In this document: piece after piece, positions 1 through 64,000 of the stretch
Layout of the letters: every line of letters begins with the position of its first letter
How positions within the stretch are numbered: the first letter of the stretch is position 1
Assembly: GCA_963763215.1 (NCBI GenBank)
Contig: CAVXNX010000006.1
Location: forward strand, 83,718 to 147,717
Direction of reading: 5' to 3'
DNA: 64,000 bases
Source of the DNA: an uncultured Bacteroidales bacterium
Lineage (GTDB): Bacteria > Bacteroidota > Bacteroidia > Bacteroidales > GCA-2748055
Made by a program: the position numbers and the translations under genes
The notes under the pieces: model-generated
Databases searched by the model: none
The model's input: only the letters and a program-made list of their open reading frames with translations
What the model was told of the DNA's origin: nothing

Positions 1-1019
1 ATGATATGGCAGATTGTACTTGTGAGCCGTCGATTCCACAATAGGCGCGATGTTATGATAATGGATATGACAGATATTGGGGAAAAGGTGATGCTCTACC
101 TGGTAATTCAGGCCCCCGACAAACCAGGAAAAGGCCTTGCTGTCCGGTGCATAATCGGTCGTGGTCATCAGTTGATGGATGGCCCAGTTATTTTCGATGT
201 TGCCGGTGGCATCGGGAAGGGGATATTCGGAAGATGGCATGACATGGGCGGTCTGGAAAATGATTCCCAGGACGAATCCGCTGACCATCTGCATGCTGAG
301 ATAAAAAATGATGACCATCCACCAGGGTACGGGCAGGAAGATGATCGGAATCACAAGGATATAAGTGTAATAGAGCACTTTCGAGATGATCAGTTCCGCC
401 AATAATGCACCGAATGACTTCCTTTGGCTCAGTTCGATGCCTTCTCTGCGGTAACGGAAAAGTTGCTTGAAATCTTTATCAATCGTCCAGGTGAGGGTCA
501 TCAGCCCGTAAAAAAACCAGGCGTAGAATTGCTGAAAACGATGGATCCTGTACAGTGGCTTTCCAGGAGAAAACCGCAGGATCTTTACCGTATCGATATC
601 TTCGTCGAAACCTTCGATGTTGGTAAAGCCATGGTGCAATGTATTGTGCTGGTATTGCCAGGCCGGTGCAAAGCCTCCCAGGAAATTCAGGGAATAGGAT
701 AAAAACCTGTTCACGCCCTGGTTCCTGGAATACGACCGGTGATTGGCATCATGCATCACGCTCAGACCGATACCTGACATGCCAAAACCCATGACGATCC
801 ACATGAAAAATAGGATGACGGGTTGGGTTATACCCCTGTCACCATGAGAAAATAGGGGACTAAGTAAAGGGAGAACATAAAGAGCGTTTTCAAAACCATC
901 CGGCAATTCCCATACATGGATATGCCGTTCGTTTCAAAGTACTCTTTAACTTTTTTCCGCAACTCCTTTACAAATTCCGTGTTGGAGCTATTCGTGAATT
1001 TTATGGTGGTCGAATTCAT
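1..1019 (-). pseudogene. membrane fatty-acid desaturase (three His-box type); 3' end runs off the window; one frame disruption near 826-830
   Basis: ORF 828..1019 (MNSTTIKF...LVPYFLMVTGV) stops at TAA. My translation of the minus strand from ~810 down to 1 in another phase continues ILFFMWIVMGFGMSGIGLSVMHDANH ... QHNTLHH ... NYQVEHHLFPNICHIHYHNIAPIVESTAHKYNLPYH. These are the HDxxH / HxxHH / QxxHH boxes of membrane desaturases. GGGGTATAACC would read V-I-T-Q if one A were restored. Confidence 0.8.
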
Positions 1020-1206
1020 AATTGTTCCTTTTTTTAATTGTTATGCATAATGCTTTCCGGTAAAAGAGAGTGCCAGGGTCGGCGAATTCCGTTTTTCCCG
1101 GTGATTCAAAATTACACTCAGCGGAGCCTGCGAAATAAAAAATTTGGGATCAAATGGGATGAACTGCTCAGATAAAAGACATAAGCATCTTAATATACAT
1201 AAATAT

Positions 1207-1227
1207 GGGATGAATGTCATTCATCCC
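1207..1227. promoter_or_regulatory. 21-bp perfect palindrome GGGATGAATGtCATTCATCCC between the symporter stop and the desaturase start (operator or minus-strand terminator hairpin)
   Basis: Read directly: arms 1207-1216 and 1218-1227 are exact reverse complements. Two more GGGAT(C/G)A half-sites lie in direct orientation at 1146 and 1156. On the minus strand the hairpin is followed by an AT-rich stretch but not a clean U-tract. Confidence 0.35.
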
Positions 1228-1346
1228 TCTGGGCCGTGAATAAAGGGGTGCAGCCTTTATGCCCGGCAAAAATGACCGGATTGCCAGAGGACCGCAGGGG
1301 TGGAAGAATGAAAGGGGGCAGTCGGAAGGGACAGGATTTTCCCGTT

Positions 1347-2741
1347 TTATCTCTTTTCTCCTTTAAGATAGAAAAGAATGGCCATGAGTGCCAGTATACC
1401 CAGGAGCAACAGATCGAGCCTCAGCCCGGCGATCATTGAGGGGACGAAATCTGCCAGGGAGAGCAGGAAGATGATCAGTCCGGCGAACGAGATCCAGATC
1501 ATGGCCGGGGAAATTTTCCTGTCGCTCAGAACGCCAAGGAGAATGAGCGGGCCCATCATGCCTGTACCGGTAAAGCTGACCCGGGCAAGAAGGGCGATCT
1601 GGTCACTTACGACCAGCGAAAACCCCAGGGCGATGAGCGAAAAGATGAAGATTCCGGCTTTGGTCCTGACCATGACTTTTTTTTCATCACCCTTCATCAG
1701 GCCGCGTAATTCGGAACCAAGGGCGAAGATCTGGGCATTGGTGGTGGAGAGTCCGGCAGCGATGAGTCCGATTACCGCCAGGGCGGCGACAAAATCGGGA
1801 CGGTCGTAAAGAAAGGCTTTGGCAAAAAAGTCATCCCTGCCGATACCGGGATATTTGTCGGCCCCGTAAAGTCCGATGAAAATGGTCGGGGTGATGACCA
1901 GGATCGCAAACAGGCCGACAGCCATGGCCATCAGGTGCATTGTCTTCATGCTTTTCATGACGACCAGCCGGGTGGTGAACTGTGGCTGCGTAACCGGGAT
2001 CAGGATGATCACCAGCAGGGACGCCAGCAGAAACTGGGGTGTGAACAACTCCTTTGGCCCGGGGGTGGATAGCAGCGCCTGGTTTTTATGCGCGATGGTT
2101 GTGAACATCTCCCGGATCCCGCCGAAATGGCTGAGACAAGCCGCACCAATGACCCAGATGACCACGAGCAGTAACAGACCCTGGATGGCATCACTGTAAA
2201 TGATGGCCTTGAATCCGCCGATCTCACTGTATATCAGCATGACCATGACAATTCCCGCCGACCATGCCCAGGCAGGCAGAGAGCCCGGAAATGCGGCATT
2301 CATGAAAATGGCGATGCCCTGGATCTGGATGCCGACATAAGGGATCAGAAAAAGGAAAGCACTGAGAAAGATGACGTAGCCTGCCCACCGGTTGCCATAG
2401 CAATTGGATAATAATCCGGCCACACCCCGGAAGCCCTTTTCCTTGACTTTCATGCGGATATGATATCCAAACCACAGGATGAAGAACACCATGGCACCAT
2501 CGGAAAGAGCCAGAAATATCCACGCACCGATACCATTCACCCTGAAAAAATCAGGCATACCCAGGAAGGTGAATGTACTGAAAAGGGCAGCCGCAAAGGT
2601 GAGGACACCCAGGATCATTCCAACATTGGAACCAGCCAGCATGAAGTCCTCAACCGATCGCCCTTTCTTGTATGAGCGTAGTGATGCAGCCACGAGCATA
2701 ACCGCATACAAGACCCCGAGAATCCAGATCCACATCGTCAT
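1347..2741 (-). CDS. sodium:solute symporter (SSS) family transporter, large subunit
   Basis: 464-aa ORF that is hydrophobic throughout with many predicted helices and SSS-like segments (YSEIGGFKAIIYSDAIQG). Its ATG overlaps the stop of the upstream small membrane ORF (ATGA). Confidence 0.8.
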   Translation of the reverse strand: MTMWIWILGVLYAVMLVAASLRSYKKGRSVEDFMLAGSNVGMILGVLTFAAALFSTFTFLGMPDFFRVNGIGAWIFLALSDGAMVFFILWFGYHIRMKVKEKGFRGVAGLLSNCYGNRWAGYVIFLSAFLFLIPYVGIQIQGIAIFMNAAFPGSLPAWAWSAGIVMVMLIYSEIGGFKAIIYSDAIQGLLLLVVIWVIGAACLSHFGGIREMFTTIAHKNQALLSTPGPKELFTPQFLLASLLVIILIPVTQPQFTTRLVVMKSMKTMHLMAMAVGLFAILVITPTIFIGLYGADKYPGIGRDDFFAKAFLYDRPDFVAALAVIGLIAAGLSTTNAQIFALGSELRGLMKGDEKKVMVRTKAGIFIFSLIALGFSLVVSDQIALLARVSFTGTGMMGPLILLGVLSDRKISPAMIWISFAGLIIFLLSLADFVPSMIAGLRLDLLLLGILALMAILFYLKGEKR

Positions 2742-2971
2742 GACCTGTCCTCCCCGTCATTTATGCCCGGATGGACCCGCGTCCCGATAAAGGTCAGTAC
2801 CACCAGGGCAACGGTGATCAGGAATCCTGTCCAAAGGGTGTAGGGGATGCCCAGGAGAGTGGGGGTGAAGACTCCCTGCGGAATAATCAGCGGGGTGAAG
2901 GTGATGGCACTTAAAAGGATGGCGCCAATGCAGCACCACTTCCAGTATTTTTTCTTTTTGGCAAGATCCAT
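2738..2971 (-). CDS. small two-TM membrane protein, probable symporter small subunit (DUF4212-like)
   Basis: 77 aa: a KKKYWKW motif followed by two hydrophobic helices. It overlaps the symporter gene by 4 nt, the arrangement known for two-subunit SSS transporters. Family name is from memory only. Confidence 0.55.
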   Translation of the reverse strand: MDLAKKKKYWKWCCIGAILLSAITFTPLIIPQGVFTPTLLGIPYTLWTGFLITVALVVLTFIGTRVHPGINDGEDRS

Positions 2972-2999
2972 TTTTCACGTATTAACAGTGGATATTCGG

Positions 3000-3785
3000 T
3001 TAAAGTCTTCCCAGCGTCATGCCGCCGTCGATCATGATGACCTGTCCGGTGGAGTAGGGGAAATCGCCCCGGGCCAGGGCGGCGGCAGCCTTCCCGACAT
3101 CCGACGGGGTTCCCCACCGCTCCTGGACACACAATCCTTCAGAGATCATTTTGTCATATTTTTCCCTGACCCCGGATGTCATATCGGTTTCGACGATCCC
3201 CGGCCGGATCTCGTAAACAGGGATATCGAATTCGCCGAGCCTGACGGCAAAGAGCTGCGTGGCCATACTGAGCCCGGCTTTGGCAATGCAATACTCTCCG
3301 CGGTTCACGGAAGCCATGGTGGCCGAAACGGAGGAAATGGTGATGATGCACCCGCTGAAAGCCTGCTGATCCTGCTTTTGTTTTATCATCCACCGGGCGA
3401 CAGCCTGGGTGAGGAAATAGGCTCCCTGGAGGTTGGTTTTCAGCACGTGTTCAAAACTCGCTTCGGTGGCGTCGAGGATGTCCCTACGATCTTTCGGTGC
3501 CACGCCAGCATTGTTGACGAGGACGTTTAGCCTCCCAAACCTCTGCTTCACTTTTTCCAGGATAGCTTGTCGGTCTTCAGATGAACTGATGTCGCCCTGG
3601 CAATACAACGTGCCGGCACCGGCAGCCTGCAGCTGCCCGATGGCGTCCTGTACCTCCGATTCCGGCCGGATGCCATTGATGGCGATGTCGAAGCCTTCCC
3701 GGGCAAGGGCCAGCGCAATACCAAAACCTATCCCTCTTGATCCCCCGGTGATCAATGCTGTTTTTTTCATCTTATGCCGTTTCAT
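3000..3785 (-). CDS. short-chain dehydrogenase/reductase (SDR)
   Basis: TGGSRGIG cofactor motif, NNAG, and catalytic YCIAKAG (YxxxK). An alternative start at MKKTALITGG would give 3000..3770. Confidence 0.85.
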   Translation of the reverse strand: MKRHKMKKTALITGGSRGIGFGIALALAREGFDIAINGIRPESEVQDAIGQLQAAGAGTLYCQGDISSSEDRQAILEKVKQRFGRLNVLVNNAGVAPKDRRDILDATEASFEHVLKTNLQGAYFLTQAVARWMIKQKQDQQAFSGCIITISSVSATMASVNRGEYCIAKAGLSMATQLFAVRLGEFDIPVYEIRPGIVETDMTSGVREKYDKMISEGLCVQERWGTPSDVGKAAAALARGDFPYSTGQVIMIDGGMTLGRL

Positions 3786-3877
3786 CGGTTTTCATGAACC
3801 TGTGACCGGTACGCCGGTTGAACAGGAAGTAAAGATGGTGAAAATCACCCATTGTTTTACTCCTCGGGCTCTGAAAT

Positions 3878-5035
3878 TCAGTCAACCTCCAGGTCGTGAA
3901 TATCAACCCAGGCCCGCCTGGCCCAGCTTTCCAGTCCTGCCTCGGCCAGCTGCACACCCTTGGCGCCTTCCTTCATATCCCACGGAAATGGATCTCCGAG
4001 CACGATATGCTTCAGGAATAGTTCCCACTGGGCTCTGAAGGCATTGGGGTAGGGTTCCTGATCGGGCACCTTCGTCCAGCCGTCAAAATAATTGATGGCA
4101 CTCGGGATATCAGGGTTCCAGACCGGCCTGGGTGTGTTCCCGTAATGCTGGGTATAACAGTCCCTCAAACCGGCTACCGCCGATCCCTTTGTACCGTCGA
4201 CCTGGAGGGTCAGCAGATCATCGCGCCTGACACGGACACACCATGAGGAGTTGAAATGCGCAATAATGCCGTTCTCCAGCTCAAAGGTCGCGTAAGCCGA
4301 ATCGTCGGCCGTGCAGCGGTAAGGCCGGCCTGCCTCATCGATTCTTTCCCTGATGTGGGTGGCTCCCGTACAGGAGACGGCCTTCACCCTGCCGAAAATA
4401 TTGTCGAGCACATAACGCCAGTGACAGAGCATATCGACAATGATTCCGCCGTCATCCTCCTTCCGGTAGTTCCACGACGGTCGTTGCGGCGCAATGGTAT
4501 GGCCCTCAAAAACCCAGTATCCGAATTCTCCCCGGACCGACAGAATCTCACCGAAGAAATCATTCTGAATGAGACGCTTCAGCTTGACCAGCCCGGGAAG
4601 CCACAACTTGTCCTGAACAACGCCGTGCTTTATACCGGCATCCCGGCAGATCCGGTACAGTTCGAGAGCCGTGGAAGTGTCGGTGGCTACAGGTTTTTCG
4701 CAATAAATGTGTTTTCCGGCCGCAACGGCTTTTTTCACGTCCCCGGCCCTTCTGCCTGTCGTCTGTGCATCAAAGTAGATGCTCATAGCAGGGTCCGCAA
4801 GGACGTCATCCAGGTTGACCGTGGCTCGTTCAATTCCCGAGAGTTTCTTCAGCCTTTCCAGCTTCGCGGCATTCCGGCCGACAAGGACCGGGTCGGGCAT
4901 GATGGTCTCTTCACCGGAGATTCTCACGCCTCCTTCCCGCATGATCTCTGCAACGGACCTCAGCAGGTGCTGGTTGGTTCCCATCCGTCCCGTCACCCCG
5001 TTCATGATAATCCCGACTTTATGTATTTTCGTCAT
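3878..5035 (-). CDS. Gfo/Idh/MocA family oxidoreductase
   Basis: 385 aa with an N-terminal Rossmann segment KVGIIMNGVTGRMG, an EKP motif (CEKPVA), and length and layout typical of the family. Confidence 0.8.
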   Translation of the reverse strand: MTKIHKVGIIMNGVTGRMGTNQHLLRSVAEIMREGGVRISGEETIMPDPVLVGRNAAKLERLKKLSGIERATVNLDDVLADPAMSIYFDAQTTGRRAGDVKKAVAAGKHIYCEKPVATDTSTALELYRICRDAGIKHGVVQDKLWLPGLVKLKRLIQNDFFGEILSVRGEFGYWVFEGHTIAPQRPSWNYRKEDDGGIIVDMLCHWRYVLDNIFGRVKAVSCTGATHIRERIDEAGRPYRCTADDSAYATFELENGIIAHFNSSWCVRVRRDDLLTLQVDGTKGSAVAGLRDCYTQHYGNTPRPVWNPDIPSAINYFDGWTKVPDQEPYPNAFRAQWELFLKHIVLGDPFPWDMKEGAKGVQLAEAGLESWARRAWVDIHDLEVD

Positions 5036-5051
5036 CTTTGTTCCTTGATGA

Positions 5052-5891
5052 TTATGAATGGTTTAGATATGCCTGTATGATCTTTTGCAGGAAAGTATGC
5101 TGATCCGTGCCCCAGAATTTATGCGAGAAGATTTCGACTTCGTGGAATCCTTTAAAACCGGCTTTTTCAACCCAGGTCCGGATTTGTTTCAGAGGGATGC
5201 AGCCTTCGCCCATGAGACCCCGGTCATTGAGCATATCGACAGTGGGGCTGTTCCAGTCACAGATGTGGAAGGCAAACAAGTTTCCGCTATTGCCGCATCT
5301 GCCGATCTGCTTTTCAAGATCCGGATCCCACCACAGGTGGTAAACGTCGACGGCGATGCCGAGATATTCCGAACCGATCGCTTCGGCCATCTCATTGGCC
5401 TGTCGCAGGGTGTTCACGGCCGAGCGGGTATCGGCATACATGGGATGCAATGGTTCGATGGCCATTTTTACACCCAGTGCTTCGGCGCGCGGAAGCAGGG
5501 CACTGATCCCGTTCATGATCTGATCTCTCGAAGTGCCCAGGGATTGGGCCGGATCCGAACCGCAAACCAGCACCAGTAAAGGTGCTCCGAGAGCCGCTGC
5601 CTCATCGAGGGCCCGTTCGTTCTCTTCAATGGCCGCCTGCCGCTGACGGGCGCTGACGGAAGCGAAAAAGCCGCCTCTCACCAGGGAGACCACCTCGAGG
5701 CCATGATCGCGGATCCTGTTGCCTGTTTTGGCAACATGGCGCCCTTCGAGGGCTTCGCGCCATACCGACATCCCGCGGACACCTGCCCGGGCAAAATGTT
5801 CGGCCGATTCCTCCACTGTCCAGGGTTTGGTGGTGATGGTGTGAAGGCACAGTTTTGATAAGTCCTTGATATCACTCATGCCGGCAGACAA
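5052..5891 (-). CDS. sugar phosphate isomerase/epimerase (xylose-isomerase-like TIM barrel)
   Basis: 279 aa. The pattern of LVLVCG, IEPLHP and DVYHLWWD is typical of AP-endonuclease-2/xylose-isomerase-like TIM barrels. Confidence 0.7.
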   Translation of the reverse strand: MSAGMSDIKDLSKLCLHTITTKPWTVEESAEHFARAGVRGMSVWREALEGRHVAKTGNRIRDHGLEVVSLVRGGFFASVSARQRQAAIEENERALDEAAALGAPLLVLVCGSDPAQSLGTSRDQIMNGISALLPRAEALGVKMAIEPLHPMYADTRSAVNTLRQANEMAEAIGSEYLGIAVDVYHLWWDPDLEKQIGRCGNSGNLFAFHICDWNSPTVDMLNDRGLMGEGCIPLKQIRTWVEKAGFKGFHEVEIFSHKFWGTDQHTFLQKIIQAYLNHS

Positions 5892-7255
5892 TTAAAAAAT
5901 GCATAGTAGGGTTCCTGGCGGATAATGCGTTCGAGGTAAAGTGCGGCCTCCCGAAGGTGGTAGTCACCCCACATGCTCGATTCGCCATAGGGAATTCTGC
6001 TGCCCGGGGGAATATAGTCCCATCCGTTGGGGTAATGATAGACCGAATGCAGCAACAGACCCTGGTGAGCCGGGTCCTGGCTCAGGTAGGGTTCGCCGGT
6101 CAGCGTTCGCATCACCGTCAAACCAGCCTGCCAGTACCGGCGGCCTTCCTGCCCTTCACCCTTTTCCGTGAGATACGTGCCCAGCCGCATAAGGCCCTGG
6201 GTGGCAATGGCAGCGGCGGAACTGTCGACAGGTTCAGAGGCTTGAAAAGGATCGGCCGGACGTGCGAGGTAATCGCCCATCCGGCAAAGATTCGGTGCGC
6301 CCGTGTCCCAGTAAGGGATGCCGTCGGTCGGGGTATTCTGGATGTAAAAATCACAGGTTGCACGGGCAGCCTTCAGAAAAAGCCTTTCCCGTTCGGCAAG
6401 AGAGGCCTGCTCCTGGTGGGTTTTCAAGGTCCGAAGGTATTCCAGCTCTTCGGCAAAACCGCACATGGCCCAGGCCAGGCCCCGGGTCCAGGTCGACAGG
6501 GCCGAGTAGCCCTGCTGTGATCCGGGACAACGGTAGCGGCCGTCATTGACATTAAAGATGCTTTCGTGCGCGGTCCTTCCCCGGACATCAAAGGCGTCAC
6601 GGTTCTCTCCGTAGTAAATATTATGGGTCGCCGTACTCACCATGTGCTGTATTGCCCTGTCAAAGAGACTGATGCGGATGTCATTCTCAGCGGCCAGTTC
6701 ATGTCCGAGAGCGTGACCGATCATCAGTATCCGGCACGAGCGGATGGTGTCGACAAAAAGCGAATGGGGACCGTTGAACGAGTAAATGTAGCCGCCGTCC
6801 ATCGTTTTTGTCCACCGTGCTGCCTGCACCGCTCCACTCACTTTGAGCGCAAGGGTATAGTATTCCTTTTCCCATGGATTTTCCGGAATTTTGCCCTCGC
6901 GCATCAGCCGGAGAAGGTTCCCGTACGTGCTGATGGTGTTGAATCCATGATCGTGCACCCCGGTGTGGGTGAGATGATGGGGCATCCGGGCCATGATTTT
7001 GCTCTTCGCCATTTCCAGGAAGGTTTCATCGCCTGTCGCATCGAATTGGAGCAGGGCAGAACCAAACTGGAAGCCCTGGGTCCACTCGGTCCAGCCTCTC
7101 GTGGTATACCGGCCTTTCACGGTAAACACGGGCGCCCCCTGGCGCTCGTCATAGTCGTCGTGAAGGGACCGGATCTTCTGACCCGAAATTTCCCAAAGCC
7201 GCTTTAGCCGGCTGCTCAGATCCGCAGGACTCAGTTGATGATCGATCTTGATCAT
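5876..7255 (-). CDS. glycoside hydrolase, GH88/GH105-like (unsaturated glucuronyl/rhamnogalacturonyl hydrolase-like alpha/alpha barrel)
   Basis: 459 aa. GWTEWTQGFQFG and the repeated W/aromatic-rich segments resemble GH88-type enzymes as I remember them. The family call is unverified. Confidence 0.5.
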   Translation of the reverse strand: MIKIDHQLSPADLSSRLKRLWEISGQKIRSLHDDYDERQGAPVFTVKGRYTTRGWTEWTQGFQFGSALLQFDATGDETFLEMAKSKIMARMPHHLTHTGVHDHGFNTISTYGNLLRLMREGKIPENPWEKEYYTLALKVSGAVQAARWTKTMDGGYIYSFNGPHSLFVDTIRSCRILMIGHALGHELAAENDIRISLFDRAIQHMVSTATHNIYYGENRDAFDVRGRTAHESIFNVNDGRYRCPGSQQGYSALSTWTRGLAWAMCGFAEELEYLRTLKTHQEQASLAERERLFLKAARATCDFYIQNTPTDGIPYWDTGAPNLCRMGDYLARPADPFQASEPVDSSAAAIATQGLMRLGTYLTEKGEGQEGRRYWQAGLTVMRTLTGEPYLSQDPAHQGLLLHSVYHYPNGWDYIPPGSRIPYGESSMWGDYHLREAALYLERIIRQEPYYAFFNCLPA

Positions 7256-7336
7256 GATGATGAATTTGTGATGGCACGATTCCCGACGGAAACAAAGCTA
7301 CGCAATTCCCCGTCCGGACCGACCGGATTTTTCCCT

Positions 7337-8347
7337 TCATTTCTGGTATTTTTTTGACATCGCCGCACGAAAAGCCGACGGTGTCATCCCTTCTTTCTTC
7401 CGGAAAAAACGGTTGAAATAGGACGGGTCCTCGAAATGAAGACGATACGCAATTTCTTTATTGGTCAGGTCGGTGTGAATGAGAAGACGCTTGATTTCCA
7501 GGCTGATACGGTTATGAATGATTTCGCTGGCGTTCATGTCAGTCATGTTTTTCACCTGTTTGTTGAGCAATGCGGGCGTCGTCCCCATCAGCGATGCGTA
7601 GTCTTTCACATAATGGTACATTTGAAAATGGTTCTCCACCAGCTCTTTGAATTCTTTCACCTTCTGATAGCGGGGGTCAAGCCATTTCGCATTTCCCGGT
7701 GCACTTTGGGCATAAAATTCCTTGCATTTCAGCAGGAAGGTGTGCAGGTAGCTCCTGAGCAGTTCGCGGGTGAAATGACCCAGGGTGGGATTTTCGAGCC
7801 TGATCATGTTGATGAGTGCCAGGAGTTGGGCAAACTGGGGCTCCTCCAGATTCAGGATCGGCTCAGAAGTATTATTGTTGAAGAACGGGAAATCCGACAG
7901 CAGATCCTGGTCGACCACACCCAGAGAATAAAATTCCCTCGAGAAAACCATCAGGTAGCCATGGTAATTTTTTTCCCTGGAGATGAGGTGCACCTGCCCT
8001 GGGGAGAGAAAGTGCACACTGTGGGAGCGAATAGAATAGGTCCTGAAATCAATCTCATGTCGGCCCACTCCATTGATGAACATGCAGATCTCGTAATACG
8101 TATGCCGGTGGGGCCGGTCGGTCTTGTGCGGATAACCGGCATTGGCAATGGTCCTGCCCTTCACCTCGTAAAGACGGAATGCCAGGTCCTGCGACTGATC
8201 GGGTAATTCATAAATATCAATGTTCCTGACCACAGAATGTCCTTTTAGATGTTCAATGCTTCCCGGGACGAAATTTCTGCAATCTATCAAAATGCCGGAA
8301 GGATTCCAAGTGAAGGATCCGGACTGTATTTCCGGCAGGGCAAACAC
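7337..8347 (-). CDS. AraC family transcriptional regulator
   Basis: 336 aa with an N-terminal cupin-like sensor region and a C-terminal double HTH (EIAYRLHFEDPSYFNRFFRKKEGMTPSAFR). It heads the minus-strand catabolic cluster. Confidence 0.85.
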   Translation of the reverse strand: MFALPEIQSGSFTWNPSGILIDCRNFVPGSIEHLKGHSVVRNIDIYELPDQSQDLAFRLYEVKGRTIANAGYPHKTDRPHRHTYYEICMFINGVGRHEIDFRTYSIRSHSVHFLSPGQVHLISREKNYHGYLMVFSREFYSLGVVDQDLLSDFPFFNNNTSEPILNLEEPQFAQLLALINMIRLENPTLGHFTRELLRSYLHTFLLKCKEFYAQSAPGNAKWLDPRYQKVKEFKELVENHFQMYHYVKDYASLMGTTPALLNKQVKNMTDMNASEIIHNRISLEIKRLLIHTDLTNKEIAYRLHFEDPSYFNRFFRKKEGMTPSAFRAAMSKKYQK

Positions 8348-8371
8348 AGGGCGGACCGATCCTTATCCGTC

Positions 8372-8911
8372 TCATTCCCTGACCAGGTAAAGCCGGTTAT
8401 CTTCCACGAGGTACATCATCGGTGCGATCTGAATTTTGGGATAACGGAGTCTCAACCGCTTAACCTCACTCAGGATGAAATCCACCTCGTTGCCGATTTC
8501 AAACATCGGGGCAAAGTGCATAAAATGTTCTTCGGCCCATTCTTTTTCCCAGCCCGCATTCCTGACAAGTCCGTTGATGAACAGGTCTTTGCGCGCAAAA
8601 AGGTTGACCATGCCGCAATGATTGTGGCCGATGAGGGCGATGTGACTCACGCCTCCCACCGCGATGGCATACGAAACCTTGAATTCACTGTATCTCAGGT
8701 TCGCTCCGCCTGCCCGGATGATATAGGAAAAATTGTCCGGGATGTTGATGTGTTTCCGGTTGTCCATGCACATGCCGATCAATAGCCGGGCCGTATCATA
8801 GGTATCCGGAGTGCGGTTGAGATTATGGTATTCCAGGAGCAAGCCGATCGGAGTGTCGCGGTATTCCTCGAAAATATCACTGCTTTGATTGATGCTGACT
8901 AAACGTTTCAC
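8372..8911 (-). CDS. beta-class carbonic anhydrase-like protein
   Basis: The zinc-ligand motifs of beta-CAs are present: CMDNR (CxDxR) and GHNHCG (HxxC). Confidence 0.6.
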   Translation of the reverse strand: MKRLVSINQSSDIFEEYRDTPIGLLLEYHNLNRTPDTYDTARLLIGMCMDNRKHINIPDNFSYIIRAGGANLRYSEFKVSYAIAVGGVSHIALIGHNHCGMVNLFARKDLFINGLVRNAGWEKEWAEEHFMHFAPMFEIGNEVDFILSEVKRLRLRYPKIQIAPMMYLVEDNRLYLVRE

Positions 8912-8983
8912 GTGAGAAGAATTTAAAAGTGTAGTAAGGTCTGTATTTTATATGTTTGGTGTGACGGTTCTTTTCCTGTCCGG

Positions 8984-9538
8984 TCAACCCGGGTAGAGTG
9001 AACGAAACGGGTAATGATTTCCGGACCGGCGCGCAGCCGGCATCGAATGTGGACAAAATCCCGGGCTTTGCCCTCCTTGAATGAAGCCACCGGTCCCTGG
9101 AGCCGAAGGGTCATCGAGTTTTCGTGCAAACACTATTTCGGATTTTCCGATGGCCTCTTCCGGCCGGCCTCTCATCGCGCTCCAGGTTTCGTCGATAGCC
9201 ACCTGGGTCACCGGCCTGATGCCGGTGCATGACATGGCGCTCCAAACCGTGTCGCGCTTGATATCGCTCCTGATTTTCCCGCTGCCCTTGGGGTAGCAGG
9301 CCCAGAACATGCAATCGTATTTCCCGGCCCCGAAAGCCCGGCTGACCAGTTCAACCAGCTCATCCTGGCTGGTGGCGAACACCTGGACGAAATCATACGT
9401 TCCTTTGTCTTGATCAGCGAAGGTCGTGTCGAAGTCAAGTTCCTCCAGAATTTTTCCATAGGCAGGCGGCGCATTGATCACCAGGATTTTCTTCTCCGGG
9501 TCCAGCCGAAGTTTTTTGAAAAGAGCACTTTTATTCAT
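8984..9538 (-). CDS. hypothetical protein, DUF3052-like
   Basis: WACYPKGSGKIRSDIKRDTVW...AIDETWSAMR resembles DUF3052 proteins as I remember them. The last ~50 aa are low-complexity, so the natural stop may have been lost by a frameshift. Confidence 0.35.
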   Translation of the reverse strand: MNKSALFKKLRLDPEKKILVINAPPAYGKILEELDFDTTFADQDKGTYDFVQVFATSQDELVELVSRAFGAGKYDCMFWACYPKGSGKIRSDIKRDTVWSAMSCTGIRPVTQVAIDETWSAMRGRPEEAIGKSEIVFARKLDDPSAPGTGGFIQGGQSPGFCPHSMPAARRSGNHYPFRSLYPG

Positions 9539-9931
9539 TTTTTCACTTCTGAATGATGGAAACCGTTAGGTATTCCCACCTGAAAAGACCGTGAGAAGGG
9601 GTAAATTGTTCACTTCTCTCCGGACGGGATGGGTATTCTGGTATTTTCCCGTCTGGATATTCACTTCAGGATCCTTGTTCATCCCTGTTTTAGTGGAACC
9701 TGTACAGGTTTGTCCACCAGGCTGTGGATTTTTTTTATCATTCCGGCCCTTTTAGGGTCCGAAATGAAAAGGGGAGATTACACTCCGACCGGTTCAGGAT
9801 CCAGCGTCTTTCAGCCATTGGAAGGGAATGACCGGCAATCCCGGTGAGAGTAAAGCCCGGAAATGAACCGGCTGGTATGCTATTTGGCATGATCATGACG
9901 GTAAGTGTGTAATCATTAAAATGAGTGTGAT

Positions 9932-10285
9932 ATGAAGATGTTAAAAAAAGCGTTGATGCTCCTTGTTATCCCCATGGCTGTTGCAGCGTGTTCGAAAGAC
10001 AATAATGAGACGGGGAATAACCTGCCCGGACCCAATGAGGTCTGGATGAAGAACAGGGCTTTTGTCCCATCGTCACTGACTGTTCCTGTCGGGACCACCG
10101 TGACCTGGACGAACAAAGATAATGTGGACCACAATGTTACTGATTCTACCTTGATCGTCAGCGGGACGATCCATCCGGGAGGGACGTTTACCTTTACCTT
10201 CGACTCTGCCGGGATTTATGACTACGCCTGTACGATTCATCCGGACATGACCGGATCAGTGCTTGTCAATGCCTCCGCCAAATAA
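9932..10285 (+). CDS. cupredoxin (plastocyanin/amicyanin-like blue copper) lipoprotein
   Basis: Signal peptide with lipobox VAACS. Type-1 copper ligands are H in DNVDHNV and C-x2-H-x2-M in YACTIHPDM. Confidence 0.8.
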   Translation: MKMLKKALMLLVIPMAVAACSKDNNETGNNLPGPNEVWMKNRAFVPSSLTVPVGTTVTWTNKDNVDHNVTDSTLIVSGTIHPGGTFTFTFDSAGIYDYACTIHPDMTGSVLVNASAK

Positions 10286-10585
10286 AGCATATGGAGGTTT
10301 TTTCGAAGATCGCAGGCCGGCATGAATTTCCGGTTGAGAGTGCCGGGCTGGGGGATATCAGGCCCCTTTCCCGGTAAGATGAGACCGGTCGTTTCGGGAA
10401 GGAAAAGGCTGAAAAAGCCAATGAAAATCATCAGAGGACTTCTGTATCCCTGGTGAAGCGGGGGGGCCATGACCGGCGTGGAGCTCGATGGACCCGATCA
10501 AGGGGTCACGGAGGGAGATAGGATGCGATTTGTCAAAATGAAAGTCTGAGATCTCGACCTCTTCCTATTACCACCCGGATAATCA

Positions 10586-11113
10586 TCAAAATAATTCCAG
10601 TTGTTCCGGATGTGTTGCCTCCAGTCGGAGTAGTTTTCGTTTGGCGGCAAGTCCCCCGGCATACCCGGTGAGTTTACCGTTACTGCCGATCACGCGGTGA
10701 CACGGAACGATGATCGCCAGGGCGTTGGCGCCATTTGCGGCGGCCACGGCCCGGATGGCTTTTGGATCACCCAGTCTTCCGGAGAGTTCAAGATAGGAAA
10801 CCGTTGTTCCAAAAGGGATCTCCAACAAAGCCTGCCAGACCTTCTTCTGGAACGCGGAACCCACCATAACAAGGGGCAGGTCGAATATCTCCCGGCCCCC
10901 AATGAAATAGTCCTCCAGCTGGCCGGCAGCCTGTTCCAGCACCGCATCATTCCCTTCCGCAAAGTTGGCTTCCAGACCTGACCGGATCCTTTGGTCGATC
11001 GCTTCTCTCATCGAACGGTACCGCCAGTCGCACAGGCACAGTCGGTCGCCCGTCGAGCCGAGGATCAGTTCACCGGCCGGGCTCTGGTAATATCGAATGT
11101 GGATCGTATTCAT
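10586..11113 (-). CDS. ogt: methylated-DNA--protein-cysteine methyltransferase
   Basis: Active-site IVPCHRVIG motif and a typical 175-aa length. Confidence 0.9.
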   Translation of the reverse strand: MNTIHIRYYQSPAGELILGSTGDRLCLCDWRYRSMREAIDQRIRSGLEANFAEGNDAVLEQAAGQLEDYFIGGREIFDLPLVMVGSAFQKKVWQALLEIPFGTTVSYLELSGRLGDPKAIRAVAAANGANALAIIVPCHRVIGSNGKLTGYAGGLAAKRKLLRLEATHPEQLELF

Positions 11114-11117
11114 GAAC

Positions 11118-11621
11118 TTATTGGATTCCGACCACCTGACTCCGGCGTTCCATCAGGACCACATCGCGCCAACGGTCCTCCATCTTCCCGATCTTTTCCC
11201 GGACACCAACCACGCGGAAGCCGTTTTTCAGGTGCAAATGAATGCTACTTTCGTTTTCCGGAAAAATGCCTGCCTGCAGGGTCCATAGGCCATGCGTTTC
11301 GGATTCGGTGATCAGGGCCTGCATCAATGTGTTGCCAATACCCTGCCCCTGGTAGTCCGGATCGATATAAATGCTCACTTCCACAACGCCTGAATATACC
11401 GGCCTTTCCGACATGTTGGAAAGCGCTGCCCATCCTGCCGTCTGATCCCCGGAAAGGGCAATCAGCCGGCAATCTTTTCGGTGGGTCTTATTCCATGAAT
11501 TCCAGTCGGGAACATGCTTCTCAAATGTGGCATTTCCGGAAGCAATACCGAAATTATATATCCGGATGACATCATTCCAGTGATGCTCGGTCATGATTTC
11601 AATGCGTACTATTGTATCCAT
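11118..11621 (-). CDS. GNAT N-acetyltransferase (phosphinothricin-acetyltransferase-like)
   Basis: 167 aa with acetyl-CoA motif QGQGIGNTLM and an N-terminal GNATFE segment typical of PAT-type GNATs. Confidence 0.75.
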   Translation of the reverse strand: MDTIVRIEIMTEHHWNDVIRIYNFGIASGNATFEKHVPDWNSWNKTHRKDCRLIALSGDQTAGWAALSNMSERPVYSGVVEVSIYIDPDYQGQGIGNTLMQALITESETHGLWTLQAGIFPENESSIHLHLKNGFRVVGVREKIGKMEDRWRDVVLMERRSQVVGIQ

Positions 11622-11675
11622 CGTCGGTGATAAATAATCAAAAGATCTGGCAGCAATTCATCATTATCATTTACC

Positions 11676-11832
11676 TAGTGCTTGCAAGAAAACGCCAATA
11701 GCTGCGTTATGCTCGACTTCAAAACAGTCATTTACGAATAGTAAACTCCTGTTTTTCAGTCATCGCAAGCCTTGCTCTTGACGTTTTCTTATCAAGCACG
11801 GCTAAAAAACATGAGTTTTCTTTCTGACACTA
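11676..11832 (-). repeat. copy A of a 157-bp repeat (153-bp core flanked by TA); MITE-like
   Basis: Base-by-base comparison shows the exact reverse complement of 56660..56816 (157/157). It lies in the gap between the cysteine synthase stop (11851) and the GNAT start (11621). Confidence 0.9.
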
Positions 11833-11850
11833 CCTATGATCCGCAATGGA

Positions 11851-12774
11851 TCATAAGTCATTGTATTTAAAACCGGTATCGCAGAGAATTGTTGCAATCG
11901 TTTTCACTGCTCCATGGCTTTGGGCGTACTTTATGGCGGCGGCGACGTTGGCTCCGGACGAATATCCGGCGAAAAGTCCCTGTTCTCCACTGAGCCTCCG
12001 GGTCATTGTCCTCACCTCATCGTCAGAAACGGTGACAATATCATCCGCCAGCTCCGGGTCCCAATGAGGAGGGATCAGCCCGTAGCCAACCCCCTGGATG
12101 ATATGCCTGGGATCTTTGATCTTCCCTGTCTTCAGGATCGCGGCGTTGGCGGGTTCGACAGCGACACACCGGATCTGCCTGTTCCGGCTCTTCAGATACC
12201 TTGAGGTACCGGTGAAGGTGCCGCCGCTGCCAACAGCGGTGACAAAGGCATCCAGGTTGGGAAGACCGGCGAGGATCTCCGGTCCGGTCGTCTCGAAATG
12301 GGCTTTGACTCCCGAGGGATTACGGAACTGATCGACATAAAATCCGCCGCGTTCTGAGGCCAGGTCCTTTGCCACCTTTGAAGCGTATTCGATATCCTTT
12401 CCGGTGACCATTCCTTCCCGGCCGTTGACCTGCCTGGTGACAATGACTTCGGCACCAAGGGCTTTCAGTAGCCTGATCCTTTCCGGGCTGTTGCCCTCGG
12501 GCATCACTGCCGTAAAAGGATTGCCGAACCGGCGGCATACCACTGCCAGGCCGGAACCCATATTGCCGCTGGTCATTTCCACCACCTCCTGGCCTTTGCG
12601 GAGCCGCCCGTCGGCATAGGCGTCGATGATGATCTGGAGCGCGGCCCGGTCCTTGATGCTCCCGCCGGGTTGCATATACTCCACCTTTGCAAAGATTTGG
12701 AACGACGGTCCCGAGAGCCTGTCCAGAAGGACCATCGGTGTCCGTTTTATCAGATCGAGAGTTGTGCGGATCAT
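11851..12774 (-). CDS. cysK: cysteine synthase / PLP-dependent beta-replacement enzyme (CysK/CysM family)
   Basis: PLP-lysine motif GGSIKDRAAL and the GSGGTFTG loop; 307 aa. Confidence 0.85.
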   Translation of the reverse strand: MIRTTLDLIKRTPMVLLDRLSGPSFQIFAKVEYMQPGGSIKDRAALQIIIDAYADGRLRKGQEVVEMTSGNMGSGLAVVCRRFGNPFTAVMPEGNSPERIRLLKALGAEVIVTRQVNGREGMVTGKDIEYASKVAKDLASERGGFYVDQFRNPSGVKAHFETTGPEILAGLPNLDAFVTAVGSGGTFTGTSRYLKSRNRQIRCVAVEPANAAILKTGKIKDPRHIIQGVGYGLIPPHWDPELADDIVTVSDDEVRTMTRRLSGEQGLFAGYSSGANVAAAIKYAQSHGAVKTIATILCDTGFKYNDL

Positions 12775-13089
12775 GATGTCAGGATTTAACCATGAAACTC
12801 ACCAATGGGCTGCCGGAAGAAGATTTTTTCACTGGTGTTTCACGATCTGTGCAATAATACGCATTCTGGCGGAAAGGGTAAAAACAAATCCCGGAATATT
12901 TCCAGCGGATGGATCCGAATTTCCTGTGCATTTCTCTGTCCTGCGGCGCCATAGGTGAAAAAACGGCATTTTTTATGCTTACCGTGAAGCCATCGCCATG
13001 AAATATCGGTGGCACGAATACGGCGATCTGAACCTGATCATCTGAGTGAAAAACGTCCCGACAATAAATGACGATTCAAAAAATATAGT

Positions 13090-13097
13090 TATCTTTG
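13090..13097 (+). promoter_or_regulatory. candidate Bacteroidota -7 promoter box TATCTTTG (TAnnTTTG)
   Basis: The motif was read directly, 25 nt upstream of the higB ATG. I found no clear -33 TTTG. Confidence 0.35.
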
Positions 13098-13121
13098 ACG
13101 TTAGTATTATAAAACGAAAGT

Positions 13122-13397
13122 ATGATTGTTTCATTTGGTTCAAAGGATACCGCGAATATATGGAATGGGGAACGAGTAAAAAAGACGCCGATTGAGATAC
13201 AGCAAATTGGACGGAGAAAATTGAGAATGATTAATAACTCCCAAAATTGGTCGGATTTGAGAATACCTCCCTCAAACAGCTTTGAGAAATTAAAAGGTTC
13301 AGATTTTTATAGTATCAGAATTAATGACCAATGGAGAATAGTACTGAGGTGGATCGATAATAATGCACACGATGTTGAGATAGTTGATTATCATTAA
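13122..13397 (+). CDS. higB: HigB-type toxin (RelE/ParE superfamily, killer protein)
   Basis: 91 aa. FGSKDTANIWNGERVKK...LRIPPSNSFEKLKG...YSIRINDQWRIV is the canonical HigB pattern. Confidence 0.85.
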   Translation: MIVSFGSKDTANIWNGERVKKTPIEIQQIGRRKLRMINNSQNWSDLRIPPSNSFEKLKGSDFYSIRINDQWRIVLRWIDNNAHDVEIVDYH

Positions 13398-13416
13398 AAA
13401 ATTGGAAGATTTAAAA

Positions 13417-13719
13417 ATGGACAGATTAGCAAACATACATCCAGGCGAGATTTTACTTGAGGAGTTTTTACGTCCTCTTGATATTACGGCTTATAGATTA
13501 TCAAAGGATACAGAGATTCCACAGTCTCGTATTTCACAAATTGTTAAAGGAAAACGGAGGATAACGGCTGATACTGCATTGAGATTTTCCTCATATTTTG
13601 GGACAACTGCAAAATTTTGGCTTGGGCTTCAAGATGATTATGACATTGAAGAAGAAAGGAAAGATAAGCAAGAAATATTCATGAAAATAAAGACAAACGC
13701 ACCACAGCATCAGGTATAG
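13417..13719 (+). CDS. higA: HigA-type antitoxin (XRE HTH)
   Basis: IHPGEILLEEFLRPLDITAYRLSKDTEIPQSRISQIVKGKRRITADTALR is the HigA/VapI HTH. The ORF track starts at 13384, but the internal ATG at 13417 gives the usual N-terminus. Confidence 0.85.
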   Translation: MDRLANIHPGEILLEEFLRPLDITAYRLSKDTEIPQSRISQIVKGKRRITADTALRFSSYFGTTAKFWLGLQDDYDIEEERKDKQEIFMKIKTNAPQHQV

Positions 13720-13772
13720 CGCATACGGCCTATAAACGTTCGGAGATCAGAACGCCGGTGTTTCCCATGTTC

Positions 13773-15204
13773 TTATATTGCCTGTTCTTCCTTGAATCCA
13801 CCGTTCACCTGTCGCGGCAGGCTTTCCTGACTGGCAGTGAGGACCACTGACGGTTCTTCTTGAGGGAACTCAAGCATGAAAACGGTACGTTCATCATCGC
13901 TGGTCACCGAGAGTGAGCCCTGGTGCAGATACATGATCTGCCGCGAAAGGGCAAGACCGATGCCTGTTCCCGTTTTCTTTGTCGTGAAAAAGGGAATGAA
14001 GATTTTCTCGAGGATATCCGCGGGAATCCGAGGACCATTGTTGGCTACCGTGATGAGGGCGCCGCCGGCATTGCGCCGGCTGATGCCGATGGTCAGCTTG
14101 CGCCCGGAAGGTCTGCCGGAGAGGGCATCGACCGCATTGTTGATCAGGTTGAAGACGACCTGGTTGATCAGGTTCTTGTCGGCCATGATAATTTTGACCC
14201 CCGGATCGATCGTTACCCCGAAAGCGGTCTGCTCATCGACCAGTTGTTCCGAAACCAGCAATTTGACCTGGTCCGACCATTCAGCCACATCAATAGGTTC
14301 GATCACCGGTCTGGGAAGACGGACAAGCTTCCTGTAGCTGTTTACGAAATTCAGGAGGCCGTTGCCCTGTTCATCGATGGTCGTCAGCCCTTTGACGGCA
14401 ACTTCAATCACTTCACGACTCACATCGGCCGGCCCGATGGGCTTTCCGTCATGGAAAAACAGCTTGTGAAGGGTCCTGGATACGGAGGTCAGCGGGGCAA
14501 CCGAGTTCATGATCTCATGGGTGAGGATCCGGATAAGACTTTGGTACGACTCCATCTCCTTCCGGTCGAGTTCGCGGCGGATGTTTTCAATGGAGATCAG
14601 TTTCAGGTGTTTTTCACCGGCCTGGATCTCCCGGGCGCGGAACAAAAGGGTTTCCTCCTTGCCGTCGAGGGTGTTTCTGACCGTCAGGGTTTCTCCGGCA
14701 GTGATCCTTCCCAGTATGCCATCGAATTCCGGGTTCCTGTACTTCAGTAGACGGGTGTCGGTGGAATCGGGTGTTATGCCGGCAAAAACAGAGGCCGCCT
14801 CGTTGATCATCTCGATGTGCCCACCGGCATCCATGACAATGAGGCCGGTTGTCGATTGCCTGATCACGGCGCGGTAATACTGCTCGCGGGCCTCAGCATG
14901 GAGGCGCAACGCCTGGATGCCCCGGTTGATGCGGTTCATCTCCCTGTATAGCTTGCGCACGGCCGGATTCGTCGAAGTTTCCGGGAAAAGCACCGAGGTG
15001 TCGTTGCTGTTAACCGCATCAAAGAAAAGAGTAAGGTTCCGTTCCGTCCGTCGGGTGTTCCGGAACAGCGAAAGGGCAAGGGCAACGGAGATGAATGCCG
15101 GGAATACGAGATAATCCGGATGTGCACCGGTGGCCAGGACCCCGGTCAGAACCGCTGAAAACAACATCCCGGCAATCAGGATGATCCGTATCCATGGCAG
15201 GCCT

Positions 15205-15215
<11 letters not shown>
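13773..15215 (-). CDS. sensor histidine kinase (membrane anchor + PAS + HisKA/HATPase)
   Basis: H-box [13 protein letters not shown]-box [10 protein letters not shown] and G-box [13 protein letters not shown], with two N-terminal hydrophobic helices. It overlaps the upstream regulator gene by 11 nt. Confidence 0.9.
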
Positions 15216-16565
<1,350 letters not shown>

Positions 16566-16782
16566 GGTACACGCATTAAACAAAGTGAAACCGAACCCTC
16601 GCGCAGGATCACTGCCGGCCGGGATAAACGCTCAGGGGACAGAAAGCCCGTGTTCCTGGAGAAAATGCAAAGATCTGATCAAATGTAAGCATTTTTTACA
16701 TGCTATTGTAAGAATTCTTTACAAGTTCTTTTGGACATGCAATGCTAATTAATAGATATACAGATATTTATACTTCGTGGTA

Positions 16783-16790
16783 TATTTTTG
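16783..16790 (+). promoter_or_regulatory. candidate -7 promoter box TATTTTTG
   Basis: Matches TAnnTTTG, 27 nt upstream of the ABC ATPase ATG (16817). Confidence 0.35.
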
Positions 16791-16816
16791 GCCTGCAAAG
16801 GAAAAAACCTGTAACC

Positions 16817-17509
16817 ATGATACGCACAACCCATCTGTCCAAAATTTTCCGCGCCGGGATCATCGAGACCACGGCTTTGAAAGATATCAACATCACCGTT
16901 CAGGAAGGAGAGTTCGTTGCCGTGATGGGGCCATCGGGGTGCGGCAAATCAACCCTGCTCAATATCATGGGCTTACTCGACAGCCCCGATGACGGAGAAT
17001 ACTTTTTCGACGGGATCCCCACCTCATCGCTCAGGGAAGGGGAGAGGACAAGGATGAGAAAAGGAGCCATCGGCTTTGTTTTTCAGAATTTTAACCTCAT
17101 CGATGAACTCACCGTTTCTGAAAACGTGGAGTTGCCGCTGCTGGCCCTTCGCGTAAGAGGGCCCGAACGAAAACAACGTGTGCGGGACGTTCTCGGACAG
17201 ATGCAGATGCTGCACCGGAGGGATCATTTCCCCCAGCAGCTCTCGGGAGGGCAGCAGCAACGGGTCGCCATCGCCAGGGCGGTGATCTCCAACCCCCGGC
17301 TGATCCTTACCGACGAACCCACCGGTAACCTCGATTCCGCCAACGGTGAGCAGGTCATGCAAATGCTCGAGAACCTCAATGCCTCCGGTACCACCATCGT
17401 CATGGTCACCCACTCCGAACCCCATGCAGAACGGGCTCACCGGGTCATCAACCTGTTCGACGGACAGGTCGTCGCCGAAAGGAAAGATCATGAGTTTTCC
17501 ATCGCTTAA
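16817..17509 (+). CDS. ABC transporter ATP-binding protein (MacB/LolD-type)
   Basis: Walker A GPSGCGKST, signature LSGGQQQRVAIARA and Walker B LILTDEPTGNLD. The ORF track starts at 16742; MIRTTHL at 16817 is the usual N-terminus. Confidence 0.9.
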   Translation: MIRTTHLSKIFRAGIIETTALKDINITVQEGEFVAVMGPSGCGKSTLLNIMGLLDSPDDGEYFFDGIPTSSLREGERTRMRKGAIGFVFQNFNLIDELTVSENVELPLLALRVRGPERKQRVRDVLGQMQMLHRRDHFPQQLSGGQQQRVAIARAVISNPRLILTDEPTGNLDSANGEQVMQMLENLNASGTTIVMVTHSEPHAERAHRVINLFDGQVVAERKDHEFSIA

Positions 17510-17519
17510 GCCCCCCGAT

Positions 17520-19899
17520 ATGAAAAGACATTTTTTTCATCTGCTGATCCGCCGGCAACTTAATGACAAGTTGTTCTCGGCCATCAACCTCCTGAACCTC
17601 GTGGTGGGATTTACCGCATTTATCCTCCTCGTCATTTTCATCCGGCATAACCTGGACTATGATAAGCACAATATCCATTATGACAGGATTTACCGCCTTC
17701 AATTATTTATGGATGTGCCGCAGAGCAATATCAAACATACGAGCAGCGTAACAGCCGCTCTTTCACGTCATGAATTGCCGGCTCTGCCGGAGGTGGAGCA
17801 AACCGCGACGATCCACAATGCCGGCGATGAAAATGTGGATGGCTATTTCTTCCTGTCACCGGACAAGGAAAAAAAGGTGCTCCTGGAAAAGGGCTTCTTC
17901 GCCGATCCGTCCATCTTCAGGATCTTTACCTTCCGGTTCCTGGAGGGAAATGCCGGTGATGCCCTCACGGAGCCCAATACGATCGTGCTTTCCCGCAAGG
18001 ATGCGATGCTGTTCTTTCCTCAAGGACAGGCACTGGGAAAGATCCTTCTCCTCGAAAATAAAATTCCCGTCAGAGTTGCCGGGGTATATGACGATCTTCC
18101 GGTGAATTCTGACTGGCGGCCGGAATACCTTTTGCCGATGCAGAGTTATTCTTCCATTACCGGCTGGCAGGGATATGAAGACAATTACTGGATGTATTCC
18201 TTCCAGACGTATGTTCTTTTAAAACCACATGCCAACTATAAGGACGTGAATGCGAAGATTTATGATGACCTGAAGAATTACCGGAAACAACACCATCCCT
18301 ACCTCAGGCCTCTTTCCCTGTTGCACATGAATCCTTACTACCATGGCGAATGGCTTCTTGCCATCGCACTTTTCATCTTTACGGCTATACTGATCCTGAT
18401 TCTGACTGCCGTCAATTTTATCAATCTGCAGACGGCGGATGCCGCTTCCAGGGGCCGGGAGATCGGCATTAAGAAAACAGTAGGATTTTCTGTCCGCGAG
18501 GTCTGGGCGCAATATGTCGGCGAAGCGGTTGTCATCTGCATTTTTTCAGCAGATCATCGGCCTGGCAGTGGCCCATTATTGTCTTCCTTTGTTCACCCGC
18601 ATCATCGGAAACGATCTTCATCTCAGTGTATTCCGAAATGTCCCGGTCATTGTCCTGGTTCTTCTCATCGCCGTCGTAACAGGGTTCCTCTCAGCCCTGT
18701 ACCCGGCCTTCATCATTTCCCGTTACAATCCGGTCAAAGCTTTGAAACAACGGTTTATTGAAGTGGAAAACAAAGGCTTTAGCTTGAAAAAAGGGCTCAT
18801 TGCCCTGCAGTTCAGCATTTCATTGTTTTTTGTCATCGTCAGTATCATCGTTTTCCACCAGGCGGATTACATGATGACCAAGGATATGGGTTTCGACAGG
18901 ACAAACCTCCTGGTGGCCAATCTGAAGACCTACCGGTATGGTTCTTTTGATCCGGTCAGGCAGCAGCTGCTGAGCCATCCCGAGATTACAGACGCCTGTT
19001 TCTCCGATTACATTCCGTTTATTCTTCCGGGAGGCGATGAACTGAATTGGGAAGGAGGATTGCCTGAGGATAAAGTATTCGTGCGGATCAGCGACATCAC
19101 CTATGATTATTTCGAGACCTACAGGATGAAAATCGTTGCCGGGCGTAATTTTTCACGGGACTATCCGACCGATGTGGATAAATGCCTGGTGAATGAAGCG
19201 GCTGTCCGGGTCTTTGGATGGAAAAATCCGATTGGGATGAAGGTGAAGAGTTGGGACAAAGACCGGGAAGTGATTGGCGTTGTGGGGGATTATGTCGCTC
19301 AGACGGTTCAGAACGCCATTGAGCCGCATACGTTCCGCCTGTTGAGCGATTCCGTATCCCTGACGGGAATGTACACCGTCAGGTACAAACCGGGAAAATT
19401 CAGGGAGGCCGGCCGGATTGTCCAGGAGATATTTGAAGATTATTACCCGCAAGATGTTTTCCATTTCGAACCGTTCGACAATCTGATCTATGAGGAGAGT
19501 GCCAATCAGGGATTCCGGATGTTCAGCAAGATGTGGATCTTTTTCACCATTATTTCCATAACCATTTCCTCCGTGGGGCTTTTCGGGCTTGTCGTTTTCT
19601 ATTCGCGGCGCAAAATGAAGGAGATCGGCATCCGGAAGGTTGTTGGTTTTTCGGTCCTCAGGCTGTACACCGGGCTGGTCTGGGAATTTATGCGGCTCAT
19701 CGTCTGGGGCATGCTCTTTTCCTGGATCGCCGCCTGGTTCGTGTATACGAAACTGCCCGGAACGGATAAGTATCCTTTGGGCATCAGAGAATTCCTCTAT
19801 GGCACGCTCGTCATTTTCGCCGTGGCACTGATCACGGTCAGCTATACCATTTGGATGGCTGCACGAAGGAACCCTTCATCCATTCTGAAATATGAATAG
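17520..19899 (+). pseudogene. FtsX/MacB-type ABC permease (two FtsX domains, ~790 aa), one frame disruption near 18540-18550
   Basis: ORF 17346..18761 carries MKRHFFHLLIRRQLNDKLFSAINLLN... up to GFSVREVWAQYVGEAVVICIF. ORF 18514..19899 continues (F)QQIIGLAVAHYCLPLF...NPVKALK and a second permease half. The switch occurs at a T6 run (GCATTTTTTCAG). Confidence 0.85.
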
Positions 19900-19962
19900 A
19901 GGAGGAGCACCGGGATCACCCGTCACCAATGATACAACAGGAGTTGGACAGTCCGGGACGGT

Positions 19963-20415
19963 TCAGTGACTGATTTTCCCGGGCAGGCCCTTTTCCACGC
20001 TGACTTTCATCGCCCGGAGCATCTGATTCCAGTTTGCCTCCGAATGTTCACGGGCTTCCTCTGTCGGATTATTATCCTGGGTCAGTGTGATCACAACATG
20101 CCCGGGTTTCTCCGTCAGGCCGATGCTCACCGTATGGTAATTTTCAGGAACGTCCTCCAGTCCCGAGAGAGGACTGAAATGACTGTAAACCAGGTGCAGT
20201 CCTGGTTGTATCGAGAGGATGGTCCCTTTATCCTCGTAGGTTGAACCCTGCCACTCGCCTTTCCATCTGATGGGGCTGCCTTCTTTCCAGTCCGAGACGA
20301 CTTCCGCCCCGAACATGTATTCCCTGATCCGTTCGGGATTCACCAGGGCATCCCAGACATGCTCGACCGGTGCCTCAATGGTCACTGATGCCGTGGCTAT
20401 CAGGTTATCTTTCAT
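19963..20415 (-). CDS. SRPBCC (AHSA1/START-like) domain protein
   Basis: TIEAPVEHVWDALVNPERIREYMFG... is the typical AHSA1-type pattern. Start taken at MKDNL. Confidence 0.65.
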   Translation of the reverse strand: MKDNLIATASVTIEAPVEHVWDALVNPERIREYMFGAEVVSDWKEGSPIRWKGEWQGSTYEDKGTILSIQPGLHLVYSHFSPLSGLEDVPENYHTVSIGLTEKPGHVVITLTQDNNPTEEAREHSEANWNQMLRAMKVSVEKGLPGKISH

Positions 20416-20496
20416 ATTGCCGGATTTAATGTTCAATAAGCTTCTCTCAGAAACAAACCGTCCTGCCCGGGAGTTCATTTTCCGGGTTGAAAACGA

Positions 20497-21666
20497 TTAA
20501 CGGGATGGCTCCCGTTCCTTCATTCCCCGGTTCCGGAAAATCATGGTTTCGTAATTGCCGGAGCCCTCAATGGTTTTTCCCTGGATCGTCAGTTTCAGTG
20601 TCGCTTCCAGCCCGAAATAGACGGGCTTTGCCACAAAGGTCCGGATCAGCAGTTTCACCGGGAAGATCACTCCCGCGAGGAGATCCTTCCTGTCGAGGAT
20701 ACGGCGAAAGGTGAATTCGGCCTCGGCCGGAAAGGTCTCATCCTTCGACCGAAGGGTGATCTTCCGGGGATATCCGGTGCCGGGGGAACGGTCGTGCCCG
20801 CTGATGAGGCAATCGACAAGGTTGTTTGAGCTATGGATGATCCGTTTATTTTCCGCAACCATGAATGAAACGGTTCGCGATGACCGGAACCAGGTATCCA
20901 TGAAGATCACCGTGTAAGGTCCGGCATACCCTTTTCCCCAATACCAGCGGCTCACGAGTTCGTCCAGGTGAAGAGGATGTCCGCGGTCCACCCTGACGAA
21001 GTTATGGTCGTGATAACCATTGGCATGCTTGATGGGATAGCTTTCCTTGTTGAAGGTAAATTCTCCCTTGACAGAGGCCAGGGGTGCCGGGATGGTCCAT
21101 CCAAATTCACTTTTTTTATCATCCAATGTATGAACGATCCTGTCTCCAAGGGGTTTCCAGCCTTCAACCAGACCCTTGAACACCAGCTGGCACGTGAAAA
21201 GCGGGAGCCTGACGGTGACCTGATACGTCGGGAGGTCGCCCGTTTCCGCTTTGATTTCAAAAACGTCGCCGGCTTTAATATGACAGTGATGCGTCTCATT
21301 CTCCACCTGGTCGAACGTGAAATGACGGGTGAAGGTCCCGGATCCTTCCTTCGTGTTCACCGAAATGGCGAGCTGCGGGTATACGCGGGTTTTGAGGGGG
21401 CTGGTCCCGATATGGAAGACGACCTTGAGGAAATTGCCCGTCAGGGGATCCATGACATCAAAATACCACCATTCAAAATCACCTTTGAATGGCTCAATAA
21501 TATGCAGTCCGTCATCTTCAGGGGTGACGGGAAGTCCGGGTGTCCCTTCCGCATCGGGGGTATGGGCGATAACCCCGTTATTCAGTGCCTGTCCTTTATG
21601 CTGGTAACTCATGGTGTAAAAAAATGGATCGGTTCGTTTTGTAAAAAATCGAAGGATATTCTTCAA
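20497..21666 (-). CDS. CrtC/AttH-like (carotenoid 1,2-hydratase family) protein
   Basis: 389 aa. FEWWYFDV and a later WYWGKG resemble the hydroxyneurosporene-synthase/AttH lipocalin-like family as I remember it. It overlaps the upstream SDR by 4 nt. Confidence 0.4.
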   Translation of the reverse strand: MKNILRFFTKRTDPFFYTMSYQHKGQALNNGVIAHTPDAEGTPGLPVTPEDDGLHIIEPFKGDFEWWYFDVMDPLTGNFLKVVFHIGTSPLKTRVYPQLAISVNTKEGSGTFTRHFTFDQVENETHHCHIKAGDVFEIKAETGDLPTYQVTVRLPLFTCQLVFKGLVEGWKPLGDRIVHTLDDKKSEFGWTIPAPLASVKGEFTFNKESYPIKHANGYHDHNFVRVDRGHPLHLDELVSRWYWGKGYAGPYTVIFMDTWFRSSRTVSFMVAENKRIIHSSNNLVDCLISGHDRSPGTGYPRKITLRSKDETFPAEAEFTFRRILDRKDLLAGVIFPVKLLIRTFVAKPVYFGLEATLKLTIQGKTIEGSGNYETMIFRNRGMKEREPSR

Positions 21667-22509
21667 ACGTTCAGGACAGATTTGGCCAGGTAACCAGAAA
21701 GGAGGTTCTGCGTGACCTCACGGAGCTTCTCCCGGGCCTCAGGGTCGTACGCCTGGGGTATCGCCCTGGCCTGCTGCTTCCCTTCGTAATAACCCCCGGT
21801 CTTCTCCGACCTGATCAGGCTTTCGACCGCAGAAGCGCCCTGTTCGACAGTGGTGAAGGAGTGGCCCCAGTCTTCCATGACCATCTTCGTGTTCATCAGT
21901 GTCGCCGGATGGAGGACGTTGACCCTGATCCCCTGATCCTTAAGCCGCTTGGCCAGGTCAAACGTGTACATGATGAGGGCTGTCTTACTTTGTTTATAGG
22001 CAAAATATCCGTCATAATGATGTTCGATCATCAGATCGGAAAAATTGACCGGTTCCTGTCCCACGGAGGCAACATTGATGATCTTCCCCTCCCCGGGCGG
22101 AATAAGCGGTAATAATTTTTCCGTCAGAAGAACATGTGAGAGGTAATTGACGGCAAATCGCAGTTCATAACCGTCCTTGCTGAGTTCTCTGACATTTCCC
22201 GTTCCCTTGCCCGAACCGATCCCGACATTGTTGATCAAAATGTCAATCCGGTTGTGATCATGCGATACCATGGTCTGCCAGATGAGCCACACCATCCAGT
22301 GACGCGAAATCACCGTTGAAGTAGGTCAGATGGCTGTTCCCGGTTTCAGCCGAAATCTCCCGGACCACCGCTTTGCCCTTGCTTTCATTCCGGCCATGGA
22401 TAAGTACTGTGGCATCAAGCGCGGCAACATGTTTTGCCACCAGCCTTCCAAGTCCGTCTGTCGAGCCGGTGATCAGGATCGTTTTACCCGATAATCCGTT
22501 TGCCACCAT
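21663..22509 (-). pseudogene. short-chain dehydrogenase/reductase, one frame disruption near 22270-22310
   Basis: ORF 22258..22509 has KTILITGSTDGLG. ORF 21663..22313 has RIDILINNVG and YKQSK. Together they make one ~280-aa SDR. Confidence 0.8.
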
Positions 22510-22796
22510 GTGTACCGATTAGGGTTCCGTGAATCGCATCCAACGGAGCCGTTTAGGTTAAAAAATAGCATGTGCACAGGAACCTGACCCGGGTTCCCAT
22601 GCATTTTGCACTTCCCGGGAATCTGCCTGTCCTGTTTTCATTAAACTGTTCCGGGGCCGAATTGTTTAACTACTACCGTTCTGCCGTGAAAAAGAGTCAG
22701 ACATCACGGCTCATGCAGGGAACAAAAGCCGGAAGAACATCCCGGATCACTGATCATGACATTCAATAAAGGCATCTCAACGCCGGAAAGAGCAGG

Positions 22797-23312
22797 ATGA
22801 TAAAAATATTTCATGCAAATTCCCCTAAAAAGCTTGAACAGGTCAGGGATCTGTTTCTTGGTTTTGTATCGTGGTACAGGTCGAATTATCCCGACGACAG
22901 GGATTTTATCGAGAATTACCTGGATAACAGGAGTTTTTCGGAAGAGGTCTCTTCCCTCCCCGGAAGATTATGCACCCCCGGGCGGAAGGCTTCTATTGCC
23001 TACTACAACGGAAAACCGGCCGGTTGTGCGGCTCTGAAGGAGAAGAACCTGGGGACATGCGAGCTGAAGCGGCTTTTTGTTTCTCCCCTGTTCCGGAACA
23101 GGGGAGTGGGCCGCGCCCTGGCTGATGCTGCCATCAGGGAAGCCCGGATGATCGGGTATTCTTCCATCCTGGTGAGCAGTACGATCCAGGAAACAGAGGC
23201 TCAGGGACTTTTCAAAACCCTCGGATTCAAAGACACCGCCGCAGGCGAGGAGGTGCCGGAGGATATCCGGAAATGGCTGGTATTCATGAAGATGGAACTG
23301 AAGAAGGAATAG
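22797..23312 (+). CDS. GNAT family N-acetyltransferase
   Basis: 171 aa with motif A, FRNRGVGRALADAA. Confidence 0.8.
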   Translation: MIKIFHANSPKKLEQVRDLFLGFVSWYRSNYPDDRDFIENYLDNRSFSEEVSSLPGRLCTPGRKASIAYYNGKPAGCAALKEKNLGTCELKRLFVSPLFRNRGVGRALADAAIREARMIGYSSILVSSTIQETEAQGLFKTLGFKDTAAGEEVPEDIRKWLVFMKMELKKE

Positions 23313-23465
23313 CGCGTATCTGCGTTCTTCATGATGGCACGTTAAAAAAGTGTGCCCGTTTTTCATCCGTCCGGAAAGCAATGCAGCCCGGACATGCGGC
23401 TTGCTCCCCATGGACGTTGTCCGATCGTTTTTTCCGTCTTTCTTCCGAGCGGGATCAGGAATTAT

Positions 23466-25844
23466 TCAAGGCCTGAGTTCCGTTTCTTTCGTCAGGACAA
23501 TATTTTGCGAGGATTCGCCGATCATGACCCTGAACATCCCCGGTTCGACGGTCCATTTCATCTGCCGGTCGACGAGGGCCAGCTCCTCATAGGGGACGCT
23601 CAGGTGAACGGTCTTCGTTTCGCCTTTTTTCAGAAAAACGCGGGAAAAGGCTTTGAGCTCTTTGATCGGTGTGGCAACGCTCGCGTACTCATCCTGGACA
23701 TACACCTGCACCACGGCTTCCCCATCGCGATCGCCCGTATTTTGAACATCCACCGTAACCGGTATGTCCTCTCCGGGAGAAAAGGAGGCGGGCACATCCA
23801 GGTTGATGAACGAGAAGGTCGTGTAACTCAGTCCATAACCAAAGGGGTAGAGTGGGGCGGAGGAACAATCGACATAATCGCGCCGGGGCTCTGAAACAGG
23901 GTTGTAAAAGACGGGAAGCTGGCCAGCATTTTTGGGAATGCTCACGCAGAGTTTGCCGGAGGGATTATAGTCGCCAAAGAGGATGTCGGCCACAGCCCGG
24001 CCTCCTTCCCAGCCGCAATACCAGGCTTCCACCACTGCTGCCGCCTTCTCACTGATCTCCGGTTCGGCAATGGGCCGGCCGTTGATGTACACCACGATAA
24101 CCGGTTTGCCGGTCCGTGCGACCGCATCGAAAAGGTCCTTCTGAACACCCGACAAGCCAAGGTCGGATTTATCGAAGCCTTCACCGCAATCGAGCTCGCT
24201 GAGGGTCTCGAAACTGGAGACCATCCTGCCGGTGAGAGGGTCGAATTTTATGTCCTCAAAATCACTTCCGCTCGATCCTCCCAGGACCATGACCACCACC
24301 TGGCTCTTGCGGGCCGCATCAACCGCCTCTGCGAACCCTGACTTATCCGTGTCCCTGACGCCGCATCCCCTGGCATAGTAAACACGCGTATTTTCGGGCA
24401 CTGCCTCACGGATACCCGTAAGTACCGTTGAAACATCTTCCCGGCGCTGGTACATGAAAACGTAACTGCCAAGCTGATTGCTGATTTTGTCGGCATTCGG
24501 ACCAATGACCGCAATCGACGAGAGATCCTTGCGGAGGGGCAGGGTCTGTGCCTTGTTTTCGAGCAGGACGATTCCCTCCCTGGCCACCTGCCTGTTGATC
24601 TCCCTCGATTGGGGATCATCGGTAAATTTCCCGGCATCACCGACAGAGAGGTAGGGATGGTCAAATAATCCGAGCTTGAATTTCATTCTCAGGATACGAC
24701 GCACAGCAAGATCAACAGCATCGGTATCGATCGTTTTGTCTTCGAGGCCTTTCACCAGGTTGTCCAGGAACATGACCGCTCCCATTTCCATATCGAGACC
24801 GGCATCCAGGGAGAGTTTGACAAGCTCTTCCGGACTTCCCGCGATGCGGTGTTTGGTTCTCAGCTCACTCACCGATCCGGCGTCGGAAACCACGAAGCCG
24901 TTGAATCCCCATTCGTCTCTCAGAACATGGGTGAGCAGCCATCCATTCATGGTACACGGAATACCGTCGAGGGTGTTGTAGGAACACATCACGGAGGCGG
25001 CTCCCTGCCTGACGGCCATGCGGAAAGGTTTCAGAAATTTTGTCCGGAGCTCGCGTTCCCCGATGCTCACGGTTCCGGTATTGTGTCCTCCCTCGGGCGT
25101 GGCGTGCACAAAATGTTTTAAGGTGACCAGGACAGAATGGAGCCCGATCGAGTCGCCCTGGAATCCCCTGGTGTACTCCTCGCCAAAACGCCCGGCAAGA
25201 TAGGGATCTTCGCCGAACGTCTCCTCGACGCGTCCCCAGCGGGGATCAATGGCCAGGTCGAGAATGGGTGAATACACGACCCGGCACCCGGAAACATACG
25301 CCTCCCGGGCAATGGCTTTGTACATCTGAAATGCCAGGCCGGGATCGAAGGTGCAACCGACCAGCAAACCGGTGGGATAGACCATCCCGTACTTGCCTAA
25401 CCGGCCATGCTCCGCCGACTCGCCGAAAAGCATGGGGATCTTCAGCCGGGTATGTTCCAGGTTATACCGCTGGATCATGTTCATGATCCTGACACCTTCT
25501 TCGGGCGAGGGTCCGTCTTTCGGGGAAACTTTCGTCCAGGGATCGGCACGGTAAATGCCGTAGGTGGCGCCAATAAAATACTTGGATAACAGAGTTTTGA
25601 AAGTGTCTGTCAGGGCAAGGCCCGTATCCTGCCTGGCATAAGCTTCCCATCCCCAGGTCTGGCAAAGCTGCCCGGCCTTTTCTTCCGGCGTCATGATGGC
25701 CATCAGTGAATCGATCCTGGCCTCTATGCTTTTGCCGGCGGTCTTTTCACGGTCGATCCGTTCTCTTACGCCTGCCCCGTGTTTATCACCGCTGCACGAC
25801 GTCAGCAGCAGAACACTGAGAAATACAATCGCTGTTTCCTTCAT
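23466..25844 (-). CDS. GH3 beta-glucosidase/beta-xylosidase-type glycoside hydrolase, lipoprotein
   Basis: 792 aa with lipobox LLTSCSG, the GH3 nucleophile region GFNGFVVSDAGS, and a C-terminal Fn3-like region. Confidence 0.9.
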   Translation of the reverse strand: MKETAIVFLSVLLLTSCSGDKHGAGVRERIDREKTAGKSIEARIDSLMAIMTPEEKAGQLCQTWGWEAYARQDTGLALTDTFKTLLSKYFIGATYGIYRADPWTKVSPKDGPSPEEGVRIMNMIQRYNLEHTRLKIPMLFGESAEHGRLGKYGMVYPTGLLVGCTFDPGLAFQMYKAIAREAYVSGCRVVYSPILDLAIDPRWGRVEETFGEDPYLAGRFGEEYTRGFQGDSIGLHSVLVTLKHFVHATPEGGHNTGTVSIGERELRTKFLKPFRMAVRQGAASVMCSYNTLDGIPCTMNGWLLTHVLRDEWGFNGFVVSDAGSVSELRTKHRIAGSPEELVKLSLDAGLDMEMGAVMFLDNLVKGLEDKTIDTDAVDLAVRRILRMKFKLGLFDHPYLSVGDAGKFTDDPQSREINRQVAREGIVLLENKAQTLPLRKDLSSIAVIGPNADKISNQLGSYVFMYQRREDVSTVLTGIREAVPENTRVYYARGCGVRDTDKSGFAEAVDAARKSQVVVMVLGGSSGSDFEDIKFDPLTGRMVSSFETLSELDCGEGFDKSDLGLSGVQKDLFDAVARTGKPVIVVYINGRPIAEPEISEKAAAVVEAWYCGWEGGRAVADILFGDYNPSGKLCVSIPKNAGQLPVFYNPVSEPRRDYVDCSSAPLYPFGYGLSYTTFSFINLDVPASFSPGEDIPVTVDVQNTGDRDGEAVVQVYVQDEYASVATPIKELKAFSRVFLKKGETKTVHLSVPYEELALVDRQMKWTVEPGMFRVMIGESSQNIVLTKETELRP

Positions 25845-26064
25845 AAATGGATGTTTTATGGATCTTTTATCGGATCTATTGACCGGGGTGAAGATCAGGG
25901 ATCCCTTCTCCTCTTTCGGCTGTTAAAGTAGTGATTTTAATGCAGAATTTTTATCACGCGCCAGGTAAATAGTTGAAAATCCGGCCGAAGCAGATTTTAT
26001 GCGTGAAAACGCATGGAATTTCAGACGGGGTGGATAAATACCAAAAGGATGGGTGAAGAATCCT

Positions 26065-27072
26065 TTAAATGGCAAACCGACCTGCCAGGTCCCCGGAGGT
26101 ATAGAACCTGCCGGTCTTTTCAATGTCCTTCACGATATCGGTCACGGCCGAATTGAGCGGCGTTGGTATACCCGTTTGCCTCCCCAGGCGGACGATCTCA
26201 CCGTTAAGGTAGTCGATCTCTGTCGGTCGGCCGCGTTTCAGGCTCTGGAGAGTGGAACTGAGCGTTTTTAAATGGCCCATGGACCGTTTGAGGAAAAATC
26301 CGGCCACAAAATCAGGGGCGGAGGCTATGATTTTGAGAAGTGTTGCCGGCACGCCGGGCAATGATCCCAGCCGGTAGCCAGACTGGCGGATGACATGATA
26401 CCCTTCCCGTAAGGTATAAATCCCAATCCTGCGGATCACTGCATCGTGCATACATGAACGGATGCTCCGGCCGGTCATGGCCTCGAGCCCGTTTCCGAGA
26501 TTGTTCAGGAGAAGCTTGGACCAGCGAACACCGCTGATGTTTTCACTGATCTCTGTCTTCATGGCCTGGTCGAGCAGGACTTTGATCTCCCTGACCTTTT
26601 CATTGTTCCGACCAAAGGCTGAACCGATGACCAGTTCTCCGGCATGGGCAAGGGTTACCTTCCCGGGCTCAAGATATTGGGCATTCATCATGACCACACC
26701 GCTGATGATGTTCTCCCGTGGGAAAAAGGCGGCGGCGATCGAATCGCCCCGGGTGCCGTTCTGGAGGGTCACAATCGTGGATGATTGGGCCAGATCGCGA
26801 ACCTGCCGGCAGGCGGATTCGAGATCCTGGGTCTTCATGGCGAGCAGCAGAACATCCGGACGGAACGTCAGTGATTCGGCAGCACTGACCCGAATGACGG
26901 AATTCCCCGGTATTCCCCCGATATGCAGCCCTTTTTTCTGAATGGCGCGCACATGGTCGGGCCTGGCGATAAGGGTGACATCCTCGCCGGCTTCCGACAA
27001 CAATCCCCCGATAAGGCTGCCTACCGCGCCGGCCCCGGCTACCGCAATTTTTCGTGTTTTTTTCCCTGACAT
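26065..27072 (-). CDS. panE: 2-dehydropantoate 2-reductase (ketopantoate reductase family)
   Basis: KIAVAGAGAVGSLIGG Rossmann N-terminus and a C-terminal STLQSLKRGRPTEIDYLNG motif typical of ApbA/PanE. The ORF track start is 27117. Confidence 0.8.
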   Translation of the reverse strand: MSGKKTRKIAVAGAGAVGSLIGGLLSEAGEDVTLIARPDHVRAIQKKGLHIGGIPGNSVIRVSAAESLTFRPDVLLLAMKTQDLESACRQVRDLAQSSTIVTLQNGTRGDSIAAAFFPRENIISGVVMMNAQYLEPGKVTLAHAGELVIGSAFGRNNEKVREIKVLLDQAMKTEISENISGVRWSKLLLNNLGNGLEAMTGRSIRSCMHDAVIRRIGIYTLREGYHVIRQSGYRLGSLPGVPATLLKIIASAPDFVAGFFLKRSMGHLKTLSSTLQSLKRGRPTEIDYLNGEIVRLGRQTGIPTPLNSAVTDIVKDIEKTGRFYTSGDLAGRFAI

Positions 27073-27245
27073 ATTTATTCCATGGTTAACCTCGTGATCA
27101 TTCCGTTTTATCTCCAAAAATGAATTAAAATGATCGATTTATAGCTGAATGATGTATATTTATTTCGTGACATAGAAGCGTATCTCAGAATACTAACATG
27201 ACCTACAAGCTACGCCGTGATTTGTTCATCCTGTACCGGGGAAAA

Positions 27246-30200
27246 GCCATGGGAGTCCTGAACCCTTTGGTACTCTTTCTTCTCCTGACCGTGCTTTCGA
27301 TCCCCGGAACCGCGCAGTCACCTTCTTTCAAAACCTTTATGAATCCCGTGATTCCCGGCGATCATCCCGATCCGAACTTATTCAGGGACGGCCGTGATTA
27401 TTTCACCACCGGATCATCCTTCAATACAACACCGAAGATTTACCATTCCACCGATCTGGTTCACTGGGAAGTCTCTGGACAGCCTTTTGATCCCGGATGG
27501 AGCGAACTGGATGATTGTGTGGCTTGCGGCGTATGGGGCGGGTGCCTGGCGTATTTCGCCGGTTCGTATTGGGACTATTTCGGACTGAAAGGTTCGATGT
27601 GGTTCGTGAAATCTTCCAGTCCTTATGGGCCGTGGAGCACGCCTGTAAAGATGCGTGTTCCTCCCGGCGCCGTTCGCGGCCTGGGTATCGACAATTCCAT
27701 TTTTGTCGATGACGACGGCGCCGCCTACCTTGTCGCTAAACCGGGACAGCCGGCAAATCAGATCTTCCGGCTCGACAGTACCGGCCAATGCACCGGCGAG
27801 ATGATCGACCTGGGATGGATCAATCCCCCACCGGACTACCCCTACAGCTGGGCTGAAGGCCCGGTGATGTGCAAGAAAGACGGCTATTACTATTATTTCG
27901 TGGCCGGAAATGCCGCCGGTGGCGAATACGCTTTCCGCAGCGATACGCTCACCGGTGATCAGTCGGCCTGGCAGGTTTACGGCGACATTTTCCAGACAGA
28001 TAACCGCTCCGGATCACTTTTTTACGGACCCAATCATAGCTCCTACCCGGTGGAAACGGACAATGGATCCTGGTGGGCTATCCTCCATTCCTGGTCTTTC
28101 ACACCATCCACGCATGAATGGCACGGACAGGGCAGGCAGGGCCTCCTGAGCCAGGTCAACTGGTCGGACGATGGCCGGCCCCTGATGGACTGGCCCGTGA
28201 ATGCACCTCAGCCCGCACCTTTGCTGCCATCGGGCGGAATCCCATGGATGGTGCCGAAATCCGATTTTTTCGATCAGGATGTCCTGAACATGGAGTGGGA
28301 ATTCTTCGGAAAAACACCTTCATCCATGTACTCTCTTACGGAAAGGCCGGGATGGCTGAGGATAAAGCCGGGTGCAGGCATGAAACACATCATGAAAAAT
28401 GATGCTGAACATGCTTACACCTTAATGACCCGGGTGGATTTCGATGCAACCGGAACCGGAGATGAAGCCGGCCTGCGCATCACCAACGGTCTGGATGGAA
28501 CCCGTAACCTCGACGCCCGGTTATGCAGCACCTTCGACGGTTTGAAAAAAGTGTTGCGCTTCTCGTTTAACGGGAAGGCTTACACGGCGACAAATGCTGT
28601 TGGGAATCGGGTGTGGTTGAAACTTGTCCGGTCAGATCATATTCTCCGCGGCTTTTTCAGCGCTAACGGGTATGCGTGGAAGGAAATCGGCGATCCGGTC
28701 GATGTGTCTGCACTGGATAAAGAACAGCCCGATACGAACGGATGGATCGGAAACAGGCAGGGCCTTTATGCCTTGAACAGGCAGGCTGACTTTGATCTCT
28801 ATATCTACCGTGACGGGTATACCCCCATACAGGCAGACTGTCCGGCCAACCAATGTGGGTACGTTAAAAATGAATGCTTCCGACGGTTCACCCATTTTGG
28901 GCGGGATCCATCACCTCGACTGGGTATTGTACGCCGGTGTCGAGCTGGGCCATCCCGGCTATGATAAAAAGCCCCTAAAAGTGGAGATCACGGCATCTTC
29001 AGCCAGCGAGGGCGGTGTCGCAGAGATCTGGATGGATTCGATCGGTACGGGCACAAAGATTGGTGAATGCCGGATTGACAACACCGGCGGTTGGGAGACC
29101 TTCCGAACCTTTTCGTCCCCTGTTGAGCACGTCACCGGGCGTCATGATCTGTATCTTCTTTTTACCGGTGCGTCCGGTGAAGACCTTTTTCACCTGAAAA
29201 AACTCATGTTCGTTCCCGGGTCGCCTTCCGAATACAGGTATGCCAAAACGGAGGATCAAAAAACGATCCTCCTGCAATTGTCACGACCGGTCATCCTGGC
29301 GCCATCGGTTGAAGGTCTGGAGGTGTTCATCAACGATACCCTTGTGCGGGATACCCTGGTTTACGGGATTGCGGAGACTGATTCGGCCATGGTCAGGATC
29401 ACCCTTGCCACAGAAATCACCAAAACGGACAATGTGACGATTTCCTATTCAGGAGGGAACATCCTGACATCCGACAGTATGGCATTACTTCCCTTTCACG
29501 ATGAGAGCGTCAATAACCTTCTTCCGGGAGCCCCACCTCGGCTGGAGTCGGCCGGTACGAGCACTGACGGGACCTACATCGAATTGAAATTCACGAAAAA
29601 AATGAGATGGACCGGTTCCCCGGCCGGCGATTTTCATGATCTTTATTCAATCAATTGCAAAAGCCGGAACGCGATGCCCCTGCCATATCACTTTCACTGG
29701 CTACAGGCGATTCCACCACCCTCATCCTCGTTCCCGGTGAGGACCTGTTCGCCGATTATTCAGTCGAAATTGGTTATATGGGAATCCTCCTGGAATCAAC
29801 CGATGGGGGAAAGGCGGGTCCGGTGATCCGTTTCCCCGTAACCAATCTTTCTCCACCCAAACCTCCGGCCCCGGTTTCAGGAACCGTTCTCATCGACGGT
29901 TTGCATATCGCTTTGCATTCGATAAGGCGATGATCAACGCCGCAGGGCAGAAGGGATTTTTCAGCCTGGTGGTGAATGGACGGCCATATCCGCTGGAATC
30001 GATCACAACCGATGGTCCCGTTCTGACCATAACTTCGGAAGTGCCCGTTCGTTCAGGCGATAACGTGTTCCTGTCATATTCCGGCGGTACAATGGCATCG
30101 GTTGACCGGGCACTGCTGAACGATTTTTCAGCCTTCCCGGTCTCAAATGATCTGGCAACACCCAATTTTAATCCTGTTCCGGGGAAGGTGGAAGCAGAGG

Positions 30201-31138
30201 ATTTTGTGACCAATTTTGGGACATATCCGGAATACACCGTCGATGTTGGCGGGGGAAGTGATGTGGGATGGATCGACCGGGGCGATTATCTTGACTACGC
30301 ACTGGACGTCAGTGCAAGCAAAATTGTATACCCTCAGCGCCAGGGTGTTGCCTCCAGCCTATGATTCCCGGATTATCTGGCAATATCCCGGTACGAAAAC
30401 CCTCAACCTTGATACCATCCCGATTTCCGCACCGGGAACGGCAGCGGAATGGGTAACGATCTATTCAGTCGCCAGGTTGACAGCCGGTCGTCAGTACTTG
30501 CGAATGCTTGCTGAAACCGGCGGATTCAAGGTGAACTGGTTCGATTTCCGTTCAGGGGATGTTATGCCCCGGGCAAGGATCACCGGTCTGAAACTGGATC
30601 CTGAAGGCACGACCCTGGAGATGACCTGCGATAAAGATCTGAAGCCGTATCCTGTCAGCGCGCTGGGATTCGCCATCACCGTCGATGGTGAGCCGACCGG
30701 GATAAAAAATGTGATGGTTAAACCCTGCTGTCACAAGGTAGTGGTGATCAGTCTGAACGGATCCATCGGCCCGCCTTCCGGTAAGGCCGTGCTGTCCTAT
30801 TCAGGCGGGTACATCCGGGCATTCGACAATACCCCGCTGCAGGATACCGCCAATGCTGTCATTTTTGACTTTACACCGGTCGTTCCGCCGCATTACATCA
30901 GGACACCGGTGAACATCTTCCCGAATCCGGCCAGTCATGAAATCACCATCGAGACGTCTTTCCGTTTTCAACGGATCGATATCCTGGATACCAATGGGCG
31001 GGTGGTCATGACCGAAACAACCAAGGCAGAGGTACAGAACGGCGAACCATTAAGATGAACCTGCCAGCGGGTGAATACATGGTGCGGCTGACCGGCAGCG
31101 GACAGTGTATGACGAAGGGATTTGCGGTGGTCAGATGA
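27246..31138 (+). pseudogene. large secreted GH43 glycosidase with two CBM6-like modules, Ig-like repeats and a T9SS C-terminal sorting domain; at least five frame disruptions
   Basis: GH43 N-terminus NPVIPGDHPDPNLFRDG in ORF 27198..28964. CBM6-like GGIHHLDW...TGGWETF...HDLYLLF in 28792..29826. Further pieces in 29655..29933, 29930..30364 (KVEAEDF...GWIDRGDYLDY) and 30216..31058 (FPNPASHEITIE...). The final LPAGEYMVRLTG...FAVVR* ends at 31138. Frame changes are near 28860, 29650, 29925, 30300 and 31050. Confidence 0.8.
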
Positions 31139-31187
31139 TCTGCCCCGGTAACCCCGGAAATGATCGGATGAGGAAACAGAAAATGGA

Positions 31188-32429
31188 TTAACGTCTTCTG
31201 GAGGAGTTTTTCATCGACGCAAAATACTCCTGTTTTCGCTGCATCTTCTCCTTTTCGTAGGCTTTCCTCTCCTTTTCGTTCATCGGACTGTCGGTCTGCG
31301 GGTAGGGATTTTCCTTCACCAGGGGGATCTTCTTGTTGATCAGCTTTTCAATGTCGCGCATGTAGGCATTTTCTTCCGGTTCGCAGAGGGAAATGGCAAC
31401 GCCGGTTTCTCCTGCCCGTCCCGATCTGCCGATCCGGTGAACATAGGTTTCGGCGATATTCGGGATGTCAAAATTGATGACATACCGGAGTTTTTCGATG
31501 TCGATTCCCCGTGCCGCGATGTCGGTGGCAACCAGCACCCTGATCTCACCGGCCTTGAACCTGGACAACGATTTCTGCCGCTGGTTCTGTGCCTTGTCGC
31601 CATGAATGGCTTCGGTGGAAATGTGCCATTTTTTCAGGTCACGGGCGATGCGGTCCGCTCCATGCTTGGTCCGCGAAAACAAAAGGACCTGGTCGATGCT
31701 CTGATCCTGAAGGATATGGAGGAGGAGATCTTTTTTGGTGGATTTGTTCGTGTAATACAGGTATTGCTGAATGGTGCCGGCAGTGGAAGAGATGGGTGCA
31801 ACGTCGATTTTGCGGGGATTCCGGAGGATTTTTGCCGAAAGGGCAACAATATTGTCAGGCATCGTGGCTGAAAAAAACAAGGATTGGCGTTTTTCCGGCA
31901 GCCTGGTGATAATTTTCCGGATATCGTGGATAAAGCCCATGTCAAGCATCCTGTCGGCCTCATCGAGAACGAAGTACCGGATGTCGTCGAGTTTCACATA
32001 GCCCTGGTCCATCAGGTCGAGCAACCGGCCGGGTGTGGCCACAAGGATATCTGCGCCCCTTCTCAGGGCATCGGTCTGCTGACGTTGATTGACGCCGCCA
32101 AAAATGACAACATTTTTTATTCCGGTGTATTTTCCATATACCGAAAAACTTTCACCGATCTGGATGGCCAGTTCGCGTGTCGGGGTGACGATGAGCGCCT
32201 GGATCTTCCCCGTTAAGCGGTTTTGACGCGGTGATGCGCTGAGATGCTGGAGGATCGGCACTGCAAAGGCCGCGGTTTTGCCGGTGCCGGTCTGGGCGCT
32301 TCCCAGGACATCGGACCCGCTGAGAATAATCGGGATGGCTTTTTCCTGTATGGGGGTCGGTACGGTGTAATCTTCTTCTCTTAGTGCTTTTAAGATAGGT
32401 TCAATGATTTTAAGATCTTCAAATTGCAT
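31188..32429 (-). CDS. DEAD-box ATP-dependent RNA helicase
   Basis: AQTGTGKT, VLDEADRMLDMGF, SAT and HRIGRSGRAG motifs. Start taken at MQFEDLKI; the ORF track start is 32501. Confidence 0.9.
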   Translation of the reverse strand: MQFEDLKIIEPILKALREEDYTVPTPIQEKAIPIILSGSDVLGSAQTGTGKTAAFAVPILQHLSASPRQNRLTGKIQALIVTPTRELAIQIGESFSVYGKYTGIKNVVIFGGVNQRQQTDALRRGADILVATPGRLLDLMDQGYVKLDDIRYFVLDEADRMLDMGFIHDIRKIITRLPEKRQSLFFSATMPDNIVALSAKILRNPRKIDVAPISSTAGTIQQYLYYTNKSTKKDLLLHILQDQSIDQVLLFSRTKHGADRIARDLKKWHISTEAIHGDKAQNQRQKSLSRFKAGEIRVLVATDIAARGIDIEKLRYVINFDIPNIAETYVHRIGRSGRAGETGVAISLCEPEENAYMRDIEKLINKKIPLVKENPYPQTDSPMNEKERKAYEKEKMQRKQEYFASMKNSSRRR

Positions 32430-32634
32430 AAATGATGTGTGAATTTTCCCGGAAGATATTCCCGGGGTTACCCAAAATGGGTGATGGATAAAAAAGAACA
32501 AAGGTAGACATTAAATCCATGCCGGTGACATTTTCGGCATTTATTTACCGGTTAGCCGTCATTCAGCCGGGCCGCCGCGCCTGAAATCTTCGCCGGCTGG
32601 CCAGAAATTCCTGTTCCGGTTTTCTGCCGGTCGC

Positions 32635-33316
32635 CTATCCGTTCTTGTCCGTCAGCAGGGCTTTTCCCTTTGTCAGCCACGACAATCCGAATCCCCATAG
32701 CGCTAAAGATTCGAGCCAGAATACGGGTTTCAGATGTTGAATCGATTCACACCCTCCGTGGTTGTTGCAAAAAATGTATCCTCCGATCAGTACGATACAT
32801 CCGGTCATGGTATATCCGCAAAGGCGGTAGAGCCTGTTCCGTTTGAGTTTCATCGGAGTGGGATGCTTCACCGACCTGGTGAACAGGAAAATGGAATAAT
32901 AGGCCAGCGTCAGGAAAAAGCCGGCAGCCGAAACAAAGTGAACTGTACCGGTCAGGTGACTGTGAAAAGCATTGACGAGGCAACTCGAAGGAGGCTCAGC
33001 AACAGAAGTCGGGAACAGGGCCACTCCAGAAGGCGAACACCCCGCCCAGGTTGCTGGCAATGGTATCCGTTTTCCCATATCCCTTGTACGTCATCAGGAA
33101 AAGCCCGATAGCGGAGACCATGCCGACAAAAACATCTCTCATGCGGGTAAAGTAATAGGCACTAATGGAATCCTGGATTTCCCGGCAATTGTCAATCAGA
33201 AAAGATCCCGTCACCAGGATGAGTGGAAGCAATATGCCAAGGATCCCAATCCATTTTCGAAGCAACTGGTAGGATATAAGCCCGGGTTCCCGGCGCGTAC
33301 TGTTATTTTTCTTCAT
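32635..33316 (-). pseudogene. multi-pass membrane protein of unrecognised family, one frame disruption near 33030
   Basis: ORF 32996..33316 and ORF 32635..33078 are both hydrophobic and join as ...IASNLGGVFA|...VALFPTS... Confidence 0.5.
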
Positions 33317-33648
33317 TGGCCATCACTGAATGTCACAAAAGTAATCCGTAGGAATGCTTTGAATTTTTCAGGATCAGAAATCACTTCAGGGCTCTCGTTT
33401 TGCATAGTTTCCATCGGCATGTTAACCCGGACCTGTTTCAGTACAATCATGCCAGGTTTTTGGTTCATTGCTTCAGGCTCCATTTGCCGGGTGCTCCCGG
33501 AATATTTCATCGAAAACGCCCGGTGTACACTGTATTCGTCCACGAAAGTTTTTTTCAGGCGAAGTCCGTTCGCTCTGCCATTGGCCAGGACCTTCGAAAG
33601 GGCAGTTCCTGTGAACAGGATCCGGTTGCCGGTTTCCGGCCGCTGCAA
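33313..33648 (-). CDS. hypothetical protein
   Basis: 111-aa ORF that overlaps the downstream membrane protein gene by 4 nt. I see no recognisable motifs. Confidence 0.35.
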   Translation of the reverse strand: MQRPETGNRILFTGTALSKVLANGRANGLRLKKTFVDEYSVHRAFSMKYSGSTRQMEPEAMNQKPGMIVLKQVRVNMPMETMQNESPEVISDPEKFKAFLRITFVTFSDGQ

Positions 33649-33752
33649 AATGTCATTTTCCGGGTTGAAACCATTGCATTCATGTTTGAAACGTCACCGG
33701 CCTTAAAATCCGGTTATTTCCGTACTTTTACATACAAACCGATCAAAAGACT

Positions 33753-35186
33753 ATGAAAACGAAAATTCTTATCCTGTTACTGATGATGTTAATGGATGGT
33801 ATTCATGCCCAAAAATACACTGCCGACTGGAATTCCATCGATTCCAGGCCTGTTCCGGAATGGTTTGTCAATGCGAAATTCGGCATTTTCATTCACTGGG
33901 GGGTGTATTCGGTACCGGCATACCGCCCGGTCGGAAAAGAACGGTATTCTTCATATGCGGAATGGTACGAATCGGCTGTGATGCCCGATACGGTTCCTGG
34001 CGGAAGAGATTTTCATATCCGGAATTATGGAGCGGACTTCGAGTACCGCGATTTTGCACCCATGTTCCGGGCTGAGCTTTGGGATCCCGATTATTGGGCT
34101 TCACTGTTTAAAAGGGCAGGTGCAAGGTATGTGGTTCTGACTTCCAAACATCATGATGGCTTTGCGTTATGGCCATCCTCATCGCCATACTCAAAAAACT
34201 GGAACAGCATGGATATTGGCCCACACAGGGATCTTCTTGGTGAACTGGCAAAAGCAGTGAGAAATGACGGGTTGAAAATGGGCATTTACTATTCGCTGAT
34301 GGAATGGGAATCTGTTGAAAAGGCCGATGGCGATGGAGGAACCAGTCAGAAGGAATATATTCCTGATTCTCTCCGGCAAAAATACGGCATAAAAGATCCG
34401 GCCTATGTCAATGACCACATGATCCCCCAGATCAGGGAACTGGTCATGAAGTATCAACCGGCACTGATCTTTGCCGATGGTGAATGGGATAAGCCTGATT
34501 CATATTGGAAAAGTAAAGAAATACTGGCCTGGATCTATAACAATGCACCCAACCGCGACGAAATCGTGGTCAATGACCGCTGGGGGATGGGTACCAGGGG
34601 ACATCACGGCGGATATTATACAAGTGAATATTCAAGCGATGCGGATCAGATGTCTGCTCATCATCCGTGGGAAGAAAGTCGCGGCATCGGGGGATCCTAC
34701 GGATATAACCGTGCCGAGAACATCGATGATTATAATACATCGGAAGATCTGATTTTTGAACTCGTGGATATCGTTAGCCGTGGTGGAAATCTTCTCCTGA
34801 ACATCGGTCCTGCCGCCGATGGCACGATACCGGTAATTATGCAACAACGACTGGTAGATATCGGTAACTGGCTTAAAACAAACGGTGAGGCCATATATGA
34901 CACCCGGGCGTGGAAATCGTCTTCACAGGTTTCAGGTAACAGCGCGATTTATTTTACCACGAAAGGAAATGATCTTTATGTCATTTCCAGGGGCTGGCCC
35001 ACCCATGATATTGAAATCAATGGACTTCCTGGTCGTGAAGGTTCCCGGATTGAAATTCTGGGCAGCGATGTCGTGCTGAAATCTGATATTCGATCGGCGA
35101 AATTTGTGATTCCGGTAAAAGGGATACCGCAAGGCAAAGTGCCATGCGAATATGGTTATGTGTTCAAGATTGGCAATATCCTGTGA
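33753..35186 (+). CDS. GH29 alpha-L-fucosidase
   Basis: Signal peptide followed by RPVPEWFVNAKFGIFIHWGVYSVPAY and TSKHHDGFALWPS, the hallmark GH29 segments. Confidence 0.9.
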   Translation: MKTKILILLLMMLMDGIHAQKYTADWNSIDSRPVPEWFVNAKFGIFIHWGVYSVPAYRPVGKERYSSYAEWYESAVMPDTVPGGRDFHIRNYGADFEYRDFAPMFRAELWDPDYWASLFKRAGARYVVLTSKHHDGFALWPSSSPYSKNWNSMDIGPHRDLLGELAKAVRNDGLKMGIYYSLMEWESVEKADGDGGTSQKEYIPDSLRQKYGIKDPAYVNDHMIPQIRELVMKYQPALIFADGEWDKPDSYWKSKEILAWIYNNAPNRDEIVVNDRWGMGTRGHHGGYYTSEYSSDADQMSAHHPWEESRGIGGSYGYNRAENIDDYNTSEDLIFELVDIVSRGGNLLLNIGPAADGTIPVIMQQRLVDIGNWLKTNGEAIYDTRAWKSSSQVSGNSAIYFTTKGNDLYVISRGWPTHDIEINGLPGREGSRIEILGSDVVLKSDIRSAKFVIPVKGIPQGKVPCEYGYVFKIGNIL

Positions 35187-35231
35187 TTTTCGTTCTGGGA
35201 AGGAAGGTCGTCGGCTATCGGAAATTTCTGG

Positions 35232-35930
35232 TCACCCTCTGTCGGACAATTCCCGCAATGCCTCGATATTCAGGATATTGACCTTTTTCCCGTCGACCAT
35301 GGCAATCTCATCCCGTTCGAATTCTTTAAGGATCCGGATGGCGCTGTCTTTGGACATGGCGGTCATATCGGCCAGATCCTGCCGGCTGAGGGGGATCTCG
35401 AAAATCAGCGATCCGTAGACCCGTTCGGAGAGGTAGATCAGCGCATCGGCCATTTTACCGTGCATTTGCTTTTGCGTGAGACTGAGAATTTTCTGATAGG
35501 TCTGGATGGTTTTTTGATTCAGATGCCTGATGAAATGTTCTGCAAAATCGGCATTGCTTCTCAGGACCTTTTTGAAATTGTCGGCATTGACAAAACAAAC
35601 GACCGAATCTTCGAGTGCCGTCACCGTGTAATGATTCCGGTTGTCGGTGAAAAGGCCGGGGCCGCCCAGGATGGCATGGGGCGTGACCAGATTCAGCAGA
35701 AGATTCCGCTGATCGTATCCTTCAATATATACTTTGGCAAATCCCTGTACCAGGTTGGAGACATGCGTGAGGATCGTTCCCTGTTTGATGATATTTTCCC
35801 CGGCCCTGAAATGAACTTCAAAGCGTTCTTCATTTAAAAGCTGTGTTTCCTCCTGGCTTAACAGACGGAACAATTCCGATTTCGTATTGCACTCTTCACA
35901 ACTTTTGCAAATCTTAGATCTCTGGTACAC
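35232..35930 (-). CDS. Crp/Fnr family transcriptional regulator with an N-terminal Cys cluster
   Basis: cNMP-binding-like fold plus a C-terminal HTH (SRQDLADMTAMSKDSAIRILKEFE). The N-terminus ICKSCEECN gives CxxCxxC, with one further Cys (VVCFV). The start codon appears to be GTG. Confidence 0.85.
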   Translation of the reverse strand: MYQRSKICKSCEECNTKSELFRLLSQEETQLLNEERFEVHFRAGENIIKQGTILTHVSNLVQGFAKVYIEGYDQRNLLLNLVTPHAILGGPGLFTDNRNHYTVTALEDSVVCFVNADNFKKVLRSNADFAEHFIRHLNQKTIQTYQKILSLTQKQMHGKMADALIYLSERVYGSLIFEIPLSRQDLADMTAMSKDSAIRILKEFERDEIAMVDGKKVNILNIEALRELSDRG

Positions 35931-36023
35931 AATGACATGAAATTATATAAATATCTTGGTTCAAATATACTCCAATTTACCGCGTATTTCATACCCCTTC
36001 CCCGACAAATATCTATTTTAGAA

Positions 36024-36037
36024 TCGATCTAAATCGA
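36024..36037. promoter_or_regulatory. TCGAT-N4-ATCGA palindrome, candidate Crp/Fnr-type box
   Basis: A 5-4-5 palindrome read directly, in the 221-bp divergent region between the Crp/Fnr gene and the cytochrome operon. It has the same geometry as TTGAT-N4-ATCAA FNR boxes, but a chance occurrence is not negligible. Confidence 0.25.
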
Positions 36038-36114
36038 CTGGTTTTCCGTGTAACATCTTCATATTTCAAAACATATTCATTCTTAACTGACAGTGCACTA
36101 TATTCGCCTGTAGT

Positions 36115-36122
36115 TATTTTTG
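36115..36122 (+). promoter_or_regulatory. candidate -7 promoter box TATTTTTG
   Basis: Matches TAnnTTTG, 30 nt upstream of ATG 36152. Confidence 0.4.
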
Positions 36123-36151
36123 TAACAGCAATTTTAGAAGGAACAGGATAA

Positions 36152-36538
36152 ATGATACAAAACATGAGAAGAAATAGATCAGTGGTCTTAAAGGTGTTTC
36201 TTTTCAGCTTGATGTTCACAGGCTTATGCCTGTATTCATGTGAAAAATACACCTATGAACCCCCGGGAGTCAATCCCAATAAAGTCTACAGCTTTAAGGA
36301 CGATGTTTTACCCATTTTCAAAAGCTGCGAAGGATGTCATCCTTCAAAAGCCAGGCCTGATCTCAGCCAGGCGAAAGCATACCAGTCATTGACCGATGGG
36401 GGCTATGTCAATACAGCCAAACCTGAAGAAAGCAACATCATCAAGAAGCTTGGAAAAGGACATGGCGGTCTGAATGATTCCTCACCCGAATACTTTGATA
36501 TCCTTGGCTGGATCATGCAGGGAGCCAAAAATAACTAA
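36152..36538 (+). CDS. small c-type cytochrome-like lipoprotein (single CxxCH, PSCyt1-like)
   Basis: Signal peptide with lipobox LYSC. VLPIFKSCEGCHPS...GGYV...KPEESNIIKK matches the layout of the planctomycete-type cytochrome c domain as I remember it. Confidence 0.65.
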   Translation: MIQNMRRNRSVVLKVFLFSLMFTGLCLYSCEKYTYEPPGVNPNKVYSFKDDVLPIFKSCEGCHPSKARPDLSQAKAYQSLTDGGYVNTAKPEESNIIKKLGKGHGGLNDSSPEYFDILGWIMQGAKNN

Positions 36539-36566
36539 CCATTGTCAAAACCTTAAAACGTTTAAA

Positions 36567-37402
36567 ATGAAAAGCATAATTGCATTCACCCTTTGTTTAT
36601 GCTTGTTGTCCCGGTGTTCGGCCAGGATGAGAATGAAGACAAGCCGGTCAGATCAACCTTTGAGACCACGCTGCTGATCGATAACCAGACGGTGGAAAGT
36701 CCATACCAGGGCGGACTTCAGTTTCAGATCCAGCACAGGTTCGGTACGGTGAAAAACGGGATCACCGATATTTTCGGCATTTATGCCCCGTCAAATATCA
36801 GGCTGGCCTTGAATTACGGAATCACCGACCGCATCATGATCGGTGCAGGAAGTACGGAAAATTACAAACTGCAGGATGTCCAGTGGAAATATGCCATTCT
36901 CCGGCAGACCCGCTCTGGAAAGATGCCTGTTTCATTGAGTTATTATGGCAACATGGTTATCGATGCCCGGGCCAAAGATAACTTCGGCCCTGAAGAAAGT
37001 TACCGCGGCATCCACCGGTTTTCATACTTTACCCAGTTGATCCTGGCCCGGAAATTTAACCCGATGTTCTCCTTCCAGGTGGCTCCCGGTTTCATCTATT
37101 ATAACAGTGTCGAAACAGGTCTGAAGAATGCCGATTTCACTATTCATGCCGGAGGGCGTGCCAAAGTAACGGGTGCCCTTTCCGTCCTGGCCGAATACGA
37201 CCAGCTTCTCACCCAGCAGGATGGCTTCCAGCCGAAACCGAATCTGGCCGCCGGGATCGAGATCGGTACAGCGACCCATGCGTTCCAGATCTTCTTTGCC
37301 AACTATTCATCCATCATCAACCAGAGAAATCTCCTTTACAATACCAACGATTTCACCGAGGGAGATTACCGGGTTGGCTTTAACATCACTGTCAGATTCT
37401 GA
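36567..37402 (+). pseudogene. outer-membrane beta-barrel protein (DUF5777-like); the signal peptide is in a different frame from the barrel
   Basis: ATG 36567 encodes MKSIIAFTLCLC.... The barrel ORF (36593..37402) begins ...LVVPVFGQDE, shows alternating amphipathic strands, and ends ...GFNITVRF with a terminal Phe beta-signal. The frame change is near 36590-36600. Confidence 0.6.
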
Positions 37403-37413
37403 TAATCCCCATT

Positions 37414-38423
37414 ATGAAGAAAACCAGGAAATCCATTATCCCTCTTATCATTCTCGGAGCAGGTTTGTTCGGCCTGCTGATCAACTCGGCGAGGGCAGAT
37501 TTACAGCAGAAAGAGCCGCCCAGCGAAAAGGGAATCGAGAATTCGGCCTTTGCAGATGAAAACGAACAATGTCTTAAATGCCATGGAGAAAAATTCTATA
37601 CCCTGACCGATTCGGCGACCGGACAAACCAAGCGGGCCAATATGTGTCTGGACTACAGGATCAACCGGAACGAATTTTACCATTCGGTTCACTGGAGTTT
37701 CAGCTGTCCTCGATTGCCATTCCGATGAGTACCAGACCTTCCCCCACGCTCTTAAACTCAGGTTCGCCGATTACTGGACATGCCTGGACTGCCATGGATA
37801 TGATGAAAAATTTGCACAGTACAAGTTTGAGGAGATCGATGCAGAGTGCCAGAAGTCGGTGCATTATACCAAAACAAACGGAGATTTCTCCTGCTGGAAT
37901 TGTCATGATCCCCACAGTTATAAACTTCTGTCCAGGAAAACGGAAAATGTGTCGGATGTCATCGTGGCCACCAATAACATCTGTCTGAACTGTCACGGCA
38001 ACGAGGAAAAATTCAGACTCCTCTCCAGTCGTGACCTCGGTAATGTCATCCCGAAACATGACTGGCTTCCCAATCAGGAATTGCATTTCAAAGCGGTACG
38101 TTGTATCGAATGCCATTCTGAAATGAACGACAGCCTGCTGATCTCCCATGATATCCTTCCGGCCGACAGTGCCGTGCGTAACTGCGTGGAATGCCATTCC
38201 AGCAATTCCATCCTTATGGGCACCCTGTATAAATTCAGGTCGAAAGAAAAACGGAAAGAATACGGCTTCATCAATGGTGTCATCATCAACAACGATGCCT
38301 ACGTGATTGGCGCGAACCGGAGCCAGTTTCCTCAATATCGCCAGTGTGGTGATCATTGTCCTCATGTTGATCGTCATGGCCATCCATGTCTTGTTTAGAG
38401 TAATATTGAGAAAAAAAGATTGA
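37414..38423 (+). pseudogene. heptahaem c-type cytochrome with N-terminal signal/anchor and C-terminal TM helix; two frame disruptions (~37717, ~38343)
   Basis: Seven CxxCH motifs after frame repair: CLKCH, C(L)DCH, CLDCH, CWNCH, CLNCH, CIECH and CVECH. My translation after 38343 in the alternate frame gives LNIASVVIIVLMLIVMAIHVLFRVILRKKD*, a TM anchor, with stop at 38421-38423. Both shifts sit at TCCTC where TCTC would keep the frame. Confidence 0.8.
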
Positions 38424-38426
38424 ATT

Positions 38427-39044
38427 ATGTCTGAAAAAATATATTTCTACCCGGTATGGATCCGGATCTGGCACGGTCTGAATGCCATCTTCATCCTCCT
38501 GCTCATCCTGACGGGAGTCAGCATGCAGTATTCTGATCTGAATTCCCCTTTTATCCGGTTCGACGTGGCTGTGTCGATGCATAACTTCAGCGGAGTGATC
38601 CTGACCTTGAACTATTTCCTGTTTTTCGTCGGGAATATTGCCAGAAAGAACGGCCGGTTTTACCGCCTTAAATTCAAGGGACTCGGATTAAGCCTGTGGA
38701 AACAGCTTAAATACTATTCCTATGGGGTTTTCACGGGTGAAAAGTCCCCTTATCCCGTGAACAGGGACAGGAAATTTAACCCGCTGCAGAAAGTTTCTTA
38801 TGTGTTCACGATGTATATGGCACTACCTTTGTTATTCGTCAGTGGCTGGGCACTTTTATTCCCGGAATTTATCCTGAAAAAATTACTCGGATTTTCCGGG
38901 ATTTTCCTGACGGCCCAGTTGCACATCGTTATGGGATTTCTTGTATCTGTGTTCCTTGTCATTCATTTATATGTCAGCACCATGGGTAAAACTCCTGGAA
39001 GTAATTTCAAGAGTATCGTTACCGGCTGGCAGGAAATTCATTAA
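38427..39044 (+). CDS. membrane cytochrome b (PhsC / Ni-Fe hydrogenase b-type / formate dehydrogenase gamma family)
   Basis: 205 aa with four or more hydrophobic helices and conserved His positions (IWHGLNA, SMHNFSG, AQLHIVMG, VIHLY) typical of the PF01292-type family. Confidence 0.75.
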   Translation: MSEKIYFYPVWIRIWHGLNAIFILLLILTGVSMQYSDLNSPFIRFDVAVSMHNFSGVILTLNYFLFFVGNIARKNGRFYRLKFKGLGLSLWKQLKYYSYGVFTGEKSPYPVNRDRKFNPLQKVSYVFTMYMALPLLFVSGWALLFPEFILKKLLGFSGIFLTAQLHIVMGFLVSVFLVIHLYVSTMGKTPGSNFKSIVTGWQEIH

Positions 39045-39069
39045 AACCATTCATTAAAAATTGAGAGAT

Positions 39070-39480
39070 ATGAAAAAAAATGCCTTGATTTCAGTAGTTG
39101 TGATGACGCTTGCAGTGATTTCACTCATGTCATTTACCATTACCCAGCAACAGCCCAAGCCCTGGCCGGTCCCTGCTGAGTATAAAAACATGAAAAACCC
39201 TGTTAAAGCTGACGCCCAGTCGATCCAGGATGGCAAAATGCTTTACAACCGGAACTGTGCTTCCTGCCATGGTAAATCAGGTCTTGGCGACGGACCCAAG
39301 GCCCGTATGCTTGATACACCTTCCGGAGACTTTTCTGCCGCTTATTTTCAGAATCAGACCGATGGGGAACTTCACTACAAAACAAAGGTGGGACGCGGTG
39401 ATATGCCTGCCTATGATAAAAAACTCAGTGATGAGGATATCTGGAATATCGTCAATTACATGAGAACCTTTAAAAAGTAA
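39070..39480 (+). CDS. monohaem class I cytochrome c
   Basis: Signal peptide, CASCHG haem site and a distal Met in RGDMPAY. Confidence 0.85.
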   Translation: MKKNALISVVVMTLAVISLMSFTITQQQPKPWPVPAEYKNMKNPVKADAQSIQDGKMLYNRNCASCHGKSGLGDGPKARMLDTPSGDFSAAYFQNQTDGELHYKTKVGRGDMPAYDKKLSDEDIWNIVNYMRTFKK

Positions 39481-39501
39481 GACAATTGTTTTTATTTTCA
39501 G

Positions 39502-39528
39502 CCCCGGACAATGTTCCGGGGTTTTTTT
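39502..39528 (+). terminator. rho-independent terminator after the cytochrome operon
   Basis: CCCCGGA-caatgt-TCCGGGG stem-loop followed by T7. Confidence 0.8.
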
Positions 39529-39679
39529 ATGGTATCGTGTGGCGTAAAAAGGACATGCATTGCCATAAACACTGTCCTGAATGACAGCCTGACAGGCAAA
39601 AAGTGCCAGTTCGGACTGTTCAGCGTGTTTTTTACACACAATATGAACCAAAATCGTTAGCATTCCTTCCTGTTTTATG

Positions 39680-39687
39680 TATTTTTG
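39680..39687 (+). promoter_or_regulatory. candidate -7 promoter box TATTTTTG
   Basis: Matches TAnnTTTG, 58 nt upstream of ATG 39745. Confidence 0.3.
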
Positions 39688-39744
39688 TACGGTTGAAATG
39701 TGCGAAAGATTTCTGATTTGTTTGAACCGAAAAAACATAAAAAG

Positions 39745-41004
39745 ATGAAAAAGTTATTTACCCTGTTTATTGGATTAATGAGTTTGGCCAATGTGCATGC
39801 ACAACTGGATACCACCGGTATATACAGCTGGCCTCAAATGTATAACTCAATGAGCACCTGGGATGAGGGTGCCTTTAATTATTTTCAGCTCGGTCATCCC
39901 GATTATGGCTGGGGAATCTACAATTCCCAAAATCACAATGTAGACGGCGATTCGCTTTTTATCATCAAGACCACCGACGGGAATTACAGGGACCTGTATA
40001 TCCAGATGAAATACAGCGTTCAGAATTATTACATTTTCCGGTACACCAATGTTGACGGAGGGAATGAGATTTACGCCAAAGCCCCCTGCTATGATTACAC
40101 CAGCAAACTTTTCCTTTACTATTCTTTTGAAACCGGGCAGTTTATCGACCGTGAACCGCCCAGGTCCGATTGGGACCTGCTCCTGACAAAGTATCACGAT
40201 AACACCATTAACTACACTGTGACCGGACTGCTTCTGAACGAGACGGCCTCGGCCTGCGTTTTCGATGCCGCTGATTCGGCCACTGCTTACAATGCCTCCA
40301 TTCAGGATACGACCCTCTTCTCCGATTCGCTCACCATCATCGGAAATTCCTGGTACGAACTGCAGGGGATGTCGATCGTTCCGTTGAAAACCCGTGCCTA
40401 CTTCATCAAGGATGCCACCGGGGATGTCTTCCGGCTCAATGTTACCTACTTTGAAAGCGGGATAAGCGGACAGGGCAGGGTTGGCGTGCGTTACCAGCAG
40501 CTTCTGCCTTCGGAAACGGACCCTGTCAACGATACCCTGGTTATGGGTGCCAATTATGCCAATGATGTCTATTACCACCTCTCCACAGGCGACGCCGTGC
40601 AGGCAAGCCGTGCCGACTGGGACATTGCCTTCAAAACCAATGCCTTCAGCGCTTCCATCCGGACCAATACCACCATGGGTGTTGAATTGTATACCTATCC
40701 CAAGGCCGACGAGACCGCCTGGGCCACCTATGGTACCGGAAAAACCCTTTCCGGACCGGAACCCCTCTCGGTCTATCCAAATCCGGTTTCGGATGAGGTG
40801 AATCTCCGTACAGGAAGCTTCCGTCCGGGTGAGGAACTGAATATCCGGGTGTCGGATATGACGGGCCGCGAAGTGCTCCGTCAAAAAGTGCCGGCATCCG
40901 GCCTGGTAACCCTCGATCTGCACCACCTCCAGACAGGGGGCTATTTCATCACTGTGAGATCGGCGAACCGGGTCGAGACGGCCAGGATCATCAAAACGAA
41001 ATAA
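39745..41004 (+). CDS. HmuY-like domain protein with T9SS C-terminal sorting domain
   Basis: Signal peptide MKKLFTLFIGLMSLANVHAQ. DWDLLLTKY and ADWDIAFKTN are HmuY-family signatures as I remember them. The C-terminus VYPNPVSDEVNL...GREVLRQKV...LQTGGYFITV is a T9SS CTD. Confidence 0.65.
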   Translation: MKKLFTLFIGLMSLANVHAQLDTTGIYSWPQMYNSMSTWDEGAFNYFQLGHPDYGWGIYNSQNHNVDGDSLFIIKTTDGNYRDLYIQMKYSVQNYYIFRYTNVDGGNEIYAKAPCYDYTSKLFLYYSFETGQFIDREPPRSDWDLLLTKYHDNTINYTVTGLLLNETASACVFDAADSATAYNASIQDTTLFSDSLTIIGNSWYELQGMSIVPLKTRAYFIKDATGDVFRLNVTYFESGISGQGRVGVRYQQLLPSETDPVNDTLVMGANYANDVYYHLSTGDAVQASRADWDIAFKTNAFSASIRTNTTMGVELYTYPKADETAWATYGTGKTLSGPEPLSVYPNPVSDEVNLRTGSFRPGEELNIRVSDMTGREVLRQKVPASGLVTLDLHHLQTGGYFITVRSANRVETARIIKTK

Positions 41005-41025
41005 TAAACCGAGTGAAGGGTTGAT

Positions 41026-43259
41026 ATGAAGAGAATTGCTGGCCTGTTCGTATTGTTCATCCTCTTTGCTGTTTCGGCTTTTCCGCAGGAAATGGCAAAG
41101 ATTAAACTTGTTGACAAGGTCACAGGGGAAGTGTTGCCTTTTGCGAACCTGTGCTTTGAAAACAAAACGCTGAATAAACAAACCTTTCAGGTCTCCGATA
41201 TCCACGGTGATGCCTCCGAGGCTATCAAGGGAAAAACCGTCGTCGCGGTATCCATGATCGGCTATGAAACGCTCATGGATACCCTCTACACCGGCGGAAC
41301 ATATACCTATAAGCTCAAACCTGCCGTTTTTGACATGGATGAGGTGGTGGTCACCGCCCAGATCACACCCAAAAAAGTCGATAATTCCATTTATAAGGTT
41401 AATGTCATCAGCAACCTCGATATCAAGGAAAAAGCGGCAAATAACCTTTCCGACCTGCTTTCCGATCGACTGAATTTCAGGATCACCCAGGATGCGGCCC
41501 TGGGCTCCGGTCTCATGCTGAACGGGCTCAAAGGTGAACACATCAAGATCCTGATCGACGGCGTTCCGGTGATCGGCCGGATGAACGGAAACCTCGACCT
41601 GGGACAACTCAACCTCAATAATGTCGATCATATCGAAGTGGTTGAAGGACCCATGTCGGTGCAATACGGTTCCAATGCCCTGGCGGGAGCCATTAACATC
41701 ATCACCCGGGAAAATACCCGGAATAACCTTACCGCCGGGATCAACAGCTATTATGAAACCGTTGGCGTTTACAATGCCGACGGCTCGTTCTCGATGAACC
41801 GGAAAAACCATTCGGCGGGATTGGATGTCGGTCGGAATTTCTTTGGAGGCTATCCCGCGGCCGGAAGGGATCCGGACCCGGCTCTTCAAACCCAAGGAAC
41901 AGTACTTTGGCGACGGATATTACGCCTTCCACTCCGGGGGAACAAAGATCAAGGCCGATGTACGCTATTTCCGCGAAACCCTCCTCCAGAACGGCGCCCC
42001 GGTAACGGTCGGGCATAATTACGGTCTCGCCTCAGATTCCCGGTTTTACACCAACCGGTTGACCGGCAAGCTGTTTTTTCAGCAAAAACTCGGGGAGAAC
42101 AGCAACCTGGATATCGTCAATGCCATGGCTGATTACCGCCGTGTAAAAAATACCTATCTCAACGATCTTGTCAGGCTGGAGAAAACCATCAACCCCGATG
42201 CCAGCCTCCAGGATACATCCACCTTCCGGGATTATATGTCCCGGGGAACCTGGTCCTATTCGCATCCCGACGGTACCTTCAACCTGCAGTCAGGCTATGA
42301 TTTCACCCTTGAAACCGGCACCGGGAAACGGATCCTCAACAATAAACAGGCCATCGGCGATTACGCGGTCTTTTCGACCATAAACCTTAGCATGATCCGC
42401 ACACTGGACCTTCAGGCAGGGCTTCGATATGCCTACAATACGCGATACGAAGCCCCGGTTGTGCCTTCACTGAACATTAAATTTTCACCTTCCAAAAAAT
42501 TGAACTTCCGGGCCTCCTATGTCAGAGGGTTTCGCGCCCCATCCCTTAAGGAACTTTATCTCGAATTCCAGGATATCAACCATAACATTCTGCCCAGCCC
42601 GAACCTGAAATCGGAAATGTCACACAACGTCAATGCCTCTGGAAATTACCGGTTTGATGCCGGAAAGAATTTTTTTGATCTCGAGGTGAACGGTTTTTAC
42701 AACCAGATCGAAAACAGCATCCAACTTGCCCTGGTCGATTCAGCGACCAACCAGTACGGTTATGTCAATGTCGATGGTTACACCACGAGCGGCGGATCGG
42801 TGAAGCTGAGATACAGGCTCCATCCCCGGTTTGAATTGTCGCTGGGAGAATCGGCCATTAACCATTATTATTACTTCACCGGGGAAAACGGCAGGGTCGA
42901 TGACCAGGCCATGAGCTATGAATTTACGGCCAACATGAATTATGACTCTCTTCAGGTATGATATGGTTTTTTCAATCTTCTATAAGTATACCGGGAAGTA
43001 TCCATTGCTCGCCGGTTCGGGAGATGACCTGCATTTCGGCATGGTCGACGCTTACAATACCATGGACATCACCCTGAATAAGTCCTTTTTCAACAAACAA
43101 TTGACCATCGGCACCGGGGTGAAGAACCTGTTCAACGTCACCAATGTTTTCAATGGAGGCGGATCGGCCGGGGTACATAGCGGGGGAGGGGATACCAGCC
43201 CTGTCTCATGGGGACGTTCCTGGTTTCTGAGGCTGGCTTATCAATTTGCAAAGTATTAA
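41026..43259 (+). pseudogene. TonB-dependent receptor (CarboxypepD_reg-like N-domain + plug + barrel), two frame disruptions (~41860, ~42945)
   Basis: Plug motif NVDHIEVVEGPMSVQYGSNALAGAINIITRE in ORF 41026..42018, barrel in 41825..42961, and terminal strands ...RSWFLRLAYQFAKY in 42942..43259. Confidence 0.85.
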
Positions 43260-43260
43260 C

Positions 43261-44277
43261 ATGAACGATCGATTCTATTTAGTCGCAATCGCCATCCTGA
43301 TGATGGCTCTTCTGCCATCCTGTTTTGAAAAGGATGAACGGATGCCGCCGCAGCCGCCCGGCGAAGAAGCCGATATTGCCCTGCAGAAATCCATTTACGA
43401 CTACCAGGTGTATTTCGATTTCAGTACCGGCACAGTGAAAGGCGGAATGGCCGAACGACAGCTGGGTGATGGCTTTCGATGCGTCCGGCGACGGATGGGA
43501 GGTGAATATCAATTCGGGGAACCTCTATGCCGTGGCACCCACCGGCGTTCATGATTTTGACTCCGTGACCTCCATCACCCAGGCAAGCGTTACCAGTTTG
43601 ATGCCGCCGACGGAAATCCCGATTCATGTGCCTTTGCGGACTGGCTCGACCGTTCCGTAATGCCCGCCCAACCCACGGGAGAAATTTTCCTCATCGGACA
43701 ATACGACGGGATCAAATACACGCCGATCTGGAAGGTCCGGATCGATTCGGTGAGCAGCACAGCCTTCTCGGTGACCTGTGCGGGCATGAAGGGACAGCCT
43801 GTTTCCTCGGTCGTGACGAAAGATCCCTCATTCAGCTTCATTCATACGGCCATCCAGGGAGATTCCCTTCACGTTGTTGACATCGAACCCCCAAAGACCG
43901 ACTGGGATCTGTTATTCACGCAGTATGGAACCATATTGTATACGGATAACGGCATCCCGACGCCTTATTTCGTCCGGGGTGTGCTCCTGAACCCCTATAA
44001 AGTGAATGCTGCCCTTGACTTCAGTGTTCCTTTCGATTCGATTGACTGGGATGCGGCTCAAAAATTCCACTATTCGGATAAACGGAATGCCATCGGGTAC
44101 GACTGGAAAGATGTTATCATTGATTTCGAATCGAACAGCGCTGAATATTTTGTGCGCAAGGATTCATCATGGGTCATTCAGGATACGGAAGGACGGTATT
44201 TTAAAATGCATTTTCTGAATTATTACAATTCCCTGCACCAGGTGGGATACCCCGAATTTGAATACCTGGAGTTATAG
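43261..44277 (+). pseudogene. HmuY-like lipoprotein, two frame disruptions (~43440, ~43585)
   Basis: Lipobox LLPSC in the ORF from 43261. DSWVMAFDASGDGWEVNINSGN lies in 43466..43660, and KTDWDLLFTQY...YDWKDV in 43660..44277. Confidence 0.65.
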
Positions 44278-44368
44278 ATGAAAGGTCTTTGAATTCGGGT
44301 TACAAACTGAATATTAACCGATGCCCGGCCTCGACGGCCGGTTGTCTTTTTCTTTAGAGGTAATCGTT

Positions 44369-44734
44369 ATGAAACCAATCCTGATCGCCGGTTCATCCAT
44401 CGTCACTGTGGCTCTCGTGCTTTACAGTATCTCCTATTTTTCATTTCACAAAAAGAAGACGATCACCCGGTCGTTGCTGCGCATCCAGACACTGGCACTG
44501 GTCTTCGACATCACCGCCACCACGCTGATGATCATCGGTTCGGAGAACAGCCCGTTCACTCTTCATGGCATCCTGGGATATTCCGCTCTCACGGTGATGA
44601 TTATCGACACCGGCTTTTTCTGGGCAAAACGGAAAACCGTTCAGCTCGGATGGCTTTCGGTCTATTCCACCGTTGCCTGGGTATGGTGGGTGGCCGCCTA
44701 CATCACCGGCAGCGCGATCGCGATGTCATCCTGA
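44369..44734 (+). CDS. four-TM membrane protein, HsmA/TIGR03987-like (possible haem-binding)
   Basis: LVFDITATTLM and LHGILGYSALTVMII resemble the conserved segments of that family as I remember them. Start taken at MKPILIAG. Confidence 0.45.
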   Translation: MKPILIAGSSIVTVALVLYSISYFSFHKKKTITRSLLRIQTLALVFDITATTLMIIGSENSPFTLHGILGYSALTVMIIDTGFFWAKRKTVQLGWLSVYSTVAWVWWVAAYITGSAIAMSS

Positions 44735-45045
44735 AGACAGAGATCCGGAAAATCCGGGCTTCGGCCATGAACCGTCCGCTCTATCATCGTTCACTCCCGA
44801 CCTGCTCCTGGTTTATACAGGAACCGGACAAACATCTTTTCTGCATTACTCGCCGTCTATTACTGACTTTGTCCGGCACTCGCCGGCGGGACAATGAATA
44901 TGTCTTATCAGTCCTGAAATAAAGCTCCTGCCAGATGTTCATGTCCAATGCGATTGGTTTCAGGGATTCAAATTTCCCGCTGCCATGACTTCGTCAATGC
45001 ACATGTCAGCTTTTCAGAACGGGGTGAAAGGGAGGATTTCAGCGC

Positions 45046-45081
45046 AAAAAAAATCCCCGGGATTTGCCCGGGGATTTTTTT
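45046..45081. terminator. bidirectional rho-independent terminator
   Basis: A7-ATCCCCGGG-atttg-CCCGGGGAT-T7. It lies 27 nt past the stop of the minus-strand hexahaem gene and downstream of the plus-strand hmuY-like operon. Confidence 0.8.
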
Positions 45082-45107
45082 CTTGAAGAATGATCAAATG
45101 TTCGTTG

Positions 45108-46138
45108 CTAATTAAAGGCTTCAATGGAATTCTGCAGAAGGGCTTTAATATAGGCGGGATTATGAATCCCTATACTTCTGTCTTCCGTAGCGAGATAATA
45201 ATTCAGCAGTGCTCCGGCCTGGTTTGCCGGGATGACAAGCGGCGTTGAAGCGCTGGCATTGACAAGTCCGGTGGCGTCGACCAGGATACCTGCATCGACA
45301 AGATCCGTTTTGAGGTTGTCGATCAAGAGCCTGTACATCGGTCTGAACATTGTGATAATCGAAGCTTTTGAGATCTGAATGGCATTTCTGGCATCCGGCG
45401 GTCAGTTCAACCGGACCATGTGAATCGTAGGTCATGTTGAAGGAATGACCTCCGGCAACAGCGCCGAAAGGTTCTGCCATATGGCAGGTGGTACAACCGG
45501 CGTCGTGATGCGTTGCGTCTGAACCGGACTTTGGATAAGGTGCAGAGCCCGGCAGATTCATAACCGCCTGTTCCCCAAACCATGGCAGACTGCGGTCCGT
45601 GATGGGGCCCCCAGCGGTTTGAGGTAATGCTGACATTTCCGCCGTTGAGTTCCGGCATTGGGTTGGGTATCCTCGGTTGATGGCAACTGATGCAGACATT
45701 GCTCTTTCCGAGATCGACCTCTGCACCGCTGATCATCATGGTGACGGGAGACTGACCTCTCAGATCGAAATCGGTAGTGTCATAATTTTCATGGATCATG
45801 TGACAGGTACGGCAGTTTACCGGAACCGGATTGGAAACATCAGCAGCCGTTGTTTCAGCACCGGTGCTCAAAACTTCAAGATACCCCTGGTGTGTGTGGC
45901 AGGGTGCGCAGTCGGAAGTGCTTCTCTCAAAGGTCGTACCGGTCTGATGTGCTGAATTGGATGCCTGGATCATTTTCGCCAGTACAGTGGTTTTATCGTT
46001 ATGACACTGTATGCATGTTTCGTTGGCGTCCTGGCCAGCCGGTCCTGCCGGTCCCTCGCAGGAGGTAAGGAAACTCAGCCCGATCCCCACAGAGAAAATC
46101 ATCGTCGCTGCAGCGAAGGTAAAGGAGAATTTTTTCAT
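45108..46138 (-). pseudogene. hexahaem c-type cytochrome lipoprotein, two frame disruptions (~45560, ~45320)
   Basis: Lipobox LTSC then GPAGPAGQD. CIQCH, CAPCH, CRTCH and CISCH are in ORF 45407..46138. CTTCH and CQKCH are in 45160..45726. The C-terminal part is in 45108..45350. Confidence 0.8.
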
Positions 46139-46431
46139 ATCTATTCGTGTTATTTAATTAACATAAAACATTTTAAAAATACTCCGATTCTCCTATTTAT
46201 TCAAAGTAATACAGGTGATATGCATTAGATATAAAGCCGATATAGACGACAGCTGCGACGTTTCCATGTCTGTCAAAATATCGACATATATCGACGAAAT
46301 ACCCGGCATTGATTTTGCCTGACGATCAATCCGTTGGATTCTCTCCGCAATGATTCGGTTATCTTCCGGCTTTTGTGAGCAGTTGGTCCGGCTGGTTTCA
46401 AATCCGGACTTGAAATCTTGCATTTTCGGGT

Positions 46432-46439
46432 TATCTTTG
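46432..46439 (+). promoter_or_regulatory. candidate -7 promoter box TATCTTTG
   Basis: Matches TAnnTTTG, 24 nt upstream of ATG 46463. Confidence 0.35.
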
Positions 46440-46462
46440 GTCTATTCTCAAACCTAACGACG

Positions 46463-47605
46463 ATGTCTAAAACACGGATTTCCCCCAGATCTGGTCTGGT
46501 TTTCGCCGGATCGGCCATTGCCATTACGATTCTCATCATTTCCGGATTCAGAGGGCCCTCGCAGGGCATGAAGCTCACTTCGCCGGTATCCCACCCGGAA
46601 GGGGATGACATCCGGTTATGCCAGGTTTACCGGGATTACTTTCCGGTGGGAACCGCCGTTTCGGTGAGGACCCTATCTGGTCCTGATACCCTCCTTCTGT
46701 TGAAGCATTTTAACAGTGTCACCCCCGAGAATGCCCTGAAGCCCGGACCCGTTCATCCGGAGATCGACCGGTATGATTGGCGCGGAGCCGACAGGATCGT
46801 GGATTTCGCCACACGGCACGGGATGAAAATTCACGGGCATGTGCTGGTGTGGCATGAGCAGGCCCCCGGTTGGCTCTTCAAATCGGGAGACGGAAAGGTT
46901 TCCCGGGATGAACTTCTCCGGCGAATGAAAGACCATATCTTTACCGTTATGACGAGATATAAGGGCCGTATCGATGCATGGGATGTTGTGAATGAAGCGG
47001 TGGCTGACCAGGGACCGGAAATTTACCGTCGTAATGAATGGTATGAGATCTGCGGAGAGGATTATGTCAGGCTGGCCTTTGAATATGCCCATCAGGCGGA
47101 TCCTTCCGCCCGCCTGTTCTACAATGATTATAACATTGTCCTCCCGGAGAAAAGAGAGCGGGCTTACCGGTTGCTGAAGAAACTCCTCGGGGAAGGTGTT
47201 CCGGTCACCGGTGTGGGAATCCAGGGGCACTGGTCCGTGTTCGAACCCTCAGAGCAGGAACTGGAGGAGGCCATCCGGCGATTTTCCTCTCTCGGCTTAG
47301 AGGTGCAGATCACCGAGCTTGACATGTCGGTTTATAAGTGGGAGAAAGACCGCCGGGAAAAATATCCCGGTGAAGCAGACACTCTGACCGCCGGGATGGA
47401 AGCCGACCAGGTGGCTCAATATGGAATGATTTTCCGTACACTGCGGGAAAACAAAGAAGCCGTAACCGGCGTGACCTTTTGGGGAATGACCGATCGGACC
47501 TCCTGGCTGAATCATTACCCGGTCAGGGGCCGAAAGAATTATCCCCTCCTTTTTGACCGGGAGGGGAAGCCCAAGAATGCTTTTTTTGAAGTGGTGAACT
47601 TCTGA
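46463..47605 (+). CDS. GH10 endo-1,4-beta-xylanase
   Basis: NSVTPENALKP, HGHVLVWHEQAPGW, WDVVNEA and ITELDMS (catalytic Glu motifs). The ORF track start at 46418 is a TTG. Confidence 0.9.
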   Translation: MSKTRISPRSGLVFAGSAIAITILIISGFRGPSQGMKLTSPVSHPEGDDIRLCQVYRDYFPVGTAVSVRTLSGPDTLLLLKHFNSVTPENALKPGPVHPEIDRYDWRGADRIVDFATRHGMKIHGHVLVWHEQAPGWLFKSGDGKVSRDELLRRMKDHIFTVMTRYKGRIDAWDVVNEAVADQGPEIYRRNEWYEICGEDYVRLAFEYAHQADPSARLFYNDYNIVLPEKRERAYRLLKKLLGEGVPVTGVGIQGHWSVFEPSEQELEEAIRRFSSLGLEVQITELDMSVYKWEKDRREKYPGEADTLTAGMEADQVAQYGMIFRTLRENKEAVTGVTFWGMTDRTSWLNHYPVRGRKNYPLLFDREGKPKNAFFEVVNF

Positions 47606-47660
47606 ACGTTTTTTAATCGTCAGGGTCACGGGTGATCATCGCCTGAAAAATCCCCGGAGC

Positions 47661-48104
47661 TTAGAACCTTCTCGTGGTCAGTATAATATCCGAATCGGGT
47701 TCCGGTGTCCCCGGATCCCTTTCAGCCGTGACAAAGATTTTTGTCGGTTTAACCGACGAGACGGTTTTAAAATCGGCTTTGAGCCTTTTGGAGAATAAAC
47801 CCGAACCGCTGGTGATCTGTCCGATATTTTTGGTCTCCTGATTTTCGGACTCCATCCAAACGACGTACACATCCTTCGGAGGATGAAGATTCTGAGGAGG
47901 AGCCAGGTTCTCGATTTGAACGGAAATCACGTAATTATCATTTTTATCCTGCTTCACCGATACCGATCCTTCGGCAGCCGGGACGACGGGTGAACTCAGG
48001 AAGGGTGCCTTCGTGGCGCATGACCCAAGAAAGAGCAGCATCAGGATGAGAGGGATCGCCGCCATGAAAGGGTGTGGCCGTTTAAGAGGGTTTTGTGTTT
48101 TCAT
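47661..48104 (-). CDS. hypothetical lipoprotein
   Basis: Signal peptide with lipobox FLGSC and a beta-rich 147-aa body. Family not recognised. Confidence 0.55.
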   Translation of the reverse strand: MKTQNPLKRPHPFMAAIPLILMLLFLGSCATKAPFLSSPVVPAAEGSVSVKQDKNDNYVISVQIENLAPPQNLHPPKDVYVVWMESENQETKNIGQITSGSGLFSKRLKADFKTVSSVKPTKIFVTAERDPGTPEPDSDIILTTRRF

Positions 48105-49003
48105 CTATAAGTTAGTGAATTTTTGGTGAAGATGTCTGAGTGAAATCATCGTTTATATATATAAACACTTATAAACCAAAAAGTTCACAGTTCAGGGGCG
48201 AAAAGTGTTGATGACAATGCCGGGTGGATGCAAAAAGAAATGGCCTGACCCCATTTTTCCACGACATTTTTCGTAAAGAACGGCAGGCATTGAAAGGCAG
48301 AAGGTGCACTGGCTTAGCGGGAGTTTTTACATGTCCGGGAGCTTCGAACCGTGTTTCATTCTCTCCCGGTTTGCCATTTTCCCTTTCATCAATGGTCATT
48401 CGGAAAGCCGGAATGGGGGGAAGTGAAACTCTGCGGTAATTCGGCCATGCAGGATGGTGGTGAATTTTACCGGTCAGGCGATGTCATGTATTGATTTTCT
48501 TAGACCTTTTTGATTAGACGTGAAGAAAATATGGTCACTGATCAATGATAAATCAAGGTTTATCAATACGAGTATGCTATTGATCCCAAGTGGTTTGTTA
48601 ATAATTTGTTAATGACTTACTTTTAATATGGTGCTTGGAAAAGTACCATTCGCCAGACAGGACATATTGAAACTAAAGGCGTTGATTGAGGAAAATGGAA
48701 AAACAGTCCTAACTCTCTCAATAACAACATGATTAACTTTAGAAAATTCAATATTTACTGGGACTGACGTGACGGAAGTTTATATATCTCTAAGCTTGAG
48801 ATATTCTAAAGCAATTTCACTCCTTCATAAAAATTCTTCAGAGGATATACAAGCCCAATCTTTCCCAAAAAGTAATATTCACTTAACGGAGGAATTATAC
48901 TATGGATTTAACAAGTTATCATTTGCCGATTACTGAATAAGATTTCATCCTAAAATACTTCGATCCATCACCAAATTAAATGATATAAACAAATATTTTC
49001 ACT

Positions 49004-49792
49004 ATGAAACCTTTCCTCGGACATCCTTTCTTCGTCTTTTTTCTTATGCTAATTTCCTGTTCAATGCTATTAAGTTCTTGTGTAATGCAACGCAATGTAG
49101 AATATTTACAGGATAAGAATGATTCTATTAAAACATTTGAAGAGGTCGTTTTGCCCGATTATAAGCTTAAGACCAATGATGAATTATATATTCAGATAAA
49201 TAGTCTCGATGATGCATCAGCCAATGTATTTTCCAGTGGTCGTGAATCTTCATATAATATAGGTACCATGCAGCCTTATGGCGCGTCCCTTATATCATAT
49301 TCAGTGGATAAAGAAGGCTATCTACTTTTGCCTGTTATAGGAAAGATTCAGGTCGAGGAAAAGACATTACCAGAAGTAAGTAGTATTTTACAGGATTCAC
49401 TTAGCCATATTCTGAATCATCCGATAATAACAGTAAAGCTTGTCAACAGGTATGTTTCGGTTTTGGGAGAAGTGAGAAGCCCGGGACATTTTGCGTTCGC
49501 ACAGGATAAGATCTCCATATACGACGCAATTAGTCTTGCAGGAGATATTACTGAATATGGAAATCGTGAAAATGTGATCCTTGTTCGTAACGAATTTGGG
49601 GAGAACAAACGAATCAATGTTGACCTGACTAGTTCAGATATTCTCGCCTCTACATATTATAATCTCAGACCAAATGATATAGTTTATGTTAAGCCTCTAA
49701 GTAAAAAGTTCTGGGGAATGAGACAATTTCCATTTGATATTTTGCTTTCATCTTTAACAACTGGGTTATTAATTTATAGTGTATTTAAATAG
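49004..49792 (+). CDS. wza: polysaccharide export outer-membrane protein (Wza/BexD family)
   Basis: YKLKTNDELYIQI (Poly_export-like) and VSVLGEVRSPGHF (SLBB-like). It is the first gene of the AT-rich locus. Confidence 0.8.
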   Translation: MKPFLGHPFFVFFLMLISCSMLLSSCVMQRNVEYLQDKNDSIKTFEEVVLPDYKLKTNDELYIQINSLDDASANVFSSGRESSYNIGTMQPYGASLISYSVDKEGYLLLPVIGKIQVEEKTLPEVSSILQDSLSHILNHPIITVKLVNRYVSVLGEVRSPGHFAFAQDKISIYDAISLAGDITEYGNRENVILVRNEFGENKRINVDLTSSDILASTYYNLRPNDIVYVKPLSKKFWGMRQFPFDILLSSLTTGLLIYSVFK

Positions 49793-49971
49793 GTTGATGA
49801 CCGTATTTAATAGTTAGATGTTGAGATGTTAAAAGTTCTAAAAATTTGAATGAATTGTTAGATAAATAATTATATATTATAATGAAAATACTTCGGCAAG
49901 TCAGATACTTACGATTTTCTTTATTCGGAACTTATTATTTCAGAATATATGAATCTTAATATTAAACTTTT

Positions 49972-52398
49972 ATGTCACAAAGAAGAAACATAAATGTCCA
50001 GGACGAAAATGATTTCAAAAAGGTAGTTGGATTATTCTTTAGGAATTTTAAGTTATTCACTATTAGTTTAATAATCGCAATTGCACTTGCATTTTTCATC
50101 AACCATTATTCAATTCCAGTTTATAAAATATCATCCTCAATTCTTATTAAAGAAAATAAAGCTCAACAAAGTAGTGGAGATGTTAATAATTTTCTCAATA
50201 GCAGTTTATTTGGAAATAATCAAAATTTTCAGAATGAACTCTGGGTGTTGAAATCTTCGCCTGTTATGGAACAAACTGTAAGAGACTTGGATTTGTTGGT
50301 TAATTATTATGAAAAAAGTGACTTCAAGTACCAGGATGCGTATCAGAATATACCCTTCAGAGTGATTTTTATAAAGGACCATCCTCAACCGATCAATGTA
50401 AAATTTGAACTCACATTTTTGATTGATGGATATTTCAACCTAAAGGCGAAATCAAAAGAAGCAGTCTTCTATAATTTTGAAACCGGACAGGCCGCAAAGA
50501 TCAAGGACAGATGGTCGTTCAATAAAAATGGAATATTCGGTGAATTAATAGAAACCGACGACCTGGCATTTATTATCGAGGCTGATAGTAGCATCCACAC
50601 ACTTAAAGAAAGTATACAAACATATGCATTTGAATTTAAAACAGTGACCCAATTGAAAAATGAACTCAAAAACATGCTGGAGTTTAATGTTGTGGATAAA
50701 ATGGCAACAGTGATAGAAATTAGTATAAAAATGGAATCTGTAAAAAAAGGGGAAGATATTGTCAATGAACTGATGGATGTTTATTCCTCTCAAAACCTGG
50801 AAAGAAAAAATCACATTGCCAGTATTACAATTGATTATATTGAAAAACAACTGGATGAGATTTCTGATTCATTAAGCCAGACGGAAGATCATTTGCAAAG
50901 TTTCCGTTCGTCAAACCAGTTATTAAATGTGAAGGAACAGGCAAATGACATATCTCAACTGTATATGAATTTGCAAAATCAACTTGCAGAATTGGTTACC
51001 AGGAAGCAATATTATGATTATGTTGCCGACTATCTGGAAAAGAATAGTAATTTTTCAAATATGATTATTCCCTCCTCTCTTGGAATACAGGATCCTCTAC
51101 TTAATAATCTTATGTCTGAGCTCATTTCGGCACAGGCACAACGATCAAATCTTATCGAAAACAATCAGGAGAGAAATCCGCTTGTCCAAAAACTCGGTAT
51201 CCAGATAGATAATGTTAAAGAGACGATATTTGAAAACATTACAGAAGTGATTAAGACTACCAATATGGCAATTGAAGAAATGAATAAGAGGATAAGCAAA
51301 ACCAAGGCAGAAATCAGCAGATTACCTCAAACGCAACGTGAACTTGGAAGCATTGAACGCAAATATAGCCTTAATAATGCGATATATAATTACCTGCTCG
51401 AGAAGAGAGCCGAGGCTAAAATTACAAAAGCTTCAAACCTGCCCGACAATTTAATAATCGAGCCTGCTGCTATGGTTGGTATGACACCCATTTCACCAAA
51501 TAAGCGCATCAATTATATCATCGCTTTGATTTTTGGGATGGCTTTGCCATTCGGTTTTTTAACTTTGAAAAGCGCTCTTAATAATAAAATTGAAGGACAG
51601 GATGATATCGAACAATTGACATCAGAACCAATCTTGGGAAAAATTCTACATAATCGATATAAAACAGAGAATGTTATGTTTGAATTTCCTAAATCGGATA
51701 TTGCGGAATCCTTTCGTGCCCTTCGGACTAATCTTGATTTCTATGTAAGGGGGGGGCATAAGAAAGTGGTGATGGTAACTTCGTGTTTCGAAAAGGAAGG
51801 TAAAACATTTGTTGCATTGAACCTTGCAATGAGTTACGCTCAATTAGGGCGTAAGACTATTCTAGTAGATTTTGATTTGCGCAAACCGAAGAAATATTTT
51901 AATAATGTGGAAAAATTTCATGACGGGCTAAGCTCCTACATGATCGATAAAATTAGCCTTGGTGATATTATTCATAAATCTCCTCATGAGAATCTGGATT
52001 ATATAATGGCAGGAATTTTACCTCCCAATCCGGTGGAATTAATAGCCGATGATAAAACTGAAAAGCTTTTAGCCATCCTTAAGGATGTATATGATATTAT
52101 TGTTTTGGATACTACTCCTTTGGCTCAGGTTACAGATGCTTACTTGTTGTTGAATCATTCAGAGTTAAAAATACTTGTGACCCGCCAAAATCTTACAATA
52201 AAGAAAGTATTCTCATTGATTGTCAAGGATCTGCAGCTTAAACGAGTTGATAATGTCTGTGTAGTCTTAAATGATAATAAAATATACGGCGATCAGTATG
52301 GATATGGTTATGGGTATAATGGTAAGGGAAAATCAGGGAAACAAATAAAACAGAGTGGCGCGAGAACGGCACAAGAAAATAAAATTAGAACCAGTTGA
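49972..52398 (+). CDS. wzc: chain-length determinant / tyrosine autokinase (Wzc/GumC-type)
   Basis: 808 aa: an N-terminal Wzz-like region with a long coiled coil, the P-loop region VTSCFEKEGKTFVALNLA, IIVLDTTP, and a C-terminal Tyr cluster YGDQYGYGYGYNG. Confidence 0.85.
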   Translation: MSQRRNINVQDENDFKKVVGLFFRNFKLFTISLIIAIALAFFINHYSIPVYKISSSILIKENKAQQSSGDVNNFLNSSLFGNNQNFQNELWVLKSSPVMEQTVRDLDLLVNYYEKSDFKYQDAYQNIPFRVIFIKDHPQPINVKFELTFLIDGYFNLKAKSKEAVFYNFETGQAAKIKDRWSFNKNGIFGELIETDDLAFIIEADSSIHTLKESIQTYAFEFKTVTQLKNELKNMLEFNVVDKMATVIEISIKMESVKKGEDIVNELMDVYSSQNLERKNHIASITIDYIEKQLDEISDSLSQTEDHLQSFRSSNQLLNVKEQANDISQLYMNLQNQLAELVTRKQYYDYVADYLEKNSNFSNMIIPSSLGIQDPLLNNLMSELISAQAQRSNLIENNQERNPLVQKLGIQIDNVKETIFENITEVIKTTNMAIEEMNKRISKTKAEISRLPQTQRELGSIERKYSLNNAIYNYLLEKRAEAKITKASNLPDNLIIEPAAMVGMTPISPNKRINYIIALIFGMALPFGFLTLKSALNNKIEGQDDIEQLTSEPILGKILHNRYKTENVMFEFPKSDIAESFRALRTNLDFYVRGGHKKVVMVTSCFEKEGKTFVALNLAMSYAQLGRKTILVDFDLRKPKKYFNNVEKFHDGLSSYMIDKISLGDIIHKSPHENLDYIMAGILPPNPVELIADDKTEKLLAILKDVYDIIVLDTTPLAQVTDAYLLLNHSELKILVTRQNLTIKKVFSLIVKDLQLKRVDNVCVVLNDNKIYGDQYGYGYGYNGKGKSGKQIKQSGARTAQENKIRTS

Positions 52399-52563
52399 TA
52401 TCGAATAAATGAGTATTTTGATCTGATTAATTATTCTAAAATCTAATACCTGAATTAGTTTTCAAGTTACAGTTCAGAACGGTATCGAAAAAAACATAAA
52501 AACATTTGTAACCTGCATTTATAAATAAGATCATCTTTCCTGTTTATAATATATGAATTCAAA

Positions 52564-52971
52564 ATGTCACAAAAAAATAAGGTTCAAATAATTAATCTCC
52601 CAAAAATTGAAGATGATCGCGGTAATCTTTCATTTATTGAAGAAGAGAATCATATCCCATTTAAAATCAATCGGGTTTACTGGATTTATGATGTCCCAGG
52701 TGGTGAATTCAGAGGGAGCCATGCCTTTAAGAAATCTGAAGAATTCATCGTTTCCCTGTCAGGGAGCTTCGACGTCGTTTTGCATAATGGGAAAGAAGAA
52801 AAGAAATTTTCACTTAGTCGATCTTATTACGGATTATATGTACCAAATGGGATCTTCCGGAGGCTGGAAAATTTCTCTACCAATTCGGTTGCACTGATCT
52901 TAACTTCAACTCTATTCGATGAAAGTGATTACATCAGGAACTTTAAAGAATTTTTGAATTACCTAAAATGA
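52564..52971 (+). CDS. FdtA/WxcM-like cupin (dTDP-4-keto-6-deoxyhexose 3,4-ketoisomerase-like), divergent copy
   Basis: DDRGNLSFIE...INRVYWIYDVPGGEFRGSHAFKK...DESDYIRNFKEF. It carries HAF where the FdtA-type sequence has HAH. Confidence 0.75.
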   Translation: MSQKNKVQIINLPKIEDDRGNLSFIEEENHIPFKINRVYWIYDVPGGEFRGSHAFKKSEEFIVSLSGSFDVVLHNGKEEKKFSLSRSYYGLYVPNGIFRRLENFSTNSVALILTSTLFDESDYIRNFKEFLNYLK

Positions 52972-53402
52972 TATTAAAAGCATCAATTTATAATTGTAGT
53001 ATTCTTGAATTAAGCAAAATTCACAACAGATCAGGTAGTATTACTGCAATTGAGGACAGATTCGATATTCCCTATGAAGTAAAACGCGTATACTATCTTT
53101 ACGATGTTCCGGGTGGAGCCGAAAGAGGGGGCCATGCACACCAGGAATTGCAGCAGTTGGTCGTTGCCGCAAGTGGATGTTTCGATGTTATTTTAGATGA
53201 TGGCAGAAATAAAAAAGTGGTTGAACTGAACCGACCTTACTACGGATTACACATTGTGCCAGGAATATGGAGGGAAATTTGTAATTTCTCCTCCGGAGCG
53301 GTATGCCTTGTACTCGCATCCAGTAAATATGATGAAAATGATTATTTCAGGAATTATGATGATTTTTTACAGTTCAAACTTGGTTCAAAAAAAAGGAGCT
53401 GA
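52968..53402 (+). CDS. fdtA: FdtA-like dTDP-4-keto-6-deoxyhexose 3,4-ketoisomerase
   Basis: KRVYYLYDVPGGAERGGHAHQELQQ...LDDG...VLASSKYDENDYFRNYDDF closely follows the FdtA pattern, including both His residues. Confidence 0.8.
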   Translation: MILKASIYNCSILELSKIHNRSGSITAIEDRFDIPYEVKRVYYLYDVPGGAERGGHAHQELQQLVVAASGCFDVILDDGRNKKVVELNRPYYGLHIVPGIWREICNFSSGAVCLVLASSKYDENDYFRNYDDFLQFKLGSKKRS

Positions 53403-53618
53403 CTACAGGTTGAATCTCATACTTGGTAACAATAGGTGGTAAAAGTAAGGAAGTCGGATGTCGGAAGTCAGACCTCCGACTGATTAAACGCAATATGATA
53501 GTAGCATTTAAAGAGAAAATAAGTGAGCTCAGCAGGTCACTTCTAACATCTAACTTCGGCTTCATTAAGATATTCTTTAATTGTAATTAAAGTACTAATC
53601 CTTTTATAACCTAAAGCG

Positions 53619-54551
53619 ATGCTTATTGATGTCCCCGTGAAAACTTACCGTCAGTATTTTCATACTGATCCACACCCTTATGTGTCAGAAAACTTCATTT
53701 CATTAAATAAGCATAAAGCCGATAGAATTGTGCGACTTATAGAAAATGATGAAAGGGTTTCAATTGGAATTATTGCCGGCATAAAAGATAATACTTTTTA
53801 TTCGCCTTTCTCAGCGCCATTTGGTGGATTTCACTTTATAAGTAATGAAATAAGAACTGGTGAAATATCTGAATATATCGATGATTTAAGGACTTTTCTT
53901 ATTGATCAAAAATTGCAAAAATTCAAACTTGTATTACCTCCGAATATGTATCATCATTCAATGAATGCAAAATTCGTTAATACATTCATACGGAGTGGAT
54001 TTGAGATGGCATTGCCGGATATATCTAACTATATTGATCTGAAAACATTCGATGGTACGTGGGTAAAAAAGCGTGTGGCCGAACGATGTCAGTTTGCCGA
54101 AAGAAACAATCTTTCTTTCCATTATCTTACGGATGATAAAATGAAAATGGATGCTTATGAGATTATTGTCATAAACCGAACACAGTTTGACCGTAAAATT
54201 TACATGACCTACAACGACTTGATGGATGTCGATACGATAATGCCTGTTGATTTCTTTATGGTGAAAGACAGAACAGGAGAAAATGTCGGGTCTGCGGTTT
54301 GTTACCGTGGGCATGAATCTATTGTTCAAGCCATATTCTGGGGAGATACTCAGGTAGGAAGAAAATTGGGAACCATGGATTTTTTGGTAAAATATTTATT
54401 TAAGCATTATAAAGAACTTGGTTTTGATTTCATAGATATTGGTATTTCTACAGAGGATGGAATTCCAAATGAAGGATTAATACGTTTTAAGGAATCACAT
54501 AATTGTACTTCCTGTTTAAAATTTTCCTTTTCACTTAATCTTCCTGAATAA
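53619..54551 (+). CDS. putative acyltransferase (GNAT/FemAB-like fold), family uncertain
   Basis: 310-aa intact ORF between the isomerase and aminotransferase genes, where an N-acyltransferase is expected. I can point to no diagnostic motif. Confidence 0.35.
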   Translation: MLIDVPVKTYRQYFHTDPHPYVSENFISLNKHKADRIVRLIENDERVSIGIIAGIKDNTFYSPFSAPFGGFHFISNEIRTGEISEYIDDLRTFLIDQKLQKFKLVLPPNMYHHSMNAKFVNTFIRSGFEMALPDISNYIDLKTFDGTWVKKRVAERCQFAERNNLSFHYLTDDKMKMDAYEIIVINRTQFDRKIYMTYNDLMDVDTIMPVDFFMVKDRTGENVGSAVCYRGHESIVQAIFWGDTQVGRKLGTMDFLVKYLFKHYKELGFDFIDIGISTEDGIPNEGLIRFKESHNCTSCLKFSFSLNLPE

Positions 54552-54579
54552 CAAAATCTGAAATGAATTTAATCATGAT

Positions 54580-55710
54580 ATGATTCCGTTTCTCAATTTG
54601 AAAGAGATTAATGATAGTTTCGAACCTTATCTGTCAGGTGCAATTAAGAGGATATTGGATTCGGGTTGGTACCTCCTTGGAAATGAGGTAAAAGAATTTG
54701 AACACGAGTATTCTAAATATATAGGCACAAGAAACTGTATTGGGGTGGCCAACGGATTAGATGCCTTACGTTTGATTTTCAGGGCGTATAAGGAACTTGG
54801 TGCAATGACAGATGGTGATGAAATAATTGTTCCGGCAAATACGTTCATTGCTTCAATTCTTGCTCTTACAGACAACAACCTCGTACCTGTCCTTGTTGAA
54901 CCGGACATTTCCTCATATAATATTGATCCTTTTAGGATTGAATGCTCTATTACTAAACGCACACGGGGCATTATGGTGGTTCATCTATATGGGCAAAATG
55001 CCATGCATCTGGAGATTAACGGGTTAGTTGAGAAATACAGTCTGAAACTTGTAGAGGACAATGCCCAGGCTCAGGGATGTTATTATGGAGATAAACGTAC
55101 AGGTTCGCTTGGTGATGCCGCAGGGCACAGCTTTTACCCCGGTAAAAATCTCGGGGCATTAGGTGATGCCGGAGCTGTAACTACGGACGACAATGAACTG
55201 GCTGAAGTAATCCGCACCATATCGAATTATGGATCAAAAGAAAAATATCAGTACTTATATAAAGGGCTCAATTCCAGACTGGATGAAATTCAGGCTGCCA
55301 TACTACGTTTAAAACTTCAACGCCTAGATGAAGATAACCGGAAGCGTTCACACATTGCCAACTACTATATTGAACATATATCGAATCCTGCATTAATATT
55401 GCCTTCAATATGCCATCCAGTCGGTATGGGGGCATTAAATACTAACCTTTCGCATGTTTGGCACCTATTTGTCCTTCGCTCGGCAAATCGCAATAAACTA
55501 CAACAATATTTGAGGGAACAAGGTATACAAACATTAATACATTACCCCATTCCGCCCCATAAGCAGAAGGCTATGGAAAGCTGGAATAAGTTGAAATTTC
55601 CGATAACCGAAAAGATACATGAGGAAGTATTGAGCTTGCCAATTAGCCCTGTGATAAATATGGATGATGTAAACACGATCGTAAATACCATTAATAATTA
55701 TAAAGATTAA
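54580..55710 (+). CDS. DegT/DnrJ/EryC1/StrS family sugar aminotransferase (FdtB/QdtB-like)
   Basis: [21 protein letters not shown] (PLP Lys) and [16 protein letters not shown]. Confidence 0.9.
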
Positions 55711-56662
55711 TGTTTTCCTATAAACAAAGTATTTTGAAATATGGTAATCGTTTATTAAAAAGATTTGATTACCAATTAACGAGTACATCCAAGTTAAAAA
55801 GTCTGACCGATTTCACTTCAAATATAATTCGAAACACAGGTGCAAAATTGGATGATGAGAAGATTGATTCTATTGTATTTTCAAAAGACAGGGCAATGCA
55901 ACTTCATGCTTTTTTGCTCTCCTATACTGAAAAAGTAATTAACAGGGGAAGAATGAACGTTCTTTATAAATGCTCGAATAATAAGACATAAAAAGAGCTA
56001 TAACGAATTAATGCAGTCTTTTAAAAATGAAGATTTTATTTTTATCGAAGAAGTTAACTTTCGGGAACAGTTAATAGAAGTTCTCGATCAATCTGATGCT
56101 GGAAAGATAATTTTCTATGTTGATGATATGATATTTACCCTATGAAATAGATTACCAGGTAATTGCCGATATAAATACCAGGGATTATGTTGTATCTCAA
56201 AGGAGAGGTAAAGACATGACGTATAGTGTTGTTCTGCAAAAACCATTGGAATTGCCCCCTTTTACAAAATATCGTTATGGCCTTGAACGATTTTGCTGGA
56301 ATTTTTCTGATGAATACAGTGATTGGACCTATCCGTTAGGTGTAGCGGGTTATATGTACGGGAAAATTGAAATTACGGCCATGTGTAAGGCAATTCCTTT
56401 TAAAGCACCCAATTCCCTTGAAAGTGGTATGCAGCTTTATCTAAATTTCTTCAAAAATCGATTTGGATTATGTGCTGAATTTGCGACATGTGTTTGTGTT
56501 GCTGCAAACCTAGTTCAGACAGAAGGTATTAATCCCGTCATTGGTACATTTAGCGTACAGGAACTATTATTACTTTGGGAAAAAGGGAAGAAAATTGATG
56601 TGCAGCAATTCTATAATAAACCATTGAATGTAACCGAAACACAGAAATATACCTTTATTTAG
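55710..56662 (+). pseudogene. putative glycosyltransferase-like protein, fragmented over three or more frames
   Basis: ORF 55710..55991 (…IVFSKDRAMQLHAFLLS…). My translation of 55990-56150 in other frames continues KSYNELMQSFKNEDFIFIEEVNFREQL...IIFYVDDMIFT. The ORF 56216..56662 follows. Function is unverified. Confidence 0.4.
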
Positions 56663-56816
56663 TGTCAGAAAGAAAACTCATGTTTTTTAGCCGTGCTTGA
56701 TAAGAAAACGTCAAGAGCAAGGCTTGCGATGACTGAAAAACAGGAGTTTACTATTCGTAAATGACTGTTTTGAAGTCGAGCATAACGCAGCTATTGGCGT
56801 TTTCTTGCAAGCACTA
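56660..56816 (+). repeat. copy B of the 157-bp repeat (153-bp core flanked by TA); MITE-like
   Basis: Exact reverse complement of 11676..11832. Its first TA(G) supplies the stop codon of the upstream ORF, and it ends 27 nt before the wzx ATG. Confidence 0.9.
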
Positions 56817-56843
56817 TTTAGGGAAATCCTCGCTGATTGATGC

Positions 56844-58267
56844 ATGAAAAAAAGACAATCCTACAGGCACATTCTAAAAGCGACCAGTCTATTTGGTGGG
56901 GTACAGATCATACAAATATTATCCACCCTGATCCGTGGAAAATTCATCGCTGTTCTACTGGGTCCTGGGGGGATGGGAATAGCAAATCTCTATATCTCTT
57001 CAACAACGATGATCTCAAATATTACAGGACTGGGATTGAACTTCAGTGCGGTGAGAGACATTTCCATGGCAGCCGAAACGAATAACAATACAAGAATCAG
57101 TAAAATAATTAAAGTTTTCAGGCGATGGATATGGTTTAGCGGATTATTAGGTATTGTTGTCACTGTTCTTTTTGCTCCTGCTTTAAGTAAATGGACATTC
57201 GGGAATAATGATTATGCTCCTTGCTTTTATTTGGCTTTCGAGCGTACTTTTAATTAATGCCCTGGCAAAGGGAAATTTAACGATTCTCCAGGGAATGCGT
57301 CAGCTTAGGGCGATAGCTAAATCTACAGTCATTGGATCAGTTATTGGTGTTTTTACAGCCTTTCCACTCTATTATTATTTCGGAGTTGAGGGGATTATTC
57401 CTGCAATCATCATTGCTGCTCTTACGTCGCTTGCGGTTAGTACGTATTATACTAAGAAAATTAAATTACGATCTGTAAATGTGACTTATAAGGAGACCCT
57501 ATATGACGGAAAAGAGATGACCAAACTTGGTGTCTTAATGATGATAAGTCTATTCCTTGGGGCCCTTGTTACTTATGTTTTAAATGCTTTTATACGATAT
57601 AAAGGTGGAATATCGGACGTAGGACTTTACCAGGCAGGATTAAGTATTTCCGACAGATTTATCGGACTTGTATTTGTTGCAATGGGTACTGATTTTTTTC
57701 CCCGGCTATCAGGAATTAGTAAGGATAATGAAAGGTTAGGGAAATGGTAAACCAACAAGCAGAAATCGTGGTCCTTATTGCTGCTCCATTATTAATTGCT
57801 CTTCTCATTTTGGCACCTCTGATTTTACGCTTGTTTCTTTCTTCTGAATTCGCATCAATAGCCGTTTTTATTCGATGGCTTGCTTTAGGTAGTCTATTTA
57901 AAGAGCTTCATATTCAATGGGGTATATTGCCGTTGCTAAAGGAGATAAAAAGGTTTTTTTTATTGTCGAAGGTCTTTTGGGTAATTCGATTAATTTAGTA
58001 TTCAATATTATTGCCTATAATTTTTGGGGTCTGAAAGGTATGGGTATATCTATGTTAATTAGCTATGCCATTTATTTTTATGCGATATTAATGATCACTA
58101 ACCGACTTTACAATTTTGAATTTAGTCGCAAATTTATCAAAATATTTGCCTTTTATTTAGTGCTATGTGTTCTTGCTCTTATTCTCTCATTGGTTTCCGG
58201 TCCTGTATGGATATATTCGGCAGGTTCCATTATTTTTGGTATATCTATATTTTTTACGATCAGATGA
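56844..58267 (+). pseudogene. wzx: Wzx-type oligosaccharide flippase (MOP superfamily), three frame disruptions (~57230, ~57745, ~57950)
   Basis: Four consecutive hydrophobic ORFs (56844..57257, 57208..57750, 57744..57998, 57917..58267) whose N-terminus ILKATSLFGGVQIIQILSTLIRGKFIAVLLGPGGMG is typical of Wzx. The 57745 shift sits at GGGAAATGG, where AAAA would keep the frame. Confidence 0.8.
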
Positions 58268-58481
58268 ACTCGATAAACGTATTGAATTGAAATCCTTGTT
58301 GTTGTTAAAAGCAAATAAGTAAATCGTTTCAATAGGGATAAGTCCAATTGACATTTGCAATGAGCAATAAATCAATCCATGGCTAATAATCGATACAATT
58401 ATAGATAAACATTCAACTTACTTTCTTGATAAAGAGGATTATTCCCTAAGTGATCCATATTTAGACAAAATTCTATTTATT

Positions 58482-59585
58482 TTGTCATTTATCATATTTT
58501 TATTAATGTCACCCTATTTCGTTTGGTCTAATCAAAAATTATTTTTTGGTTTGGCACGTATTTCGACGGATATCATTATACTATATATATTTTTTCTATA
58601 TAATAATTCGCATATTTATAATAAAGAGTTAGTTTTTGTTTTTGTAATTGTATCCTTTTATTCTATGGTAGGAGGTACAGAAAACCGTATGATTAATTTT
58701 GTTCCTTTAGTCCCATATTATTTCTTGCATTAAGACCTAACCAGCAATTAAAAATATTTGATTTATTTGTTACCATATTATCCATTGTATATGCCATTGG
58801 GTTAGCCTCATACATGCTGAAAATTTTGGGTATGAATGTGCAATTAGCAACGGCTATATCATCCAAATACATCAAAATTTCCCTATTCAGTTTACTTCGG
58901 TCACATTGAGGAATCCGGGTTCATTGTTTATCGGTTTTCAAGTATTTTTGATGAACCTGGTGTCGTAGGAACATTAAACGGATTATTACTCTCAGTTATT
59001 GGAATATCGAAAAAAAATATTAAATCAATTATTATATTACTTACAGGTTTAATCTCCTTTTCGCTTGCATTTTATGTCATTCTCATTTTGTATTTAATAT
59101 TAAATTTTAATATTAAACAATCCATAGCTATTGGAATAATCATAATCGGATTAGGTATTGTTACTGGAGATAAGCTAAATTCACTGATAAAGAGCAGGTT
59201 ATTAATCGAAGATTGGCAATTAGCCGGTGATAATCGGACTAGTGCTGTTTTTGATTCATATTTTCACTTTTTTTTAAAAAGTGGAGGTAAAGATCTGATT
59301 TTTGGTAAAGGTCCCGGATCATTTTTTAATATACAGGAAGCGGAGGGAGTTGCAACCTATAAAATTGTTATTATTGACTATGGAATAATTGGAGTATCTT
59401 TAATATTGATTATTTTATTTACTGTGCGTTTTTCGTGAAAATAATTCAAGGCATGGATGGTTCTTTTTTCCTCGTATTGTTGCTTTGCTTCTACCAACGG
59501 CCAGAAGTACTTTATTACCCCTACATTGTTGTTTACGTTGGTGGGCTAAGATATCTTAAGGAAGGGGAAGTTGGTTCTTGCTGAG
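58482..59585 (+). pseudogene. wzy: O-antigen polymerase (Wzy)-like membrane protein, heavily fragmented
   Basis: A run of very hydrophobic, AT-rich ORF pieces (58482..58733, 59088..59438 and unlisted fragments) between the flippase and a glycosyltransferase. Boundaries are approximate. Confidence 0.4.
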
Positions 59586-59716
59586 TCGTTTCAATGATAG
59601 ATTATTTAAAGCTTTACAAAAGTTATCATTAAGAGGATCTAGAAATAATCATTTTTCTAAGGTTTTTTCGAATAGTTAATTGAATACTAAAATACATTTT
59701 ACGCACAAATATCTTA

Positions 59717-60553
59717 GTGGCTTCACAACAATTTCATAATCGTGTTGATAATAATAAAACGGATATTACGGATTTCCCACTGTATCTGTCAATATTATAA
59801 CATATAATTCTGGTGAATATGTAATTGATACTCTTGAAAGTGTCAAAAATCAGATCTACAATAATATTGAATTGATAATTAGCGACGATTGCTCGAGAGA
59901 CCAGACGGTTGCAAAATGCATGGATTGGCTAAACGAAAACTCCAACAGGTTCGTGCGAACAAAAATGCTAACTGTGACTGAAAATACTGGCGTAACTGCT
60001 AACTGTAATAGAAGTCTTGATGTTTCATCTGGTGAATGGATTATGTTTGTAGCAGGAGATGATTTATTATTTGATACTTGCCTTTATAATTTCATCCATC
60101 ATATAAGACAAAATATTCGATGTGAAATAATTGCTTCTAATGTGGTATTCTTTACTGATAATTTAAATTCAAATGAGAATTTTAATTCTCAATTAGAGCA
60201 ATTGAAAATTTTTTCTATTGTGATACTTCTGCAAAAAAACAGTTTAGAATACTTACGTACAGCAATCCAATCCTGGCTCCTTCTGTTTTTATTTCGCGAA
60301 AAAGCTACTTAAAACACTAGGAGGGTTTGATGAACGTTTTAACAATATGGAGGATTATCCATTTTGGCTCAAAGCAACTTCGAATGGTTATAAAATTGAT
60401 TTGATGAATAAATTGACAGCAGGCTATCGATTAAGATCTAATTCTATTAGCGGATATTCAGATGATTCGATTTTTAATAAAGCCTATAAAGATATTTATA
60501 TTTATAGAAAACAATGTACTTTTAAATATTTAAATGTAATAAAGACGATTTAA
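59717..60553 (+). pseudogene. GT2 family glycosyltransferase, several frame disruptions
   Basis: My translation gives (T)VSVNIITYNSGEYVIDTLESVKNQ, then ORF 59872..60312 with ELIISDDCSRDQT and FVAGDD (DxD), then ORF 60347..60553 (EDYPFWLKA...). Start and shift positions are approximate. Confidence 0.7.
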
Positions 60554-60734
60554 TTTAATGTACATTATATTTTATTCGTAGACTTATTCGTTAAAATTAA
60601 ATATTAATAAGGTCGGATATAAAAGCTTATATATTTTTTTATTAAGGTTAAATATTTTCAATTATTATAAATAACAAACTAAAAATTTAGTGGCTTTAAC
60701 ATATCTTTCTTTTTTTATAATTAATGGATGTAAT

Positions 60735-61979
60735 GCAAAACTTGAAAGTCTTATCGTTTAGTAACAACGAATTATTGAAAAGGTTGACAGTAAAAATACG
60801 GGGACCTGGTTAAATACAATGTCACATGGTTTGATGAATACTGGAGAAATTGCATTGTCTAATATTACGCAAGGTAATGTTAAGAAACTGGTTCGACGCG
60901 ATGAGGGTAGTATTAATCAGTGGATTGTTCCTCTAACTATGAAATTGGATAAAGATGGCCTTCCGGGATCACGTATTGTCGATTATTATTTGAAAGTTAT
61001 TGATGATGTAAAGCCGGATCTTATTCACATTTGGGGAACAGAGAGTTATGCAGGATTAATCACTGCAAGAAAGATGGCTCTTACTCCTGTGCTCCTTGAG
61101 ATACAAGGAATAAAAGGTGCTATTGCACGAATTTATGGCGGGCAGTTAACCCTGAGAGAACAATATCAATGCATTGGTATCAAAGAAGTACTAATGCGTT
61201 CTTCTATTTTTCATAGAAATAAACAATATAAGAAATGGGCTTTATATGAGCAGGAAATGATCTCAAATCATAAGAATATAACGGTTTTATCTCCATTTAT
61301 GGAGGCTCAAGTAAGGGCTATTAATCCTGATGCAAATATTTTTCATAATGAAATCATATTACGTGACATATTCTACAAAGGCCCTCGGTGGCAATATACA
61401 GGTAAACCTGTCATATTTACTTTATCTGCCAATTCAGCTCCGTTTAAAGGGTTACATGTATTGATCAGGGCTGTGACCAATTTGAAGAAGGTCTATCCTG
61501 ATATTGAATTGAGGATAGCCGGTTCGCATCAATTAAAAGGTATAAGAAAAGACGGTTATATAGACTGGATATTAAAGGAAATTAAAAAGTCTGATTTGAA
61601 ATCAAACATAATATGGTTAGGAGGGCAAACAGGTGAAGATATTGCAGGCGAACTTAGCCGTTGTTCAGTTGCCGTTTTCCCCAGTTTTATTGAGAGTTAC
61701 GGGATCACCCATATTGAATCAATGGCTATAGGTACTCCTTGTGTTTGTGCCTATAACGGGGGGTATTCGTATTTAGGAGAGGATGAAAAGACCACCTTGT
61801 TTTTCGCGCCGGGTGATCACATAATGTGTGCATTTCATATCCAAAGGCTTTTATCTGATAAAAGACTGGCGGAATCATTTTCTAGCAGAGCCAGGACAGA
61901 TACTCTCAAACGTAATGATAAGCAGAAGATATTGAGTAATCAACTTGATATATACAAAAAAGTGTTGAATCTTGGTTAA
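60735..61979 (+). pseudogene. GT4 family glycosyltransferase, N-terminal ~25 codons in another frame
   Basis: ORF 60819..61979 carries FPSFIESYGITHIESMAIGTPCV (the E-x7-E region). ATG 60735 (MQNLKVLSFSNN...) joins it if one A is added to the A5 run near 60795. Confidence 0.8.
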
Positions 61980-62138
61980 TAATTGAGATCCGTGAGTAAT
62001 GAAAGGATTTAAGATGTCTGATACTTCGTGGCCTAATATTATCCCTGTCTAATTCAAGATAAGTTGTCTTTACCCAGCCACGAAAATGAGCTCTGCAAAA
62101 GTGGAATGTAAAGAATTTGCCAATCCTGCTATCTAAGT

Positions 62139-62728
62139 ATGAAATACAGAAATTTATCTCATTCTTCTGATATACTTATCCGAAAATTATATTCCTTTTA
62201 GGGCGCAGAAATGTTCTCTTTGCCCGTTGGTGGGGAGTGAAACTAGGTAAGAATGCAAAATTTGACGGTAAATGTTATTTCAGGCGTTTCCCTGAATCTT
62301 CTATTAAAATTGGTCAGAATTGTTTATTTCTTTCCCGGGTAAATTCAAATCTTATTGGAATAAATCGGCCGTGTTCGATTTCAACACTCACAAAGGAAGC
62401 TAAAATTGAGATTGGAAATAATTGTGGTTTCAGCGGTACGGTTATAGGGGCGTTTAAATCCATAATATTCGGTCAAGATGTACGATGTGGAGCCAATACA
62501 CTGATAACTGATTCGGATTGGCATTTAGAAGATCCCAGAACCGGAGAGCCTAAAGCGATTGTTATCGGCAACAATGTTTGGTTAGGCGTGAATGTAGTAG
62601 TACTTAAAGGGGTTACCATAGGGAATAATACAATTATCGGGGCAAATAGTTTGGTTATTAATGATATTCCTGAAAATGTTATTGCGGCAGGAAATCCCTG
62701 TAAAGTTATAAGACAGATATATGGATAA
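62139..62728 (+). pseudogene. hexapeptide-repeat (LbH) O-acetyltransferase, frame disruption near 62200
   Basis: ORF 62237..62728 carries IGNNVWLGVNVVVLKGVTIGNNTIIGANSLV repeats. ATG 62139 (MKYRNLSH...) lies in a different frame. Confidence 0.75.
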
Positions 62729-62739
62729 TACAACACTTA

Positions 62740-63828
62740 ATGTTTTGTATCTTAGGTCATTATAATTATCCCAAAGGGGGGGCCTTAGCGAAAAGAGTAC
62801 AATATCAGGCTGAATTTTTGCAACGATCAAATGTTAATGTCTCCATTGTAATACCATTGAAAGGAATTTCAGGGATACTTAATGGTATTCCATATGATTA
62901 TGGTAAACTAAATTCTTTGAGCCGAATTTATCAATTCAGGGGGAAACATAGGAGTTAATATTCTTTTTACTCAGACATTGATTGGCGCTAAAGAATTAAT
63001 TTTTGTTCTTTTTGCAAAGATGTTGGGATATAGGATCGTAATGGATAAGGTGGAATTATTTAATTTCCTCGAAGACCGAATGAGTTTCAGACAAAAAATG
63101 GATATCAAAATCGGGTTGTTTATGGACAATTTTATCAACTGGTTTGCCAACGGGATCATCGTAATATCTACCCTATTATATGAAAAATATAAGGATATAG
63201 GCATTCCATATTATTATTGCCTAATTCTGTGCCTCATTCATTAATTGTTACAAATAATAAAAATAAGTTCAATAACCCTGTAAGAATGGTCTATGCCGGT
63301 TCATATGGTAGAAAGGATGGTGTAGAATATTTGATTCGCGCGTTTAAAAAATTAGTACAACACCATGATAATGTTGAATTACATTTAGTTGGTAAAGGTA
63401 CCAATGAGAACCATCAACGGATTAAGAATGAAATCGGATCGGGAGGATTCGTGATCTATGAACATGGTTATGTAGATGAAGATAACCTTCAGGATATCCT
63501 TTTGGATGCTGATATATTAGCTGTGACAAGGACAAATTCGAAATATGCAAATTTTGGATTCCCTTATAAACTTACAGAATACTTATGCAAAGGGAATCCG
63601 GTTTTGGCCACGCAGGTTGGTGATATTTCATTATATCTCGAAGACAAAAAGAATATCGTATTTGCTAATGCCGAGGATACAGATTCCCTCTGTGACGCTA
63701 TGGAATATTGTTTAACTAATGAAAAACAACTAATTCGGCTTGGCAGAAGGGGTCAAAAAGTAATTCAAAAATTCTTTTCAATTGAAAAAAACGGAAAATT
63801 CTTACTTGATTTTATTCTTGCTATTTAA
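62740..63828 (+). pseudogene. GT4 family glycosyltransferase in three frame pieces
   Basis: ORFs 62740..62958, 62978..63244 and 63217..63828. The last has VRMVYAGSYGRKDGVEYLIRAF and FGFPYKLTEYLCKGNPVLAT. Confidence 0.7.
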
Positions 63829-63932
63829 TGTGTAGGGTAACTAAACCCTCTTTATAATCTATTTTTATCGTTTCTTTAATTTTTTATTACTGTTTCTTAT
63901 TTGAATGAAGACTACAAAGTGTAGTTGACAAA

Positions 63933-64000
63933 ATGAAGACAATTGTTGCATTCATCGGACCATTACCTCCGCCCGTTGGAGGGGTTAGTATGATTAATCA
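63933..64000 (+). CDS. 5' end of another glycosyltransferase-like gene (runs off the window)
   Basis: ATG 63933 gives MKTIVAFIGPLPPPVGGVSMIN, a typical GT N-terminal glycine-rich loop. Only 22 codons are visible. Confidence 0.35.
   Translation, partial: MKTIVAFIGPLPPPVGGVSMIN

Follow-up and report, generated by a model that had tools for sequence, protein, structure and literature searches.

The two identical 153-bp sequences that lie in inverted orientation in the window (the whole 64-kb stretch of DNA analysed here) are best explained, with a probability that we put at roughly 0.85, as members of a family of non-autonomous transposons (MITEs) of the Bacteroidota. Members of the family have sharp ends, inverted repeats and variable 6-bp duplications of the target, they are found as dispersed and identical copies, and one orthologous site lacks the element. 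MITEs are common in bacteria and this family is unsurprising in kind; what is noteworthy in it is the 6-bp duplication at TANNTA, a hairpin-plus-tail organisation with three copies of the end motif, and a bias of the hairpin towards one strand. Literature searches, whether for the sequence or for the subject, turned up no account of this MITE family, which appears, as far as this can be checked, to be undescribed.

Two identical copies in the window

Copy 1 of the repeat (11676-11832, plus strand) matches 56660-56816, read as the reverse complement, at 157/157 bases and the similarity between the two breaks off sharply at each side, so that sequence comparison bears out the first-pass annotation on the identity, the inverted orientation and the abrupt borders of the pair. 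The copies are separated by 44,827 nt and form the sole direct or inverted repeat of at least 40 nt within the 64-kb window, and an unfiltered covariance-model search of the window found no copy beyond these two. The 153-bp core of copy 1 (11678-11830, plus strand) reads GTGCTTGC...CTGACAC on the plus strand, and the stabler or 'sense' strand of its hairpin is the minus strand, on which the covariance model R1 scores it at 177.9 bits. The core of copy 2 (56662-56814, minus strand) has the same sequence, inverted, with the plus strand as its 'sense' hairpin strand.

Sequence and family statistics identify the hexamers around each core as target-site duplications. Copy 1 is flanked by TACCTA on the left (11672-11677) and on the right (11831-11836), and copy 2 by TAAATA, as read on the minus strand, on the left-repeat side (56815-56820) and on the right-repeat side (56656-56661), the latter reading TATTTA on the plus strand. 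Since the duplications of the two copies differ, the copies arose by separate insertion and not by segmental duplication or as an artefact, and since each copy retains matched flanks there has been no net inversion between them since insertion. To judge from these sequences, the window copies are separate and recent insertions, and the expected empty-site junctions (marked by a slash) are ...TTTACCTA/TGATCC... and ...CCTTTATTTA/GGGAAATCC...

The same features bear on the reading of the pair as an assembly artefact, a segmental duplication, or two recombination sites that invert the 44.8-kb segment between them. Copies that are 100% identical, inverted and 44,827 nt apart would suit such a reading, and 157 bp of identity could support RecA-mediated inversion; however, the hexamers match within each copy and differ between the two, the flanks have not been swapped by an odd number of inversions, and neither copy coincides with a break in GC skew. 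The element is moreover present in many unrelated genomes, contrary to the possibility, raised in the first-pass annotation, that only two copies exist and reflect an assembly error, and we regard this explanation as scarcely credible.

The flanking genes are those originally named. Copy 1 lies between a PALP/cysK gene (11851-12774, minus strand) and a GNAT gene (11118-11621, minus strand), and copy 2 between an unannotated ORF (56216-56662, plus strand) and a wzx-like flippase gene that starts at 56844 (plus strand), which places it at the stop codon of the ORF and 29 bp upstream of the wzx-like gene. The TAG stop of this ORF (56660-56662) is made up of the last TA of the hexamer and the first G of the element, and the empty site would yield an identical stop. 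The contrast in base composition between the two host regions is also real, with a local GC content of ~51% at copy 1 and ~37% at copy 2. If there is any effect on the host, it would be that of a predicted, very stable stem-loop in two intercistronic gaps.

Elsewhere in the window, positions 9117-9133 (inside ORF 8984-9538) match the left terminal repeat at 14/17 bases (GTGTTTGCACGAAAACT). This stretch was considered as a third repeat site and judged to be a chance match, because no element, hairpin or second end surrounds it.

Ends and target-site duplication

Species-representative genomes were scanned with a 20-nt degenerate pattern that matches both arms of the hairpin, and 39 unique complete copies, with cores of 96-233 bp (mode 153 bp), were extracted from the matches listed. 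All 39 follow the plan TA-NN-TA / GTG...CAC / TA-NN-TA. The terminal inverted repeats are imperfect (GTG[CT][TC][TA]GCAAGAAAAC): the left repeat, GTGCTTGCAAGAAAAC (11678-11693, plus strand, in copy 1), is near-invariant family-wide and the right repeat has the consensus GTGTCAGCAAGAAAAC. The two match at 13/16 positions in the family consensus and at 12/16 in the window copies, whose right repeat (GTTTTCTTTCTGACAC; 11815-11830, plus strand, in copy 1) has A for C at position 8.

The TA at each end, from which a TA duplication had been proposed, is present, but the duplicated unit is the 6-bp hexamer TANNTA. In 27 of the 39 copies the two hexamers agree at 6/6 positions, each single hexamer position agrees across the two sides in 33-36 of the 39, and the next two bases outward are random; the consensus over the 39 copies is TANNTA with variable NN. 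Most copies would look no different if the duplication were of 2 bp or 4 bp and the element also preferred a certain target. Non-TA outer bases are, however, duplicated at L062 (CAAATA on both sides) and at L094/L096 (flanks TCATAA/TCATTA), and 6 bp is therefore favoured over 2 or 4 bp. We accordingly read the flanking sequences as a probable 6-bp duplication at a preferred TANNTA target. An 8-bp duplication of the hAT kind was rejected, as the bases beyond the hexamer are not duplicated.

Elements of the IS630/Tc1-mariner type duplicate TA only, and a 6-bp duplication therefore excludes a simple IS630/Tc1-mariner origin; the duplication of that type suggested at first is at odds with the variable NN and the outer dinucleotide, both of which are duplicated too. 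Among the features by which MITEs are recognised, the family has a target duplication of fixed length and variable sequence, a size below the usual limit of ~300-500 bp, a non-coding interior, terminal inverted repeats, and dispersed copies with insertion polymorphism. The family-wide ends and duplications thus support the initial description of a MITE-like mobile element with a 153-bp core and an internal hairpin.

Two further patterns were seen at the insertion sites. The stop codon of an adjacent ORF (at least 100 aa) overlaps the edge of the hexamer or element in 10/39 copies (L035, L048, L050, L054, L058, L066, L071, L090, L018 and the window at 56660-56662). Eight of these ten overlaps are a TAG formed from the TA of the hexamer and the first G of the element, and nine are on the left-repeat side, window copy 2 being the sole right-repeat-side case; a bias of insertion or of retention is possible, with the small numbers (10/39 copies) to be borne in mind. 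Two elements also often stand back to back on one shared TANNTA hexamer, for example as ...GACAC TAAATA GTGTCTGC..., and such sites include L058:2433-2633, L060:4877-5033, L044:1553-1727 and L061:~3940. It seems that the hexamer duplicated by one insertion was reused as the target of the next.

Distribution and mobility of the family

The number of copies had been left to a wider search, and the scan of species-representative genomes places it at no fewer than 92 loci in at least 17 Bacteroidota assemblies, with ends and duplications defined. Among the matches listed, the hosts are Bacteroidales, Bacteroidaceae, Lentimicrobiaceae, Salinivirgaceae and 'Sphingobacteriia' MAGs, together with one cultured host, Marinilabilia salmonicolor JCM 21150 (NZ_AJKI01); the host MAGs include CAYMLS01, JAIPBT01 and MEOG01. 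A single MAG, CAYMLS01, has at least 39 loci, many of them with the element at a contig end, as is usual for a repeat at which assemblies break. About 35 full-length BLASTN matches to the window copy, at 70-92% identity, are present among the matches listed, and their alignments share the element positions at which they start and stop. BLASTN against plasmids and phages gave no match, nor did three scans of viral contigs. No conserved ORF was found in the element across the family; a small ORF, MTEKQEFTIRK, was considered as conserved coding sequence and set aside, being missing from divergent subfamilies.

Recent mobilisation, as first argued from the identity of the pair, is borne out by identical copies, unlike target duplications and a multi-copy family in many genomes. 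In CAYMLS01 at least six identical 153-bp copies stand at different hexamers, those of six copies being TATTTA, TAATTA, TATGTA, TAAATA, TAAGTA and TTAATA/TAAATA. The flanks of locus L006 align to L083, from the MAG of another species, with 77% identity over 526 nt, and the element is absent in L083; the intergenic sequence of L083 has diverged, so this is a case of presence and absence between species and not a clean empty site. For the window's own sites, cysK has its closest homologue beyond the source contig at 74% identity, and searching for exact matches to the flanking proteins brought up no contig. The element is real, was active recently and belongs to a MITE family that is ordinary in kind.

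Anatomy and conservation of the hairpin

From its left end, GTGCTTGCAAGAAAACG, the element forms a 122-nt hairpin, which is followed by a tail of 19-31 nt with the second functional end, GTTTTCTTGCTGACAC. The interior folds back on an inverted near-copy of the left end, CGTTTTCTTATCAAGCAC, which has one extra base. In copy 1 this internal arm (11782-11799, plus strand) pairs with the left repeat and closes the 122-nt hairpin (11678-11799), and the 31-nt tail (11800-11830, plus strand) carries the right terminal inverted repeat and the AAAAC-ATGA-GTTTT mini-hairpin. The long inverted repeat and the mini-hairpin of the first-pass annotation are therefore real, RNAfold giving a hairpin of ~122 nt and a small 5' hairpin. 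The pairing of the proposed arms also stands, but the internal one is never an end, no 122-bp copy with a duplication of its own having been seen, and the right end is instead the weaker repeat in the tail. The internal arm is more conserved than this right repeat, and the hairpin-plus-tail plan is common to all subfamilies.

When 46 distinct copies, drawn from all the subfamilies, are aligned with a covariance model derived from 15 copies of the main family, 94.1% of the pair cells are standard pairs. In 23/45 pairs there are changes on both sides, which are compensatory and keep the hairpin. Five measures of pairing were compared with 500 shuffles, of which none reached any of the five, and slid controls pair at 35-46%. 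Middle stems of unrelated sequence have equal geometry (GACUGAAAAACAGG/CUGUUUUGAAGUC in one form, GCAACGAAUUUAUGG/ACAGAAAUUCGUUGC in another), and the internal loops keep two unpaired motifs, AGGC and AAC.

Several variations on this plan were observed. The 175-bp copies L007 and L081 represent a variant with a 22-bp insertion, to which the contig-end copies with 'CCCAAAATGAAATGTGGG', considered as a longer element, also belong; a metagenome scan for the 'CCCAAAATGAAATGTGGG' form returned nothing. The apical stem UUUAC-loop-GUAAA gives way to, or is accompanied by, other small GC-rich hairpins in some subfamilies, e.g. TCCCGATAATATATCGGGA and CCTGCCTGTCCGGTAGGCAGG (L048:6650-6819, L052:2145-2314, L015:~2400-2700, L071:3776-3970 and L014/L050/L070), which resemble nested insertions of another type of mini-palindrome. 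An unrelated repeat of ~100-160 bp, with 70-84% identity, lies near several copies in MAG CAYMLS01 and one other MAG (L037:~2265-2421, L007:15-175, L043:1335-1475, L039:3191-3287, L081:1652-1753, L084:6173-6300, L083:5151-5309 and L005:3707-3859) and is another dispersed repeat family of these genomes.

Strand bias of the hairpin

The strand that reads GUGUCAG...GCAAGCAC folds better than its complement in 39/39 copies, with mean energies of -60.3 and -48.3 kcal/mol; for copy 1, RNAfold gives -62.8 kcal/mol (z -7.8) for the minus strand and -44.9 kcal/mol (z -5.1) for the plus strand. The same strand is the stabler one in 44/46 scans of the hairpin module, the other two being the same copies caught from the opposite arm. 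Neutral transitions in double-stranded DNA are expected to leave G.U and A.C mismatches in equal numbers. The structural alignment has 204 G.U cells at 28 pairs and 22 A.C cells at 11 pairs, and the 15 main-family copies have 59 G.U and 2 A.C, counts that come from copies related by descent and from an alignment fitted to a model of the sense strand, and so tilted towards G.U. Cut-and-paste movement of purely double-stranded DNA would not be expected to produce such a strand bias, and in this respect the bias stands against the MITE reading.

The element could instead be primarily a mobile structured RNA, or a strand-specific module of single-stranded DNA, in which selection would act on the hairpin itself, as an RNase target, say, or a stabiliser of mRNA, or else as a small RNA or a cofactor in its own mobility, and the transposon features would serve only to spread it. 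The compensatory changes and pairing statistics given above, the geometry kept in subfamilies with unrelated middle stems, the conserved AGGC and AAC loop motifs, and the stability and mismatch biases all speak for such a module. A palindromic transposon can, however, covary without selection on RNA, the alignment used for the mismatch counts itself favours G.U, and unrelated small hairpins replace the apical stem in some copies. Neither a sigma-70-like promoter nor an intrinsic terminator was found in either window copy, and no Bacteroidetes-type TAnnTTTG box was seen by eye in them. Rfam returned nothing for the window at the gathering level and, at E<=10, two chance-level matches of 14.5-14.8 bits against thresholds of 39-48, which goes against the possibility, named in the first-pass annotation as one that would refute its reading, that the sequence matches a known structured RNA family.

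Orientation is also unhelpful to a role in transcripts. Relative to flanking ORFs, the 39 copies are unbiased by crude ORF calls (same/same 8, opposite/opposite 8), and the orientation to local transcription that the two window copies share, to which the first-pass annotation drew attention, is on this account a coincidence of two. The window copies are opposed within one region that has no reversal of skew, and a strict replication-strand rule is therefore unlikely. On balance we consider it unlikely that the element is primarily an RNA or single-stranded DNA module, and give a similarly low probability to the more specific proposition that the hairpin is under strand-specific selection, as RNA or single-stranded DNA, and that the transposase mobilising it is of a type new to prokaryotic MITEs. 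Were this so, the element may be a structured module that is mobile, or else a transposon whose movement requires one strand to be folded. The 6-bp TANNTA duplication and the ends, which are reminiscent of target choice by hAT elements, and the failure to find a parent IS in over 100 loci would suit such a transposase.

Search for the mobilising enzyme

For the preferred reading of a MITE, movement would depend on a transposase supplied in trans, most likely of the DDE type, which would bind both terminal repeats. The element would insert at the flexible target TANNTA by way of a 6-bp staggered cut, the repair of which would duplicate the hexamer; both the class of the enzyme and the geometry of the cut are what we infer from the elements it would move. 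Few IS families fit a 6-bp duplication (IS481, IS982, IS1634 and some IS21), and the usual ends of these four are unlike the ends of this MITE.

A transposase with matching ends, whether of the IS630 type for which the first-pass annotation suggested a search or of any other kind, was detected neither in the window and 100 loci nor by two metagenome scans. In the window and the 100 loci there was no transposase of any family beside or between the repeats, and no two repeat-like ends at a spacing of 400-4000 bp shared a hexamer. An all-against-all BLASTP of 504 ORFs from 92 loci returned common families only (ABC ATPases, sulfatases and oxidoreductases), with no ORF family recurring beside the copies of the 92 loci, and an all-against-all comparison of the loci at the nucleotide level gave no common repeat longer than ~300 bp. 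The second metagenome scan, filtered against common MITE interiors, yielded eight loci, all of them MITE copies or fragments.

Five loci in which sequence other than that of the MITE comes after the left end (L004, L019, L082, L010 and L067) were considered as a parent element and proved to be truncated copies. Truncated copies adjoin a LexA-like repressor, serpins, a tail-fibre-like protein and others.

Comparison with known elements

The Correia elements of Neisseria (CREE/NEMIS) share much with this MITE: both are ~100-155 bp, non-coding and multi-copy, carry terminal inverted repeats, have TA in their target, lie for the most part between genes and give a long hairpin when transcribed. Correia elements duplicate TA only and carry promoters and an IHF site, and we know of no parent transposase for them. 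In contrast, the MITE described here belongs to another phylum, has an unrelated sequence and a 6-bp TANNTA duplication, is without a promoter-like site, and has a third copy of the repeat in its tail. RNase III cleavage and regulatory effects are described for Correia (PMC10969869).

ERIC elements of Enterobacteria and Vibrionaceae are likewise imperfect, MITE-like palindromes found between genes, with a length of ~127 bp. Their target duplication is TA. They form a gammaproteobacterial family of unrelated sequence, and the present family has no orientation bias to genes. The hairpin of ERIC RNA has effects on mRNA stability that depend on orientation, and small hairpin MITEs of the Correia and ERIC kind that lie between genes can enter transcripts (PMC10969869). 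The likeness to Correia and ERIC drawn in the first-pass annotation holds for a small hairpin MITE between genes but not for phylum, sequence or length of duplication.

Closer in host range are MITEPgRS and BrickBuilt of Porphyromonas gingivalis and MITECca01 of Cardinium, which are found in the same phylum and are also non-autonomous with terminal inverted repeats. MITECca01 is ~240 bp long, derives from the IS982 family and occurs in one Cardinium strain only (PMC9769881), and BrickBuilt contains a minisatellite (PMC4596501). The present family is unrelated to these described Bacteroidota MITEs, MITECca01 and BrickBuilt, and its sequence stood in none of the papers searched.

A more distant likeness is to hAT elements of the hobo type, whose duplication consensus is NTANNTAN and whose terminal repeats are TAGGCTTGAGC or CAGTGGTTC... 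(PMC3014272). Their target, too, is centred on TAnnTA, and the ends found here are TA/GTGCTTGCAAG and TA/GTGCTTG... (the slash marking the element border). hAT elements are, however, eukaryotic and make an 8-bp duplication, and the likeness is one of target and end sequence alone.

REP/REPIN sequences and IS200/IS605-derived palindromes are, like this MITE, short, multi-copy and intergenic, with strand-specific hairpins. They have neither a target duplication nor terminal inverted repeats and are moved by an HUH enzyme, and a REP/REPIN consists of a short GTAG/CGTC-tagged palindrome with an associated RAYT gene. The present element might on this model be a REP/REPIN-like or IS200/IS605-derived palindrome, moved as single-stranded DNA by an HUH (Y1) transposase, which its long hairpin, the strand-specific stability of that hairpin and the want of a DDE partner would suit. 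The perfect 6-bp duplications in 27/39 copies contradict it, however, as do the GTG...CAC inverted ends, and no neighbouring gene recurs; we therefore hold this origin to be very improbable.

Significance and further features of the window

The MITEs make up a widespread and apparently unannotated family of repeats in Bacteroidales/Marinilabiliales-type genomes, and this family breaks short-read assemblies, dozens of contigs in one MAG ending within the element. Insertions occur beside or onto stop codons and in operon gaps, here at the cysK-GNAT pair and at a polysaccharide locus, and identical inverted repeats of 150 bp could promote inversions. Taken together, the ends as now defined and the 6-bp TANNTA duplication provide a precise signature with which to trace the transposase responsible, and the bias of the hairpin to one strand is a testable hint of a role as RNA or single strand.

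Other features of the window were noted in passing. At ~48 kb the GC content falls sharply from ~50% to 31-37%, with GC skew staying positive, and the region of ~48000-64000 has polysaccharide-biosynthesis genes that include a DegT aminotransferase and the flippase; it looks like a horizontally exchanged surface-polysaccharide locus. The wzx-like flippase (56844-58267) is spread over at least four overlapping ORFs (56844-57257, 57208-57750, 57744-57998 and 57917-58267), the first, second and fourth of which have Pfam matches to consecutive parts of Polysacc_synt/MurJ, and the split reflects either the frameshifts of a pseudogene or indel errors in an AT-rich region. The ORFs at 55710-55991 and 56216-56662 may likewise be fragments of one gene. 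Finally, two small neighbouring plus-strand ORFs at 13122-13719, one of 91 aa and one of ~100-111 aa according to which start codon is taken, resemble on visual inspection a putative HigB/RelE-type toxin and an HTH antitoxin.

Follow-up and report, generated by a model that had tools for sequence, protein, structure and literature searches.

A distant CbcBA-type cytochrome bc gene pair and its partner genes in an uncultured Bacteroidales bacterium

The 64,000-nucleotide stretch of DNA analysed here (the window), from an uncultured Bacteroidales bacterium, encodes a seven-haem cytochrome c followed directly by a cytochrome b. The pairing of the two cytochrome genes is real and far above chance, and the pair is, as judged from its sequence, a distant but true homologue of CbcBA of Geobacter, with the Bacteroidota form as a separate subfamily. 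We consider it reasonably likely that the two proteins form a Bacteroidales bc complex of the CbcBA type, an inner-membrane menaquinol:cytochrome c oxidoreductase passing electrons outwards, and that the frameshifts seen in the window are assembly errors. The pair is an ordinary further member of a known family, and the partner gene set around it is unstudied.

Results

The heptahaem cytochrome c gene

As written in the window, the heptahaem cytochrome c gene is frameshifted twice and spread across three reading frames, the first from 37414 to about 37707, the second from about 37709 to about 38329 and the third from about 38331 to the stop codon at 38421-38423 (Table 1). The second CxxCH site spans the first break (TGT-C-CTC at bases 37708/37709), and the related locus L001 reads TGT CTC at this point (TGTCCTCGATTGCCAT in the window compared to TGTCTCGACTGCCAT in L001), which indicates a 1-nt insertion in the window. 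At the second break (TTT-C-CTC, bases 38330/38331), taking one C out of CAGTTTCCTCAAT gives ...ANRSQFLNIASVV... and a gap-free alignment with the homologues. The gene was repaired by dropping one C at each of the two positions, and the resulting protein aligned without gaps to intact homologues of 334-336 aa, of which the best was 85% identical.

Exactly seven CxxCH sites and a single C-terminal membrane helix had been stated for the repaired protein in the original prediction, and both statements hold. The sites are at residues 53, 98, 123, 160, 190, 230 and 257, and exactly seven were likewise counted in every one of the family members compared (121/121). The helix LNIASVVIIVLMLIVMAIHVLF was found in the third frame and carries a conserved histidine, His324, which together with Arg328 is invariant across 117 sequences. 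As seven further histidines (93, 111, 150, 167, 215, 224 and 245) are invariant beside the seven CxxCH sites, the sequence suggests bis-His haems.

Table 1. Positions of the cytochrome pair, its frame breaks and the neighbouring features in the window
Feature	Position	Strand	Description
Fnr-like Crp-family regulator	35232..35930	-	divergent from cytochrome genes; cNMP_binding and HTH_Crp_2 domains
Palindrome TCGATCTAAATCGA, candidate Fnr/Crp box	36024..36037	.	about 115 nt upstream of first gene
Small lipoprotein	36152..36538	+	128 aa; lipobox LYSC; one CEGCH site; no Pfam match
DUF5777 outer-membrane beta-barrel	36567..37402	+	PF19089, E 2e-77; frame break near 5' end (about 36590)
Heptahaem cytochrome c, CbcA-like	37414..38423	+	335 aa after repair; signal peptide; C-terminal membrane helix with His324
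Extra C, frameshift 1	37708	+	within second CxxCH codon run
Extra C, frameshift 2	38330	+	directly before membrane helix
Dihaem cytochrome b, CbcB/PhsC-like	38427..39044	+	intact; 205 aa; four membrane helices; PF01292
Monohaem class I cytochrome c	39070..39480	+	CASCH; Met ligand region GDMPAY; Pfam Cytochrome_CBB3, Cytochrom_C
Hexahaem lipoprotein	45111..46138	-	GPAGPAG linker; two frame breaks in window

The cytochrome b subunit

The gap between the two genes is 3 nt (38424-38426) and not the 4 nt given earlier. The downstream protein was confirmed as a cytochrome b of the PhsC/FdnI-like kind: it matches PF01292 at E 2e-23, its best NCBIfam match is PhsC (NF011582; E 2e-44) with 151.8 bits, below the cut-off of 204, and the best solved match of its AlphaFold model (pLDDT 89.5) in Foldseek was FdnI (1kqf_C; probability 1.00, TM 0.72/0.68). 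A check of the four haem-ligand histidines had been proposed, and all of them are present: His16, His52, His166 and His180 occur without exception in the full-length representatives, at positions that correspond in the alignment to the four haem ligands of E. coli FdnI (1KQF). The model of the heptahaem protein (pLDDT 75.7) had no Foldseek match in the PDB at E <= 0.001, a search in which haem-free multihaem models compare poorly, and a PDB sequence search with both subunits returned nothing relevant. Natural fusions of a seven-haem c with this b domain are many and occur across dozens of lineages, which shows that the two function as a single unit.

Similarity to FdnI extends to the way in which the partner is attached, as the periplasmic partner FdnH adds one extra membrane helix, the arrangement proposed here for the heptahaem cytochrome. 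However, the sequence identity to FdnI is 18-20%, and the partner in the window is a cytochrome c with a conserved histidine in its helix. Cytochrome b of [NiFe]-hydrogenases (HyaC/HydC) also belongs to PF01292, and HyaC was the second-best structural match (6G94, 4GD3); nevertheless, the window protein scores 46 against the NCBIfam cut-off of 121, and hydrogenase genes are absent nearby. In the Wolinella hydrogenase small subunit HydA, a histidine in the C-terminal helix is functionally important (Joshi et al. 2021). The NapC/NirT/NrfH/CymA proteins are likewise multihaem cytochromes c linking the quinol pool to periplasmic partners. They carry four haems and a quinol site of their own and are anchored by an N-terminal membrane helix, whereas the window pair has seven haems, a C-terminal helix and the quinol site in a separate b subunit, and the heptahaem protein reaches 21.5 bits against the NrfH NCBIfam cut-off of 134.2. 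One source names a homologue 'NapC/NirT family'.

Comparison with Geobacter CbcBA

The Geobacter reference was a locus from a metagenome-assembled genome (L051), identified by synteny and used in place of GSU0593/0594 of strain PCA; Geobacter loci were reached by searching at the DNA level for GC-rich codings of K-F-N-P-L-Q-x3-Y. In L051, a divergent regulator with BccR domain architecture, found also in the Geobacter-type locus L074, is followed by a seven-haem c with a His-bearing C-terminal membrane helix, a 211-aa b and a 12-haem c7-type cytochrome, a layout agreeing with Cbc5 as described by Joshi et al. (2021; bioRxiv 10.1101/2021.04.15.440034). Alignment to this reference, as a stand-in for the comparison with CbcA/CbcB that had been suggested, detected homology for both subunits and upheld the proposed CbcBA-type module: the b subunits are 32% identical over 207 aa (E 8e-34), BLASTP aligned the repaired c subunit at E 5e-13, and hhalign of the two c profiles gave 99.9% probability (E 7.9e-33) over 242 columns, running end to end through all seven haem sites as well as the membrane helix. 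P0408 of Desulfuromonas acetexigens, the only candidate to emerge from the cluster names of the 50%-identity representatives, was rejected as a CbcB orthologue, since its gene stands in tandem with a second cytochrome b gene and lacks an adjacent cytochrome c.

Both forms have a periplasmic seven-haem c with a C-terminal His-bearing helix, followed by a four-helix PF01292 b. Their haem sites, seven in each, are collinear, and they share the motif Y-x-x-G-x-x-R...H...R at the membrane helix. The invariant His339 of Geobacter-type CbcA is the equivalent of His324. The Geobacter-type b subunits compared keep all four ligand positions (H18, H54, H170 and H184, invariant); three histidines were counted in CbcB by Joshi et al. 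(2021). The differences are nevertheless considerable. Identity between the Geobacter and Bacteroidota pairs is only 24-32%. Between haems 6 and 7, the Geobacter c subunit is extended by about 80 aa that include an EF-hand, an insert lacking in the Bacteroidota form. In the Geobacter locus the divergent regulator is the sigma-54 regulator BccR, accompanied by small upstream genes and a receiver protein encoded in the operon, while in the window it is of the Crp/Fnr family, and downstream CbcCDE (the 12-haem cytochrome in L051) takes the place where the monohaem class I cytochrome follows in the window.

The b subunit does not by itself point to Geobacter, being 33% identical to enterobacterial PhsC compared to 32% to Geobacter CbcB. 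A neighbour-joining tree of b subunits (100 bootstraps) left the deep branches unresolved, with 15% for Bacteroidota with Geobacter, 38% for Bacteroidota with PhsC and 31% for Geobacter with PhsC. Because b is as close to PhsC as to CbcB, it is the c subunit and the architecture that carry the CbcBA assignment.

Distribution and partner genes

The original prediction regarded a CbcBA-like pair in Bacteroidota as unexpected, but this part did not stand, as cbcBA-like clusters had already been published for Bacteroidetes (Prolixibacter, Marinilabiliales and Labilibaculum; Joshi et al. 2021) and the family is common there. More than 1000 public relatives of the pair were found, and those with source names are mainly Bacteroidales metagenome-assembled genomes. 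Draconibacterium, Prolixibacter and Labilibaculum are carriers that can be cultivated.

The regulator has FnrL and Fnr as its best NCBIfam matches and carries the cysteines C8-x2-C11-x2-C14 at the N-terminus and C112, a four-cysteine pattern shared by the homologues that adjoin this module elsewhere in Bacteroidota; a homologue is encoded at about half of the loci. The palindrome TCGATCTAAATCGA is identical in L001 although the flanking DNA is less than 75% identical, and its sequence suggests that it would function as an Fnr/Crp box. The Bacteroidota loci, 204,630 nt in all, contain 7 perfect TTGAT-N4-ATCAA boxes, where 0.35 would be expected. The signal is found only in the pooled related loci, and in the window alone a search for FNR boxes gave a 2-mismatch match no better than chance.

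The lipoprotein and DUF5777 genes accompany the pair in all Bacteroidota loci that contain the upstream DNA (24/24), and the lipoprotein gene lies directly upstream of DUF5777 in 19/19 loci when examined at the level of open reading frames (tblastn missed two copies). From its sequence motifs, the lipoprotein is probably a monohaem cytochrome, of a family not yet described. Every member has the Cys/Cys/His motif, with variable spacing (CxxCH, Cx4CH or CxCH), the canonical CxxCH being missing in five loci, and most members have a His or Met at a later position. The DUF5777 gene is intact in L001 (278 aa), whereas in the window its signal peptide (MKSIIAF...) is out of frame with the body; the protein ends in ...ITVRF, and an aromatic last residue is typical of outer-membrane barrels. 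We found no mention of DUF5777 in the literature searched.

The monohaem cytochrome belongs to the module in 16 of the 26 Bacteroidota loci, either after b or between DUF5777 and the heptahaem gene. Homologues of the hexahaem lipoprotein, which is intact in L001 with 344 aa and six CxxCH sites, are present in 10 of 19 loci, and its match to MtrC/MtrF domain II/IV is borderline (29.3 bits, cut-off 30). Linked outer-membrane parts are the only point of resemblance to the MtrAB/Pcc conduits and Cyc2, in the form of a barrel, a haem lipoprotein and a surface multihaem lipoprotein. The DUF5777 barrel is much smaller than MtrB and the small lipoprotein carries at most one haem site, and the likeness is put forward as an analogy. 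Directly after the module, at 39763-44734, are HmuY-like, TonB-dependent receptor and HsmA-family genes, in an order kept in L001.

Discussion

Sequence features, homology, conserved linkage of the genes and enrichment of the boxes are observed; which way electrons flow in the complex, and with which partners, acceptor and energetics, we infer as follows. The b subunit, with its four-helix FdnI/PhsC fold, would hold two b haems on the four conserved histidines and carry the quinol site, and the seven-haem c would lie in the periplasm, bound to b via its C-terminal helix. This helix would stand as a fifth helix beside the b bundle, as that of FdnH does for FdnI, placing His324 at the cytoplasmic end, at the height of the inner b haem. 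From menaquinol, electrons would travel over the two b haems and on through the seven bis-His haems of c to partners in the periplasm. In Bacteroidota these are most likely the monohaem cytochrome c and then the small lipoprotein cytochrome together with the DUF5777 barrel; many genomes would add a surface multihaem lipoprotein as a further electron partner. The adjacent Fnr-type regulator probably turns expression on in the absence of oxygen. Some observations sit less easily with such a complex. The b subunit already has four haem ligands, leaving His324 additional, five loci have a lipoprotein without the canonical haem site, and b resembles PhsC at least as closely as CbcB. Cytochromes of the class I monohaem type are often of high potential and fit a bc1-like role equally well as, or better than, low-potential extracellular reduction, and a one-haem lipoprotein and a barrel of about 270 aa cannot alone conduct electrons across an outer membrane as MtrAB does.

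PhsC reportedly oxidises menaquinol by spending proton motive force toward a low-potential acceptor. Based on the analogy with PhsC and the low-yield role of CbcBA in Geobacter, the quinol may be oxidised on the cytoplasmic side in the window complex, so that proton motive force would be spent and low-potential acceptors become reachable. Formate dehydrogenase N (Fdn-N) reduces menaquinone and builds proton motive force, and the flow in the window complex is probably the reverse. In G. sulfurreducens, CbcBA is required for acceptors below about -0.21 V and gives a low growth yield, a low-potential role that is established in this species alone (Joshi et al. 2021). Since BccR, CbcCDE and the EF-hand insert are absent from the Bacteroidota form, its function may differ from that in Geobacter.

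A further step would be to regard the Bacteroidota gene set (the Fnr-type regulator, lipoprotein, DUF5777 protein, monohaem c and CbcA/CbcB-like pair, often with the multihaem lipoprotein) as a complete trans-envelope electron path of a new design, in which the barrel and the one-haem lipoprotein form a 'split Cyc2-like' unit. We offer this tentatively and find it rather doubtful as it stands.

The alternative that survives best, although we judge it unlikely, is that the complex is as described but serves periplasmic respiration or electron uptake instead of extracellular export. It could resemble bc1 or alternative complex III, delivering electrons via the class I cytochrome c to an oxidase, peroxidase or N-oxide reductase, or the flow could be inward, from Fe(II), Fe(0) or reduced humics via a Cyc2-like outer-membrane unit. 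The co-encoded monohaem protein is indeed a cbb3/c550-type class I cytochrome with His/Met ligation, an Fnr-type regulator suits microaerobic or anaerobic respiration in general, and the small barrel with a one-haem protein resembles Cyc2, the fused cytochrome-porin of iron oxidisers. On the other hand, no linked terminal oxidase or reductase gene was found in the window or the 26 Bacteroidota loci, and the recurrent barrel, lipoprotein cytochrome and weakly MtrC-like multihaem lipoprotein point outwards.

Five genes of the cluster have frame breaks: besides the twice-broken heptahaem gene, those of DUF5777, the TonB receptor, the HmuY-like protein and the hexahaem lipoprotein, with seven further breaks in all. 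The repaired c protein is absent from the protein database, where the adjacent b protein is found at 100% identity. These observations would suit a pseudogene in a decaying locus, with the extra bases real and the complex not made, but we hold this to be quite improbable. All five genes are intact in L001, and each lesion that could be placed precisely is an indel of one base at a short homopolymer run; deletions are absent. The repaired c subunit retains all 51 family-invariant residues, and no break affects the genes of b, the monohaem c, the lipoprotein or the regulator. The type of the lesions, the kept residues and the intact neighbours together suggest an error-prone assembly, and overlapping same-strand ORF pairs at 17346-19899 and 27198-29826 hint at further breaks in the window. 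The two frameshifts in the c gene are therefore probably assembly errors and the gene intact in the organism. Programmed frameshifting was rejected, as the homologues are unbroken and four other genes of the cluster are also broken. The HmuY-like gene has one possible in-frame stop.

The neighbouring genes raise the question of whether the module would serve haem or iron acquisition, for example reductive iron release, together with the adjoining HmuY-like, TonB-dependent receptor and HsmA-family genes. Although L001 shares this gene order, none of the 26 other Bacteroidota loci has such genes beside the module, and as the adjacency is lineage-specific a role in haem uptake was set aside as very unlikely; a nine-haem quinol oxidoreductase would also be unusually heavy for iron release, and the adjacency may just mirror the haem demand of cytochrome synthesis.

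There is hardly any case left for b as the PhsC-type anchor of a molybdoenzyme encoded elsewhere (thiosulfate, polysulfide or tetrathionate reductase) with c as an accessory, a known reductase family that the original prediction had raised against itself and that has in its favour the best named NCBIfam match, the shared b-type family, the identity to enterobacterial PhsC and the JGI label of homologues ('thiosulfate reductase cytochrome b subunit'), since the match falls below the family cut-off, PhsA/PhsB-like genes are absent from the window cluster and the 26 loci, the partner is a multihaem c encoded 3 nt away and often fused to b instead of the Mo/FeS subunits PhsA/PhsB, and PhsC itself is about 260 aa with no such adjacent cytochrome c in enterobacterial phsC loci.

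Few sequence markers have been proposed for extracellular electron transfer beyond the model organisms, and CbcBA is one of them. In Bacteroidales the pair travels with a barrel, a lipoprotein cytochrome and an Fnr-type switch and not with the Geobacter partners. This partner set makes it possible to ask, of a concrete and testable group of genes, whether extracellular or low-potential acceptors can be respired by the common polysaccharide degraders among the Bacteroidales. In case the gene set is indeed a complete trans-envelope path, it would provide an oxygen-repressed route to extracellular acceptors for many fermenting members of the Bacteroidales that live in sediments, digesters and possibly guts.

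The heptahaem cytochrome c gene and its reading frames

Two plus-strand genes occupy 37414-39044, the first of which is split across three reading frames. Removing one C at CC 37708/37709 and one at CC 38330/38331 gives a 335-aa product ending at TGA 38421-38423. This repair is not arbitrary, as the product aligns without gaps to intact public proteins of 334-336 aa (top identity 85%), and at the first site the window reads TGT C CTC GAT TGC CAT where L001, the locus of a relative on a 1.9-Mb contig whose gene order is the same, reads TGT CTC GAC TGC CAT. As had been predicted, the repaired protein has exactly seven CxxCH sites (residues 53, 98, 123, 160, 190, 230 and 257) and a single C-terminal membrane helix, and it starts with a signal peptide. 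Seven more invariant histidines (93, 111, 150, 167, 215, 224 and 245) would suffice to give each of the seven haems bis-His ligation, and in the helix all 117 sequences compared have His324 and Arg328. A database search found 1375 relatives.

Five genes of a single 10-kb cluster (36567-46138) carry at least nine frame disruptions, near 36590, 37708, 38330, 41856, 42947, 43554-43660, 45330 and 45570. The DUF5777, TonB-dependent receptor, HmuY-like and hexahaem lipoprotein genes are also broken. The heptahaem gene may be a very recent pseudogene. The breaks nevertheless look like homopolymer indel errors of an error-prone assembly, because the seven that are precisely placed are single-base indels at short homopolymer runs, all five genes are intact in L001, and the repaired protein retains 51/51 family-invariant residues. 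Elsewhere in the window, overlapping same-strand ORF pairs (17346-18761/18514-19899 and 27198-28964/28792-29826 among them) might be further breaks.

Features of the cytochrome cluster in window coordinates
Feature	Position	Strand	Remarks
Fnr-like regulator	35232-35930	-	
Small lipoprotein with CEGCH	36152-36538	+	
DUF5777 barrel	36567-37402	+	
Heptahaem cytochrome c	37414-38423	+	Three reading frames in the window; 335 aa once repaired
Cytochrome b	38427-39044	+	Intact, 205 aa, PF01292 E 2e-23
Monohaem class I cytochrome c	39070-39480	+	
HmuY-like, TonB receptor, HmuY-like and HsmA-family genes	39763-44734	+	
Hexahaem lipoprotein	45111-46138	-	

The cytochrome b subunit

The cytochrome b gene begins three nucleotides after the stop of the c gene, instead of the predicted four, and its product is, as expected, a PhsC/FdnI-like protein, although its score against the NCBIfam PhsC model (151.8 bits) is under the cut-off of 204. 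The best structural match of its AlphaFold model (pLDDT 89.5) is FdnI of E. coli formate dehydrogenase-N (1kqf_C, TM 0.72), with the hydrogenase cytochrome b HyaC second. His16, 52, 166 and 180 are kept in all full-length representatives and align with the four haem ligands of FdnI and the corresponding HyaC histidines. In formate dehydrogenase-N the periplasmic subunit FdnH contributes a fifth membrane helix to FdnI, and by analogy the C-terminal helix of the c subunit would be its natural counterpart beside the b bundle.

A word-indexed database held 1054 relatives of the b subunit at E <= 1e-5; the 120 best listed are 55-100% identical and mostly without a source name, the named ones being nearly all Bacteroidales, Bacteroidia or Bacteroidota MAGs. 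When 1.84 billion representatives were scanned in full with HMMER, 614 clusters matched. The best 150 of these include dozens of naturally fused proteins joining a seven-CxxCH cytochrome c to this b domain, and their seven haem sites and helix His align with the window c protein.

Comparison with CbcBA of Geobacter

For a CbcBA reference, one genome per species was scanned for K-F-N-P-L-Q-x3-Y in GC-rich codons, which gave 120 loci, several labelled Geobacter, Geobacteraceae or Desulfuromonadales. The reference chosen, L051, comes from an uncultured Geobacter sp. MAG and stands in for the G. sulfurreducens locus. It encodes a divergently transcribed regulator (Response_reg, Sigma54_activat and HTH_8 domains), a cytochrome c of 358 aa that has seven CxxCH sites and whose C-terminal helix ends ...PLFHGTLRFLTRKNRK, a 211-aa PF01292 cytochrome b overlapping the c gene, and downstream a 12-haem c7-type cytochrome followed by two more genes. 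This is the organisation described for Cbc5 (cbcEDCBA) with bccR by Joshi et al. 2021.

Both window subunits are homologous at the sequence level to CbcBA-type proteins, as the b subunit is 32% identical to that of L051 over 207 aa (E 8e-34), the repaired c protein matches its counterpart in BLASTP across the first six haems (E 5e-13), and profiles of 117 Bacteroidota and eight Geobacter-type c sequences match with 99.9% probability (E 7.9e-33) over 242 columns, from haem 1 through the end of the membrane helix. Both c groups share W-L-P-(N/Q)...H...C-x-x-C-H at haem 6 and Y-x-x-G-x-x-R...H...R at the membrane helix, whereas Geobacter-type CbcA carries an insert of roughly 80 aa between haems 6 and 7, absent from the Bacteroidota proteins. 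The insert's motif D-x-N-G-D-G-x-I-S-x-x-E-L, present in eight Geobacter/Desulfuromonadales loci including L051:2992-4068 (alignment A3), gives an EF-hand match (PF13202, E 8e-6) and suggests a possible calcium site; the passages of the CbcBA paper that were consulted make no mention of it.

On its own, the b subunit does not single out CbcB. It shares 33% identity with enterobacterial PhsC and 32% with Geobacter CbcB, and neighbour-joining bootstraps favour none of the three pairings (Bacteroidota b with PhsC 38%, CbcB with PhsC 31%, Bacteroidota b with CbcB 15%). The CbcBA label thus relies on the c subunit and the c-b architecture, and the window pair is a member of a Bacteroidota subfamily, outside the Geobacter orthologue group. 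PhsC/CbcB-like b subunits have no cytochrome c partner nearby in enterics, where PhsAB fill that place, and are partnered with a seven-haem c in Bacteroidota, Geobacter and many others, a nine-haem c in Betaproteobacteria (L005, L006, L030, L068, L072) and a thirteen-haem c in Nitrospirota (L023, L071). The same b and the helix-with-His ending recur with the nine-haem and thirteen-haem partners and also with a ten-haem c (loci with nine-, thirteen- or ten-haem partners include L079), and L094:3327-6128 encodes a 933-aa fusion of 19 CxxCH with a b domain. The module apparently accepts haem wires that differ greatly in length. A Desulfuromonas acetexigens-like contig (L003:7323-8633) has two tandem PhsC-like b genes and no cytochrome c; these adjoin corA and feoAB, upstream of an N-type ATPase operon.

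Gene neighbourhood and probable Fnr-type regulation

Among 26 Bacteroidota-type loci from the motif scan, DUF5777 adjoins the pair in all 24 that include upstream DNA, and an ORF-level check placed the small lipoprotein directly upstream of DUF5777 in 19/19. DUF5777 is absent from non-Bacteroidota relatives (Rhodospirillales, Magnetococcales, Ignavibacteriales). The small lipoprotein family has no Pfam model and always has two Cys and a His, in varying spacing (CxxCH, Cx4CH, CxCH); further along, most members have His or Met at one position, as would be the case for a distal haem ligand, and the protein is probably, though not certainly, a cytochrome. Its domain is duplicated in Porphyromonadaceae-like loci (family examples L116:4041-4397 and L066:3919-4344).

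The monohaem c occurs in 16 of the 26 loci, in one of two positions, and 10/19 have a multihaem lipoprotein that weakly matches MtrC/MtrF. In the window, the hexahaem lipoprotein has a collagen-like GPAGPAG linker after its lipid-anchor Cys and a borderline match to MtrC/MtrF domain II/IV (homologues include L001:16976-18010 and L111:6460-7812), and is a candidate surface cytochrome. The haem-uptake-type genes, of which the first HmuY-like protein has a T9SS sorting domain and the HsmA-family member is a membrane protein, keep their order in L001 and are not linked to the module in 26 other Bacteroidota loci; their adjacency could stem from the needs of a haem auxotroph that makes many cytochromes. 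In seven Draconibacterium-like loci, among them L065:4026-6307, the b gene is followed by genes for a Tat-signal 4Fe-4S protein (Fer4_11) and an NrfD-type membrane protein, a second quinone-interacting module beside the first. Polysaccharide-degradation genes (GH3, GH43, GH10, fucosidase-like; 23466-35186 and 46418-47605) surround the cluster and capsule and export genes lie further along (49004-61979), a typical saccharolytic Bacteroidales background.

A regulator homologue occurs in about half of the 26 loci. The module-linked Crp-family regulators have a C-x2-C-x2/3-C motif and one later Cys, a pattern like that of FNR. The palindrome TCGATCTAAATCGA (36024-36037) is identical in L001, and 204,630 nt of Bacteroidota-type loci contain seven perfect TTGAT-N4-ATCAA boxes against 0.35 expected. 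The palindrome or a perfect box lies upstream of the module, regulator or multihaem lipoprotein gene in several loci (positions include L055:3506, L009:6336 and L116:5751).

Proposed function and distribution

Cytochrome b subunits of the FdnI, HydC and PhsC type have a transmembrane pair of haems and a quinone site. Since the pair has all four b ligands and a periplasmic seven-haem wire fixed to b, it is most likely a menaquinol:cytochrome c oxidoreductase sending electrons outwards. The main rival is that the complex acts like bc1 and feeds periplasmic enzymes, or that electrons flow inwards. For the outward oxidoreductase, the first acceptor would likely be the co-encoded monohaem c, with the outer-membrane barrel, the lipoprotein cytochrome and the surface multihaem lipoprotein as possible later steps, and an Fnr-type switch would turn the complex on when oxygen is absent. 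PhsC reportedly runs a reverse redox loop (Stoffels et al. 2012). In Geobacter, CbcBA has a low-yield role. By analogy, quinol oxidation may take place on the cytoplasmic side, close to His324, which would cost membrane potential and thereby make low-potential acceptors reducible.

The original prediction of a CbcBA-type pair stands as homology and not as an orthologue-level match, and the distribution it held to be unexpected was already known. Joshi et al. 2021 report homologous cbcBA clusters in Bacteroidetes (Prolixibacter, Marinilabiliales, Labilibaculum), Caldithrix and Verrucomicrobia, with fusions in Chloroflexi, and our scan found this module again in MAGs of Draconibacterium and Prolixibacteraceae, so the window adds one more member. 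Neither the constant linkage to DUF5777 and the small lipoprotein nor Fnr-type control of the module was found in the searchable literature. In the most novel, though less probable, reading, the genes would form a trans-envelope electron route of a new type in Bacteroidales. It is that linkage and the Fnr-type control that are worth following up.

What the first reader, a model, noticed from the sequence alone, without database searches (positions are those of the whole stretch)
56655..56847. Removing repeat copy B plus one TA restores an ATGA-coupled junction between the upstream gene and wzx
The upstream ORF currently ends at TAG 56660-56662, built from the flanking TA plus the first base of the core. 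Deleting the 153-bp core and one TA (155 nt) makes the ORF read ...TFI-YLGKSSLIDA* and stop at TGA 56845-56847. That stop overlaps the wzx ATG 56844-56846 in the classic ATGA start/stop overlap. This is what a recent insertion into a translationally coupled gene pair would look like. It also implies the element now separates wzx and all downstream genes from their upstream operon context.
Basis: inference. Interest (0 to 1): 0.6.

Follow-up and report, generated by a model that had tools for sequence, protein, structure and literature searches.

The report
Small transposon between two sugar-coat genes
A 153-bp non-coding mobile element (a MITE) has jumped into the short gap between a glycosyltransferase-like gene and the wzx flippase gene. 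It duplicated 6 bp rather than 2 bp, so the proposed ancestral overlapping "ATGA" junction never existed and this is an ordinary insertion.

Summary
The sequence facts are correct. A 153-bp core lies at 56662-56814, flanked by TA. A second, 100% identical, inverted copy lies at 11678-11830. Deleting 155 nt does make the upstream ORF stop at TGA 56845-56847, overlapping the wzx ATG.

The reconstruction is wrong, for four reasons:
- Both copies are flanked by exact 6-bp direct repeats (TATTTA and TAGGTA).
- The first 27 nt of the element are identical to one end of a 1,840-bp IS. That IS encodes an ISNCY-bin, IS5-like transposase and has a 6-bp duplication (TAATTA).
- 11 of 12 related IS copies in two long-read MAGs carry exact 6-bp TAnnTA duplications.
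- The true empty site is therefore a 159-nt, in-frame deletion. It leaves the same TAG stop (…KYTFI*) and a 22-nt spacer before the wzx ATG.

Homologues agree. The protein family ends at a conserved YTF[I/V/L], usually with 0-5 extra residues, and five syntenic loci have positive spacers (17-~150 nt) and no overlap.

The element is a recently inserted MITE. I found no promoter or terminator consensus in it. Both flanking genes, and three genes downstream, are frameshifted here.

Verdict: an ordinary MITE insertion. The ATGA-coupling idea is refuted. The one mildly interesting feature is a long hairpin that is conserved through compensatory changes.

The parts
56662..56814 (+). MITE copy B, 153-bp core. 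End 1 (GTGTCAGAAAGAAAACTC...) is of the IRR type and end 2 (...GCGTTTTCTTGCAAGCAC) is of the IRL type. An internal third terminus-like motif at about 56693-56709 pairs with end 2 to form a long hairpin.
   Evidence: The first 27 nt are 100% identical to the end of the L001 IS. End 2 matches the IRL of L004 at 17/18 and of L005 at 16/18. RNA fold -62.8 kcal/mol, z = -7.25.
56656..56661 (+). Left copy of the 6-bp target-site duplication, TATTTA. It covers the last base of the Phe codon, the Ile codon and the TA of the stop codon.
   Evidence: maximum exact flanking direct repeat = 6.
56815..56820 (+). Right copy of the 6-bp target-site duplication, TATTTA. Followed by G 56821, it forms the ancestral TAG stop.
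56660..56662 (+). Present stop codon TAG of the GT-like gene: TA from the left duplication plus G, the first base of the MITE. It encodes the same C-terminus (…KYTFI*) as the reconstructed empty site.
56822..56843 (+). Ancestral 22-nt intergenic spacer between the GT-like stop and the wzx ATG.
   Evidence: Compare the 17-18 nt spacers in L059, L060 and L061.
55710..56662 (+). GT-like gene ('cell wall biogenesis glycosyltransferase-like', no Pfam family). It is a single gene of about 316 aa that is broken here by two frameshifts.
   Evidence: (96-100% coverage of a family of about 317 aa, up to 65% identity).
56844..58267 (+). wzx (Polysacc_synt flippase), in four colinear pieces with three frameshifts.
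11678..11830 (-). MITE copy A, 100% identical to copy B. It lies between the cysteine-synthase-like gene (stop 14 nt upstream of the duplication) and a 167-aa gene (ATG 50 nt downstream). It has the same orientation relative to its flanking genes as copy B.
11831..11836 (-). Copy A target-site duplication TAGGTA, upstream copy (read on the minus strand).
11672..11677 (-). Copy A target-site duplication TAGGTA, downstream copy (read on the minus strand).

Best explanation
[quoted passage not shown] It is a non-autonomous derivative of an approximately 1.8-kb insertion sequence whose IS5-like DDE transposase falls in the ISNCY ('not classified yet') bin.

The transposase is supplied in trans; none is encoded in the window. 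It cuts a TAnnTA target with a 6-bp stagger, and repair duplicates the hexamer.

The target here was the TATTTA that spans the last sense codon and the first two bases of the TAG stop of the GT-like gene. Because the element begins with G, the left duplicate plus that G rebuilds TAG, so the encoded C-terminus (...KYTFI*) is unchanged. The spacer between the stop and the wzx ATG grew from 22 nt to 181 nt.

The ancestral junction was an ordinary short spacer, not an ATGA overlap.

Shown: element identity, the 6-bp duplication, the family-wide TAnnTA target, the conserved protein C-terminus and syntenic spacers.

Inferred: mobilisation in trans, recency (from 100% identity and intact duplications), and little or no regulatory effect.
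For: - Both window copies have exact 6-bp flanking direct repeats with different middle bases: TATTTA and TAGGTA.
- The 27 terminal nt are identical to the end of a 1,840-bp IS in metagenome contig L001. That IS is flanked by a TAATTA duplication, and removing it plus 6 bp restores an uninterrupted IS1634 transposase ORF.
- The 488-aa ORF of that IS matches NCBIfam NF033593 (ISNCY family transposase) at 407 bits against a cutoff of 325, with a weaker IS5 match.
- In 57 related loci, the well-defined ones share GTG[Y][Y]..AAGAAAAC termini. In two long-read MAGs, 11 of 12 IS copies have exact 6-bp TAnnTA duplications.
- MITE end 1 matches the IRR at 18/18 (L001, L022). End 2 matches the IRL at 17/18 (L004).
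- The 159-nt deletion keeps TAG and gives a 22-nt spacer.
- 120 homologues end at YTF[I/V/L] with short or no tails.
- Five syntenic loci have spacers and no overlaps.
- A 75%-identical full-length relative of the MITE exists in a Saccharicrinis MAG.
Against: - No natural empty site could be found. The source contig cannot be retrieved and the nearest relative is only 74% identical in CysK and at most 65% in the GT-like protein.
- The autonomous parent IS was not found in the window, and the rest of the genome could not be examined.
- About eight single-copy IS loci, and the L015 MITE relative, have non-identical TAnnTA hexamers on the two sides. Recombination or chimeric assembly would explain this, but neither was shown.
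- Family tails after YTF[I/V/L] do vary, up to 15 aa. The C-terminus argument alone is therefore supportive rather than decisive.
Confidence: 0.9

Rival explanations
1. The element is a TA-duplicating MITE (IS630/Tc1-mariner or Correia-like) that inserted into a translationally coupled gene pair. Precise excision of 155 nt restores an ATGA stop/start overlap and a protein 10 residues longer.
For: TA does flank the core on both sides in both copies, and the 155-nt deletion does produce ...TFIYLGKSSLIDA* with an ATGA overlap.
Against: - The direct repeats are 6 bp in both copies. A 2-bp model would need a TAabTAabTA target in every case.
- The related IS has a 6-bp duplication whose removal restores an ORF, and 11 of 12 related IS copies show exact 6-bp duplications.
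- The transposase is IS5-like/ISNCY, not IS630.
- Homologues lack the 10-residue tail.
- Five syntenic junctions have spacers.
- The ATGA result also arises with a 152-nt deletion, that is, whenever the ORF lands in that frame.
Confidence: 0.03
2. The 153-bp sequence is not a passive transposon remnant. It is a structured intergenic RNA/DNA module (REP/ERIC/Correia-like in effect) whose long hairpin, transcribed at the 3' end of the upstream gene, stabilises, terminates or processes the mRNA. Its position right after stop codons would then be functional.
For: - Strong sense-strand fold: -62.8 kcal/mol, z = -7.25, against -44.9 for the antisense strand.
- The hairpin is kept in the 75%-identical relative through 7 double compensatory changes. 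90.6% of cells are paired, against 39-53% in the slid controls.
- Both relatives fold better on the same strand.
- Both window copies have the same orientation relative to co-directional flanking genes, 0 and 14 nt after a stop codon.
Against: - Only two distinct sequences are available for covariation, and only two copies for orientation (50% by chance).
- No T-tract terminator and no promoter consensus, neither sigma-70 nor the Bacteroidota TAnnTTTG motif. No Rfam family.
- The hairpin arms are themselves terminus (IRL-type) sequences, so transposase binding or palindromic origin could explain their conservation.
- This reading adds to the MITE explanation and does not exclude it.
Confidence: 0.12
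3. The repeat is an old, fixed intergenic feature or an assembly artefact (collapsed or duplicated sequence) rather than a recent insertion.
For: The assembly carries many frameshifts, so its quality is open to question. No occupied or empty site from a sister strain is available.
Against: - The two copies are 100% identical in unrelated contexts 45 kb apart, each with its own exact 6-bp duplication.
- The termini match autonomous ISs.
- The element is absent from the same junction in five syntenic loci.
Confidence: 0.03

Closest known systems
Bacterial MITEs derived from insertion sequences (for example the MITEs of Porphyromonas gingivalis, PMC4596501 and PMC2575886, or MITEAba12, PMC6382973)
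   Same: Small (153 bp) and non-coding, with terminal inverted repeats that match those of an autonomous IS. Flanked by target-site duplications, present in identical multiple copies, located in intergenic regions and able to fold into a long hairpin.
   Different: This sequence family appears undescribed: Rfam has nothing and the genome and metagenome scans returned one IS end and one 75%-identical relative. Its architecture is unusual. It has an IRR-type end followed by a ~120-nt palindrome built from two IRL-type ends, rather than a simple internal deletion.
ISNCY-bin IS with an IS5-like DDE transposase (NCBIfam NF033593). From memory this is probably the ISDol1 group of ISfinder, listed at about 1.6-1.9 kb with 6-7 bp direct repeats. 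That assignment was not verified here.
   Same: The presumed parent IS (L001) is 1,840 bp, and relatives are 1,819-1,850 bp. The transposase is above the NF033593 cutoff. The duplication is 6 bp. Relatives occur in Desulfobacterota as well as Bacteroidota.
   Different: The window element has no transposase. Subgroup assignment could not be tested because ISfinder is not available. It is clearly unlike the IS1202 group of ISNCY, which has TGT...ACA ends, a TnsB-like transposase and 5-bp (or longer) duplications (PMC10132070).
Correia elements / IS630-Tc1-mariner-type MITEs (TA duplication)
   Same: Size class of about 150 bp, TA at both borders, intergenic location close to genes, hairpin-forming potential.
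   Different: The duplication is 6 bp (TAnnTA), not 2 bp. The associated transposase is IS5-like/ISNCY. The comparison with Correia elements rests on my own knowledge, not on a test here.
ATGA translational coupling of adjacent genes
   Same: ATGA is present at the wzx start (ATG 56844-46 followed by A).
   Different: In neither the present nor the reconstructed ancestral state does the upstream ORF stop at that TGA. The ancestral stop is TAG, 22 nt upstream.

Membership tests
MITE (IS-derived non-autonomous element) | Small size and no coding capacity | tested here: met
   The core is 153 bp. The only overlapping mechanical ORF is a 44-aa minus-strand ORF (56711-56845) that runs out of the element.
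MITE (IS-derived non-autonomous element) | Terminal inverted repeats | tested here: met
   GTGTCAGAAAGAAAAC against GTGCTTGCAAGAAAAC, 12 of 16. The ends match the IRR at 18/18 and the IRL at 17/18 of autonomous relatives.
MITE (IS-derived non-autonomous element) | Target-site duplication of the length made by the parent transposase | tested here: met
   6 bp in both copies. 6 bp in the L001 IS and in 11 of 12 IS copies in long-read MAGs.
MITE (IS-derived non-autonomous element) | Several near-identical copies in one genome | tested here: met
   Two 100% identical copies in the window. The genome-wide copy number could not be determined because the source contig is not retrievable.
MITE (IS-derived non-autonomous element) | An autonomous IS with matching ends in the same genome to supply transposase | not testable with these tools
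   A matching IS was found only in another metagenome contig (L001). There is no transposase of this family in the window.
ISNCY-bin IS5-like IS (NF033593), as the parent family | Transposase scores above the curated family cutoff | tested here: met
   407.1 bits against a cutoff of 325. The IS5 model scores 79.8 bits, below its cutoff.
   The duplications are 6 bp (TAnnTA).
Translationally coupled (ATGA-overlapping) gene pair, ancestral state | The upstream stop overlaps the downstream start once the insertion is removed | tested here: not met
   The 159-nt excision gives TAG plus a 22-nt spacer. Homologue C-termini and five syntenic spacers agree.
Intrinsic terminator | G+C-rich stem followed by a T-run | tested here: not met
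   No terminator-like site lies within either copy. The hairpin is followed by TATTTAGGG.
Any Rfam RNA family | Covariance-model match at the gathering score | tested here: not met
   No matches in the whole window.

The most novel reading that the evidence does not exclude
The conserved ~120-nt hairpin is kept through compensatory changes between relatives that are 75% identical. It folds better on the strand that is co-transcribed with the flanking genes, and both copies sit directly after stop codons in the same orientation. It could therefore act as a mobile 3'-UTR module in Bacteroidota, working as an mRNA stabiliser, processing site or terminator. This would resemble what is known for REP, ERIC and Correia elements in Proteobacteria, but spread by an ISNCY-type transposase. 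Its insertion between the GT-like gene and wzx would then have uncoupled expression of the downstream wzx-wzy-GT2 genes and could have preceded their decay.
Probability: 0.1. Interest if true: 0.45.

Novelty: new member of a known kind. Interest (0 to 1): 0.2.

Why it matters
- The report corrects a plausible but wrong reconstruction. The length of the target-site duplication must be established from all copies and from the parent IS before an ancestral junction is inferred.
- It documents a MITE/IS pair in Bacteroidota with a clear TAnnTA, 6-bp target signature. This is useful for annotating similar repeats and for spotting insertions in polysaccharide loci.
- It does not reveal a new mechanism. 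The insertion does not alter the upstream protein, and the surrounding genes are broken regardless.

Tried and rejected
- **Look-ups for the source genome:** exact-protein look-ups for DegT, CysK, the 167-aa neighbour and P0121 all returned 'not on record'. The cluster look-up gave only an unnamed 164,742-bp contig. No sister strain or natural empty site was obtained.
- **Collection scans:** the genome-contig scan with the 25-nt element end gave 0 hits. The metagenome scan gave one hit, which turned out to be the IS end.
- **Rfam:** nothing at the gathering score.
- **Regulatory signals:** the sigma-70 promoter and terminator scans, and a regex for the Bacteroidota -7 motif TAnnTTTG, found nothing in the element.
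- **More MITE copies:** nhmmer with a two-sequence MITE profile over all fetched DNA found no further copies.
- **Literature for the ISDol1 group's direct-repeat length:** the Siguier et al. reviews are not held, so that attribution rests on memory.
- **Models where TA or nnTA belong to the element with a 2-bp duplication:** rejected, because copies A and B would then differ at 4 terminal positions while being 100% identical elsewhere, and because the NN dinucleotides match in direct orientation.
- **The long spacer in L062 as a second insertion:** rejected. It is partly a mis-called start and has no significant structure.

Full report
**1. Observation.**
- The mechanical ORF 56216-56662 ends ...KYTFI* at TAG 56660-56662. 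The G of that stop is the first base of a 153-bp core, 56662-56814.
- The core occurs twice in the window, 100% identical and inverted (copy A 11678-11830, minus strand). The identity extends over TA+core+TA = 157 nt.
- Deleting 155 nt yields ...TFIYLGKSSLIDA*, with the stop at TGA 56845-47 overlapping ATG 56844-46.
- The arithmetic is therefore right. However, a 152-nt deletion gives the same stop, as does any deletion that lands the ORF in that frame. The ATGA outcome is a frame coincidence and not a specific signature.

**2. The flanks are 6-bp duplications, not 2-bp.**
- The longest exact direct repeat bordering the core is 6 bp in both copies: TATTTA for B and TAGGTA for A.
- The middle dinucleotide differs between copies while the other 157 nt are identical. 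These bases therefore belong to the target, not to the element.
- Removing the core plus one hexamer (159 nt, in frame) gives ...ACC TTT ATT TAG ggaaatcctcgctgattgatgc ATG... This has the same TAG stop, the same protein end and a 22-nt spacer.

**3. What the element is.**
- A metagenome scan with the first 25 nt found contig L001. There, the same 27 nt form one end of a 1,840-bp insertion. Its other end (...TTTGCAGACAC) resembles the element's other end.
- That insertion is flanked by a TAATTA duplication. Deleting it plus 6 bp restores an uninterrupted IS1634 transposase ORF.
- It encodes a 488-aa protein that matches NCBIfam NF033593, 'ISNCY family transposase', at 407 bits against a cutoff of 325. 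It also has a weaker IS5 match.
- Relatives of this transposase were found at 57 loci, mostly in Bacteroidota MAGs and some in Desulfobacterota. The well-defined ones have termini of the form GTG[Y][Y]..AAGAAAAC.
- Two long-read MAGs each carry six copies, which lets the IS boundaries be set empirically. In these, 11 of 12 copies have exact 6-bp duplications, all TAnnTA: TATTTA, TACTTA, TATATA, TAAATA, TAATTA, TACATA and TAGATA.
- End 1 of the window element equals the IRR of L001 and L022 (18/18). End 2 matches the IRL of L004 (17/18).
- No transposase of this family is encoded in the window.
- A full-length relative at 75% identity lies in a Saccharicrinis MAG, L015:964-1116.
- The element is therefore a MITE of an ISNCY-bin, IS5-like IS that duplicates a TAnnTA hexamer.

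**4. Independent tests of the ancestral junction.**
- The upstream 'ORF' is the C-terminal piece of one gene of about 316 aa (55710-56662), read in three frames. The joined protein covers 96-100% of a family of about 317 aa, with identity up to 65% and no Pfam family.
- In an alignment of 120 homologues the family ends in a conserved KYTF[I/V/L]. Eighteen end exactly there and 101 have 5 or fewer further residues. Six of the ten best hits end exactly there, and no tail resembles YLGKSSLIDA.
- Five syntenic loci (L059-L063) share the order DegT, GT-like, wzx, GT2. The distance from the GT-like stop to the called wzx start is 17, 18, 18, 92 and 209 nt. The last is about 150 nt after correcting a mis-called start. 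None overlaps.
- The 159-nt model (22-nt spacer) reproduces this layout. The 155-nt model does not.

**5. Consequences of the insertion.**
- The upstream protein is unchanged. The distance from the stop to the wzx ATG grew from 22 to 181 nt.
- The element contains no sigma-70-like promoter, no Bacteroidota TAnnTTTG motif and no T-tract terminator. It matches no Rfam family.
- It does fold into a small 5' hairpin plus a ~120-nt hairpin: -62.8 kcal/mol and z = -7.25 on the sense strand, against -44.9 on the antisense strand.
- The long hairpin pairs an internal IRL-like motif with the IRL-type end. It is preserved in the Saccharicrinis relative through 7 double compensatory changes, with 90.6% of cells paired against 39-53% for slid controls. 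Both relatives fold better on the same strand.
- With only two sequences this is suggestive, not proof. The constraint could act on transposition or on an RNA.

**6. Context.**
- The window is from a Bacteroidota genome (T9SS sorting domain). Its own contig is known to the protein collection but is not retrievable, and its nearest relative is 74% identical in CysK.
- The polysaccharide locus from about 48 kb onward has 30-37% G+C, against about 50% elsewhere.
- Five consecutive genes are frameshifted or carry stops: GT-like, wzx, a wzy-like gene (58431-59566), and GT2 (59776-60589). DegT, Wzc and the GT1 at 60819-61979 are intact.
- Split genes also occur elsewhere, in a TonB-dependent receptor and in MacB/FtsX.
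- Without reads I cannot tell whether this is real decay or consensus error. Either way, an argument about operon coupling of wzx is moot in this assembly.

**7. Verdict.**
- This is a real and recent insertion of a previously undescribed but conventional MITE. The proposed ATGA-coupled ancestral junction is refuted.
- Novelty: a new member of a known kind. Interest is low (0.2).
- The most novel reading still open is that the conserved hairpin acts as a mobile 3'-UTR element (probability about 0.1).

Noticed in passing
window 55710-60600: Five consecutive polysaccharide-locus genes are broken by about ten frameshifts or stops: GT-like, wzx, a wzy-like gene at 58431-59566, and GT2 at 59776-60589. 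Neighbours DegT (54580-55710), Wzc (49972-52398) and GT1 (60819-61979) are intact. This could be real decay or consensus error in a strain-variable locus.
   Followed up: partly
window 41026-42961; 17346-19899; possibly 27198-29826: Genes elsewhere are also split across overlapping ORFs: the TonB-dependent receptor Plug and barrel domains, the MacB_PCD/FtsX permease, and perhaps GH43 with CBM6. Indels therefore occur across the whole window.
   Followed up: partly
window ~48000-64000: G+C drops from about 0.50 to 0.30-0.37 across the capsule/O-antigen-like locus (Wzc, FdtA, DegT, wzx, glycosyltransferases). This is typical of a horizontally exchanged polysaccharide cluster.
   Followed up: no
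window 56693-56814 (core positions 32-153); L015:964-1116: The MITE contains a third, internal terminus-like motif (GTGCTTGATAAGAAAACG) that pairs with the IRL-type end to form a ~120-nt hairpin. The hairpin is kept in a 75%-identical relative through 7 compensatory double changes, and both relatives fold better on the same strand.
   Followed up: partly
window 11672-11836 and 56656-56820: Both MITE copies lie between co-directional genes. They have the same orientation relative to transcription, and their duplications start 14 nt and 0 nt after the upstream stop codon.
   Followed up: no
L005, L007, L010, L022, L028, L031, L032, L037 (IS flanks); L015:958-1122: In these single-copy IS loci, and at the L015 MITE relative, both flanks are TAnnTA but not identical. 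In the IS loci the IRR-side hexamer is TAAATA in 7 of 8 cases. Chimeric assembly or inter-copy recombination may explain the mismatches, but the asymmetry is unexplained.
   Followed up: partly
L001:727-2566: The related autonomous IS is itself inserted into the transposase gene of an IS1634-family element (nested IS).
   Followed up: yes
L062:3470-3680: In one syntenic locus the wzx start appears mis-called. The conserved N-terminus begins near 3620 at a TTG, leaving a spacer of about 150 nt with no significant structure (z = -1.47).
   Followed up: yes
window 53619-54551: A 310-aa ORF lies between FdtA and DegT and has no Pfam match. In syntenic loci this region instead holds ATP-grasp/HAD or hexapeptide acyltransferase genes. 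It may be an uncharacterised sugar-modifying enzyme.
   Followed up: no
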